Positions 1-64,000 of a stretch of DNA of 64,000 nt are shown in pieces (within the stretch, counting starts at the first letter, position 1; each line of letters opens with the position of its first letter). The notes beneath the pieces were generated by a model. It searched no databases, had not been told where the DNA came from, and worked only from the letters and a program-made list of their open reading frames with translations. The position numbers and the translations under genes were made by a program. Source of the stretch: Eledone cirrhosa (lineage: Eukaryota). Location of the stretch: positions 85,994,001 to 86,058,000 of the forward strand of contig OZ024742.1 of NCBI GenBank assembly GCA_964016885.1, read 5' to 3'.

Positions 1-59
1 ACAATCCAATATGGCGTGTCGTTAACGGGGTTAAGGTATGACGATCAAGTAGTAATTGA

Positions 60-860
60 TGTTGGTCGCGATGTAGTGTTCGTCACTACCCGATCCTTCA
101 GCAATATTTACTTAACAAGCATTTGAATATGCAATTTGCAATACAATTTCAATCCAATAAGTATTCCCGGAAACATTGTCGTCTGAACCTTTTGATTTCT
201 GTTTTTGAGTTAAATTAGAGTTTTGTCTGATTTAATGGCAGATCATCGTAATTGGCTGAGCTATAGAAAATAATGTATTTTATTTTATCCACCTCAAGGG
301 AAACCTTATTTCCTGAATACCAGTCATTTATGAGAGTTAATTGGTTCTTTATTTCTTTGAATAATGTACGGTTTTCATTTCAAGAGAGTTTCGTATCATC
401 GGCAAACGTGATAACTTGTGGAAAAGGAACTGGATATGCTTATCATTGACATATATAATATCAAGTAAGGGACCTAATATTGACCCTTGAGGAGCCCCGC
501 AAGATATGGGATGTACCCGGATTCATTGTCAGCAATTTGCACAAACTAGTATCTATAGCGTTAGGAACTTTGTAAACATAGTATATAATTCCCAGTAATT
601 CTATAGTTTTCAAATATGTTTAATGAGTATTATATTGCGAACATTGCTCATAGCTTTCCTGAGGTTGACGACAATTCAATGTATACAATGTTTATTTCAC
701 AGAGTTTATCTGTTGTTATTAATGAGGTCTATCAACCCAAAATCAACACCAGTATTCTTTCAAAAACCGAAATATTACAATTAAACAAATATAATTTTCA
801 AGGAAACCCTGTAGAGGTAGAGGATGAGGGTCTCCGGCAACATGGAGGAGACAGATGCGA
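60..860 (-). pseudogene. Degenerate CR1/L2-type non-LTR retrotransposon reverse transcriptase remnant
   Basis: Minus-strand translation gives SCGAPQGSILGPLLDIIYVND (~445-505) and VITFADDT (~393-415), matching the RT motifs GVPQGS.LGP and (Y/F)ADD. Many stops; boundaries approximate. Confidence 0.7.
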
Positions 861-1073
861 CTAATATTGGCTGGTTATTATCACTTTCAGTAGTAAATAC
901 TCTGCTGTCAATCGTACGTGTGTTGTCAATCGAAGTGCTTTCTTGGTTATTATACGGATGTCATTAACGATAGAACGCATAAGGTAACTTTGAGGCATAG
1001 TTTGGAAAAAAAGGTTTCTAGCCTTCGGATTTACAAAGCCATATCAATAAATTATATTCATTATAAGGTATAT

Positions 1074-1103
1074 GGATCAAATACGGGTGGGTAATATATA
1101 TAT

Positions 1104-1162
<59 letters not shown>
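1074..1162. repeat. (TA)n microsatellite (representative of dozens in the window)
   Basis: Direct reading. Confidence 0.97.
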
Positions 1163-1166
<4 letters not shown>

Positions 1167-2236
1167 TGTAGAAGTGTTCGGATTGCAAATGACCAAGTTA
1201 GCTAGGTTGAAAAAATACTAATTTAACATAATATGGTTTGCCTGTCTCGATTTAAAATAATAAATCAATAAAAATAACAAACCTATATTGGCAATGGCCG
1301 TGATACCTGGACAAATTTTGAATTTGTTTCGCGACAATTAAGTGAAAGTTACTATTCCTGTGCTCTTCTTCGGTTATCCAGAAATATATATATATATGAT
1401 ATAAGTAATTGGCAGAATGTACATACCCTTTGGAGCTCGATCACAATTATCATTACATATATACTTCGAAATTAAATAAATGTGAACTGGTATATGTCAT
1501 ATTTCGGTCACGTAAAATTCTGAAGCATATATTGTTTCAATTGAAATATTGCCATTTATCTGTTACCTGAATAAATATCAGAACCATTACTTGATATATT
1601 TCTGTAAGTTTGTTGTAAGAAAAATTCAATACCGATTTATAATGAATTTTATTTCGGCTATAATTAGCGATTTTAAATTACTTTTTTCCATGTTCTAGCA
1701 TAATGTTTAAGAAGAAAATCGAATGAAAGATTTTATTTTATTTCTCATAAATATAATAAACGTAACAAATCAATACGTCTGTTGAAATTTATTGGATTCG
1801 TGTCTCATACAAAGAATTAACAAATTCAGGAGCATTACAAAAGGTAAGTTTTAAAACAGTAAATCTTAATATGTACAATCATATGTCAAATGTTTTGTTC
1901 ACTTATTCTAATTTCGTTTTTTTCTCACGTTTGAAATAATATGCATTTAGAAAGAAATAGGCAGTTTACTCGAAACGTTCTCAATTCCACTCTGAAAATA
2001 ACTTGAACTGCATAATTTCGCTGAATTATCAACGACATTTGAAGTGTTTTCCTTTTTAATGCGCCCGAATTTTCTGAATGCATTTCATACATTACCATTT
2101 AATACTCTCTGGATTTATCAGTAAGCGGCATTTCATATTTGAAATTTATAAGACTGGCTACACTTATTCAAATTGAATACTCTATTTTTTCCGAGCCGGC
2201 AAATATATATATATATATTTATATATATATATACAT

Positions 2237-2321
<85 letters not shown>

Positions 2322-2425
2322 GAGAGAGAGAGAAAAATACTGCAGGTAGCACATGGATAACATGTAATAAAACGAGTCCCTCATCAGTGATTTGCCGACG
2401 ATCATAGATATTTGATTGCATTAAA

Positions 2426-2475
<50 letters not shown>

Positions 2476-2496
2476 CATACATACATATAAATACAT

Positions 2497-2533
<37 letters not shown>

Positions 2534-2648
2534 CGTTTGTAGTTGCCGGCTGAGAAAAAAGAGTATTCAATACAGGAGACGAGTTTAAATATTCATTTTA
2601 TTAATCCTAAACAGTGCTTTTGTTTCTCTGCAGTTTCGTCTGTTCTTT

Positions 2649-2731
2649 ACGTTTAATAATTATTAAACGTTCGTCTGGATTCTCGCCTGTTTATCATCTG
2701 CAGATGATAAACAGGCGAGAATCAGACGAAC
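2649..2731. repeat. Adjacent palindromes: 22-bp perfect palindrome plus a ~63-bp hairpin
   Basis: acgtttaataattattaaacgt (2649-2670) is self-complementary. 2678-2700 is the exact reverse complement of 2701-2723, extended by gttcgtct/agacgaac after a 1-nt bulge. Confidence 0.9.
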
Positions 2732-3493
2732 TGCCTTCACTATTTAGAGTTAATAAAATAAATATATATTTATATGTATGTGTGTATGCAAGTATGTGTG
2801 TGCATGGGTGTATATTTATGGATGTGTGTATGTATATATATATTTGTGCGTACACATATATTTATATATATATATATTCTTCATTGTACAGGTACACACG
2901 ATATGTTATGTATCCCCGAGTTACTTTAGATATCTGATGAAAAAACAAAGACAACCTTAGACATTATCCCGGTAAAGAAAAGCCGTTTTACGTATGTGTG
3001 CATTTACACAATGAGTGATGAATCTAGTGTGTTTAACTATATTTAGCTAAGAGGAGACGTAGTGCCTCTGTTTATACATGTTCATATTTTCTTTGACATT
3101 CGATACATTCCTAATCTCAGGAAATATTCTGTTCCATGCTGATACATGAACAGGAAATTATAAGGCAAATGACGCTTTATGTGAAGGCTTAGGCAATTAG
3201 GTAATAGAAGTTCTAATCAGCATCATTTTGAAACTGGAGGCAAGTAAGATTTTTTTCTTTATATTATATTTATGTTCTTAGGTGATATGATTAGACCTGG
3301 AGTTTACAGTAAATCGTATTTGTACGTGTAGCATTGCCATGGAGACCAACATTGAATTATGCACACACAACTATATATCTATTTATTCATATATTTGTTT
3401 CACTTCTCCCTCTATATTTATCTTTCCTTCACTCTCTCTGTGTATATATATATCTATATATCTATATATCTATCTATCTATATGTATATATAT

Positions 3494-3554
<61 letters not shown>

Positions 3555-3708
3555 ATATAGTAACAAACACAGTAAACCGTGTGTCTAAAATTACAAGGGT
3601 TGTAAAACCACATATGCTTGAAATATTTAACCAAGAAACAGACAGAATGACAAAATGAAAATAAAAATATATTATCATAATAATACAAACCGCCTCAATA
3701 ACCATTAT

Positions 3709-3790
3709 ATCTCTCGGACAGATTATCCCTAATCTGTTTCGCCCTGAGTGTGTTTGTAACAGATAATCCTGGGCTTCATCAGCGAGAGAT
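3709..3790 (-). ncRNA. Type I hammerhead ribozyme (472-bp family)
   Basis: Reverse complement of the motif at 4180-4261, with intact core and stems. Confidence 0.88.
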
Positions 3791-4179
3791 TGCGATTAAA
3801 TGCCACAAACACTATTTGCCAACGTTCACACAGAAAGATGAATTTGTCACCTCGTGCTTCGCCAGTCAAACGTGGTAAGCGCGTATTGAACAGAAATAAC
3901 AGTCCAACACGCACAACTTAATAGCTCAACTTGTAAGGGAGCAGAAATATATATATGAGAACTAGAACCATGTAACCATTAAGCTCTAAGTATAAAGTAC
4001 AAATAAATACTGAGCCAATTAACAATATATAGTAAGAAACACAGTAAACCGTGTGTCTAAAATTACAAGGGTTGAAAAACCACATATGTTTGAAATATTT
4101 AACCAAGAAACAGACAGAATGACAAAATGAAAATAAAAATATATTATCATAATAATACAAACCGCCTCATTTAATCGCA

Positions 4180-4261
4180 ATCTCTCGCTGATGAAGCCCA
4201 GGATTATCTGTTACAAACACACTCAGGGCGAAACAGATTAGGGATAATCTGTCCGAGAGAT
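4180..4261 (+). ncRNA. Type I hammerhead ribozyme (472-bp family)
   Basis: atctctcg-CTGATGA-a-gccc...gggc-GAAA-cagatta(ggga)taatctg-TC-cgagagat: 8-bp stem I, stem II, 7-bp stem III, GUC cleavage triplet with predicted cut after 4253. Confidence 0.9.
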
Positions 4262-4651
4262 ATAATGGTTATTGAGGCGGTTTGTATTATTATGATAATA
4301 TATTTTTATTTTCATTTTGTCATTCTGTCTGTTTCTTGGTTAAATATTTCAAGCATATGTGGTTTTTCAACCCTTGTAATTTTAGACACACGGTTTACTG
4401 TGTTTCTTACTATATATTGTTAATCGGCTCAGTATTTATTTGTACTTTATACTTAGAGCTTAATGGTTACATGGTTCTAGTTCTCATATATATATTTCTG
4501 CTCCCTTACAAGTTGAGCTATTAAGTTGTGCGTGTTGGACTGTTATTTCTGTTCAATACGCGCTTGCCACGTTTGACTGGCGAAGCACGAGGTGATGAAT
4601 TCATCTTTCTGTGTAAACGTTGGCAAATAGTGTTTGTGGCATTTAATCGCA

Positions 4652-4733
4652 ATCTCTCGCTGATGAAGCGCAGGATTATCTGTTACAAACACACTCAGGG
4701 CGAAACAGGTTAGGGATAATCTGTCCGAGAGAT
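4652..4733 (+). ncRNA. Type I hammerhead ribozyme (472-bp family, variant copy)
   Basis: Same motif with a stem II mismatch (gcgc/gggc) and an A-U to G-U change in stem III. Confidence 0.8.
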
Positions 4734-4958
4734 ATAATGGTTATTGAGGCGGTTTGTATTATTATGATATTATATTTTTATTTTCATTTTGTCATTCTGT
4801 CTGTTTCTTGGTTAAATATTTCAAGCATATGTGGTTTTTCAACCCTTGTAAATTTAGACACACGGTTTACTGTGTTTCTTACTATATATTGTTAATCGGC
4901 TCAGTATTTATTTGTACTTTATACTTAGAGCTTAATGGTTACAGGTTTCTAATTCTCA

Positions 4959-4997
<39 letters not shown>

Positions 4998-5041
4998 ATA
5001 CTTATTCAGATAAAGAATCTTGCTAAACAAATTCAGAAACG

Positions 5042-5079
<38 letters not shown>

Positions 5080-5304
5080 GGGGTAACAGATTATTGTTAT
5101 AGGTAGTCCACTTAAGTGTAGTCCAGTTATTGTACTCCGAGTAGTGGATGATATCAACGTTTGGCTAAGTTTGACTCAACAAGGCGTTTCCATAGTGATG
5201 CTGCGAGTACGCGGTAATTTCTATGTTGTAAACACTTGGAGTAATGATAAATCAGGAAAGAAGAGTTACTCTGTTTGCTATACAAAAAAGGTTTTTAATC
5301 TCAT

Positions 5305-5412
5305 TGCTGACAATTGTTTCTCTGAACTGGTATGTCTAGAGATCGCTACCCGCTTATTTTCACGTCATTCGATCACCAATACATAGCTGTAACCAATCAA
5401 TTCATCGGAGCT
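5305..5412 (-). ncRNA. Degenerate PLE-type hammerhead-like motif
   Basis: Minus strand: gct-CCGATGA-(~85 nt)-GAAA-caattg-TC-agc. Palindromic stem III, core has U4C, stem II not resolved. Lies downstream of the GIY-YIG remnant at 6225-6370. Confidence 0.4.
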
Positions 5413-6224
5413 TGTCAGAATGAAAGGAATATACAGGCATGGCTACTATATATAGTTGTAATGGCATTCAATCAGAACAATAACAACATTACTAACAATG
5501 CAAGCAATAAATTATTTGAAATAATCACAACAACAATCTAGGTGATAAATATAGTATATCTACGAATTTAGCGTGTAAAACTAGCTGACGTGAGTCAGAT
5601 GTATGAAATTGATATGTAAAAGCTGTCATGGGGTGTATTATATATAGTGTAAAGATAAGCCGGTGGCATTAAACAATGTAGGTCTGGTGGCCGTAAGAAT
5701 CATTTATTATCTGACAGATGGAAAATGTATCACTGTAGTGAGGATAGTAATATTTGTGGTGTTACGTTCAATATTTATGTGGTCTATATTAGATGAAAGG
5801 GTTGTCTAGCTTTCACATCATCAATAAGATACATGTATAAGACAACATTAACAGAGTAGCAATATAATAGGCAAGTTAATACAGAGGTTAAGGAGGCAAT
5901 ATATATATATATTTAAAGAGAAAACATGCTGACTACAATTATAACAGGAGGAAGGTAATATTCTGCTGCAGTAGGATTTTGAAATATTCTTGTTGAGAGT
6001 CAAGGGTGAGGATGTTGTGTTGACAGCAGCTGAGAAGGGATATATTTATGGGTTGATAAGGTACTTACAGACATTACTGAGGTATAAAATTAAGAAGGGT
6101 GGAATGTAATTAATGAATATATTTCTATGGTGGTTCGTGCAGTATAGTGGATATCCTAAGTTGAAAGCTATGTTACGTCGGTTCGATTCACGGAGGCTTA
6201 AATCTTGTGAATTTAGTGGCGATA

Positions 6225-6370
6225 CTGTGTCTGCAGAAGATTGATCTTTCTAACTTGTTAAGTAGCATTTTTACATTTCTAAGGATATATAGTAATTCTA
6301 GATCACAGAGCCTACAGTGGGACATACCTGTACTGTAGGTCTTTGCGGCCGACAACCTCGATGAAATATA
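6225..6370 (-). pseudogene. Penelope-like GIY-YIG endonuclease C-terminal remnant
   Basis: Minus strand reads SAAKTYSTGMSHCRLCDLELLYILRNVKMLLNKLERSIFCRH, matching the CxLC..E...I....LLN.....CRH end of PLE endonucleases. Confidence 0.7.
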
Positions 6371-6962
6371 TTAAGCGAATAGAAGCAACTTAGAAATCAC
6401 TTGAAAAAGAGATTCATAGCATGGCATGTCATGTATGTAGGAGTCGATGAAAAAAACGCAGACTCTATATATTTCAAAGTCCCTGTGAGCCGTGAGTGAT
6501 TTGTATTATCAGGAAAATATTTCATCGACATTACCCAAACGATGATGGCATCAGATTTAAAAAAAAACATACAACTAGTTGTTCGTATGCTATTTACGAA
6601 CTATAAAAATGCACCCCCATCGCATAACAAAATTACGACACAAATATTTCCTTTCAACTGCTATTGCTCTCATTATCTACATATCCTAAATTTGACAAAG
6701 GTTAGAGCAGCCAGTAACATCGAACAGATCCTCGATGATTCCCTCCAAGAAAATTAAGTTAGACTCCTATATATCACAGGAAAATACGTCTTTCCTGGAA
6801 AGAGCCATTGTGACAAAAAAAAATACATATACTGCATGTGGGTCGATCTGAAAGGTCTCTCCAGATTTTATTATTAAAATTACACAAGGCCTGGGTCAAT
6901 AATGACCACGAACCATTAAAGTTAACAACATTTTTCATATACATATGTATATGCATATGTAC

Positions 6963-7008
<46 letters not shown>

Positions 7009-7060
7009 GAAAGGTATAGAAATTGTTTTAGCGAGAAGCTAACAGTATTCTATAATATAT

Positions 7061-7127
<67 letters not shown>

Positions 7128-7158
7128 ATTTATATATTTATATATATATATATTTATA

Positions 7159-7234
<76 letters not shown>

Positions 7235-7329
7235 GTAGAACACTGGAAGGTAATATCCGTTGTGGTAGAGCACTCAGTCCATGGGACGAGTTTGGTAGAA
7301 GTGGTTACACAACAGTTAGTTCAACATAC

Positions 7330-7366
7330 CGAGAACAATTGTTTCAACTTACGGATCCTCAGCTCG
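7330..7366 (-). ncRNA. Minimal PLE-type hammerhead ribozyme
   Basis: cgag-CTGAGGA-tccgtaagtt-GAAA-caattg-TT-ctcg. Palindromic stem III, weak stem II. Confidence 0.6.
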
Positions 7367-8090
7367 TAATGGACATGGTTATACGGAACAGGAAGGACAA
7401 CCGTACGAATGCGCATGCGCAGACACGATCACTTCACAAAGGCAATACTAAAATGCGTGCGAGATGTGTAAGGGTTGTTGGTGATGTATGCCTTCATGTT
7501 CTTAGCGCAGGTGTACCCTAGTTTTACTTTGTGTCGGGTAAAGATGGAGCGGTATTTATGACCTATTGGAAAGTGTCTATCTAATAGGGCTAGAATGTTT
7601 TGCCTTCATTGGTTTTAACGTTGAGTGAGAAGGGAGGAGAGAACCAGAGAGTTTGTCTATTATTACGCTTTCTTTTCTTATTGCTGTTGTTGAGAGTGGG
7701 AGAGTACGTGATAGTTTGCGAGAAGCCGCTATTAGCTAACGCCGTGTTATAGTAGGGTGCCGCCATGTGAAAGATAGTCGTGTAGACTATGTATTGATGA
7801 ACGAATAAATATTCTAAATAGATTATGCAATAGCGATTGCCTAAACACGAACAATTAATTCTTCACACGTTGTCCACACGTCTGGAATCACCTCTTACGT
7901 AACTACAGAGCTCCGGATTGAATTACAACAACATCCTAATTTTCTTATGAACTACCAATGTTTCGGACATTCGCAGTTATCTCCCTTACACCTCTCCCAC
8001 GCATTTTAGTATTGCCTGTGTGAAGTGATCGTTTCTGCGCATGCGCGTCCGTACGGTTGTGCTTGCTGATCCGTATAATCATGTCCATTA

Positions 8091-8128
8091 TGAGCTGAGG
8101 ATCCGCTAAGGTGAAACAATTGTTCTCA
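8091..8128 (+). ncRNA. Minimal PLE-type hammerhead ribozyme
   Basis: tgag-CTGAGGA-tccgctaaggt-GAAA-caattg-TT-ctca. Confidence 0.68.
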
Positions 8129-8157
8129 GTATGGTGAACTAACTGTTGTGTAACCAC

Positions 8158-8217
<60 letters not shown>

Positions 8218-8413
8218 AGGGGGGGGGCGTATGTTTAAAACTCAGAGGTCCAACTTTAGAATTGAAATAGAAATAGAAACCTCACCGTAATACTTTTGAC
8301 TATAATGTAATCAAATAATGGGCCGTATAATCGTATTTAATGGAAGAAAAAATATATGTGAGTGTGAATATGTATATGTTCATGTGTGTGTATGTGCGCA
8401 TCAGCCTTCCGAA

Positions 8414-8461
<48 letters not shown>

Positions 8462-9315
8462 TTCTATAAATAAGTCATTCCAGATAGAATTGGAGGTAAC
8501 CACAGTAAGTAAGGTACTCAGTACATAGCAGAGTATAAAGGTTTTAATATAGAAGATCTTCTACAGGACTAGAACTGTTTCATTCGTGAGAAATCTTTGG
8601 AAAGCTGGCTGTACAAGTAACTGGTGGTATTTATATATTTTCTTTTCTGGTGGTAGGAGAGGGTGGGGATTGAGATGGGTGGAAGTCATTCGTTGAAGGA
8701 TTTAAAGAAAAGGGAGTTCATTAAAAGCTAATTATTTAAAGCTATAATATTAACAAAGGCAGAAAGAATGATGTAAACAAATTCCAATTTGGAATACAAA
8801 TACAAGTTTATCACTTAGACTAACAATGCATGTAGACAGGTATCTACAGGATGGGTGGGGTTCAATCGTTTAAAGAAAAGGGAACTTCTTTACATGTTAA
8901 TTTTTAAGGCTGAATTAAGGGTGACAAAGGCAGAAAGGGTTACATCAACAGATTCAAGTGTTGATTCCACTTATTGTGAAGTTTCTCTTAAGATATATTC
9001 CAGGTGTCGACAAGCAGATTCACACACGCGCCCGCTTACACACGTACACACACATACACGCACGCGCACACAGCCAGGCACCCACCCAAAAAACATACAT
9101 AATGGTACATACACACATATATATATATACAAATATATATATAGATACATACATACATATGTGTACATACACACACACACACACATATATATTAATACAT
9201 ATATATATAAATAAATATATATATATATTATATATGCATATATATATACACGTACATACACACATACAGACAAACGCACACACACAAAACATATATATAT
9301 ATATATATATATACT

Positions 9316-10640
9316 CTATTACTCTATTACTCTTTTACCTGTTTCAACCATCTGGCTGAGGCCATGCTGGGGCACCGCCCTTGTTGCTACACATTTTACC
9401 TCCAGCCGGTAGTGGTTGGCCACTGGTGTAAGAGGGAGTTTGTTGCTGCTGCCCTTAGATTTCCCTCGTGTCTTGCTGTGGGCTCACCCGGGATCCTGGA
9501 TAACAAGGTGACGAGATGTTTCTTGAAGACATCCACCTCCACGTCATGCAAATCTCTCAGATCCCTCGGCACCTTGTTGAACAGTTGAGGGCCCTTGAAT
9601 CCTAGGCTATTGCAATACCTGCTCCTTATTCTAGATGTGGAAAACGGGACCTTTGGCACCACACAGTGACGTCCTGTTCGACGGTTGGTCCAGCTCCCAA
9701 TGCCAAAGTTTGGTGCTAGTCCCTCCAGGATTTTCCATATGTAGATCACTGCATATCTCTCCCGTCTTCGTTCCAAGGAGTAGAGGTTCAGTTCCTTTAG
9801 CCTCTCCCAGTAGCTTGTCTCCTTCATAGTGGCAATCCTCTTGGTGTAGTTTCGCTGGATTGCCTCACGCTCCGTGGTTAGTTTGACACTATGGGGTGAC
9901 CACAACTGGGAGCAGTAGTCCAGACGGCTTAGGACAAATGTCCTCCATAGTGTCAACATGGTGTCTCGATCTCTTGTCCGGAAAGTCCTCAAGATCCAGC
10001 CAGCAAGTCGTCTGCACATTGCCGCCACTTTAATGATGTGTGAAGATGCATCATCGCTCCTGTCTATGCCCAGGTCTCGTATCGATTTTGACACGGGGAT
10101 ATTGGTCCCTCCTTGTCCTGTGTAGTTGTGTTGTACTATATTTGTGTTTGCAGGTTTGTGTGGAGGTTTGTATTGTAGGGCGTGGAATTTGCCAGCATTA
10201 AACTGGATGTTGCTTTCTTCCGCCCATTTGTATATGGTATCCAGATCCTGCAGTAAAAGGGAAGCGTCAGCCGGGTTTTTAATTACCTGTGCTACCATAG
10301 TGTCATCAGCATAGCTAGTGAGGGATGCTGTTGTATGTACTACAGAGGGCATGTCTGAGAGAGCCACCAAAAACAGTAGTGGTCCCAGGACTGTCCCGTG
10401 GGGCACCCCACTTGTTATTGGTGTTTCCTTTGAGAGGGCCCCATTTTCTGCGACTGCCTGGCTTCTGTCCTTTAGGAAGTCATGCAAACACTCACCTACT
10501 TTTCCAAGTTATGCCGAGTCCGTGTAGTTTGTGACATATCATTCCGTGGTCGACCTTGTCAAGGGCCTTCGCAAAGTCAAGATATATCACGTCCACATGT
10601 GAGCTGTCTAGTAGTTGTTTCAGTACCCAGTACCCAGTAC
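9316..10640 (-). mobile_element. 5'-truncated CR1/L2-group LINE (RT and C-terminus; ORF 9396-10487 plus frameshifted 10492-10620)
   Basis: [58 protein letters not shown]. 3' UTR ends in a short repeat tail at ~9316-9340. Confidence 0.92.
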
Positions 10641-10719
10641 CCAGTATATATATATATATACACATATACACATATATATGTATAAATAAATACACAGATA
10701 CACACATTTAAGTATATAT

Positions 10720-10797
<78 letters not shown>

Positions 10798-10857
10798 GTA
10801 TATATATATATATATATATATGTATAAATGTATATATATATATATATATATATATAA

Positions 10858-10895
<38 letters not shown>

Positions 10896-10896
10896 G

Positions 10897-10927
<31 letters not shown>

Positions 10928-11104
10928 AAATGTATATATATAAATGTATATATGTATATATATATATATATATATTTACATATATTATATACATATATAT
11001 ATACATATAGATATATAGATATATATACATATATTATATACATGTATATATATATATATATATATACATGTATATATATTTATATATATATATACATGTA
11101 TATC

Positions 11105-11144
<40 letters not shown>

Positions 11145-11206
11145 TATCTATACATATATTATATACATATATATATATATGCATATATATATATATATAT
11201 ATATTC

Positions 11207-11238
<32 letters not shown>

Positions 11239-11417
11239 TTATATATATATATATGTATATATGTATATATATATATATGTATATATATTTATATATGAGT
11301 TGAAAAAAATGAAAACGAAAAACGAAATTTCATTTCTCACTCTTAGTATGGCACTTACTTAAATGTAAGTATGTATGTATACGTACATACATATATGTAT
11401 ACAGACGTACAGTAGCA

Positions 11418-11489
<72 letters not shown>

Positions 11490-11647
11490 CACACATGCAG
11501 GTACACATACATATATGCACGCATCAGTTTAGCAGACGCTTATTATAGCGCTTGCTTTGTTCGTTTGTCAACAAACTGAACGGCCTGAATTTATGCCATA
11601 CGGTGTTAAGGCAACCACGTCACCTTTTTGTTCAACACTGACACAGG

Positions 11648-11692
11648 AACGATGTACTAGTTTCAAGCTTGTTAGCTATCATCAGCAACGTT
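11648..11692 (-). ncRNA. Minimal type I hammerhead ribozyme (496-bp family)
   Basis: Minus strand: aacgttg-CTGATGA-tagct(aaca)agctt-GAAA-ctag-TA-catcgtt. Palindromic ctag stem/loop III, GUA triplet. Confidence 0.8.
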
Positions 11693-11933
11693 TACCCATC
11701 TGCCAGATAGTTGAACGTTCGAAAGTATATACTTTCCTTATGAAAATTAACGGCTGAGCAGCCTAATTTGCATATTGAGTGAGTTAAATCGGTCAGGCAT
11801 ACCGAAAACGATAAGTTGAAAAAAATGAAAACGAAAAACGAAATTTCATTTCTCACTCTTAGTATGGCACTTACTTAAATGTAAGTATGTATGTATACGT
11901 ACATACATATATGTATACAGACGTACAGTAGCA

Positions 11934-11985
<52 letters not shown>

Positions 11986-12143
11986 CACACATCCAGGTAC
12001 ACATACATATATGCACGCATCAGTTTAGCAGACGCTTATTATAGCGCTTGCTTTGTTCGTTTGTCAACAAACTGAACAGCCTGAATTTATGCCATACGGT
12101 GTTAAGGCAACCACGTCACCTTTTTGTTCAACACTGACACAGG

Positions 12144-12188
12144 AACGATGTACTAGTTTCAAGCTTGTTAGCTATCATCAGCACCGTT
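12144..12188 (-). ncRNA. Minimal type I hammerhead ribozyme (496-bp family)
   Basis: aacggtg-CTGATGA-tagct(aaca)agctt-GAAA-ctag-TA-catcgtt. 7-bp stem I including one G-U pair. Confidence 0.82.
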
Positions 12189-12429
12189 TACCCATCTGCC
12201 AGATAGTTGAACGTTCGAAAGTATATACTTTCCTTATGAAAATTAACGGCTGAGCAGCCTAATTTGCATATTGAGTGAGTTAAATCGGTCAGGCATACCG
12301 AAAACGATAAGTTGAAAAAAATGAAAACGAAAAACGAAATTTCATTTCTCACTCTTAGTATGGCACTTACTTAAATGTAAGTATGTATGTATACGTATAT
12401 ACATATATGTATACAGACGTACAGTAGCA

Positions 12430-12477
<48 letters not shown>

Positions 12478-12519
12478 CACACATGCAGGTACACATACAT
12501 ATATGCACGTATATATGCA

Positions 12520-15389
<2,870 letters not shown>

Positions 15390-15390
<1 letters not shown>

Positions 15391-17052
15391 TAGGAGGTGA
15401 GTTTTATTGTAGTACAATAAAGCAATGCAGATTACGGATAAGTAGCACTCTACAGTTTGTAGGACTGGAGTATACCGCACATAAAACCATCTTAGAGTTC
15501 AACAATTAATATTGGACCAGAGCTTATACCTCTAACAAATTTAACATCACAATGGGAGCATCCGATTCATCCCAATTGACAGATTTAATTGGTATCTTTA
15601 TTTTGAACTCTTTGAATCGGAAAATTCCTCAACTTCGCGGTGGAATTTATCGTGACGATGGACTCTTTACTATCTTAAATTGCAACATAGTTAACCTTAA
15701 TATTATGAAGAACAATATACGTAATCTCTTTAACCAACATAACTTAAACATTTAATTTGATAACAGCATCAAACTACCTAATTTCTTGGTTGATAACAGC
15801 ATCAAACTAGCTAATTTCTTGACATTGGCCTATATTGCCCTTACCATAAAAACAATGATAACCTAAATTATGTTAATTTTAAATCTAACCACCCCACTAA
15901 TATTAAGAATGCTATAGTTAGTTATATTGGAAAAAGAATATCCAACCGATCTTCTAATAAAAACATATTTGATGCTAACGCCAATTACTATAATAACGGA
16001 TTTCTAAAGTCGGTTATCCTTATAAAATCAAATATAGTAAAGAAACAAATTCTAGAAGATCTTACAGTAGAATAATTAATCATGATCATTCCAATAACTT
16101 TAATAAAAGACCTAGATACAAAAACATAATCTGGTATAATGCTTCTTTCTCCATCTCTATTAATAATATTATTCCTAAATTATTCTTTAGTGCCTTAAAT
16201 AAATGCTTCCCGCCCTCACATATCTATAGTAAAATATTTAACAAACACACTATAAAATGTTCCTATTCGTCCTCCTCCAAGATCTCCAACATTATCTCTA
16301 AACACAATAATAAAATACTAAATACTAAATCTCTTCCTACCAACACTGAATATCATAATAATAGTAATAGTACTCCCGACGTCATTGTTAACTCTAGGCT
16401 AATTTCTGCAAACCCAAATACGTCAAACGCAACTTCGTTAAATGTTCTTAATCCCATTCTAAATCAAGAAACTATTATTCCTATCTTAAATAACTTCTCC
16501 AATCCAATTCCTTCTATATATCACAAGGTCACTTGTTAACAACTCTGTTAATTTCTCTAATCGCAATTGTAATTGCCCTGTTAAAAATAAATGTCCTCTC
16601 AACAACCATTGTCTTGAAAAAACTTAATATACGAATGTAAAGTTATAACGCACCAAATCCTTTACCTATTTTGGCTCCACTTCCACCTCCTTTAAAGCTC
16701 GTCTTTATAATCATCATTCTTCTTTTAAATACCAACTTAAAAGAACCAACACGGCACTCTCAGAACTCATATGGTCCTTGAAAGACAAACATATTAACTA
16801 TAACATCTCTTGGAAGAAGGTTTGTTCTGCTTCTACATACTTGAATAGTTCTCTATCCAAGACATGCAATCTCTGTTTATGTGCAAAGTTTACCATTATA
16901 TCTGATTTAGATTCTATAATAAATAGACGCACTGACTTGTTTTCTCTCTGCTTGCATAAATTCCACAGAACATTCCATAAAGTATACAGCTAATATCTAA
17001 TACTTTACCAATTTACCAATTTAATATCTAATACTTTACCAATTCTCAAAGG

Positions 17053-17090
<38 letters not shown>

Positions 17091-18075
17091 TATTTCTTTA
17101 AAAATATACCCATCTTTCTACCTTATTTCAATGTTATTTATTATACATTATATAATACTAGTTACTTATTCTATATCACTCCTATTTTCACTTCCCTTTC
17201 TTTCTTTTTTCCTTTCTTCTTTTTTTCTTTTTCTTTTAATTTTTAACCTCTAATCTGTACCTTTTCTTCCTAGATACTTCGCAATTCTCATTATTACTCA
17301 GCACAATATATCCTTACTTCATAATATCACCTTAAAAAATCCTTCGTAAACATAAACATTTTTTTCACGTTAGATTATTCATCCTCATTTCATAATTTTT
17401 TTCTCCGTTTCATGCTCATCTAACTTATACATATTACACTTCTACTTCATTTCACAATATACCCTTAATTACATTACTATTGTTATATTTTTATATTTTT
17501 TAATAATACATATCAACAATTTCTTTCCATCGCACATATTATTAAACCCTTAAATATTATTCTTAATACATATTAACATTTTCTTTTCATCGCACATATT
17601 ATTAAACCCTTCAATATACACACCTTAATTTAACATTATTCTAAATGTTTTCTCTTCGTTAATTTTCAAATTCTTTTAATTTATATATTATCTTCCAACG
17701 GTTCTTTAACCTCTCTATGTAAAACAAAATATTTTTTCTCAGTTATAAAAGCTATCTCGCTCTCTCTCTGTCACCCATCTCTCATCCTATCTCATCCTTC
17801 CTCATTATACTCCCCCCTCCACTTTTTACTCTCATCTCCTCCTCTTTTTCATCACCCCCCCCCCTTAAATGTTTTTCCCAATATCACACATCAATCTAAA
17901 ACTGCTTTTCATATGTTGATTTAAAACTGCACTAGTCACAAGTGTTTTTTAACCTTCATATCATGTCTCCCTATTTTATCTGACGAAAATGCAAATGTTA
18001 TTGCATGATGATATTTGTTTTTGAAATGCGCATAATAAAATACATGGAACTCTTTTAAACATCTTTTGAACTTAT
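15390..18075 (+). mobile_element. 5'-truncated degenerate Penelope-like element (RT, linker, GIY-YIG, long 3' UTR with HHR)
   Basis: MGASDSSQLTDLIGIFIL...GGIYRDDGL (RT), CNCPVKNKCPLNNHCL, YFGSTSTSFKARLYNHHSSF, CNLCL...IINRRTDLFSLCLHK. 15390-15475 is an inverted piece of the family terminal repeat (compare 57380-57465). Confidence 0.9.
17972..18042 (+). ncRNA. PLE terminal-repeat hammerhead ribozyme
   Basis: tattttat-CTGACGA-aaatgcaaatgttatt...atgatatttgttttt-GAAA-tgcgca-TA-ataaaata. 8-bp stem I, palindromic stem III. Confidence 0.75.
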
Positions 18076-18081
18076 ATATTA

Positions 18082-18157
<76 letters not shown>

Positions 18158-18178
18158 AAATACATATATATATATAAA

Positions 18179-18215
<37 letters not shown>

Positions 18216-18225
18216 AGCATGTATG

Positions 18226-18775
18226 ACCATTTCAACTTATGTATATAGCTCTGGTATCTTCTTCATATCCATCGATTACTTGTCAACACAATACGGAAAT
18301 TGCGTTTCGCTAATTTCTACCCGCCGAAATGCGATTCTCGCTAAATTTATGTGTGTATTAATCTCCCAAGTCAAGCGATTAACCAGTTAATTTTTGGGGG
18401 GCTTTTTAGTTAATTCTATTGACTGATTAGTCGCTTATACACTGGGTAATTGTTGGCCTTGTGCCAACAGTAGAAACAATTATTGATTTATGTGTTGCAG
18501 AAACCCAATTTCGGAGTATTCCATCGTGCCCGGGGCGTCCGGGTAACTATCTCAATCATATCTCATTTTTTTTTACCCGTTTAGCTTGTTCGCTTCTTTG
18601 GCTATGGTGGTTAATGGCTTTTTAACCATCGCCTCAGCGTGTATAACCATTTTAACTTATGTTTATAGCTCTGGTATCTGATTCATATCCATGGAGCGCT
18701 TGTCTGCGCAATACGGAAGTTGCGTTTCGCTAATTTCTACAGGCCGAAATGCGGTTCTCGCTAAATTTATATTTA
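18226..18775. repeat. Diverged direct repeat (~130 bp, ~420-bp spacing), probably a PLE terminal-repeat remnant
   Basis: 18226-18350 resembles 18646-18772 (accattt.aacttatgt.tatagctctggtatct...gcgtttcgctaatttctac...ctcgctaaatttat). Flanked by (TA)n. Confidence 0.7.
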
Positions 18776-18786
18776 TATATTTATAT

Positions 18787-18986
18787 ATTAAAATAACAGA
18801 TTAAAGTTTAAGTAAAGAATCTCTGCTTTCACCCTTGACGGGATCTTCTGCAACTAAAAAATCAATCTGTGAACGCAGAAGTAAATATTTAGAAAAACGT
18901 TGCAACCGAAGGTTGAAAAAATTTCAGAGAACATATGTGTATTTACCTGTAGGTATGTGTGTGCGCGCGTTATTTTTGCTATATGT

Positions 18987-19058
<72 letters not shown>

Positions 19059-19584
19059 TTATTTTTAATATATTTTTATGTGTACTTGTTCTATACATTC
19101 GTAAGTTTGCGGCTACAGGTGTTGTGCGGGTTTATGTATGTGTGCGTGGGTTTTTGTGTACGTGCGTGTGTTTTCGCGTATGCATGTGTATGTACGTATA
19201 TGGATGTGTGCATGTCTATATTTAATTATTGTTGATTTCAATAACCCCTCTAATTTATTTACATTATTCTTAACTCTGAAGCCGAGTATCATTCAGTTTC
19301 CTAAATAGGACTTTAGTCTACGACTTCATTAACGTGGTTTTGTCTTTGTGTGTAAATGTTCTCACCGCTCTAAATAATGACGTATTATCTTCGTGTTTTT
19401 TCGTTCATTGCCAGGGAACGTCTCCACGAACCAAAGTATCGTCCTTTTGTCTTCCTCCGGTTGCAACGTTTTTCGAAATATTTACTTCTGCGTTCACAGA
19501 TTGATTTTTTTTTAGTTTCAGAAGATCCCGTTAAGGGTGAAAGCAGCGATTATTTGCTTAAACTTTAATCTGTTATTTTAATAA
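18787..19584. mobile_element. Non-coding element with ~130-bp inverted terminal arms carrying hammerhead-like motifs
   Basis: 18787-18912 is a reverse complement of ~19457-19584. A further family copy lies at ~55840-56290. Confidence 0.75.
19514..19564 (+). ncRNA. Hammerhead-like motif with non-canonical CAGAAGA core
   Basis: agttt-CAGAAGA-tccc(gttaa)gggt-GAAA-gca(gcgattatt)tgc-TT-aaact. Same core in copies at 18805-18855 (-) and ~55860-55910 (-). Confidence 0.55.
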
Positions 19585-19687
19585 ATATTTGCTCTAGGGT
19601 CCTTATATATTTGATATATACTTATCCTTATCGAGCCCTCTTTGGATTTTACTCTTCACATTTATTGTTATTACTATATATATATGG

Positions 19688-19729
19688 AGAGAGAGAGAGG
19701 GAAGAGAGAGAGAGAAAGAGAGAGAGGGA

Positions 19730-19805
<76 letters not shown>
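19688..19805. repeat. (GA)n microsatellite
   Basis: Direct reading. Confidence 0.95.
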
Positions 19806-19808
<3 letters not shown>

Positions 19809-20425
19809 GGAATAAATGAGTCAATGGAAAATTGAATTTTGCTTGTGATGAGTTATGAGAAAAAATTCTGTGGAGAAACTAATTTCGTTTAATAAATTAT
19901 TATTAACGTCATGCTTATCATACTCAAATCACTGTCAGGTTATATGTTACAAAATGGTCGTAAACGAAAATGAGATAATTGATGAAATACATTAGTTAAA
20001 TCCATTCAAATTATACGATGCTGAAATGATGAGAAAAATTGCATAATATTCTTCATCACACTGTATTGTATCTCAGAATCTAGTTGTTTTACATTTGTAG
20101 AAATATTCATTGTGCACATGGCAGATGTGAAACTAACATTGCCATAAAACATGATAAACCAAAGAGAAACCAAGTGGAAAAGACTTGTTAAAATCCAACA
20201 AGACAAACACATTTTAGTTTTTGTCAATTAGGGTTACAATATAGAATGTCAATTCCGTTATTCTAGATTAATATATGTCATGAATGAAATGGGGAACTAA
20301 TTACCTGACATAGTATTTAGCCTTTATTATGGAAAGGTGTTTTGTGAATAAGTCAAGCAATGCATCGTCTTCTTTCAAACCTGGTAACAGCGTATATATT
20401 ATTATTATTATTATTATTATTATAG

Positions 20426-20960
20426 TTGCATTTATCTTGCTTTATGTTCATACAAGTTATCACCAAGTCACAACCAGTGACCTCAAGAGACAAGGTCCGC
20501 CATGTTCAAGAAAGAAGTATTTGATGGGTAGTACATGGTAGTGTAGAAAGCCTCAAGGACTTCTTTAGTATCTTCCCTTGACCATTTTTCTCTCTTTTTC
20601 TTTCGATTTCTTGGTGGTGAGCAAAGGGCCAACAGTAGAAGTATTCCGGTTATGGGAGGTCTCCAGCTCCGAAGTGATGGGAAGGTTTGACCCATTAGCT
20701 GAGTTTTCGACCCCAGTCTGGTTCCTCTCGCGGGCCTTTTCTACCCGGGTGACGGCCGATCCGGTATGAGATTTTATCATTAGACATTTACTTTATTTTG
20801 TCGCGTTTTATCCTTATCCGCCAAGGGGTAATCATTTCGTGTTACCACTTCTAGAACGAGTGTCAACCAAGACTAGAGGGGTCGTTCTCCCCTAGAGACA
20901 CGGCTATTCCGCGCCGGCCCCCATCCCGGTATTTCTTGGTCACGGGGTTTTCTTTTTTGT
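20426..20960 (-). mobile_element. Internally deleted, non-autonomous derivative of the R4/Dong-like LINE at 21931-25900
   Basis: 20517-20960 matches the 5' end (25434-25885) and 20426-20516 matches the 3' end (21931-22026). Ends in a (TAA)n tail. Confidence 0.9.
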
Positions 20961-21891
20961 TGTTTTTTTTTTAATTGTTATTATCATGAGTGGTTCCTTA
21001 ATGTGAGCATTGCGTGGCTTAAGAATGAAATTATTAATAATAATAATTGTCTCCACTCCAGGCACATGGCCAGCAATCACCCAGTGCATGGAGTTTGGCC
21101 GGTGGCCAGGTGACTAAGTCAATCTATTTATATCTTTTGCTAACCTCTCCCTTATCTAGTGATACCGCCACCTTCCCCTTTCTTAAGTTAACAGGGGAAT
21201 AGTGGTGGTAGCAATGAAGGAGTGGTGGGGGCAGTGATGGGGTAGTGGTAGCAATGATGGATGGAGTGGTGGCGGCGGTGGCGTTGTCGTTACTGAGTTT
21301 TTTTTTTTTACATGTAGTATCTATTTTGTTTGTGTCGCGTATGTTTAATATCTGTGTTGAATAGACTAGTTTTGTTTGATCTGTAGTATCTATGCGTTTG
21401 TGCCGCGTATGTTTAATATATGCGTTGAGATATTCCCGTAAAATTAGAATTAAACATTTTGTTAAAACTTGAGACAATAATAATAGTAATTATTATTATG
21501 ATGCTGGGATTGGTGGTGGTGGTGGTGAAATTGCCGTTACCTGGCTATTATATTTAGTGTACACATCGGGGTGATGGGGTAGGTGCTGTATCAAGTTTCT
21601 GGTGTTGGTGAAATTGCTGTTATTTCGCGGTTCTATATAGTGTAGACAGAATGGGTTTTGTTCCATTTATAACCATTTTCTTTTTTGAATATAAAATATA
21701 TAATACAAAATTGAATATTTGAGCGATATAACAATATATTATGGATCCGAAATTTTATGAGACTTGATTCGGTGGTTTATGCATTATTTGTACTAAGAAT
21801 TGTTATTTCACAATTGATTTAAATATGTTAAAAATGAAAAACTTACGGGAGCGATTTCATGACTTTCTAACACCTCGTGCGTCTTCTTCCC

Positions 21892-21928
<37 letters not shown>

Positions 21929-21930
21929 TA

Positions 21931-24900
21931 TTTGCATTTATCTTGCTTTATGTTCATACGAGTTATCACCAAATCACAACCAGTGACCTCAAGAGACAAC
22001 AAGGTCCGCCATGTTCAAGAAAGAACATACATATTCACACATGCATCCTTAGTGTTTAGACTTGTGGTGTACTTATATTGACAGGATCTTCCTTAGTATA
22101 TGGGCAGTTCCCATTAGTACTATCTTTTGTATTTCTCCTATAAGCGGGTTTCCTGAGATTTGCGATAAGTAGTCGTTAGACTCCTTAGGTATCATTCCCA
22201 GAGCGCCTACAACCGCTCGTATTGTTTTAGTTCTCAATTTCCACATTTTTCCAATTTCTATCTCCAGGTCCTTATACTTGCTCAATTTTTCAAATGTTTT
22301 TATAGATACATTCTTGTCTATTGGAACGGACATATCAATTAGCAGGCATACCCTCCTTTGAAAGTCCTTCAATATTATATCAGGTCTATTTGCATCTATT
22401 TTTCGGTCTGTTTGGATGCTAAAGTTCCACAAGATTGAGATGTGATCTTTTTCAAGTATGGGAGGTGGTTGATGCTCCCACCAATTCTTTTGATGGGGCA
22501 GGTCAAAATGCTTACACATTATCCAATGTATCTATTGTGCAGCTCTGTCATGCCTGTTTAGGTATTCGGTTGGAGCTATAGGACTGCACATTGAAATTAT
22601 ATGGTAAATGGTCTCTGGTTGTTTTTTGCATACACGGCATAATGGGCTGCACCCATTTTTTATTATGTTGGCTTGGTAATGTTTTGTTGGCAGACACTGA
22701 TCTTGTGCCGATATAATCAGTCCTTCAGTCTCCGATTTCAGTCCAGAGGATGCCAACCACTGATGGGTTAAAGTTTTGTCAACATCAGGATTGTTAGCTC
22801 GCTCTGGGTATTTTCCATACAGAGGCTTTTCTTGCCATTTCTTAGCCAGTTTCTGTAGCAGTTCTTTCTTTGCAGTTACTTTTACCTGCTTTGCTTTTTC
22901 TGTGTTTTCCATTTCAGCAGTAAATGGGACTTCTGAAATGTGTAGTCCATTACTGTATCTTTGTGCATCTTTTGTAATCGAATATGATCTTTTGGTGATT
23001 TCGTGTTTCAAAACGAGTTTGATCATCCAATCATGTGATTCCCTTAGATATGTGGATAATCCAATTGTTGCAGTTTTCAACGCAATGTCTAACTGGATTA
23101 ACCCACGTCCTCCTTCTTTCCAAGGGAGATATATTCTATCTATGTCTGCCTTAGGGTGATGCATTCTGTGCATGGTTAAGAATTTTCGGATTTTTGTATC
23201 GAGCCTACGGATCTCTGTGCTTGACCAGTTGATGACATTGTAACTGTAGGTTACTACTGGTTTGGCAAGCGTGTTTATGGCATCGATCCTATTCCTTGCA
23301 TTCAATTCCGTTCTTAAGATTGCTCTGACTCTGCGGTAACATTCCTTCCCTTCCTTATCCTTTCCCTCATTGTCGAGTGCTTGATTCCGTCTCCTTCACA
23401 AACACCTAGATATTTGTAAGTTTTTTCTTGATCAAGCTCTCTTATCACGTTCCCCCGATCAAGATTAATGTCTGAACTCTTCAGCAGCTTTCCTCTGGTG
23501 AACGTTGCTTTGGCGCATTTATCCAGTCGAAACTCCATTTTAATGTCATCACTGAACTGCTTCACAGTGGATATTAGCCCTTGCAATTGTTCATCATTTT
23601 TTGCAAATAGTTTCAGGTCATCCATGTAGAACAGGTGATTAATGGTTTTGTCATAGACTCTATATCCATGTTTTGTTTCATTGAGCATTTTCCTTAATGG
23701 TATAAGTGCGATGCAGAATAAAAGCGGTGATAAAGAGTCACCCTGAAAAATTCCACAATTAATATTAACTTCTCCTGCTTCCAGTGATTTTTGTTTCACT
23801 ATTCAAAAGGAGTGTCGTTCTCCATGTCTTCATACTGAATGAAAACGGGGGATATTTTTAAAATCTCTAAACATTTGTCAATCCAACTGTGTGGCAAAAT
23901 ATCGAATGCTTTTTTATAATCTATCCAAGCAATCGATAGATTTTTGTGTCTATTATGACAATCTTCCAGTATCATTTTGTTAACCAGAAGCTGATCCTTA
24001 CAGCCATATGAGCCTCGTTTACACCCTTTCTGCTCAATGGGAAATAGGTCATTTGTTATCAGGTGGTCATATGTGTATTCAGTTAGGACTGATGTTAAAA
24101 TGTTATACATTTTGGTCAAGCAGGTTATCGGTCTGTAATTTTGGGGATTGTTTGTCTCATCATTCTTCGGTAGCAGGAATGTAATGCCGTTAACTAGCCA
24201 TGATGGTATCTTTTCTGGCTCCTTAACTATTTCATTGTAAAGTTGGGCTAACAGCTCATGAGACTCTGTGAAGGCATTTATCCAAGTTTTGTATTTTGTA
24301 TTTTCCTGGGGATTTCCATTTGCTGGTTTTTCTTAGAGCCAAGCGCAACTGTTCAACTATTATATTTTCTCATGTTAGTTCTTCACGGTGAGCTGTATCT
24401 TTCATTTGTCTGTCTATCCATGGGGCATGTATGTTATGAACTTTTTCTTCGGCCCAGATCTTTTCCCAGAATTCTAGCACTTCCTCCTTGGGTAGTATTG
24501 ATTTAGCAGTTATTGTTGACTTACCAATTTTTCTGTAGAAGTTTCTTTGGTTGTTTTTGAACATATTATTGTCCTTATAGAATCTAGATCGTTTTTCAAA
24601 GCGCCTTATACGAGCAGCTTTGGCCGACACTTTTTGCTTGATTGTTTCTATCAGCATGTCTATGTCACATGTTGATCATATACTGTACTTTTTTTTCAAT
24701 TTTCTAAGTTTAGTTTGTTTAACATGTTCACCTACTTTATAGTTTGTTAAAATTTCTATGTCAGATCGGAGAAGGTTTATTTGGCGATTGATGTTATCTT
24801 GACAAGTAGATTTCTTGTGGGAATTCCTTTGTTTTTTCATCTTCACTCCACATAAGTGAGTGGTGACTTTAGCCGATGCATAATAGAGATGATTTAAGTC

Positions 24901-25900
24901 AGTAATGTTTAGTTTGTTTGTGATGATAATGTTTTTTGAGAATTATGTTAGTCTTGTGTATTATCTTTTGGTTCTGTTTGGAGTTCTGGATCTTAGGGAG
25001 GGTGTCTCGTTACCCCATGTCAGATTCTTTCATTTTCATCCATTCGATCATAATTTCATCCTTCAAGTTGGTAAGTTCATTCTCATTCATTTCTTTATCA
25101 TTTACGATCTCATTATTTTCATTTGGAGTTTCATCCTGAGCATGCACTCCCTCCACTTTTTCGCTCCTTTCTGTAATTTGTTCTGTTGCCAGTGATTCCG
25201 CCTCAACCCTGGGATTCGAAGTGTTACAGTTTACCTCGTTTTCACTGACACATGCTTCATTTTCCCTTCGCTGACTTTGTGCTACTAGCTTGATCTGATC
25301 AATTTCTATATCAGTTAGTAACTTTTTTCTTACAATATTTCTTCGTATATTGGCTAGTTTGTTACTGTCAATATAGCCTCTGTTTTCGGGATGTTTCTTT
25401 TTCCAGTTGATATATGTTTGTTCTGTATTCGATGTATTTGATGGGTAGTACATGGCAGTGTAGAAAGCCTCAAGGACTTCTTTATTATCTTTCCTTGACC
25501 ATTTTTCTCTCTTTTTCTTTGGATTTCTTGGTGGTGAGCATGGAGGGCCAACAGTAGGAGTATTCCGGTTATCGGAGGTCTCCAGCTCCGAAGTGATGGG
25601 AAGGTTTGAACCATTAGCTGATTTTTCGACCCCAGTCTGGTTCCTCTCTGAGGGACGCGGCCCTTTTTTACCCGGGTGACGGCCGATCCGGTATGAGATT
25701 TTATCATTAGACATTTACTTTATTTTGTCGCGTTTTATCCTTATCCGCCAAAGGGCAATCATTTCGTGTTACCACTTCTAGAACGAGTGTCAACCAAGAC
25801 TAGAGGGGTCGTTCTCCCCTAGAGACATGGCTATTCCCCGCCGGCCGCCATCCCGGTATTTCTTGGTCACGGGGTTTTCTTTTTTGTTGCTTTTTATTAA
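21931..25900 (-). mobile_element. Full-length but frameshifted R4/Dong-like non-LTR retrotransposon (RT plus restriction-like endonuclease), family 1
   Basis: ORF pieces from 25714 to 22073: [35 protein letters not shown]...ETIYHIISMC, RHD, RPDIIL, IDMSVP, KLSKY. Flanked on both sides by (TAA)n. Confidence 0.93.
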
Positions 25901-25909
25901 ATTGTTAAA

Positions 25910-25949
<40 letters not shown>

Positions 25950-25964
25950 TATTATTATTATTTT

Positions 25965-27992
25965 TTTATGAGTCTCAGTCATTGACGTTAGTTAACTGGA
26001 AAGTTTGTTGAAATGGATATCAAGCCACTACCTGCAGCCTCAGATATTCAAGACGTATCGGAGGGTTCTTGCTGTTCCCAGCAAGCATGCCTTTTGGAGC
26101 GTTCCAAAAAGCGTGAAGGGGCCACTTTTCTTTAACCATCCCTGGAAACTTTTTGAGATTATGCCTAGTGCGCCTATGACAATCGGGATCACTTTGACTT
26201 CATGGCAGTTCCAAATCCTTTTTACCTCCCACTTTAAGTCCTGGTATCGATTAATTTTCTTCCACTCCTTCTCTTGCACTCTCGTGTCGAATGGGCAGGC
26301 CACATCCACAATCAGGCACGATCTTGTTTTCTTTGTCCAAAACCACCAGGTCAGGTCTATTGTGTTCCAGTTTCTTGTCCGTCTGTATCCTAAAATCCCA
26401 CAGCACCTTCACCTGATCGTTTTCTATCACCGCCTCTGGCTTATGCTCATACCACTTCTCAGAATGTGGTAAATTGTTTACTTTGCATAGGTGCTAGTGG
26501 ATCACCCTGCCCATCACATCATGTCTCCAGCCCTTATAGTGAGTCTGGGCTAGGTGTTTACACTCGGATACAATGTGAGCCACAGTCTCCTCTCTCTCTC
26601 CACAGATCCTGCACAGAGGGCTAGCCTCCTCCTTGTAAATGTGGTGTTTCAACCACTTCGTTTTGAGGGCCTGCTCCTGCGCAGCCATTATCATTCCTTC
26701 TGTAGCCTTTTTAAGGTCTCCTCTTTTCAACCAGTTCCATGTCTGTGGATCTCTAAATTCAGTTTTCTCAAAGAAGGTAATATGAAGGTATTTTTCCTGA
26801 AGGCTGCTCTTTCTCCTTGATGTTATTTCCCCCTTGGAAATCCCCTGGCCTATTGTCCCCTCTTTCACTACAGTTCTGAGCATTGGCTCCTTACTATCAG
26901 TCACGTATTTGTGTAGGTTGTTTTTCACCATCTGAACACAGTCCTCTATGCTGATAAGACCTCTTCCACCTTCAGATCTCCTTAAGTAGAGTCTATCGAC
27001 ATCACTCCTCTTGTGGAACATGTTGTAGATAGTCAATAGCTTCCTAGTCTTCCTATCCATTTCTTTTTGTTCAGCAACATTCCATCTCAGAATTCCCGCA
27101 CTGTACCAAATAATAGACACAGCTCGGCAATTTACTGCACTTATGGCATTCCTACTATTCAGATGTGACTTTAATACGCTCCTTACACTCCGAAGGTATT
27201 CAGTTCTTATCAATTCCTTTAGTTTTTTGTTCTTGATGTCATCAGCCTCCAGAACACCCAAATACTTGTATCCTTCCCCAGAGTCAATTTCCTTTATTAT
27301 CTCACCTGTTGGTATCTGGATTCCATTACTTCTGCTCAACTTACCCCTCCTCATCACAATGACTCCACACTTACTAATACCAAATTGCATACATATCATT
27401 GCTGAAAATACGGACAGTGTCAACAAGCACATCCAACTCCTTCTCACTCTTCCCGAAGAGCTTAAGATCGTCCATAAAGAGGTGGTGATTGATGGTAAGC
27501 CCTCCCTTTCCCAACCTGTATCCTGCTCTCACTTTTCGCAGTACACTGGTCAGGGGCATAAGGGCAAGGACAAACAAGAGAGGGTACAGACTATCTCCCT
27601 GGAAGATACCTCTCTTGATCTTCACGCTTCCCAAGGATTCTCCAGTTGATGTTAACTCTGTTTCCCAGGACTTCATACTTTTGCCCAACAACTGTCTGAT
27701 GTTATCTGCCACCTTGAAGATCTCCAGGCTTTTGGTGATCTAAGAATGAGGCACCATGTCAAATGCCTTTTTGTAGTCTATCCATCCCATGGCAAGACCA
27801 GTGTGTCTCCTCTTGCAATTCCTCATTACCATTTTATCAATAAGTAACTGGTCCTTTGTACCACGTGACTTCTTCCGGCATCCTTTCTGTTCATCCGGTA
27901 ACAAGTTGTTTGTGTGGAGGTGATGGTAGATTTCCTCAGACATAATGCTTGTCAACAGTTTCAACATTACGGACAGACATGTGATAGGTCTA
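25965..27992 (-). mobile_element. 5'-truncated R4/Dong-like LINE, family 2
   Basis: [73 protein letters not shown]. 3' end abuts (TAA)n and 5' break abuts (GAA)n. Confidence 0.92.
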
Positions 27993-28098
<106 letters not shown>

Positions 28099-29078
28099 TA
28101 GTTCCATTCCAGTAGAGAACGGAAGCAGGTGGCATCCAGATCAACGCACACCACGCATAATGATTAGTTGGGATAAAGCCGATTCCTGCTGTCGAATAAG
28201 CAATTTTTGGCACTGTTAAATCCAAAGAAAAGTCTCACAGGCCAGTAATGTATCTATGTAGAGGCGAGCACTGCTGCCTATCAAAAAATTCAATCTTCCT
28301 GGGTTTTAGAAACGTAAAATCTTAAGAAAGTTAAAACACTTAAATAGAAACAATACATACAGTCATACTACCTGGTCCATTACGCTGAATAACACGGGAT
28401 GGGTCCACACTTTAGGTTAAATTGACCTGCTCAAAAAATGTTTTGCACATTTCATACAATGAGGCAATAACTGTTAATGGACCTGCGACCTGTTATATGA
28501 ACTATGGGATGGAAACACAAAGTTACATGTTGTATTCATTGATACGTATCGAAAATGAAGATTTGTGTTATACGCATATGATCACATTTTTATTCAAATA
28601 TCTATAAATAAAATGAATGTTATCGGCGTGTTTTTACATAAAGCATGCTTGTGCTACAAGTAAAAGCTTGTACTGAAAAGAAACAAAAAACGATTAAACA
28701 AGCTTTCGGCTATACCTTGTTTAATCATTCCTATATTTTCGATGCTGTTCTTGATTATATAGATTGTAGTGATAGATTTCAGATCGTTCTTGATTGTTTA
28801 GGGGTGCTATTTAGAGATAATTTTGATTATTTAAAATCAATTTTCTTCCTGATGGATAGTCTATCTCATGTAGGTAAAACGTAATGAAAGTCTGATTGAT
28901 AATCCAGTACTTTGACACCAAACAGAAAACGCACACGCAAAGGCATCCGCAACAGATGCAAGATTAAATAAATAACTAAAATAAAAATGGCGTAGACATT
29001 ACCATACAACGGGATGAAAAATAATAGCACTACTGATGATGTGACAGGTGTGTGATGAAAGAAACTTGATAGTTAAAA

Positions 29079-29150
<72 letters not shown>

Positions 29151-29287
29151 AGTGTAACTTTCTACACAAAACGAAGGTTATAGAGAAAATTGAGGTTGGT
29201 AATGGCACATGGAATATATAAGAGACAGAATACTTTTTTGTGAAAAAACATATAATTTTATAAGGTAAGGAAATAATAAAGGGTATA

Positions 29288-29337
29288 AAAAATGATCGGT
29301 TTCGATGGGTCTGCAAAAGCCATCTTTTCAAATGTTG
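29288..29337 (-). ncRNA. Hammerhead-like motif, U3-A8 core variant
   Basis: Minus strand: caacat-TTGAAAA-gatgg...ccatc-GAAA-ccga-TC-attttt. Confidence 0.5.
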
Positions 29338-29692
29338 ATTAATATTAAGAAAAATTAATAATAAGAAGAGTTAAAATTTGAGATTTGAAAATTCAAGTAT
29401 AAAATTCATTGTGGGATTTCATAGTAGTCTTCATCTTGGTAGAAGCAAGTTGACTGCTGTGTGCCTTTCTGGTAGTGAATGAGAAGTTATTTGGGGGTGT
29501 GGGTTATTTTATAAAGGTCAGATTTAGCAATGGCCAGATGACCAGCTGCTGGTCAGTGAGGGGGTGGAAGCAATATACATACATATATCTCCCTGTGGTC
29601 GGTAGGAGAGGGGTGAGTGATAAAAAGGGATTTAGTGCACTTACACCTATATATACACATATACCTTCATCCACACATACATACATATACAT

Positions 29693-29725
<33 letters not shown>

Positions 29726-29782
29726 CGTGGGAAAGTAAAACAATCGGAGAATAGACCGTTAAAACATATTTATTTAAAATAT

Positions 29783-29823
29783 CACCTACGTACGTTTCGC
29801 CCAGTTGGGCTTCTCAAGGGCAT
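29783..29823 (-). ncRNA. Minimal hammerhead-like motif, U3-A8 core variant, 3' of a PLE endonuclease
   Basis: Minus strand: atgccc-TTGAGAA-gccc(aact)gggc-GAAA-cgtacg-TA-ggtg. Good stem II and palindromic stem III, short stem I. Confidence 0.6.
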
Positions 29824-30112
29824 AAATAATCACAAGTGTTCCTTATATAGTTCGGAAAGAGTTTTGGGGGTTAAATCTACATCAAGATTCATTGCTCGCA
29901 AAAATATCTTGTTTTGATTTTGCAGCAGGTCAAGGAAGGTAACTCTGGCCGGTGTTAGGGCAGTCTTTCCCGGATAATTTTTTTTTTTTTTTTGCCGCAT
30001 CCGTTTGTCTGAGGCTGGGTCTGGTATGCTAGGATTGTTTTATGGGTGTTATTTTGCTGCGCCTGCCCGCCGTGGTGTTAATACTTGTTGCAGGGAGATC
30101 CAGTGTACTATT

Positions 30113-30571
30113 TCACTCTTCATTCTTAACCCATCTAAAGAAGGATATTTTTAAGCGATGTGTACAACTTATCGCTGTTTCAGCTCTGCAGTTGATGAGC
30201 TCGTGGGGTGCAGTTATGATATGGTAGAGCTCCATGCGGCAAAGATTGCATTTCCTCTTGAAGTTGTACGGTGCAGCCCTGCCGACAATCGCCCAGTGCG
30301 TGGAGAAGCTGATGTTTAAGTCCTTTAGTGATGTGATGTAGTCCGCGAGCGAAGTGGAGTGCCTTAGTTTTATATTTGTGAAAGAGTGGAGATGTGTTCG
30401 AAACCTAATTTTGAACGGGCCGGAGGTGGCCCCTATATAATGTTTAACGCTATTGTGGCTAGTAATAGTGCATCTATATATAACCCTATCAGTCAAGCAG
30501 TATCCTCTAAGGGGGCAGCGTCCTCTGTCGCGGCAGTTGCAATTTCTGTCGCGGTTCCGTCTATTTCCCAC
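30113..30571 (-). pseudogene. Penelope-like GIY-YIG endonuclease domain (open over 152 aa, 5'-truncated element)
   Basis: CNCRDRGRCPLRGYCL, VIYRC, YIGATSGPFKIRFRTHLHSF, STSLADY, CNLCRME, LINCRAE...CTHR. Confidence 0.92.
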
Positions 30572-30758
30572 GGTAAGGCTATCATTGTTGCTGCATACGT
30601 TGTTACAACGCTCTGCTAACTCTCTAGCCCACTAAATATTAACACTTCGAATATTAATACTGCCGGCACTAGTATCGAGCAGCTTTGGCATACGCTACTT
30701 GGCAAATAACTATATGTATCACCTATCCCTCCTTTTTCTCTCTTTCTCGATACGTAAA

Positions 30759-30823
<65 letters not shown>

Positions 30824-31023
30824 CACACACACATACACACACACATATATACACATACACACATATATATATACACACACACACACATATATATATACAT
30901 ACACATACATCCAGATACACACATACATACACACATATATATATATGTGTGTGTATGTGTATATGTGTGTGTGTGTATGTGTGTATGTATATGTATGTGT
31001 GTGTGTATGTATGTGTGTATATG

Positions 31024-31062
<39 letters not shown>

Positions 31063-31417
31063 ATGTATATGTATGTATGTGTGGATGTATGTATGTGTGT
31101 ATATATAGGTGTAAGTGCACTAAATCCCTTTCTATCACTCTCCCCTCTCCTACCGACCACAGGGAGATATATGTATGTATGTTGCTTCCACCCCCTCACC
31201 TACCAGCAGCTGGCCATCTGGCCATTGCTAAATCTGACCTTTATAAAATAACCCACACCCCCAAATAACATCTCATTCACTACCAGAAAGGCACACAGCA
31301 GTCAACTTGCTGCTACCAGGATGAAAACTACTATGAAATCCCACAATGAATTTTATACTTGAATTTTCAAATCTCAAATTTTAACTCTTCTTATTATTAA
31401 TTTTTCTTAATATTAAT

Positions 31418-31467
31418 CAACATTTGAAAAGGTGGCTTTTGCAAACCCATCGAAACCGGTCATTTTG
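31418..31467 (+). ncRNA. Hammerhead-like motif, U3-A8 core variant
   Basis: caacat-TTGAAAA-ggtgg...ccatc-GAAA-ccgg-TC-attttg. Palindromic ccgg, GUC triplet. Confidence 0.58.
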
Positions 31468-31613
31468 TATACCCTTTATTATTTCCTTACCTTATAAAAT
31501 TATGTTTTTTCACAAAAAAGTATTCTGTCTCTTATATATTCCATGGGCCATTACCAACCTCAATTTTCTATATATATATATATATATATATACATGTTTG
31601 TGTGTGTGTGTGT

Positions 31614-31690
<77 letters not shown>

Positions 31691-32329
31691 TGTGTGTGTG
31701 GGTGGTCTGTATGTGTGTATGTGTGCGTGTGTGCGCATTGGTCACTGAATGAGAAGCATTTATTGCTAGATAACTATGGAGTTATCAAAGATACAGAAGC
31801 GAAAACCGATCCAAACCAAACAATGAGTGTGTTTTATTATTATTTCTGGTAATATTATGACAATATGACCCTCCCCAAATTTAACAATATATACATATGA
31901 ATATATATATGAATATATATATGAATATATATATATATGAATAACACAAAAGTAAAAGGACAGATACTTTAATGATTTTCGACTCGAATATCAAAGCGGA
32001 CGTTCGAAACATCTACCAAATCATGATCCGGAAATGAAACATTAATATTTCTTGAATTAACAATAATTTGTCCATGAAAACACAGAACACCAACATCAAG
32101 ACCCATTGGACATAAGAGTAACATTAAATGAATCAGAGAAAAGAATTTTTAAAAATTGGAACGCTTCTACAATATACGCAAGAAAAAGTATCTGTTCTTG
32201 TTTAATATGATCCTATCAGAAACAAGCATGTTTTTAGAAAGCAGGCACTATAAAAGAAATTTGAATAGATCTGTCTTCCCACCTCTTGCATAATCAAGAA
32301 AATCGTAAAGTAAGCGTAACAATAAGGTC

Positions 32330-33700
32330 GTCATCGAGAAGCGGAAGTTGAAGATATTTATGCTTTGCTGCATTTGAGCTGTTTAATTGTTTTTGAGACC
32401 TTAGCCTCCGCGATAGTATTCATCGCTCCGAGATGCAACTCGTTGGCATCAGATGCTGCTGATGTAACTGGCTTTACATCAGCAAATTATTTTCTCCACC
32501 TTGCAAAGATCCATATCTCTGAAGAGAGGATCCCACAGATTATTCCTTGATAGCAGGTGAGGTGGAGGTCTTATTATTACAAAGTTGTTGCCTGATCTGC
32601 CAAACAACACATTTCCATGTGTTAACTTCGGATGCCTTTTCTGTCACTGATGTGAATATTTGCACCTGTCTGTAATGGAAGTGCAAGAAAGAAAATTAAT
32701 TTCGAAGCCAAATTGTGTTACCCTCCGTCTTTGCTCGGCTGACATCTTTGAGCACTTGTTGGATTCAAGGGTAATCCTGCCACCTGGCAACACACGAACC
32801 CACTTTCACCAGTGGCTTTTATAATTTGAAGTAGAAACTGCCGAGCTGAAGACTTTCCACTCCGTTTCAAGGTCGTCCGTTTCATCCAGTGTTCCTGGGG
32901 TTTCTAAATTTGGATGCAATAGTGTCCGCAATCATGTTCCTGATTTTCTTTAACGACCACGCTTCACACTTTATCCAATAATTCTGTTGGATTTCTTGGC
33001 TTTACTTAGCTTCAGTTTCACCTCAATGCCTATCTCATCAGGAACAAAGAGATCAAAGACAATAACAATACTAGTATTGATCTTGGTAACCGAATTCACA
33101 TGTAGAATGCGTATTCATAGATGTATTTGTGCTGGAAGAAAGTGTCCAAACTAGAACATATGTCTAAAAACACATCTCCATCCGTATGTAGATCTAGATC
33201 ACCGTTCCTTCCAATCATTCTGTTCCATGAGGTTGTCCTATGGACGACATGCATTGCTGTCTCCAATTATGTTATACGGAATAGATTAAACCAGATATAA
33301 CTCTGCGGCAACTTCATTAAGTATCTGTCTGTATTCGGGCTCTCTACTTAGCGCATAAATTTGCACCACACGCAGATACATTTCTTTAAACCGAACTTTC
33401 AAGAAACAAATCATCCCTCCCAATGGAGACAAGCATATAATAAATTTTAACAGCTGGTGCCCTGTGAGTATACGCTCTCCGCCTGTGTAGTCTTTCCTAT
33501 TCAACACCTTCATGGTAGGTTTTCTATCCTCCTTCCAAATCTACTGTACCAGAGCCACGGATATTTAATGGAGTAACCCAGAATATATTTAGCCGGTAAC
33601 CTCTCACCTACTCTCCAAATTACTGCTCCTTGCCTGTAAAGGCTGCAATGAGGCAGTTCCCAATTATCAAGATTTGCGAACTTGCGCAACTTCTCTGGGT
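32330..33700 (-). pseudogene. Highly degenerate RTE-clade LINE (AP endonuclease and spacer region)
   Basis: LRVVQIYALSREPEYRQILNEV, IIGDSNA, MIGRNGDLD, TFFQHKYIY, DLETEWKVFSSAV, IFARWRK*FAD, IAEAKVSKTIKQLKCSKA across shifting frames. Confidence 0.75.
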
Positions 33701-35042
33701 TCGCGTGATAGGTAACATTGGTGCTTCCATCCCATGCATCCCACGAACGGTCGCAGGCTCGGAAGGGGCAATAACTCTTTTTTGGAACAGGTCGATCTAG
33801 ATAAGTGTCTGAACCCATCCGTTGCTATCCCGCGCAGGGGAATATGTGGCAGTGATGGTTGTATACGTTACAGGAAGTGTTTTCATCGTATAATATACCC
33901 CAGGCAACAATTGTGTTCTGTTCTCTGCCACGCCAAAATTATCCTTTTTAGAGACAGCCTTTAATCTACTAATCGTAGTTACATCACTGCGTAGTAAGCC
34001 GTTTGTTTTGAACTAATAATGTCACATATTGGATTATCTCCCCCAGTAGTTATGGCAGAACAGCTTTACTGTGAAATATACATGTACATATATGAAGCGT
34101 AAATCAACAGGTTCACATTAACGTTGTTTATCCATAGTGACTCTTATGTATATTTAGGTGATAATCATTATGCAACAGTTATGACCTCATCGGGCAGATG
34201 GACATTGAACAAAAAAAAACAGAAAAACATAACGATGGAATAAATCTGACTTATGTTATTTCGATTTTTTTATAAGCACAGTTCTGAAATTCAGTGTTAC
34301 TGTCTCAAAGTAGTGATATGCTACCAGTGCATTTACGTTTCTTCAACTACTGTTTCCTTCGAGGAACCCATAAAATGTGCATATGTGTATTGTTGGTTAC
34401 ATATTCAGTTTTCTTAGTTCGTTGCCAGTGTTAGTCTAATCCGATGAAATTGTTATAGATCAGTGCACTTTGTGTCGAAATTATCTATTTGTGATATCCT
34501 GACATGTAAATGTACCTCAAGGAATGAAAGGAGATAACTGTCTTTAGAGAGAGCAATAGAGAAATAAGAAAAACAAACAACAAACTCCTGTTCTCTTTTC
34601 ATGACATATTTTATAAAATCAGATATATTTGATATGTTTATGTACAATAAGAAATATATCTCCGTGTATCAATGTTTCGCTTCTTGTTTATTTTCAGCAC
34701 AGAGATAGTCCCCAAAACACACGGCTATTCAAACGGTCGTAAATATATTCAAATAGAACAGATAAGGAAATAAATAGTAAAAAGTAGGAAAGTGATATTT
34801 GCGTGTGCTGCATGATCTGTCCTTTTCTAATCAGGACGATTTTGACTGTATTTATTCCCCTGATCTATATTTAGCTGTGTGAAATATGTAAACATACAGA
34901 ACCCCCTCTATTTCTCTTTATATATATCAAAGTAATATATTGAGTTAAAAACTCACAATAGTCTCCTATAATCAATAGCTCAAAGAAAAAATTTGTCCGA
35001 GCTTTATAATACAGTAAAGATAGACGGGCACGGATATATAAC

Positions 35043-35127
<85 letters not shown>

Positions 35128-37529
35128 GTATATATATATATAATTGTATAAATAAGAAACGAAATGTATATATTATATATTTATGCTATCTGAGAGGTGA
35201 ATTTGGCGAAGCACGTGTTCTAAATAAAAATTCCCTTTAGAATTTCGTTTCTTATTTATACAATTATTTTGGTTGTTTTACAATAATTATCTACTTTGGA
35301 AAATGTATTAAGAATGGATCTGTAGTTTGTATTCTGGGGTAGTTCTCACTTTGAATTTTGAGGATATTTCTGCTATCTTCTTATGCAACGGGAAATTCGT
35401 ATAGACCAGTAGTCCTCACATCTGTGTATTTATAAATAGGATATTTGTTTGATCTAATTCAGTGCTGTCACATATGATGCTTTGCTTTTCGTGCTGAATT
35501 GGCTATCAGTGTGACATCAATGCTATACGGATATCTGTTATTTTCCTTGTTCATTTATTCATACTTCCCTTGTTCTAAGCGTGTTAAAGTTGCGTCGAAA
35601 TATGTTTTGCATGTTTGTTTGATATAGTAGTATTGCAATGTAAAATAATATGTATGGTGTGTTTTCATTTCTGCTGATGTTTTTATCAGATAGAATGATT
35701 TGTTTGTACTTCTCATGTTTGTTTAGTTTGTTGTAGATATTTAAAAGTAGTGCTGTACTCCATCTTTTATTCAGCTTGAACTTTAGTGGGGTGGGGCCAT
35801 TTTCTGTTGGAGTAGAGATAATTGATTTATACACCAAAAAGAAATACATTATTTTGGAGTGAATATGTCGACTTTCTATGGTTTTCGTTTGACTACTGAA
35901 CACAACATGGATAAATCTTACGAAAACTAAACAGAAGTAAACCAACAAAAAGAGGCAAAGTATCATATATGACAGAACATAAGTAGATCGAGGAAAAATA
36001 TCCGTTCTCTAGTTACTACCTAATTACATAACATATAATAAATAAAGGAAATGCATTAGAATGCGTATCTGAGATAGAATAAATATTTTCTAAATTAGAT
36101 AGACAAATTTAAGCATCCTCAACGATAAGTACTATAAAAAGACATACAGAAATCGTAACATGATCAATAATTAAAACACACAGCAACAACAATATAAAGA
36201 AGAAAAATAATAAGCCAAATTGATTGAGCAGCAACAACAACAACGATAGGTACCACAAACCATTCCACAACAACTCAAATATATGCACGACAGCCCAGTC
36301 ACGACTAAAATGAAAGAAACCAATTAAGTCTCTCAAAAGACGAGGTATCTGCTACAGAATCACAGAAACATAAAAAAAGAGATAATAATAAAAAGAACAA
36401 AGGTATTCACAAAAGAACAATGAAAGAGTGGGAAGATTCAAAGAAACAGCGTATTTGACAATGGAGAAGGTGCAGCGTAAGAAAAGCAAACACCAGTAAA
36501 AAGTACAACCTCTTAAATTATATATTCCTCAACACATCTGAAGATTCCTATAACATAAGCAGCATTGATCCAACAAAAATTACTGTCCAACAAATGAATC
36601 TGCATCCCACCATTTGCAGATGAACACAACAAATCATAATTTAAAATGGCAATGACAAAACTGAGGAGGAGAGATTCCCAAACAACTTTAAGGAAAAGCT
36701 GAAATACCCTGCGTACGCTCATATAGCTCAAGATAAATGGATGGATTATATGCTCCTCTGCAGAGAGTTTCTACTAAATATCTATACACTGGCTGCCGAA
36801 CTACAATCAGCCAAAATAGCAACAAATAAACATCAAAGGTGATAGAGGAATAAAAGAGAATTGACAGCGCTGATGAAATGATTTGGTGAATCATATTAAA
36901 TTCAAGAAAGTGTACAGGTAAATATTTCTAGGCTTGGAACAAAGGCAGACGGGCCTATTTGCAATTCCTTGTGGTTTACCAAGTACATTCTCATCAGATT
37001 GCATGATTATCACTTCAGCCACTTTGCAGTAACTGCATGTTCTATATTTTCTCGATTATCAAATGCCCCATTATAAAATTACCTCAGATAAATTCGAAGC
37101 TATGTTGGATTATCTCTGCAAAATTGATTAATGATTCCTACTATGTGATTTGACAGTTTTTGAAATAGGTTGCAATCTTACGGGGTCTCAGAAACTCATC
37201 AACGGACGTCTGCTTTGTGTTTCTGTGGGGAAATGTGCTGAGGTAGTCACCAACAGCAATATTAGATTCCTACTGATGCCTGCTTCAGATGCACATAAAA
37301 CAATGCATATTTTAATAGCTTCTGATCTGTCAGGCTATTCTACGACAGACCACCATCATCTAGCCCATATTCAAAAGAACACCCTTCACACTTTAGCATC
37401 TATATTACTCTATATTTACTATTATATTTTCACAGAAAATACTTTATCTCATAATTATCTCAAATGATATCGAATCTATAAGATTTTGATATTATTTATT
37501 TTAAGAACAATACCATAACATCATTATAA

Positions 37530-38590
37530 GCGGCCATATGTGAGGATAAGAGAGTTGATGGGAGTCGTGTATTGAGATAGAATTTGTATTTAATGTAGGT
37601 GTATCCTTACATTGTCAGCCTTTGTTGCATCTGTTTGGTTAACAGTTCCTTCCTTGGATTTGATTGGTTAAGAATCCGTGATTTGATGTCGATGGAGGGT
37701 GAAAGTGCGTTTTTAAGTATTTTACTTATTTTTGGTTTAGTTGGTTTATGGCAGTTAGTGAAAGATAGATGGCTATGTCCGCAAGATAAGGTAGGATAGA
37801 TTTGTAATGTATGTCCTTTTATGGTGATAAGAGAGCTGTTTAAATTGTCTATTGGCGCCAGGTTTTCAGATGCTATGTGTCTTGGAAATTATAGCGCTTA
37901 TACGAACAGTTAGGTTATTGGATTGAATACCGTCTATTTTGTTTCATGAATATGTTGGAGTATTTGTGCCGGCAGAAAACTTATGCGTTCAATCATGTTA
38001 TTTAGTAATTTGTTATTGTATTGTAGAATATGGAGTAATTCCATATTACATAATTTGCATTGGGACATACCGTGTGCGTAAGCCCTGGAAAAAGATATTT
38101 AGACCAGCTTATTTTGTATTATTGTTTGTTATCCGCAAGCTGCCAGATTTTATTGGTCAGCGTCTTCGTGTTTTTGAATTTGCGGTTGAATTTGCATATA
38201 CCAGCTTTTCCTGAATTCTTGTGCTGTAAGACATATGTAGTACCATTTTCGGTCGCCCAATTTTATAGTACATAGGTACATTATATTGGATTAATGGCAT
38301 TTATTCTGTTGAGGGCATTTATCTGTGGTAGGTGGAAGTTACATCTCTCTTATCATTAACCGCAATAAAACAACTAAACCAAAAATAAGCAAAATATTTA
38401 AAAACGCAAATCCACCCTCCGACGACATCAAAGGATGTACTATTAACCAATCAAATGCAGAGAATGAATTCTTAAATATCAGATGCAAGGGAAGCTGATA
38501 ATCTAAGGACATACCTACATTATTACATTAAATACACATTCAATCTCGATACACAACTCTCATCAACTCTCTTATTCTCACATATGGTAT
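37530..38590 (-). mobile_element. Degenerate Penelope fragment with inverted terminal repeat
   Basis: Minus strand ~37950-38060 reads LCNMELLHILQYNNKLLNNMIERIS..CRHK (GIY-YIG end). 37533-37770 is a diverged inverse of 38342-38587. Confidence 0.7.
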
Positions 38591-38641
38591 CAGTCGAATA
38601 AATAAAGAAAGAAAGAAAGAAATCATTATTATTATTATTAT

Positions 38642-41600
38642 TGATCTGTTCGGACGTCCTTTTTGCTCGATCCCAGTAAGTCGCTTTATGTACCTGTTAT
38701 AATTATTTGTTGTTAATTTTTTCTTGTTGTGTAAGGCATATAAGCCCTTGAAATTTGCCGTGTGAACGGGAAAGTATAATATTTGGGCCTTTTGGCCCAA
38801 ATATTTGAACAATATTTGACCAGTTTACTTTTGAGATAAAAAATGAAACAACAACAAAAAAAAACATGGCTGAGCCACGCCCCCCAGCAATATGTCTGCT
38901 GTCGTCTGATAACGGTGTAAAAGCTGAGAGGAGGGTTACAAAAATGGTTACAACAGACACCACCACAAACACCGTGAACAAAACAACTCTGCGAACACTA
39001 ATTTTGAAAAAAATGACCACAACAATTACCTACAAAAATAACAGCGTCAACCAAAATACAGACAACAGAAAAAATGACAACAAATGCACCAACGATATTA
39101 ACACCACTAACAAGAAAATATACAACAACAACACCAACAGCATCAATACAATATGCACCGAAAACAGCAACAACGGTGACACCAAAAACACAACCAGCTA
39201 CAAGAGTGATAACAGCAACAAAACCAACAACACCGTTTGTAGCAGTAGCAACAGCAACAGCACCAATAACAGGACCAGTAGAAGCAGTAGCGACAGCAAA
39301 TATGGTGGCCATTTTTTTCGCAGGTGTGGCCCGAAATACAGATACAGTGCTTGTCACGGAGGAGGAGATGACAGTCGCAAAAGCCATGTTGTCGAGAAAC
39401 GACAATAGAGTTTCCCTGAAACCTCCATCCGATTTCTTCAAAGACCAGCAACTTCGCACGGTGATTTACCACACCGTAAACAAGATGTCACATCGGGTGG
39501 AGAGAGCCATGGAGGCTCAAATCCGAAAGGCCTCGGGGTGCGTCTGGGCGCGCAAAACCGACATCACCCGAGGCAAAAAGTACGCCAAGGTAGACGTATT
39601 TTCGCCACGCCCCAAGAGGCGAAGTCTCATACTTTGGAAACCCTAAAGAGTAGGCAGAGAGTCTTGGTGCCCTCCTAAAGTGGGAAGAAAATTGTGAGGG
39701 TCACAGTGACCCAGGTCCCTCCCGACGTGCCCATAACTTAGCTGGCCGCGTCTGTATTGGCTGTAATCGAGGAGAAGACCACCATACTACTAATACAGAG
39801 AATGGGACCAGAGAACTGGTCATGCATAGGCATGCAAATGCTAATACAGGCCGACCAGGAGTGCATCGAGGCGATCTTAGACATCAAAGACCTCGAAGAT
39901 GGGCTCCAACCCCCTATAAGCGTGGAAGGAAAGTGCTCACAGTGATATCTCTGTGGACAGGAGGGTCAGCACAGGGCCTTCTGCCCGCAGAAGGCAGCCA
40001 AGAAGAGGACCCCCTACTTCCGACACCTGATCCGCTGCTACCAATATCAAGGAAGGAAACAGAGGCAGAAGACCCTACCATGGTGAGTAGGATGGCAACT
40101 TCCGTGGCACCCATACCAAGTTCACAAACAACTAAAGCAGCGGCAGCAGTGGCGGCAACACCAACAGTCGCAGTAGAAACACCGGCGGTAAAATCGCCAG
40201 AGAGGGCTCCACTAACACCACCACAACAGTGGAGCTCATGCCCCCTCCCGGACGCCGCGGGGTCCGACTTGGAGTGTGAGACGGGAGGGAAATGGCAAAC
40301 GGTCTGCCACAAAAAACAAAAAAAAAACAGAAAAACATCTTCGCTTCGCCCTCCAAAGGCTGCAAGAGATTTGCAGCACCACCATCATCACCACCACAAG
40401 CATCACCACCAACAACAACCCCACCACCACCAGCATCACCAAACACACCAACATCGCAAACACAACAAAACACACACACTCAACAGCAACAACAAGAAAA
40501 CAGCAACAAAATCGCCCCTCCCACCAACAAGTACACAGCCTTTTAACATGGCAAATAAAAACCTCTTATAACATATAAATCAGCACACAAACATCAAAGA
40601 AAAAAACTGCTACACCCCACCAACACCAAGAACTCTCCCGACAAACATAAGCATCATTGAAATCTCAGTAGAACATTACAAACTTTTAAAACAAAAATTC
40701 CCCAACGCAGTTGGAGACTTCAGAGGTTCGGTTACCAATAGGATATACACCAACATCTTCGTGGAAACACCCATGACCAGCCAAATGGACGGTTCTACTG
40801 TCTCTTCACCACACGATCAAGGTAAGTGATCCTTTCTCACTTACCCCGTTTCTTATCCAACATGGCTGTACTTAGAATAGGCAGTATAAATGTACGAGAC
40901 CTGGGTCATCTTGGAAGCAGGGTCACCTGCTCAACCACCTTAGGTCACTAAACATAGATGTGGTGGCCATCAGCGAGACCAGAATCTCCGAAGCACGAGC
41001 CTTCGCACCGATCTTCGGCGGCTACGATGTATAAGCATCTCCCAGTTGTCCAGGATCGGGGGGAGAGTTCACCGTGCTTTTTCGGAGAGGCTTCGATCTC
41101 GCCATACGGGACAACTTCCTGGACCCAGAAGGTAAGTCAGTGGTGCTGGAGGCGAAGGCAATGCTTTCAGGCTACTAGCCGTCTACGCGCCAACAGGGGC
41201 ACGACTGCCAGATTTCTTCAGACGTCTAGATACCTTTCTTGGAACGTCCTGCTCTTTCATCTTAGTGGGCGACTGGAACGGTATCTTAGGTGCACGCTGG
41301 GATTATGTGGGGCTAGTAGACAGGGCAGGAGGGTGTAAAAGCCTGAACAACCTGCTCAGACGTTTTGAATTGTCTGACAGGTATAGACTGGTTTATCCGA
41401 ATGTGTCAATGTGGACATAGGCAAACCGCATCGGGTCATCCAGATCGTATTTAGATAGGGTATACTGTAGGGAAACAGATAAGGCTAGTGTAGGTTGTCC
41501 ACGATTTAAAATAGTCGACTACACGGACCACAAATTTATAATCTGTGAAGTTGACTTAGATAGACTCCATATTAAGGGCCCGGCTACTGGAAACTAGACG

Positions 41601-41800
41601 CGTCGATCCCGGCGCGCAAAGCTTATAGAGTTCGGATTAGCGAATTAGTTAAGCGTGCGTTGACTGGTGCGATCGTCAACGACAGGTGGTGGTTTACCCT
41701 TTAAAGGCCTATTAGAGTAGAATCGATAAGGTTTAACAAAGGAGTATTGATTGACGAAAATAGAGTAGAGGGAGAGCTAGTTAGAAAGCTAGAGGAGGCC
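38642..41800 (+). mobile_element. Degenerate Tx1/L1-like LINE copy A (ORF1 and AP endonuclease, 3' part lost)
   Basis: Colinear with copy B at 44976-48260 (e.g. RVERAMEAQIRKA, ITRGKKYAKVDV, and the endonuclease start at ~40862). Begins immediately after (ATT)n. Confidence 0.85.
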
Positions 41801-42545
41801 ATTTGCACATACCACTTCTCATAGTATGGTAAATCATTCAATTTACTTGTTTGGCAGTGGATCACATTTCGTATGATATCTTGTTTCCATCCGTCATAAT
41901 GAGTCTTGGATAGCTGTTTACAGACGGATACGATATGAGCAACAGATTTCTATCATTCTCTCTCTCACTAAAAAGATCCTACAAAATGGGTTGTTTTCCT
42001 TCTTATATATTTGATGTTTCATCCACTTCATTCTAAGTATTTGTTAAAGTGCAGCCAGTATCTTTCCATTTATAGCTTTCATAAGGAATCGTTCCATTAA
42101 CCGGTCTCATGTCTGCTGTCTCTGAATTATGTTTTCTTCAAAAAGACGTTACGAAAGTGTGTTTCAAACAGGTATTTATTTACCTCTTTCTTGGACACCC
42201 ATAATATATCATCCCCCTCCCCACCCCCCTTCAAAACATCTTCATACATTGGCTCCTTACGCACAGTCAAATATTTGCTCTTCTTCCTGTGAACTCAGTC
42301 GCCCATACTGAAAGAAACTCTCGCGCCTTTAGCGCCCTTTAATTACATTCGGTCAGTACCACGCTGCTTATGAAACTTACTCTTGGGAATTGTACATTTT
42401 CCTTGGCTTTCTATCCAATTCCTTTTGCTTGTTTCCATTCCATTTAAGAATTCCCGCACTGTACCTAATTATACGTACAGCTCGGAAACTTATGGCACTT
42501 ATGGCATTGTTACTATTCAGATGTGACTTCAGTATTTTTCTTAAT
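41800..42545 (-). pseudogene. Old fragment related to R4/Dong-like family 2
   Basis: Nucleotide similarity to 26445-27180 (cataccacttctca..., aattcccgcactgtacc, attcagatgtgactt). Confidence 0.75.
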
Positions 42546-42680
42546 CCCCTTATATGATGTTTATCAATTTAATATGTACGTAGCACATACACACACACAC
42601 ATATATGTATATATATTCATAAACATTATATAAAATTGGAAAGGTAAATAGCTATATATATTTCCCGCAGAATTGAAACA

Positions 42681-42925
42681 CTATCTATCTATCTAAGGCG
42701 GGTAACATTCCCGAGATCCATGGACGAATTCTCTCCAGCGGTCTCTGTCCCTCATTATCGCTGCCATGTCCTGCGTCTCCAACAGACCAGTGTCTGTCCT
42801 TAGGGTATCAACATAGGTTAACCTTGGTCTTCCTCTTCTAGTGTGTACATGTAGGGGCTTCCACAGGAGCACTGAGTGCAACGTCAACTCTGGATGTCGG
42901 TGAGCACGTCCAGCCAACCTCAATT
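42681..42925 (-). mobile_element. 3' fragment of an RTE-group LINE
   Basis: LRLAGRAHRHPE...VLLWKP...RRGRPRLTYVDTL...MRDRDRWR, followed by an (ATAG)n tail. Confidence 0.8.
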
Positions 42926-43214
42926 GAAACACTATTAAGTTAAAATTGTATGGATACCTACAGAATTCATATCCACTTTTGTATATGCATTGTTTTCTAA
43001 TCTTACATGGAAAGTATCAATTCCCTTATTTCCTTATAATATATAACCAGCAATTTCTCTGTCTGTCTGTCCGATGCGTAGAGAGAGAGTGAGAGTGAAA
43101 GAAAGAGACAGACTACAAGAAGGGGATAGCGGGAGGGAGAGAGGGAGACGCTGGAAGAGGGGAAGGAAAGCTATGTCTTGCTGTCTGCATTACGATACAT
43201 ATATATATACACAC

Positions 43215-43494
43215 ACACACTGAGCGCGTGATAATGACGTAATGCAGACGGATATTATAAGGGCGCAACGTTATATATATGTATCTATCTAAAAAGAAAG
43301 ACTAATAATTATATAGAGAGAACGCTAAATCGCCTAATGCGGTCCCTAGGGCATTGAACATTTGAAATAATTTTAGCTCAAAACACTTACAGGATCATAA
43401 GTATTTCATGTCTAAAGTTTGAAAACAATCGGTAGGATGGTTCTCAAGGTTTAGTGAGCTGACAGACAGACATTCTCTGTTTTAGATATATAGA
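43215..43494 (-). mobile_element. Non-autonomous Helitron-like element, inverted partial copy
   Basis: Minus strand starts TCTATATATCTAAAACAGAGAATGTCTGTCTGT and is a diverged inverse of 43532-43820. Confidence 0.65.
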
Positions 43495-43531
43495 CTAGTA
43501 GAAAGTCGCCCTCCGCATGGTTTTCTGCTAG

Positions 43532-44427
43532 TCTATATATATAAAACTGAGGATGTCTGTCTGTGTGTATGTGAGTTTGAATCCCTAAAAATCGAGAAAC
43601 ACCCAACCGACTGTTTTCAAACTTTACACATGTAATACTTATGTTTCATGGAGTGTTAAGAGCAAAAAACATTGTGAAAGTTTCAATGTACTAGGGACCG
43701 CATTAGGCGATTTAGCGATCTCTCTCTATAATTCTTAGGCTTTATCTTTTTAGATAGATACATACATATAACGTCGCGCCCTTATAATATCTGTCTGTAT
43801 GTCTGACTGTCTGCATTATGTCACTTCCCTGAGGATGGCTGTATGTGTGTGTGTCACTGTGTTTGAATCCCTAAAACTCGAGAAATTCCCAACCGTCTTT
43901 TTTCAACCTTTACATGTGTATTATTTATGTTTCAGGGAGTGTTATGAACATAAAATAATTCCAGTTTTTGATCCCTTAGGGCCCGCATTAGATGAAACAC
44001 TGCGTTTTTTCAGGTGTTTAGGGGTTTTTTGAGGCGTTACGTCAGACCTATTTCCTTGAAATTTTAACTATGTATTAGTCACTCTATTCTTCATACCCTG
44101 AGCAAAGAAAATCCAACTTTGTTATTGCCTAGGGCCAACATTAGGTGAAAAACTTCATTTTGTCATCTTTTTAGGGCTTTTTTGAGGCGTTATGTCTAGC
44201 TGATTTTCCCACAATTCTTAAAGCATATTATTAGGTTTCAAAGCATTAGGATAAAATCTGATTTTTCCTGCTTCATCGAGTAAAATATTAAAGATTATCC
44301 TGCCATCAGAGTATTCGGTTTATTTTCTTTACATATTGTCCCACATGCAGTTTTACCACCATTCGGTCTGTTGGCGGCCCTCGTTCCAAAATACTTTATC
44401 CCGTGCAACACCGGGTACGACTGCTAG
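43532..44427 (+). mobile_element. Non-autonomous Helitron-like element
   Basis: 5' TC start (TCTATATATATAAAA, then (TCTG)n), internal sub-repeats, subterminal hairpin cccg...cggg (44400-44415) and 3' CTAG (44424-44427) followed by T. Confidence 0.75.
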
Positions 44428-44929
44428 TAATCAATATTACTATTACTTCATAGTAGCCAAAAGCTTTTCTTCCTCATATAAATCATATTTACATTTTTTT
44501 TTTAGATCTCACGCGTTATTAACTATTAAATAAATCGATTATTACCGTTTCATATTCTATCTCTAGTTAATTTCATATTTTCGTTTAAGGTTTACTCCGA
44601 GCAGGATATATCAGTCTTCCATGTAAAAAGTTCCGATTGATTTTCAAAAATGAAATCATCTATCCATTACCAATGCCATGACATTCATTGTTTGATTTAT
44701 TGTAGGATGGCGAATCATTCTATTATAGATATTTGAACCACCTAATTCTTCATTGGTATATATGTATTCACCTGTATAATTAAACGAATTGCCATAGTTC
44801 CTCTTATTCTGTCGTTCAATATTATTTGTTTTGTTTTTGATGTTCTTCTCCTCCACCACCTTCATCATAATCAACAGAATAATCTTCTTCATAATCAACA
44901 GAATAATCTTCTTCTTCTTCTTCTTCTTC

Positions 44930-44976
<47 letters not shown>

Positions 44977-45192
44977 GAATGCTATGGTGGACGGAGGCTC
45001 GGCTCTGTAAGGTATTGTAAATTTTGAACGCTATAACAATTGTAAATTGTTTAAAACTTTAACTAACTTGTAGACAAAGACACCCTCCTCCTCGTGAGAG
45101 GGGTCTTTCTGCCCGTTATTTGGCCCTTCGGGGTTAAATAACTGCTTATTGGGGTTTTGTGCCCAATATTTATTTTAAACAAAAAAAACAAC

Positions 45193-47271
45193 ATGGCTAC
45201 GAAAAAGAATTTTCATAGATCACTCCCACTCAGTCCGTCTTCTTCTTCCTCAATCATCACTACAGCAGAGAGAAGATTGTCTCTCTCCCTCCCTTCTTTA
45301 AATGTGTCTCTCTCCCTCCCTTCTCTTTCGCAAGCGACGACAAAAAAGAAAAGTCTCGTGCAAAGCGTGCAAGAATTCTCCACGACGAAGACGACAACGA
45401 CGAAACAGGTGTGCGGGAAATACGAAAACCCATTTCATTCGTCTGACGTCAGGAATAATAGCAGTAGCAGCCGTAATAACAACAGCAACAGTGACAATGA
45501 AAACAACAGTAGCAGCCGCAACAGCATCACCAGCAGCATAAACAACAACAGCATTAGCAGCAGCTACAGCAACAACAACCACAGCAACAGCGGCGGAGGC
45601 AGTAGTCGTAGTACCTGCAACAACAACAAAAGTAACAGCAGCTCTGACGACAACAACAACAACAGCAGCAAAGAAAAACCAATCTCGTTTGCAGGTATTG
45701 CGAAAAACCTGTAAACAATCCTCATAACGAATGAGGAATTAGAGAAAGCGAAGAAGATCGTGACAAAGACTGGGCACCGAGCAATCTGCAAGGCAGCGGA
45801 AACATTTTTCGAAACCCAACAGCACTGTACGGTCACGTACCGTACAGTAAGTACAAAATCCCGTAGGGTTGAAAGAGCCACAGAGGCTCAAATACAAAAA
45901 GCCTTGGGGTCTGTGTGGCAGAGGAAAACGCACATCACCCGAGGCAAAAAATATGCCACCGTAGACGTACTTTTTTCCACACCCCAGGAGGCAAAGCCTC
46001 AATCCGTAGTGACCCTAAGGAGCGAGGAAATGGTGTTGGTGCCCTCCTACTGCGGGCAAAAAATTGTGAGGGTCAAACTGACCCACGTCCCCCCCCCCCC
46101 GGATGGCCCCTTCTTTTCTGGCCGCGTCTGTCCTCGTCGGAATCGAGGACAAAACAACTGTACTGCAAGTACAGAAAAAAGTAAGAGAAGATTGGGTCGG
46201 CACCTCCATTGAGATGCTAATCCAAACCAACCAGGAGTGCATCGAAGCTATCCCGGATGTGATAGACTTCGATAACGGCACTCAACTGCCCATAAGTGTT
46301 GAGGGCAAACGCCCGAAATGCTTTCGCTGTGGATCAAAGACTCACGTCAGGGCCTTCTGCAACGAGGAGACCCTGAGAAAGGATAAAAAACCCTCCTTCC
46401 GAAACCGGCTCCACGGCTACCAGCAACAGGACAAGCGGCAACCAGGAACGATAGGTCCGTGGCACCCATACCCACGCCACGGAAATCAAAAACAGCAGCA
46501 GCAGTGGAAATATTAACAACAACAACAGCAATACCAAATGCAGCTGCAACAGAGACTGCAGTGCAAACATCACCAACAACAACAAGTGAAAGAGTGGAGC
46601 TGGTACCCCTCCCCGACCTCACAAAATCAGACATGGAGTGTGAGGTGAGAGAGGGATGGCAAAAGGTCGTAAGAAGGCACAAATGCAGAAGCAGCGCATC
46701 GTCGCCTTTGAAAAGGGAGGAAAGAAATGAGAAAAGGGTAAAGTCTACTGCAAAGAGACTCACAGCAGCAACACCACCAACACCATCACCACCGGCGACA
46801 ACCCCACCGCCAACAACACCTTCAACACCGCCACCACAAGCACCAACATCGCAAACACAACAAAATACAGACACCCGGCAACAACGACAAGAAAATAGCA
46901 GAACCACACCCCACCCCCAGAAAAACAAATGCACGGCATTAAATACACACAACAAGAAACTAATGACTTACATAATTGAACACACAGACATTTCACAACA
47001 CGACTACATAATACCAGCACCAATCAAAACGCCAACTAACATAAGACTGCTAAAAATAGCACAGAAACAATGCACAAACATTAAAACGAAATTCCCCAAC
47101 GCAGTTAGTGATTTCAGGGACGTAGCAGGAACTATCAATCGAAGAGTATATTCGGACATACTCATAGAAGAGCCGACGACCAGCCGAAGGGACGATTCAA
47201 CGGTCCCTTCACCAGACGATCAAGTGAAAAGGGATGTAAAAACCATCCCTCCTCTACCAAAAGTACGGTAA
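45193..47271 (+). pseudogene. LINE ORF1 (gag-like, CCHC knuckle), frameshifted
   Basis: PISVEGKRPKCFRCGSKTHVRAFC (CX2CX4HX4C) with T/A/P-rich low-complexity flanks. Split across ORFs 45157, 45760, 46103 and 46459. Confidence 0.8.
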
Positions 47272-47306
47272 GTGGTCTTTCCCATCTTTTCCACTCTATT
47301 TTAAAC

Positions 47307-50300
47307 ATGACGTCACTCAGAATAGGCAGCATAAATGCGCGTGGCTTGGGGTCGTCATGGAAGCAGGGTCACCTGCTCAACGACCTCAGGTCACTAAACA
47401 TAGATGTAGTGGCCATCAGCGAGACCAGAATCTCCGAAGCACGGGCCCTCGCATTGATCTTCGGCGGCTACGATGTGTACGCATATCCCAGCCGTCCTGG
47501 ATCGGGAGGAGGAGTTGCTGTGCTTTTTCGGAGAGGTTTGGATCTCGCCATACGGGCCATCTTCCTGGACCCAGAGGGTAAGTTGGTGGTGCTGGACGTG
47601 ACCAGCGGAGAAGGGAAAGCTTTCAGGCTAGTGGCCATCTATGCCCCGACAGGAGCAGGGCGGCCTGATTTCTTCCGGCGTCTGGAGATCTTTCTTGGAA
47701 CGTCCCGCTCTGTAGTGTTAGTGGGCGAATGGAACGGGATCTTAGATGCACGCTGGGACTGTGTGGGATTAGCGGATAGGGGTGGAGGGTGCAAGAGCCT
47801 CACCAACCTGCTCAGGCGTTTTGAACTGTCTGACAGGTACCGATTGGATTTCCCTAATGTGCCAATGTGGACTTGGACAAATCGCATAGGGTCATCCAGA
47901 TCATATCTAGATAGAGTATTTTGTAGGGAAATAGATAGGTCTAGCATAGGCTGTCCACAATTCAAGATAGTCAGCTACACGGACCACACATTCGTGATCT
48001 GTGTGCTTGACTTAGATAGGCTTCATAGACGAGGACCCGGCTACTGGAAGCTAAACGCGTCCTTGCCAGCGCGCAAGGCCTACAGAGACCGGATTAGCGA
48101 ACTAGTTAAGCGGGCGTTGAAGGGGGCCATCGTCAACAACAAGTGGTGGTTTGCTCTGAAAAGAGCGATTAGAATAGAATCCATTAGGTTTAGTAAGGCT
48201 TTAGCAATAGAGAAAAATAGAACAGAGGGAGAACTAGTTAGAAAATTAGACGAGGCGCTTAGCAAAGGCATTGCGACCGACGTGCTTGCGGCGAAATTGC
48301 CCTTGACCAATTCTTCAATGCAAAGCACGAAGGCTGCTTGTCAGAGCAAGGGTGCGTGCTCTCAGACACAAGGGGACGAAAGCCGTTCAATGGTCCCGAG
48401 TGGCGGAGGCGCGTCGTGGCAACAAAGCCACGATCCGGTCTTTGGTGGACCACGAAGGGCGAATGCTACTCGATCCCGGGCAAATGTGTGAAGCTTTTCA
48501 GCGACACTTCGCTCAGCTGTTCGGGAGCAGCGGTGGGCCGGGTCGAGGGATGGACTTTAGTGTCTACCTCGACGGACTGCCGCGGCTCTCGGCCACTGAG
48601 TCGAACTGTTGAGAAAAGCCGATAACAGCCGCTGAAGTAAGGGTGGCAATGACTGGCTGCACAAGGGGTAAATCGCCTTATTTGGATGGTCTGCCCTATG
48701 AACTTTACGTACAGATGCCAGACTTGTTCGGAGGCATCTTGGCGGACGTCTACTGCAACTGGCAACAGAACGGGAGAATTCCCAGTTCTGTGAGCCGAGG
48801 AGCGGTGGCACTGCTGAGAAAGCATCCGAACAAGGGGGATAACATAGATAATTTCCGGCCCATAACTCTGCTAAACACAGAGTTCAAGATTTTGGTCAAG
48901 GTAAGAGCAAAGAGGTTGGCGCTTGTCGTTGGTGATCTGGTGGGAGAGGCGCAGACATGCGCCATTCCCGACAGATCCATCCACGACAACCTCCACCTCA
49001 TGCGATACATCGTAGAGAGGGTAGCTAGGGAACCTGGCACGGGTGGGTCCTTGATCAATTTAGATCAGTCGAAAGCTTTCGATAGGGTCGAGCATCGTTA
49101 CCCTAGCGGCAGGCCTGAGGGCGGCTGCTTTGGGCCCGTCTTCAGAGGCTGGATCGCTGCCATGCACAGCGACATCTGCTCTGTGGTGAGAGTGAACGGT
49201 CACCTTTCGGAACCGTTCAACATCATGCGCTCGGTCCGCCAAGGATGTCCCCTCTCGTCCCTCTTGTACGTATTGACTCTCGAGCCATTACTGCACAAAC
49301 TGGAGATGTTGAGGGGCGTCCCGCGCGAACTAGGATGCGGAAGATCCGTGTCAGCATATGCGGACGATGTCACCGTAGTGGTGTCGAACGCCAAACACAT
49401 CGAGGCGATCGGCACTACACTAAGAGAATACGAAGCGGTCACAGGAGCAATGATCAACCAGGAAAAGTCAGTGGGCCGGCAGTTCGGCACCTGGAGAGGC
49501 AGGTCCATGCCGTCCAACTGCGTCGTCAGGGTCTGGTTCGGTCCGGACCTCCAGACGGACAAAAACTGGGACGAGGTGACGAGCAGGGTGGCTTCTCTCA
49601 CCCAGAAATGGGCGGAGAGGAAGCTATCCCTGAAAGGTCAAGCGGAGGTGGCTAACGCGTACATCGCGTCTGTCATCTGCTACCGCCTGACCGTCGTACC
49701 TTGTCCTAAGCCTCGCCTGACTGCGCTGGAGCGTTTGCTCTTTCGCTTTTTGTGGAAGAGACGCGCTCCGATGGTCAGGCGGTCCATCTGTTGTCAACAC
49801 CCGCAACGTGGAGGGCTAGGCATGCTGTGGCTGGTGATGCGCAGGCACGCGCTCAGGCTACGACATCTCCACCTCTTCCTCGACGGTGATCAGGTGTGGT
49901 CGCCGTTTGCTAGACACGTTTTTCCCCAGCTCGTTTCCTTGACGGAGCTGCAGTCCTGGGTCAAGCGAAGACCGAGAGGGAGCGCTGGAGACTGGAATGT
50001 CTTCAGGCGCTCACAGCCCTCGACCAATCGGGCAATGTGATCGATGGAAACTCCACCTCGGCGTTCTATAGAGGGTTAGTGGAGGAGAAGAGCGACGACG
50101 TACTTGGGGAAACTCTAGGCGTCGACGAAAATCAACTAGCCAATCTCTTCGGAAGAACTTTCGGGCCAGGGCCTATGGACAACTTCCAGAAATCTTTGGC
50201 CTGGCAGTGCTACCGAGGAGCCTTGCCAGTTCGGGATAAACTCTACAGGCGTGGCGGTGCCGTCAGCCGGGCATTTCCGAGATGCGCGCAGGGCGACGAA

Positions 50301-50560
50301 ACCGTCCTGCACGCACTCGTCCAGTGTCCGAAAATTGCTGACTTGTGGGCTTATGTCGAACACCTGCTGTCGCGTTTAGGACGGATCCGGCTATCATCTG
50401 AGTCCATCGTGAGGATTGCCCCGCCCTCCTCCTTTAGCCGGGATGGGCAGGCAGTTTTTATCTGTCTGGTGGCCATGGCGAAAGAGATAGTATGGTGGAC
50501 ACGTTTGAAAGGGCTGAAGACGAGTACTTACCTCTTCGGTGATGCTCTGATTGATTTTTT
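47307..50560 (+). pseudogene. LINE ORF2 (AP endonuclease, RT, C-terminal Zn-finger-like region), disrupted
   Basis: IGSINARGL, ISETR, IYAP, SYLDR, TDH, PGYWKLN, FRPITLLN, LDQSKAFDRV, VRQGCPLS, AYADD, PRC...ETVLHALVQC. Confidence 0.92.
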
Positions 50561-50780
50561 CTGGGAGAGGGCACTTGCCTTGGTGGTCAGGGTTACTGTG
50601 CTTTCTCCACAAATGTCCCTCCGAAGTCTCCCCCCTATTGGGGAATTTTTCATTGTTATTTTTTGTTACATCCTCTGTTTTTGTTTTTTACACGCAGAAA
50701 TGCCCATTTGTACCGTCCCGTATTGTCCTGCACTGTCCTTAATGTCTACTTTATGTAAACCCTTGTGGTTAATAAAGAAA

Positions 50781-50833
<53 letters not shown>

Positions 50834-52769
50834 GCATCTTTTTCAAGTTCCACTAAGAAAGGAAGGTGAGGTTCGACAGCAAAGTGCTGCCCTCAGTGCA
50901 TTCGTTAAAAAGGTCGATGAATATAGCCAGGTAGATATGAATAAATAGTCGCATTCTGTGTATGCGCCTGCATGCCGGAGATTTCAGAAAGGTCGGTGAC
51001 AATTTTCGCGAGTGCTCTTGGAGGTTAGAGTACTTTTGAATATGCGTTCGAGATCAAGATCATAGATATGACTTCAAGCCCTATAAAAGGGTTTTTAATA
51101 CCATTGTACGATTAAATGACGCTTCCAGATATACTTCTGACACCACATAGGTTTAATGTAGTGTGCTAAAGGTATCATTTAGTTTGGAGACACGATTCAC
51201 GATCATACCATACGTAGCTGAAGATGAGTTCGGTTCAGATTCCTGTAAATAAATCAGTAAATAAATCAGTTCTCATAATTAAGATCCTTGCCAACAACAG
51301 TGATGGAAACATAGGGTACCCGCGTCCCGCTTTCCCTACTTATCATCTACGTTTCTGGGGAGGGGTTTGTCCTTCGATTATGTACACGTATGTCGTCATA
51401 ATGCTATTCGTTAAGCCTAACACTTTACGTATAATATATAAATAAGTTGCGCTACTCCAGTGCAGATATTTACCTCTAATCAAAAGAGCGGTAATGATTA
51501 ACGGATTATTTCATATTACAACGAAATATTACCAGTTGATTAGTCAACTGTATCTCATTACTGTCTCTAACCTGTTATATTGCGACTGATGAAGTATATG
51601 ATTATCTGCATATAGATGAAATTGATGTCTACATGTAACGAAATATCCATATCATTTCGAATACTAGCAAATAACTTGATTGATGTGTTATTTTATCAAA
51701 TTCTTGGGGCCGAATGTAGATGAACTACCAAAAGGTGTGATGATCAAAGGGTTCCTATAAGACTTCAATTTTCACCAAAACATATCCCAACACTCACAAT
51801 GAATAATATAAAATACAACATAGTGATATTTTCCTTCTTGAATCTGTGTGACAGAATATTTCAAATGTCTAAAGTTAAAGCCTATAAATGCATTTAATCC
51901 TAAGGTTTCCATCTTCTGCCATTAGCAAATTTAACATTTAAGAGAGTAAGAAGGTATTCAGGAGACAATTATTGTGGTGACTAAATGACAATTATATATA
52001 TCTCAGTATAGCCTACAAGGGATTTGCTGGTATTGTTTATTCATTCATTGATTAATATTGATATAATGATAATCACAAAATAAGACAATGCAATCTAAAG
52101 TTACAATCAATATTTGTTATGTTCCGTTGATAATAATTATCTCTGTTTACATTATTATAGGTTGAACATTTCACAACAAAATCAACATGTATTTCAGTAA
52201 TGTCTTGACTTGAATGGTCAAGAGAAGAGTAGAGTAATATATCATATAGTAAGACAATGTGAAAATAATGCGAAATACGTCTTTTTAATGTTAACACATT
52301 TTATTAAATATCAACAAATATTCACAATAACTAAAATATCTGAAATATTTATTTAATATTTTACATCTAAATGAATGCCTTTACTGAAACAAGTGTATAG
52401 TTTTAGATCTCAGTGAGGAGAAGAACAGGAAAATAAAACCGTATTCAAGCAACAAGAAAACTCATTTCTAAACAAGTGTATCAATACATACACAATAGAA
52501 ACGATAAGACAGGCATTGAAACCACATACAAATAAATAAATCTGTAACTATTATTCCGTTCGCTCGACTTCTTAGAACAGCTGTCATATCCAATCAACTC
52601 ACAGGTAGAAACGAATATTACACTCGTAATTTTTTTTCTTTTTTTGGGGGGTTAAACTTAATCTGTTATTTAAATTAAAAAAATAAGAACTCTTGGATTA
52701 GGACAATGGTATTGATGAGTTAATATCTGTATACAAAAACTACAACGGTACACGATTGGGCCCACCTAC

Positions 52770-53440
52770 AGCCCCGGCGGACAGAATGAGGAAGGCGTTT
52801 CCCCGGGAGACGGCAAGGGAGAAGCGCTAGAAAAGCAACTCCAACTCGCGGGGCTCACACCTGCGGCTGGCCTGCTCTGTGCCTATGGTGGTGAGTAAGG
52901 AGGTAGGCCTGGGGCCGAGGACACCAGAAGTCTTCCCTGCCAGGGGTATGGCCGCAAACCTGTTGGAGAGAGATCGGTATTTGAGGAGTTTGCCCCCCTC
53001 AGCCCGACATGCAGCAGAACCTCGATCAGTCGCAGACTACACCAGGTTGCGGCTGCAGATGTGTCGGTGCATGTGGCATCCCAGACGAGGAGTTTGCCAC
53101 CCCGGAACGGGAAGATGGTCATGCCATCTGACCTTTTGCCGTCCCCTCGATTCAGCCCCACCGGCTCGAGCTGGGAAGGGAAGCATGCAGCGTTCAAGCC
53201 ATGCTTAATGACCTCGTTGAAGGCAGCATGGCGGGGAATGCGGCCGGCACTGTGGCGACAGGAAAGCGGGTGGAGGCTGAAAGGATCCACGGTTGAACCG
53301 CAGCGACATTGGTGTGGCTGGCAGATCCGGAGGCCGAGCATCAGGGAAACGCCGATGCGCAGGCTATGGTTGTCTAGCTGCGTGCCAGTGGAGAAGGAGG
53401 GCAGGGCATGAATCCAGGCACCACTGTGGGATTTGGATGC
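52770..53440 (-). pseudogene. CRE-clade non-LTR retrotransposon 3' fragment (zinc finger plus restriction-like endonuclease)
   Basis: [13 protein letters not shown]...[48 protein letters not shown]. Confidence 0.85.
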
Positions 53441-54803
53441 AGCACTAAAAAAGCAAGGTGGTACTGATTGGAGATATACTCTGTGTATTTGATTATTCTT
53501 CATTGTGAATGCGATATACCGCAGGCCTGTGTGATGAACTTGATGACGTGGTAATCAACTCTACACTTGCGAAAGCAGTAATACTTTATTGAAAGTATGT
53601 ATTTGGCTCAAAAACTACCCAACAATTGTCGAAGCCTAAATCATTTGGAAATCATTTTTTTTCTGTTTAAACAAATAAATATTCAGCGAAAATAAAGGTT
53701 TACTTTAATGGTTCTGGGTAATATATAACAGATATAAACACACACAACTAGATTGTATACATATAACGTATGTTATGATGTTTTATAGCCTTGCATTGAA
53801 ATAGCGAAGACAACATCAGTAAGTGGATGATTTAAATTGTACATATATAAAATGCAACAAACTGTCTTATATTTATACATAATTCAGAACGTTTCGCCAA
53901 GTCAATTTTCGCCACTCCACATTGTTAAACACAAAATCAGCGTTTAAATATTTTCCATTTTCATATATGCATATATAATGACTATTATACGCAAACCACA
54001 TGCAAAGATTATATGCTGTGCTAGGAGATATGAAACGATGGAAACATGCGTGTTACATTCAACAATTTATCACTAAATGCGTTCCATTAACACTCTGTTG
54101 TTTATAAATGTCCCCTCCAAATAGCATAATTTCAGAGTGTTGGCATTCTCCCATTTTATTTCTTTTCTGAATGGGAACACACCACAATAGACTTTCGGAT
54201 TTGATTTCGGGATATGTGTTGATTGTTTTATAACAGGCTGTATTTCATACAGTGAAAAGTTGCAATCTGTAGAACACGAACTGAAGTAAGGTCAAGTGAC
54301 GCCTTGAAATACTCGTTCATTCTTTCCTTTTTATATTTTATCATCGCTCCACAGTTATATTCCAGTGGAAATGAGATGTGGCGATGTATTTACAAAGGTG
54401 ACAGATATTTACTCTGTTAATGTAATCAATATGATAAGGAATGTATTCATAATTTGCGAAAGAATTTTACATGAACGTGTTACACATGATTCACATCGCT
54501 TAAAAACGGAAACTAACATTCATCGTAGAAGATAGTTAATGGAAATATAATGGAAAGTACATATTCAGTTCATCGCGAAGAATTGCATATTACATTTATC
54601 TCCTAGAGATTAAGTTAAGGGTTTTCTTTTACAAAACATTCTTGAAGAAAATTGATCATATTTCAGAAATTCTGATAACGTCACAATGTATCAGGATGAT
54701 AAATGATCGAACATACATTCTATCTTAGATGTTTGGGAATGCCATTGGAATATTGATACATATATAGTGTGTGTAGGAATGAATATATGAAAACACACAC
54801 AGA

Positions 54804-54865
<62 letters not shown>

Positions 54866-54888
54866 AATATACATATATATATATATAT

Positions 54889-55760
54889 ATTGTTATACTT
54901 TGGGAGAGTCATGATGCCAATAATAAACACACGCACCAGGTGATTCACTTCAATTTATTAAACTAAGCCCCCATATTAACTGTAACACTAGAAATGTAGT
55001 ATATAGCATAAGATGTACTGAATGACAATGTAGAGATAAGAATATAGTGTACATAGTTGAGACAGCTCGTAGTATAAGGGAACGGATAAATGAATACTGG
55101 CGAGAGCTTCAATATATTAAAGAATCATCTGCTCTCCACCAACATGCTAAAATAGAACATAAAGATCAATTAGAGAATATAGAAATAAAAATAGAATCTA
55201 TACACAGAAAAGACGCAATGTTTAGACAAATCACAGAGGCAATAAACATAAATAAACTCCAACCAAAATTAAATAGAAAATATGAATGGAACAGCAACCT
55301 CACAACTTACAATTAAGGACTAAATGAAATCACACACACACACATAGAACAAACAACTAACCAGTAACATGTAAATAAACAAATAAATAAACTAATATAA
55401 ATACACACAGAAACCCGGATGTAACACATGCGCCAACTAAGCACACAAGACAAACAAAAACAAGATGGCGTAGAACATAACACAGGAGAGGCACAAAAAC
55501 AAAGAAAAGAATCCCCAGTCACTGAAGAGGTCACCGAATGTCTGACGAAAGAACTTTGACAATATATGAACACTCGTCTGGTTGTGGAACCAACCAACCA
55601 ACCGAAAATTTATAAATTCCTAAATTTATAATAAATTGAAGTGAACAGAGCTGGTGCGTGTGTTTCTTATTGGCAAAATGACCCTCCCAAAGTATAACAA
55701 TATCGGTTTCAACACACGTTTTTAGATGAAGAATCTTGCTAAACAAATTCAGAAACGACA
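54889..55760 (+). mobile_element. Short Penelope-like insertion: inverted terminal piece, GIY-YIG, terminal repeat with HHR
   Basis: NCNTRNVVYSIRCTE*QC...VYIVETARSIRERINEY...SALHQH...RQITEAINI...PKLNRKYEW. 54889-54960 is inverse to ~55625-55702. (TA)n on both sides. Confidence 0.85.
55518..55560 (+). ncRNA. Minimal PLE-type hammerhead ribozyme
   Basis: gtca-CTGAAGA-g-gtca(ccgaatgtc)tgac-GAAA-gaac-TT-tgac. Confidence 0.7.
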
Positions 55761-55765
55761 TATAT

Positions 55766-55839
<74 letters not shown>

Positions 55840-56290
55840 GTATTAAAATAATAGATTAAAGTTAAAGCAAAGAATCGCTGCTTGCACCCTTAACGGGATC
55901 TTCTGAAACTAAAAAAGTCAATCTGTGAACGCAGAAGTAAATATTTCAAAAAACGTTGCAACCGAAGGAAGACAGGAAGACGATACTTTGGTTTGTGGAA
56001 TAAAGTCGTAGACTAATATTCTATTAGGTGGTTCATGGAGACGGTTTCTAGCAATAAACGGAAAAAACGAAGATAATACGTCATTATGTGGATCAGAGAG
56101 AACAATTACACGCAAAGACAAAACCACGTAATTGGTATAACTGAAGTCCTAGACTAAAATTCTATTTAGGAAGCCGAATGATTCTCGGCTTCAAAGATAG
56201 GAATAAAGTAAATAAAATACAGAGGTAATTGAAATTAAATACATACACACATCCATATACGTACATAGGCAAGCATATACGAAAACATAC
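55840..56290 (-). mobile_element. Second copy of the 18787-19584 non-coding element family
   Basis: Reverse complement of ~19160-19584 with a small internal duplication. Starts in (TA)n. Confidence 0.78.
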
Positions 56291-56389
56291 AACTTCAGTT
56301 ATACCATTTACGTAGTTTTGTTATCTTTATTATTAATATTATTCATACTATTATTGATGATGTAATTTGTATTTGTCAATTCCCCGGTT

Positions 56390-56690
56390 ATATATATTTT
56401 TTATAAAAGTTTCCGCAGATCTGATCGATCTACCATCGTATTTAAAATTGAGTGGCACTGCTTCTAGTGTTCAGTAATTTTAGTCAACTTTATTGTTAGA
56501 CTGTAAATAAATCCCCTTTTTGTACTGTTGACCATGTTATTCTCCAATTGTCAACTATATATATATATAGTTGAAAAGTGGAGAATAACATGGTCAACAG
56601 TACAAAAAGGGGATTTATTGCCACTCAATTTTAAATACGATGTTAGCTCGATCAGATCTGCGGAAACTGTTATAAAAAATATATAAATAT
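56390..56690. repeat. Fold-back inverted repeat centred on a short (TA)n
   Basis: 56390-56555 is inverse to 56570-56686 apart from a ~48-bp segment (56458-56505) present only in the left arm. Confidence 0.85.
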
Positions 56691-56884
56691 ATATATATAT
56701 ACATATATATAAGAATAAACGTATGAATAAAGTGGTCCTTCATCAGTGATCTTCTAACCATCATCGGTATTTCTTCGCTTAGACCATATACCTCCGGTTG
56801 GTGTGAGCAACGGCTAAAGAAAGTCGTTGGGACATGTAAATAAAGGGAACAGCGAGAATGTAAACAAACATTATAGAATTAAAA

Positions 56885-57465
56885 TTAGAGGTTAATGGTA
56901 AATTTTACCGCTAGGCACACATCACAAGTTCTGGATAGGGAAGCATTTAAATAAGGAGAAGCGTTGCAAATTTTTCTCCAAGACATTTTGTAATTAATGT
57001 TTTTGTCTTTTAAGGACCAGATGAGTTCTGTGAGAGCAGTGTTTGTTCTTTTTAGTGGGTATTTAAAAGATGAAGAATAGTTATATAATCTCACCTTAAA
57101 GGAAGTAGAAGTATATCCAAAGTAGGTGTAAGAATTGGTGCTATATATCACCTTACATTTGTATACTAAATTCTTGTCGAAACAGTGATTATTAAGAGGA
57201 CATTTAGTTCTATTAAGGCAATTGCAAAAGCTCACAAGTGTCTTTTTTAAGCTTCATATCTTGTCTCCATATTTTATCTGATGAGAACGCAAATATCGTC
57301 CCTGGATGATATTTGTTTTTTAAATGCGCATAACAAAATACATGGAACCTTTGTAAACATCTTTTAATGTTTTCTTATATATACCCCAGTCCAAGAAACT
57401 GTTGAGTGCTACTTATCCGATATTTGCATTGCTTTATTGTGCTACAATAAAAACTTACCTCCTAC
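56885..57465 (-). mobile_element. Penelope fragment of the same family as 15390-18075 (GIY-YIG on minus, inverted terminal repeat on plus)
   Basis: ORF 56885-57235 CNCLNRTKCPLNNHC...YFGYTSTSFKVRLYNY. 57233-57370 matches 17937-18072 and holds the HHR (57270-57340) with GAAA changed to TAAA. Confidence 0.88.
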
Positions 57466-57738
57466 ACACATATATATATATATATGCACAAATATAAATA
57501 CAAGTATATTTACATATATAGGCGAATGTCTCGAATTTTCTTTCTGGACTGAGAAATTATCCTTGGGATTTGGGATTTCTCGCGATGCTCTTCTCAGAGT
57601 ATCATTATTTTCTCGAATAAACTGCAGTAGGGTCATTTTACTAATATTAAACTCTGAATGTGTTGACTTGTGTTAATCCACTCATAGAGCAAAACCCCAA
57701 AATCGGTTGGACGCCTTTGTATGTATCCATATTTGTGG

Positions 57739-57811
<73 letters not shown>

Positions 57812-57812
<1 letters not shown>

Positions 57813-58674
57813 GGGTCCGGGTATGATTTTACATTCATTTAAATTATTGATGTATTGTTTTATTGATATTTTTTATCTGTTTGTCCCGAATCTTCTATTA
57901 TCGATTTTTTATCGTATGGTTGATTTTAGACTTGTTCTATGTGTGACGGTATTTTTACGATAGTTATAGCTCTGATTCATCTGAATTATTGAGCCCTCTG
58001 CCGCTCATTTCGAATATTGTTTATCGTGAACTCGTGCGCCGATTTTTCGACACTCGATCTTTCTAATATTTTTAGCTCTGGACATAGCTATCCACCAGTT
58101 AATTTTATTGCTCATTTTTTGTCGATTCTATTGAGTGATGAATAGCTCCTGTTTTATTTTAACATGTCTATTGAGCACTCTTATTCGATATGTGTATTTC
58201 CACATTTCCTCGAATAGTTTTCGCGGATGTAGAGGTTATCTCCCTTGTCGAATTCCATGTGCGTATTTCGCTTGTAGTTAGCCTCTTATCCGCTAGGAAA
58301 AAGCTCGTTGATGAAGTAAACTCCATTCCGCTTGCTCTAGTAGTCTTATATATTTATATGTGAGCTGATAGAGTACAGTCTAAGGATTTACAGAAACACA
58401 AGAAGCTAGATTTAACACCTTTCTAGTGGGTCCAGGTATGATTTTACATTCATTTAAATTATTGATGTATTGTTTTATTGATATTTTTTATCTGTTTGTC
58501 CCGAATCTTCTATTATCGATTTTTTATCGTATGGTTGATTTTAGACTTGTTCTATGTGTGACGGTATTTTAACGATAGTTATAGCTCTGATTCATCTGAA
58601 TTATTGAGCCCTCTGCCGCTCATTTCGAATATTGTTTATCGTGAACTCGTGCGCCGATTTTTCGATACTCGATC

Positions 58675-58682
<8 letters not shown>
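57812..58682. repeat. ~255-bp near-identical direct repeat (616-bp spacing), probable partial tandem PLE terminal repeat
   Basis: 57812-58067 matches 58428-58683. (TA)n at both ends. No intact HHR recognised. Confidence 0.8.
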
Positions 58683-58712
<30 letters not shown>

Positions 58713-58715
<3 letters not shown>

Positions 58716-58865
58716 TGTGGCTGAGTGGTTAGAGAATTGGATCCGCAATCGTAAGGTTGTGGGTTCGATACCTGCAGTTGCGACCGATAGATAGTATTAG
58801 CAATTGGAAAGACCAACGGAAACATTGTTCCCTCGGTCCGATTTGACGAAAGTCGATCGTTCCTA
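58713..58865 (+). mobile_element. tRNA-derived SINE
   Basis: A-box TGGCTGAGTGG (58718-58728) and B-box GGTTCGATACC (58762-58772), no complete cloverleaf, followed by a tRNA-unrelated body. Confidence 0.75.
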
Positions 58866-59291
58866 TTATATATATATATATATATATACTTCTTCATATA
58901 ATTTGTAATACATTGCGATATGGTAGAGTCAACATTTGGCTGAATTAGCTACTTTTTCTAGTAGCACGTAGCCTCTAGTTAGTCAATTGTCACGTGATAT
59001 GTCTTCCATTTGAAATTTCCACTGACAGCGAACGTCGAGGAATTGTTGTCTCGGATTTTCTATCTGGACTTAGAAGGTAACCTGTTGATTTGAAATTTCT
59101 GGCGATGCTCTATTCAGATAATCGTTATTTTCTCAACGAAAACTGCAGTAGGAACATTAAAGAAAGTAAGTAAATATATTTTTCTCATGATGTTTGTTTT
59201 TCCAATATATGGTTTTATATATATTTATATATATATATGTAAGTATGTATATATACGTACATACATATATGTATACAGACGTACAGTAGCA

Positions 59292-59353
<62 letters not shown>

Positions 59354-59540
59354 TATACATACATATACACATATACACATATGCATACAGGTACACATAC
59401 ATATATGCACGCATCAGCTTAGCCGACGTTTATTATAACGCAGCTTTGTTCGCTTGTTTGTCAACAAACCGAACAGCCTGAATTTATGCCATACGGTGTT
59501 AAGGCAACCACGTCACCTTTTTGTTCAACACTGACACAGG

Positions 59541-59585
59541 AACGATGGACTAGTTTCAAGCTTGTTAGCTATCATCAGCACTGTT
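59541..59585 (-). ncRNA. Minimal type I hammerhead ribozyme (496-bp family, GUC triplet)
   Basis: aacagtg-CTGATGA-tagct(aaca)agctt-GAAA-ctag-TC-catcgtt. Confidence 0.78.
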
Positions 59586-59819
59586 TACCCATCTGCCAGA
59601 TAGTTGAACGTTCGAAAATATATACTTTCCTTATGAAAATTAACGGCTGAGCAGCCTAATTTGCATATTGAGTGAGTTAAATCGGTCAGGCATACCGAAA
59701 ACGACAAGTTGAAAAAAAATGAAAACGAAATTTCATTTCTCACTCTTAGTATGGCATTACTTAAATATAAGTATGTATGTATACGTACATACATATATGT
59801 ATACAGACGTACAGTAGCA

Positions 59820-59913
<94 letters not shown>

Positions 59914-60100
59914 TATACATACATATACACATATACACATATGCATACATGTATACATACATATATGCACGCATCAGCTTAGCCGACGTTTATTATAACG
60001 CAGCTTTGTTCGCTTGTTTGTCAACAAACCGAACAGCCTGAATTTATGCCATACGGTGTTAAGGCAACCACGTCACCTTTTTGTTCAACACTGACACAGG

Positions 60101-60145
60101 AACAATGTACTAGTTTCAAGCTTGTTAGCTATCATCAGCACCGTT
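60101..60145 (-). ncRNA. Minimal type I hammerhead ribozyme (496-bp family)
   Basis: aacggtg-CTGATGA...GAAA-ctag-TA-cattgtt. Stem I is kept through G-U pairs. Confidence 0.78.
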
Positions 60146-60599
60146 TACCCATCTGCCAGATAGTTGAACGTTCGAAAGTATATACTTTCCTTATGAAAAT
60201 TAACGGCTGAGCAGCCTAATTTGCATATTGAGTGAGTTAAATCGGTCAGGCATACCGAAAATGACAAGTTGAAAAAAAGAAAAAAAATGAAAACGAAATT
60301 TCATTTCTCACTCTTAGTATGGCACTTACTTAAATGTAAGTATGTATGTATACGTACATACATATATGTATACAGACGTACAGTAGCATGCATATATATA
60401 TATATACATATATATACATACATATACACATATACACATATGCATACAGGTACACATACATATATGCACGCATCAGCTTAGCCGACGTTTATTATAACGC
60501 AGCTTTGTTCGCTTGTTTGTCAACAAACCGAACAGCCTGAATTTATGCCATACGGTGTTAAGGCAACCACGTCACCTTTTTGTTCAACACTGACACAGT

Positions 60600-60644
60600 A
60601 ACGATGTACTAGTTTCAAGCTTGTTAGCTATCATCAGCAACGTT
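60600..60644 (-). ncRNA. Minimal type I hammerhead ribozyme (496-bp family)
   Basis: Identical motif to 11648-11692. Confidence 0.78.
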
Positions 60645-61035
60645 TACCCATCTGCCAGATAGTTGAACGTTCGAAAGTATATACTTTCCTTATGAAAGTT
60701 ATAATAAACGTCGGCTAAGCTGATGCGTGCATATATGTATGTGTACCTGTATGCATATGTGTATATGTGTATATGTATGTATATATATGTATATATATAT
60801 ATATGCATGCTACTGTACGTCTGTATACATATATGTATGTACGTATACATACATACTTACATTTAAGTAAGTGCCATACTAAGAGTGAGAAATGAAATTT
60901 CGTTTTCATTTTTTTTCAACTTGTCGTTTTCGGTATGCCTGACCGATTTAACTCACTCAATATGCAAATTAGGCTGCTCAGCCGTTAATTTTCATAAGGA
61001 AAGTATATACTTTCGAACGTTCAACTATCTGGCAG

Positions 61036-62460
61036 TTGATAGTTGAACGTTGAATTTAAGAATAGATGGTATAATCACCGCCATACCTTTAATAGAAAAA
61101 ATAGCACGGCGCTTTCTGAATTAGTCTGGAAGCTTAAACAACATAATATAGAGCACTCCTCATCTTGGTCCATAGTTTGCTCAGCCCAGCCATATTACGG
61201 CAGTGCGGGAGTTTGTAATGTATGTATTGCTGAAACATTTAATATAATTAGAGGCTGCCCCCTACTAATCAATAGGAGAGCGGACCTTTTCAACACTTGC
61301 CAGCATAGAACCTCGAAAATCTTCCTCATGATTTTTAGAAAGTAACCTACCACTAACTCCACCCTTTTTACCATAGCGATAGAGTTCTCTCAATTAGCAA
61401 AAATAGACAATCACACACTCAGGTTGTAGACAGCTAAGATCGTTTGCGCACTTACACACTGTACTCGGCATGTTTCCACAGAATTCTCACAACTGAGTGC
61501 ACATTTAACATTATTTTAGAATAATTTGTTAGTAAATAGTTATAACAACTACACACTCAGTTAAGACCGATTATGCGCATTCACCATTACATTAGCATAC
61601 CCTAACCATAGAGTTATCTCAGTTAGTAAATAGTTAGACGTATTACACACTCAGTTAAGAACGATTACGCTCTTTATACATAATTCTACACACAGTACCC
61701 GGTTTCTTTAGACATGGAGCCCCCTGTTGGCCTACATGGCGGGTGCTTGCACGCTCAGACTCGGGGTCTCAGATACTCAGCTGGACAACGGCACATACAG
61801 AGTTCGATACGAGCTGACTACTTGCTCTACACAGGGATGTGTATATACCAAAACATACACTATTTAGACGATACTGATGTTACAATTCAATCGTTACACG
61901 TATAGCAGAACGTTGAATGGAATTTACTTGCGTGTGTATAGGGTTGTGGTTGATCCAAATTTTCTCAATTACATCGGATAAACTGTGATTTGACCAATAT
62001 AACATTTGTTGTTTTATAACCTAAATTTCGATGCATACTGTGTTGCTGTATATATTTTTTTTCTCTCACATCACATCGGTCTGTGTGAGTGTGTGTGTAC
62101 TCATTCACACTAATTGTGACCGGCCGAAATTCTACAGATTTGATGGTGAGATTAGACCTGTCCAGCGTCTTGTACAGCTATTGAGAGACAGAGACTTGAT
62201 AGATTTATGACCCTGACTGAAGACGATAGCAGTTGGCGTGTTTTGGCTTCTGAATCTTCATATGGGGAACAACACTCTAGTGAGTGAACATCGTTAGATT
62301 TTACGCCCTCATCTCAAAGATTTGAAGTAATTTCATTATTCACCTGATGAGATCAGTGATAATCGATCATGACCACACGATCGATCTATCTCTTATTGAA
62401 ACATGTGTCGTAATTAAAATGATTGGAAATGTATACCATGCCTTCGGATCTTTATTTTGA
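61036..62460 (+). mobile_element. 5'-truncated Penelope-like element (GIY-YIG 3' half plus long 3' UTR)
   Basis: FKNRWYNHRHTF...STALSELVWKLK...WSIV..AQPY...CNVCIAE...LINRRADLFNTCQHR (61043-61345). 3' boundary approximate. Confidence 0.82.
62342..62411 (+). ncRNA. Hammerhead-like motif at the PLE 3' end
   Basis: ac-CTGATGA-gat...cgatc...gatcg...-GAAA-catgtg-TC-gt. Core intact, stem I very short. Confidence 0.45.
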
Positions 62461-62835
62461 TTTATATATACGCAAATAAATGTATAGATATAGATATGTG
62501 TGTGGGGGAGGGGGGGTATGTGTTCTGTTTGCTCGTGGATGAAACATATGTAATATAAATAAAATTAAATCTCATTGTAAAAGTTAGTTTGTTTATAGTT
62601 TTCAAATGTAATGCAATTTTCGGAAAAGAAAGCGCTTTCGATTGTTAAAATAATCATTATTTTCAGTCTTTAAATCTCTGTAAATAGAAATAATCTAATA
62701 AGAATTGAAATATAATATTTTGCTTTCAGTAAATTTGAAATAGTTGCATCCACTACGGAGCAATAGAAATTCATGACATCTTTTAACGCATATATTGCAT
62801 ACAAAGGCACAATCGCACAGAGAAACTCAATAGAA

Positions 62836-62887
<52 letters not shown>

Positions 62888-63332
62888 ATGCATTTATCAC
62901 AAATGTATATATCCACCACATGAACTGAAACCGAGAGATATATATTCGTATTAAATTGAATGAAATAGAATATTGTGAAAGATTGCTAAGAAAGAAGCAA
63001 TTACAGTTTATTGAGAAACGCTATATTATAATATTCGTGGCTAATTTGAATAATTCAGGGCCTAAGTTATGGGGCTAAACACTATTTGAATGAGCATGAG
63101 GCATATCTATATCAAGAGGCGAGTATTTTCAGACAAAGAAAAACAAAATAATGTAGCATATCGAAATGAAAAACTACACCAAACAAATGTTAATCGTAGC
63201 AAACAATCTATGGCAATAATACGAATATTATATATGGTAATGCGAATCGTGAAAAATGAAATTGGCTCTCCACCACCCTCCGAAATAGGAAAGATTTTGT
63301 ATATGAAACAAATTAAAAAAATCGTAAACGGG

Positions 63333-63402
63333 TCTTCTTCTTCTTCTTCTTCTTCTTCTTCTTCTTCTTCTTCTTCTGCTTCTTCTTCTTCTTCTTCTTC
63401 TT
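63333..63402. repeat. (TTC)n microsatellite
   Basis: Direct reading. Confidence 0.95.
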
Positions 63403-64000
63403 GACGTATCGGAGGGTTCTTGCTGTTCCCAGCAAGCATGCCTTTTGAAGCGTTCCAAAAAGCGTGAAGGGGCTAATTTTCTTTAACCATCCCTGGAAAC
63501 CTTTTGAGATAGTCCCTAGTGCGCCTATGACAACCGGGATCACTTTGTCTTCATGGCAGTTCCAAATCCTTTTTACCTCCCACTTTAAGTCCTGGTATCG
63601 GTTAATTTTCTCCCTCTCCTTTTCTTGCACTCTCGTGTTGAATGGGCAGGCCATATCCACAATCAGACACGATCTTTTTTCTTTGTCCACAACCACCAGG
63701 TCAGGTCTATTGTGTTCAAGTTTCTTGTCCGTTTGTATCCTAAAATCCCTCAGCACCTTCACCTGATCGTTTTCTATCACCGCCTCTGGCTTATGCTCAT
63801 ACCACTTCTCAGAATGTGGTAAATTGTTTACTTTGCATAGGTGCCAGTGGATCACCCTGCCCATCACATCATGTCTCCAGCCCTTATAGTGAGTCTGGGC
63901 TAGGTGTTTACACTCGGATACAATGTGAGCCACAGTCTCCTCTCTCTCTCCAAAGATCCTGCACAGTGGGCTAGCCTCCTCCTTGTAAATATGTTGTTTC
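63403..64000 (-). mobile_element. R4/Dong-like LINE family 2, endonuclease region (continues beyond the window)
   Basis: Close copy of 26053-26650: HIVSEC, RHD, RPDLVV, DMACPF, KINRYQDL, LQKACLLGTARTLR. Confidence 0.92.

What the first reader, a model, noticed from the sequence alone, without database searches (positions are those of the whole stretch)
11297..12520. ~496-bp tandem repeat with minimal, dimer-type hammerheads and an internal (TA)n
Seen: each complete unit carries on the minus strand CUGAUGA, a 4-bp stem II, GAAA, palindromic CUAG and a GUA or GUC site. Across five copies in two loci 47 kb apart the variation is confined to stem I (largely pairing-tolerant) and the H position of the triplet, which stays cleavable. 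Established: minimal type I HHRs with palindromic loop III are typical of PLEs and can cleave as dimers. Inference: the tandem arrangement supplies the partner ribozyme in cis and yields ~500-nt monomers that carry their own microsatellite. This is a second retrozyme-like family.
Basis: partly seen in the sequence, partly recalled or inferred. Interest (0 to 1): 0.74.

Follow-up and report, generated by a model that had tools for sequence, protein, structure and literature searches.

The report
Two-armed hammerhead retrozyme using Penelope machinery
This is one copy of an abundant, protein-free ~500-base repeat that carries a predicted self-cutting hammerhead RNA; its back-to-back insertions end at two fixed points, one on each arm, just like those of the genome's Penelope jumping genes, which likely copy it, possibly from an RNA circle.

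Summary
Observation largely confirmed. There are five type I hammerheads in two loci, against none in 200 shuffles. Corrections: the ribozyme is canonical, not PLE-minimal, with U·U at the base of stem II. The five-copy variation is mostly decay: only 1 of 5 stem changes keeps a pair. Real covariation appears between a young and an older subfamily. The 3-Gb genome holds at least 24,041 exact cores.

None of 79 sampled insertions was a terminal repeat of a full ORF. Insertions sit in (TA)n as 1–13 tandem units, often as two outward-facing arms. Their 3′ ends fall at two sites about 65 nt apart, and 49 of 50 classifiable arm pairs have one of each. Two intact Penelope-like families here follow the same rule, and four retrozyme/PLE chimeras keep it.

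Best reading: a non-LTR retrozyme, likely copied in trans by a PLE RT-endonuclease from both cut strands, probably from a circle. Cleavage, expression, circles and the donor PLE are untested. It is a new member of a known kind. This scan earlier noted the same twin-arm footprint in other hammerhead families of this genome.

The parts
11295..12512 (-). Locus 1: single-arm array of 2.45 units (516 bp, 496 bp, truncated third), 3' end at the 'long' site
11643..11699 (-). Type I hammerhead, downstream copy (U.U in stem I pair 3); predicted cut between 11655 and 11654
   Evidence: cut site from established HHR numbering
12139..12195 (-). Type I hammerhead, upstream copy (majority sequence); predicted cut between 12151 and 12150
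11655..12150 (-). Predicted 496-nt cut-to-cut monomer, 34% GC, 70% paired as a circle
   Evidence: prediction
11895..12020 (-). Long RNA hairpin: 24-bp arms at 11997-12020 and 11895-11918, with the internal (TA)n (11937-11985) at its tip; G.U-type asymmetry favours the hammerhead strand
11379..11524 (-). Same hairpin and (TA)n (11421-11489) in the downstream unit
11869..11886 (-). Small hairpin whose loop holds the 'short' insertion end (unit position 428-431), an inferred RT start site
11811..11876 (-). About 65-nt 'tail' between the short and long ends; the long end (unit position 494-496) is the second inferred RT start site
10645..11296 (.). (TA)n-rich target microsatellite at the 3' end of locus 1
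12513..15389 (.). (TA)/(TG)-rich microsatellite on the 5' side of locus 1
59234..60701 (-). Locus 2 main arm: about 2.8 units, three hammerheads (59536-59592, 60096-60152, 60595-60651), 3' end at the 'short' site
60700..61038 (+). Locus 2 inverted, outward-facing arm (unit positions 264-496, then 1-114)
61055..61330 (+). C-terminal fragment of a Penelope-like GIY-YIG endonuclease frame, joined to the inverted arm through a short inverted piece

Best explanation
The array is one insertion of an abundant, non-coding, tandem hammerhead repeat (a non-LTR retrozyme) that is likely copied into (TA)n microsatellites by the reverse transcriptase-endonuclease of a Penelope-like element acting in trans, probably from a circular RNA.

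Steps:
1. Inferred: arrays with two or more same-strand units are transcribed.
2. Inferred from anatomy and from axolotl precedent: neighbouring hammerheads pair through the 6-nt palindrome and cut out a monomer of about 425-570 nt. A lone hammerhead cannot close helix III, so a re-ligated monomer circle would be stable.
3. Shown as a footprint: insertion is into (TA)n, with 3' ends at two fixed sites about 65 nt apart that are not the ribozyme cut site.
4. Shown as a footprint, mechanism inferred: both cut strands are extended, one from the upstream site and one from the downstream site, usually on the same or a same-source RNA. The two cDNAs are then joined head to head, giving two outward-facing arms of which only one has the tail.
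5. Inferred: copying round the circle gives multi-unit arms; later slippage and conversion add variation.
For: Copy number: 10,739 + 13,302 exact hammerhead cores genome-wide, reversed-pattern control 0. No ORF in the unit.

Ends: 112 of 123 3' ends in the young sample fall at the two sites and run into TA repeats. Of 44 outward-facing pairs, 35 are long+short, none long+long or short+short, and 9 could not be classified. Older subfamily: 14 of 17 long+short, 1 short+short, 2 unclassified. Together 49 of 50, p about 1e-13 against a coin toss.

Controls: an intact PLE (3531-bp unit, 784-aa frame, full-length tandems) shows long+short in 15 of 17 chosen loci. A second PLE (821-aa frame) shows it in 6 of 6 loci with both ends readable. 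Four chimeric insertions with one retrozyme end and one PLE end also give one long and one short: L038, L061, L044 and L047, the last two with a direct mid-arm junction.

Template: opposite arms differ by 1.9%, against 4.9% between insertions. L084 has 13 tandem units with one substitution. Only 1 of 68 arm 5' ends lies within unit positions 150-164, around the cut site, so cut linear monomers are not the main template.

RNA structure under selection: stem I pair 3 is G.U or U.G and a distal pair A-U or U.G between subfamilies. 94.6% of cells are paired, against 33-49% for slid controls. 24 of 24 hairpin pairs are kept on the hammerhead strand in both subfamilies, with 3-5 mismatches on the other strand.

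Literature: the two RT start sites equal the tail (PMC11167929); the tail is often on one end only, with a (TA)n bias (PMC8557442); retrozymes derive from PLEs (10.64898/2026.07.22.740005).
Against: No transcript, circle or cleavage was observed.

No PLE with a homologous terminal repeat was found: BLAST of both subfamilies against the two intact PLEs gave nothing under E 0.3, so the donor is unnamed.

Chimeras also occur with several other repeat families, including a LINE-like 3' end in L035, L055 and L058. Adjacency can therefore arise without a shared enzyme, for example by deletion.

Some arrays are not uniform. L053 shows variants shared between non-adjacent units; L089 and L090 are mosaic; L088 and L090 have period-3 patterns. 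Post-insertion conversion or duplication therefore occurs and could inflate arm-to-arm identity. The own arm was closest or tied in only 19 of 34 pairs.

The covariation rests on 2-3 events between related subfamilies: 3 pairs changed on both sides, and 146 of 500 shuffles reach that number. Loci were partly chosen by an exact core match, which lowers apparent core variation.

In vitro, PLE-type hammerheads cut weakly, cleavage was not needed for PAc insertion (PMC11167929), and 8 of 9 Xenopus dimers did not cut (bioRxiv 2026).
Confidence: 0.62

Rival explanations
1. Same PLE-driven, two-start insertion, but the template is an uncut linear multimeric read-through transcript; the hammerhead is weak or not needed and no circle is involved.
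For: RT starts internally, so every unit of a multimer offers both start sites. Unprocessed RNA was the main PAc substrate (PMC11167929). The lack of 5' ends at the cut site fits this as well as a circle. Mosaic arrays fit heterogeneous multimers.
Against: 5' truncation would shorten arrays each generation, yet young arrays reach 13 near-identical units (L084) and both arms can be multimeric (L007, L089). Unit order in one arm is not repeated in the other (L089). The hammerhead fold is kept across subfamilies.
Confidence: 0.22
2. Units insert singly or in short runs, and long arrays grow afterwards by unequal crossover and gene conversion, as in satellite DNA.
For: Period-2 and period-3 patterns and shared private variants in L034, L053, L086, L088 and L090. 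Li et al. 2026 favour local amplification.
Against: The arrays keep precise PLE-type ends on both sides. The youngest long arrays are almost invariant. The autonomous PLE also occurs as 3.5-kb full-length tandems with the same ends.
Confidence: 0.08
3. The unit is simply the pseudo-LTR of an autonomous PLE that was not sampled, and the arrays are its truncated insertions.
For: Identical insertion syntax. PLE frames are directly joined to the unit in L044, L047 and window locus 2.
Against: Those three joints lie at different unit positions and in the middle of ORFs, in two PLE families. No recurring upstream sequence at arm 5' ends in 79 young insertions. None of 30 further older-subfamily stretches showed the unit framing a full ORF. 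The PLE families seen have their own unrelated termini. The HHR is canonical, not minimal.
Confidence: 0.06

Closest known systems
Metazoan non-LTR retrozymes (coral, mussel, axolotl Rtz331/Rtz353; Cervera and de la Pena 2020, PMC7229834; passages and sections 14, 15, 17 read)
   Same: Short non-coding tandem units with canonical type I HHR, low GC, thousands of dispersed copies, and a self-paired predicted circle. Helix III resembles HHR_Amex1 (one pair plus a palindromic tetraloop; active as a dimer). The U.U at the base of helix II resembles HHR_Amex2.
   Different: Larger monomer (about 425-570 nt against 170-400). It has a variable (TA)n at the tip of a long hairpin. Insertion ends are mapped here; that paper has no occurrence of 'target site' or 'microsatellite'. 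Expression and circles are not shown here.
Animal retrozymes as non-autonomous PLE derivatives (Li, Clavereau, Pollet, bioRxiv 10.64898/2026.07.22.740005; parts 1-3 of 5 read, supplements closed)
   Same: Same class and same proposed PLE link; their consensus lengths (51-972 bp) include this unit.
   Different: Their evidence is co-occurrence and pLTR homology in Xenopus. Here no homologous pLTR was found, and the link rests on insertion ends and chimeras.
EN+ Penelope-like elements and their 'tail' (Frangieh 2024, PMC11167929, parts 1-2 of 4; Craig 2021, PMC8557442, passages; Arkhipova 2013, PMC3846280, passages)
   Same: Two RT start sites bracketing a tail, the first in a stem-loop; tail on one end only; inverted 5'-truncated copy; tandems; AT-rich or (TA)n targets. 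Non-autonomous Chlamys elements with multicopy insertions are mentioned in PMC8557442.
   Different: No ORF. Tail of 58-66 nt against 30-40. Canonical rather than minimal HHR. In vitro the start sites did not differ between strands in bulk, whereas here each insertion uses one of each.

Membership tests
Non-LTR retrozyme | Tandem units of a few hundred bp, each with a type I hammerhead | tested here: met
   1-13 units per arm; 22 of 53 unbiased C1 stretches hold 2 or more same-strand hammerheads; 265 of 288 motifs found by outside anchors have an intact core
Non-LTR retrozyme | Canonical type I architecture (helix I 6 bp, helix II 4 bp, short palindromic helix III) | tested here: met
   helix II closes on U.U; Rfam score is below the gathering threshold
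Non-LTR retrozyme | No protein coding, GC under 45% | tested here: met
   six-frame translation; 34% GC
Non-LTR retrozyme | Dispersed, multi-locus family | tested here: met
Non-LTR retrozyme | Highly self-paired monomer circle | tested here: inconclusive
   67-71% paired; the sense strand is 27-44 kcal/mol more stable than the antisense in 4 of 4 units; prediction only, partly driven by the microsatellite hairpin
Non-LTR retrozyme | Self-cleavage of the transcript | not testable with these tools
   needs an in vitro assay
Non-LTR retrozyme | Accumulation as linear and circular RNA | not testable with these tools
   no RNA data could be examined
Autonomous PLE pseudo-LTR | Repeats flank an RT + GIY-YIG ORF at a fixed junction | tested here: not met
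   no fixed junction in 79 young insertions or in 30 further older-subfamily stretches
Autonomous PLE pseudo-LTR | Minimal HHR (long helix II, G10.1-C11.1, extra nucleotide, short helix I) | tested here: not met
   against the definition in PMC4209133
PLE-type insertion footprint | Two fixed 3' ends (tail), present on one end only | tested here: met
   PLE controls
PLE-type insertion footprint | Inverted 5'-truncated copy and AT-rich or microsatellite target | tested here: met
PLE-derived non-autonomous element | Sequence homology to the terminal repeat of a resident PLE | tested here: inconclusive
   no homology to two intact families or to the 3' regions of 23 PLE fragments, apart from the chimera L044 and weak microsatellite-like or 22-bp matches; other families were not surveyed

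The most novel reading that the evidence does not exclude
The Penelope RT-endonuclease works as an asymmetric pair. In every integration one subunit starts at the upstream site and the other at the downstream site, each on its own cut strand. Both run round one ribozyme-made RNA circle, or occasionally use two different RNAs. The tail is then the direct record of two-strand integration, and this retrozyme is a natural minimal trans-substrate that defines the cis signal.
Probability: 0.4. Interest if true: 0.72.

Novelty: new member of a known kind. Interest (0 to 1): 0.5.

Why it matters
Who mobilises animal retrozymes, and how PLEs make their tandem and inverted insertions with a one-sided tail, are stated open questions (PMC7229834, PMC8557442, PMC11167929). 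This family gives a quantitative footprint: 49 of 50 arm pairs are long+short, matched by two intact PLEs in the same genome and by retrozyme/PLE chimeras. It also offers a small RNA plus intact candidate enzymes for a direct in vitro test. The element class itself is known, and this scan has seen the footprint in sister families.

Tried and rejected
Expression and sequencing runs
- No RNA holder was listed, so there is no evidence either way on expression.
- Contigs of four runs of unknown kind were laid on the unit. X1 shows common variants at N7, loop II and stem I but none in the invariant core. It may be the same organism and is not used as support. X5 gave nothing.

Rfam and Pfam
- The whole-window Rfam scan was swamped by microsatellite-driven miRNA hits; there was no hammerhead among the 150 of 239 rows shown.
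- Pfam found nothing for 6 of 7 translated frames and a weak RVT_1 for one. PLE identity therefore rests on motifs (recalled: RT DD motif, GIY-YIG-like, CCHH) and on mutual tblastn.

Folding
- The circular-fold z-score of -12 was discarded, because shuffling destroys the TA runs. The repeat-free 290 nt gave z -3.9.
- Equilibrium folding gave about zero probability for pairing between the two palindromes and a shifted register for half of stem I. The model cannot score a double hammerhead, so this is no test.

Mechanism checks
- Search for a parent PLE by homology: negative.
- Mapping the breakpoints of the foreign-subfamily unit in L090 to the cut site: no markers, no power.
- The apparent shortage of 5' ends near the hammerhead (7 in positions 130-189) was set aside as sampling bias.
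- Shared hairpins at PLE and retrozyme ends (a lead from e1-8809842): clear in both retrozyme subfamilies, unclear in the two PLEs.
- The one short+short pair (L119) has the same foreign sequence beyond both ends and is probably a secondary inversion, but it is counted as an exception.
- Target-site duplications cannot be read in (TA)n.

Other
- One search gave empty output from a bad BLAST setting and was repeated.
- The sequence look-up of earlier findings returned nothing.

Full report
1. Observation. The array is real. It spans 11295-12512 on the minus strand, with units of 516 and 496 bp that differ in (TA)n length, plus a truncated third. A second locus at 59234-61038 has three more hammerheads and an inverted arm. 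A stem I + core + stem II descriptor finds these five and none in 200 shuffles. The fold is a canonical type I hammerhead: 6-bp helix I, internal loop, 5 distal pairs, helix II on a U.U mismatch, and a 6-nt palindrome for helix III. PMC4209133 (parts 1-2 of 4 read) defines the PLE minimal motif otherwise. Rfam gives HH9 at 17.7 bits only. The five window copies differ from the majority by six changes, and only one of the five stem changes keeps a pair. They therefore show decay, not selection.

2. Family. The window lies in a 3.0-Gb animal genome; a note of this scan calls it a mollusc, which I did not test. The exact 30-nt core occurs 10,739 times, and that of an older, ~424-bp subfamily 13,302 times, with 0 for reversed patterns. 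I fetched 53 stretches covering the first 100 hits on C1, 7 stretches of long arrays, 30 best DNA matches (14 kept as distinct insertions), 30 loci of the older subfamily by DNA match and 30 more by pattern. Across 72 of 80 distinct hammerhead sequences (those of equal length), 94.6% of cells pair, against 33-49% for slid structures. Stem I pair 3 switches between G.U and U.G, and a distal pair between A-U and U.G. This is only 2-3 events, and the count of covarying pairs is not above shuffles (146 of 500). The internal (TA)n (15-159 nt region, n=175) is the tip of a hairpin. Its 24-bp arms pair fully on the hammerhead strand in both subfamilies but carry 3-5 mismatches on the other strand, which argues for selection on the sense RNA.

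3. Insertion anatomy. Of 123 3' ends in the young sample, 60 lie at unit position 494-496 and 52 at about 428-431, each followed by TA repeats; 11 were otherwise. Neither site is the ribozyme cut (position 156). Many insertions have two outward-facing arms. Of 44 such pairs, 35 are long+short, none long+long or short+short, and 9 unclassified. Of 17 older pairs, 14 are long+short, 1 short+short and 2 unclassified. Opposite arms differ by 1.9% (147 unit pairs), units in one arm by 1.4% (380) and different insertions by 4.9% (2794). The own arm was closest or tied in 19 of 34 cases, mean percentile 0.08. Arm 5' ends are scattered, with 1 of 68 in positions 150-164. L084 has 13 units with one substitution. 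L053, L088, L089 and L090 show periodic or mosaic patterns, so conversion or duplication also acts after insertion.

4. The PLE link. Two young intact PLE families were found by protein search. In loci that I chose for having opposite-strand neighbours or full frames, they end in the same way: 15 of 17 long+short with an 80-nt tail, and 6 of 6 readable with an 83-nt tail. One forms full-length 3.5-kb tandems. Neither is homologous to the unit. No insertion was a pLTR pair around a full ORF. Direct joints to PLE coding sequence occur in L044, L047 and window locus 2, each at a different place. In four chimeras where the PLE end type is known, there is again one long and one short end (L038, L061, L044, L047). 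This is suggestive only (1 in 16 by chance). Deletion between neighbouring insertions could give the same picture, and chimeras with other families, including a LINE-like one, exist.

5. Mechanism. Frangieh et al. (PMC11167929, parts 1-2 of 4) showed that a PLE protein nicks and extends both strands of AT-rich DNA and starts RT at two internal sites that bracket the tail, and they predicted a dimer. Craig et al. (PMC8557442, passages) note that the tail is often on one end only and that (TA)n is a preferred target. The footprint here fits this. I infer that each cut strand uses a different start site on the same or a same-source RNA, and that the cDNAs are joined head to head. A circle best explains long uniform arms, their renewal despite 5' truncation, and the absence of run-off at the cut site. 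An uncut linear multimer is the main rival. Dimer-dependent cleavage is inferred from the palindrome and from axolotl HHR_Amex1 and HHR_Amex2 (PMC7229834, section 15). Cleavage may be weak: 8 of 9 Xenopus dimers did not cut (10.64898/2026.07.22.740005, parts 1-3 of 5; its supplements were closed and could list similar families, though it sampled no mollusc). Cleavage, transcription, circles and the donor are all untested.

6. Novelty. By every testable feature this is a non-LTR retrozyme, a class already described in molluscs (mussel; PMC7229834, section 14) and already tied to PLEs. Six literature searches (listings and abstract starts only, beyond the six papers read in part) showed no paper on this family or on insertion ends of retrozymes. 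The library lacks most subscription papers. Other agents of this scan reported the same twin-arm, one-tail footprint for a 310-bp family and for a 500-base family that may or may not be this one. I saw these notes after my own end counts; they are not independent support.

7. Verdict. Observation partly confirmed, interpretation partly supported. New member of a known kind, interest 0.5. The value lies in the strict one-long-one-short rule, the PLE controls and the chimeras, which make the PLE and retrozyme integration mechanism directly testable.

Noticed in passing
window 3559-4961: A separate 472-bp hammerhead repeat (long stem II) with two outward-facing arms in (TA)n; the right arm runs about 70 nt further than the left, the same one-tail pattern.
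   Followed up: partly
L151/L152 (G000:C1:437.20-437.21 Mb): Young autonomous PLE in four full-length 3531-bp tandem copies, each with an open 784-aa frame; many identical copies genome-wide.
   Followed up: partly
L174 (G000:C5:28.06-28.07 Mb): Second young PLE family with an 821-aa frame, an Asn-rich insert before the endonuclease, and its own hammerhead-like motif with a palindromic helix III; an older relative lies at window 15627-18067.
   Followed up: partly
L090 5734-6201: One whole unit of a different subfamily sits in register inside an array that otherwise shows a period-3 pattern; template switch or ectopic conversion.
   Followed up: partly
L031 4401-4671; L052, L059, L075: The unit's internal (TA)n is split by expansions or later insertions; in L031 it holds a small palindromic PLE end, so the element carries a target for further insertions.
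   Followed up: no
L035, L055, L058: Retrozyme arms joined back to back with the 3' end of a LINE-like element with a (CAT)n tail; may mean that different enzymes can extend the two ends of one break.
   Followed up: no
window 11688 and 60640: The same stem I change (U.U) occurs in both window loci although they belong to different sub-lineages; it is also seen in L113 and L186.
   Followed up: partly
window 7298-8160, 29185-31568, 55522-55550, 56870-57365: Further PLE fragments and hammerhead-like motifs with inverted arms.
   Followed up: no
window 9399-10508, 22076-27739, 39458-50945: Fragments of several LINE-type retrotransposons (RT and AP-endonuclease-like frames).
   Followed up: no
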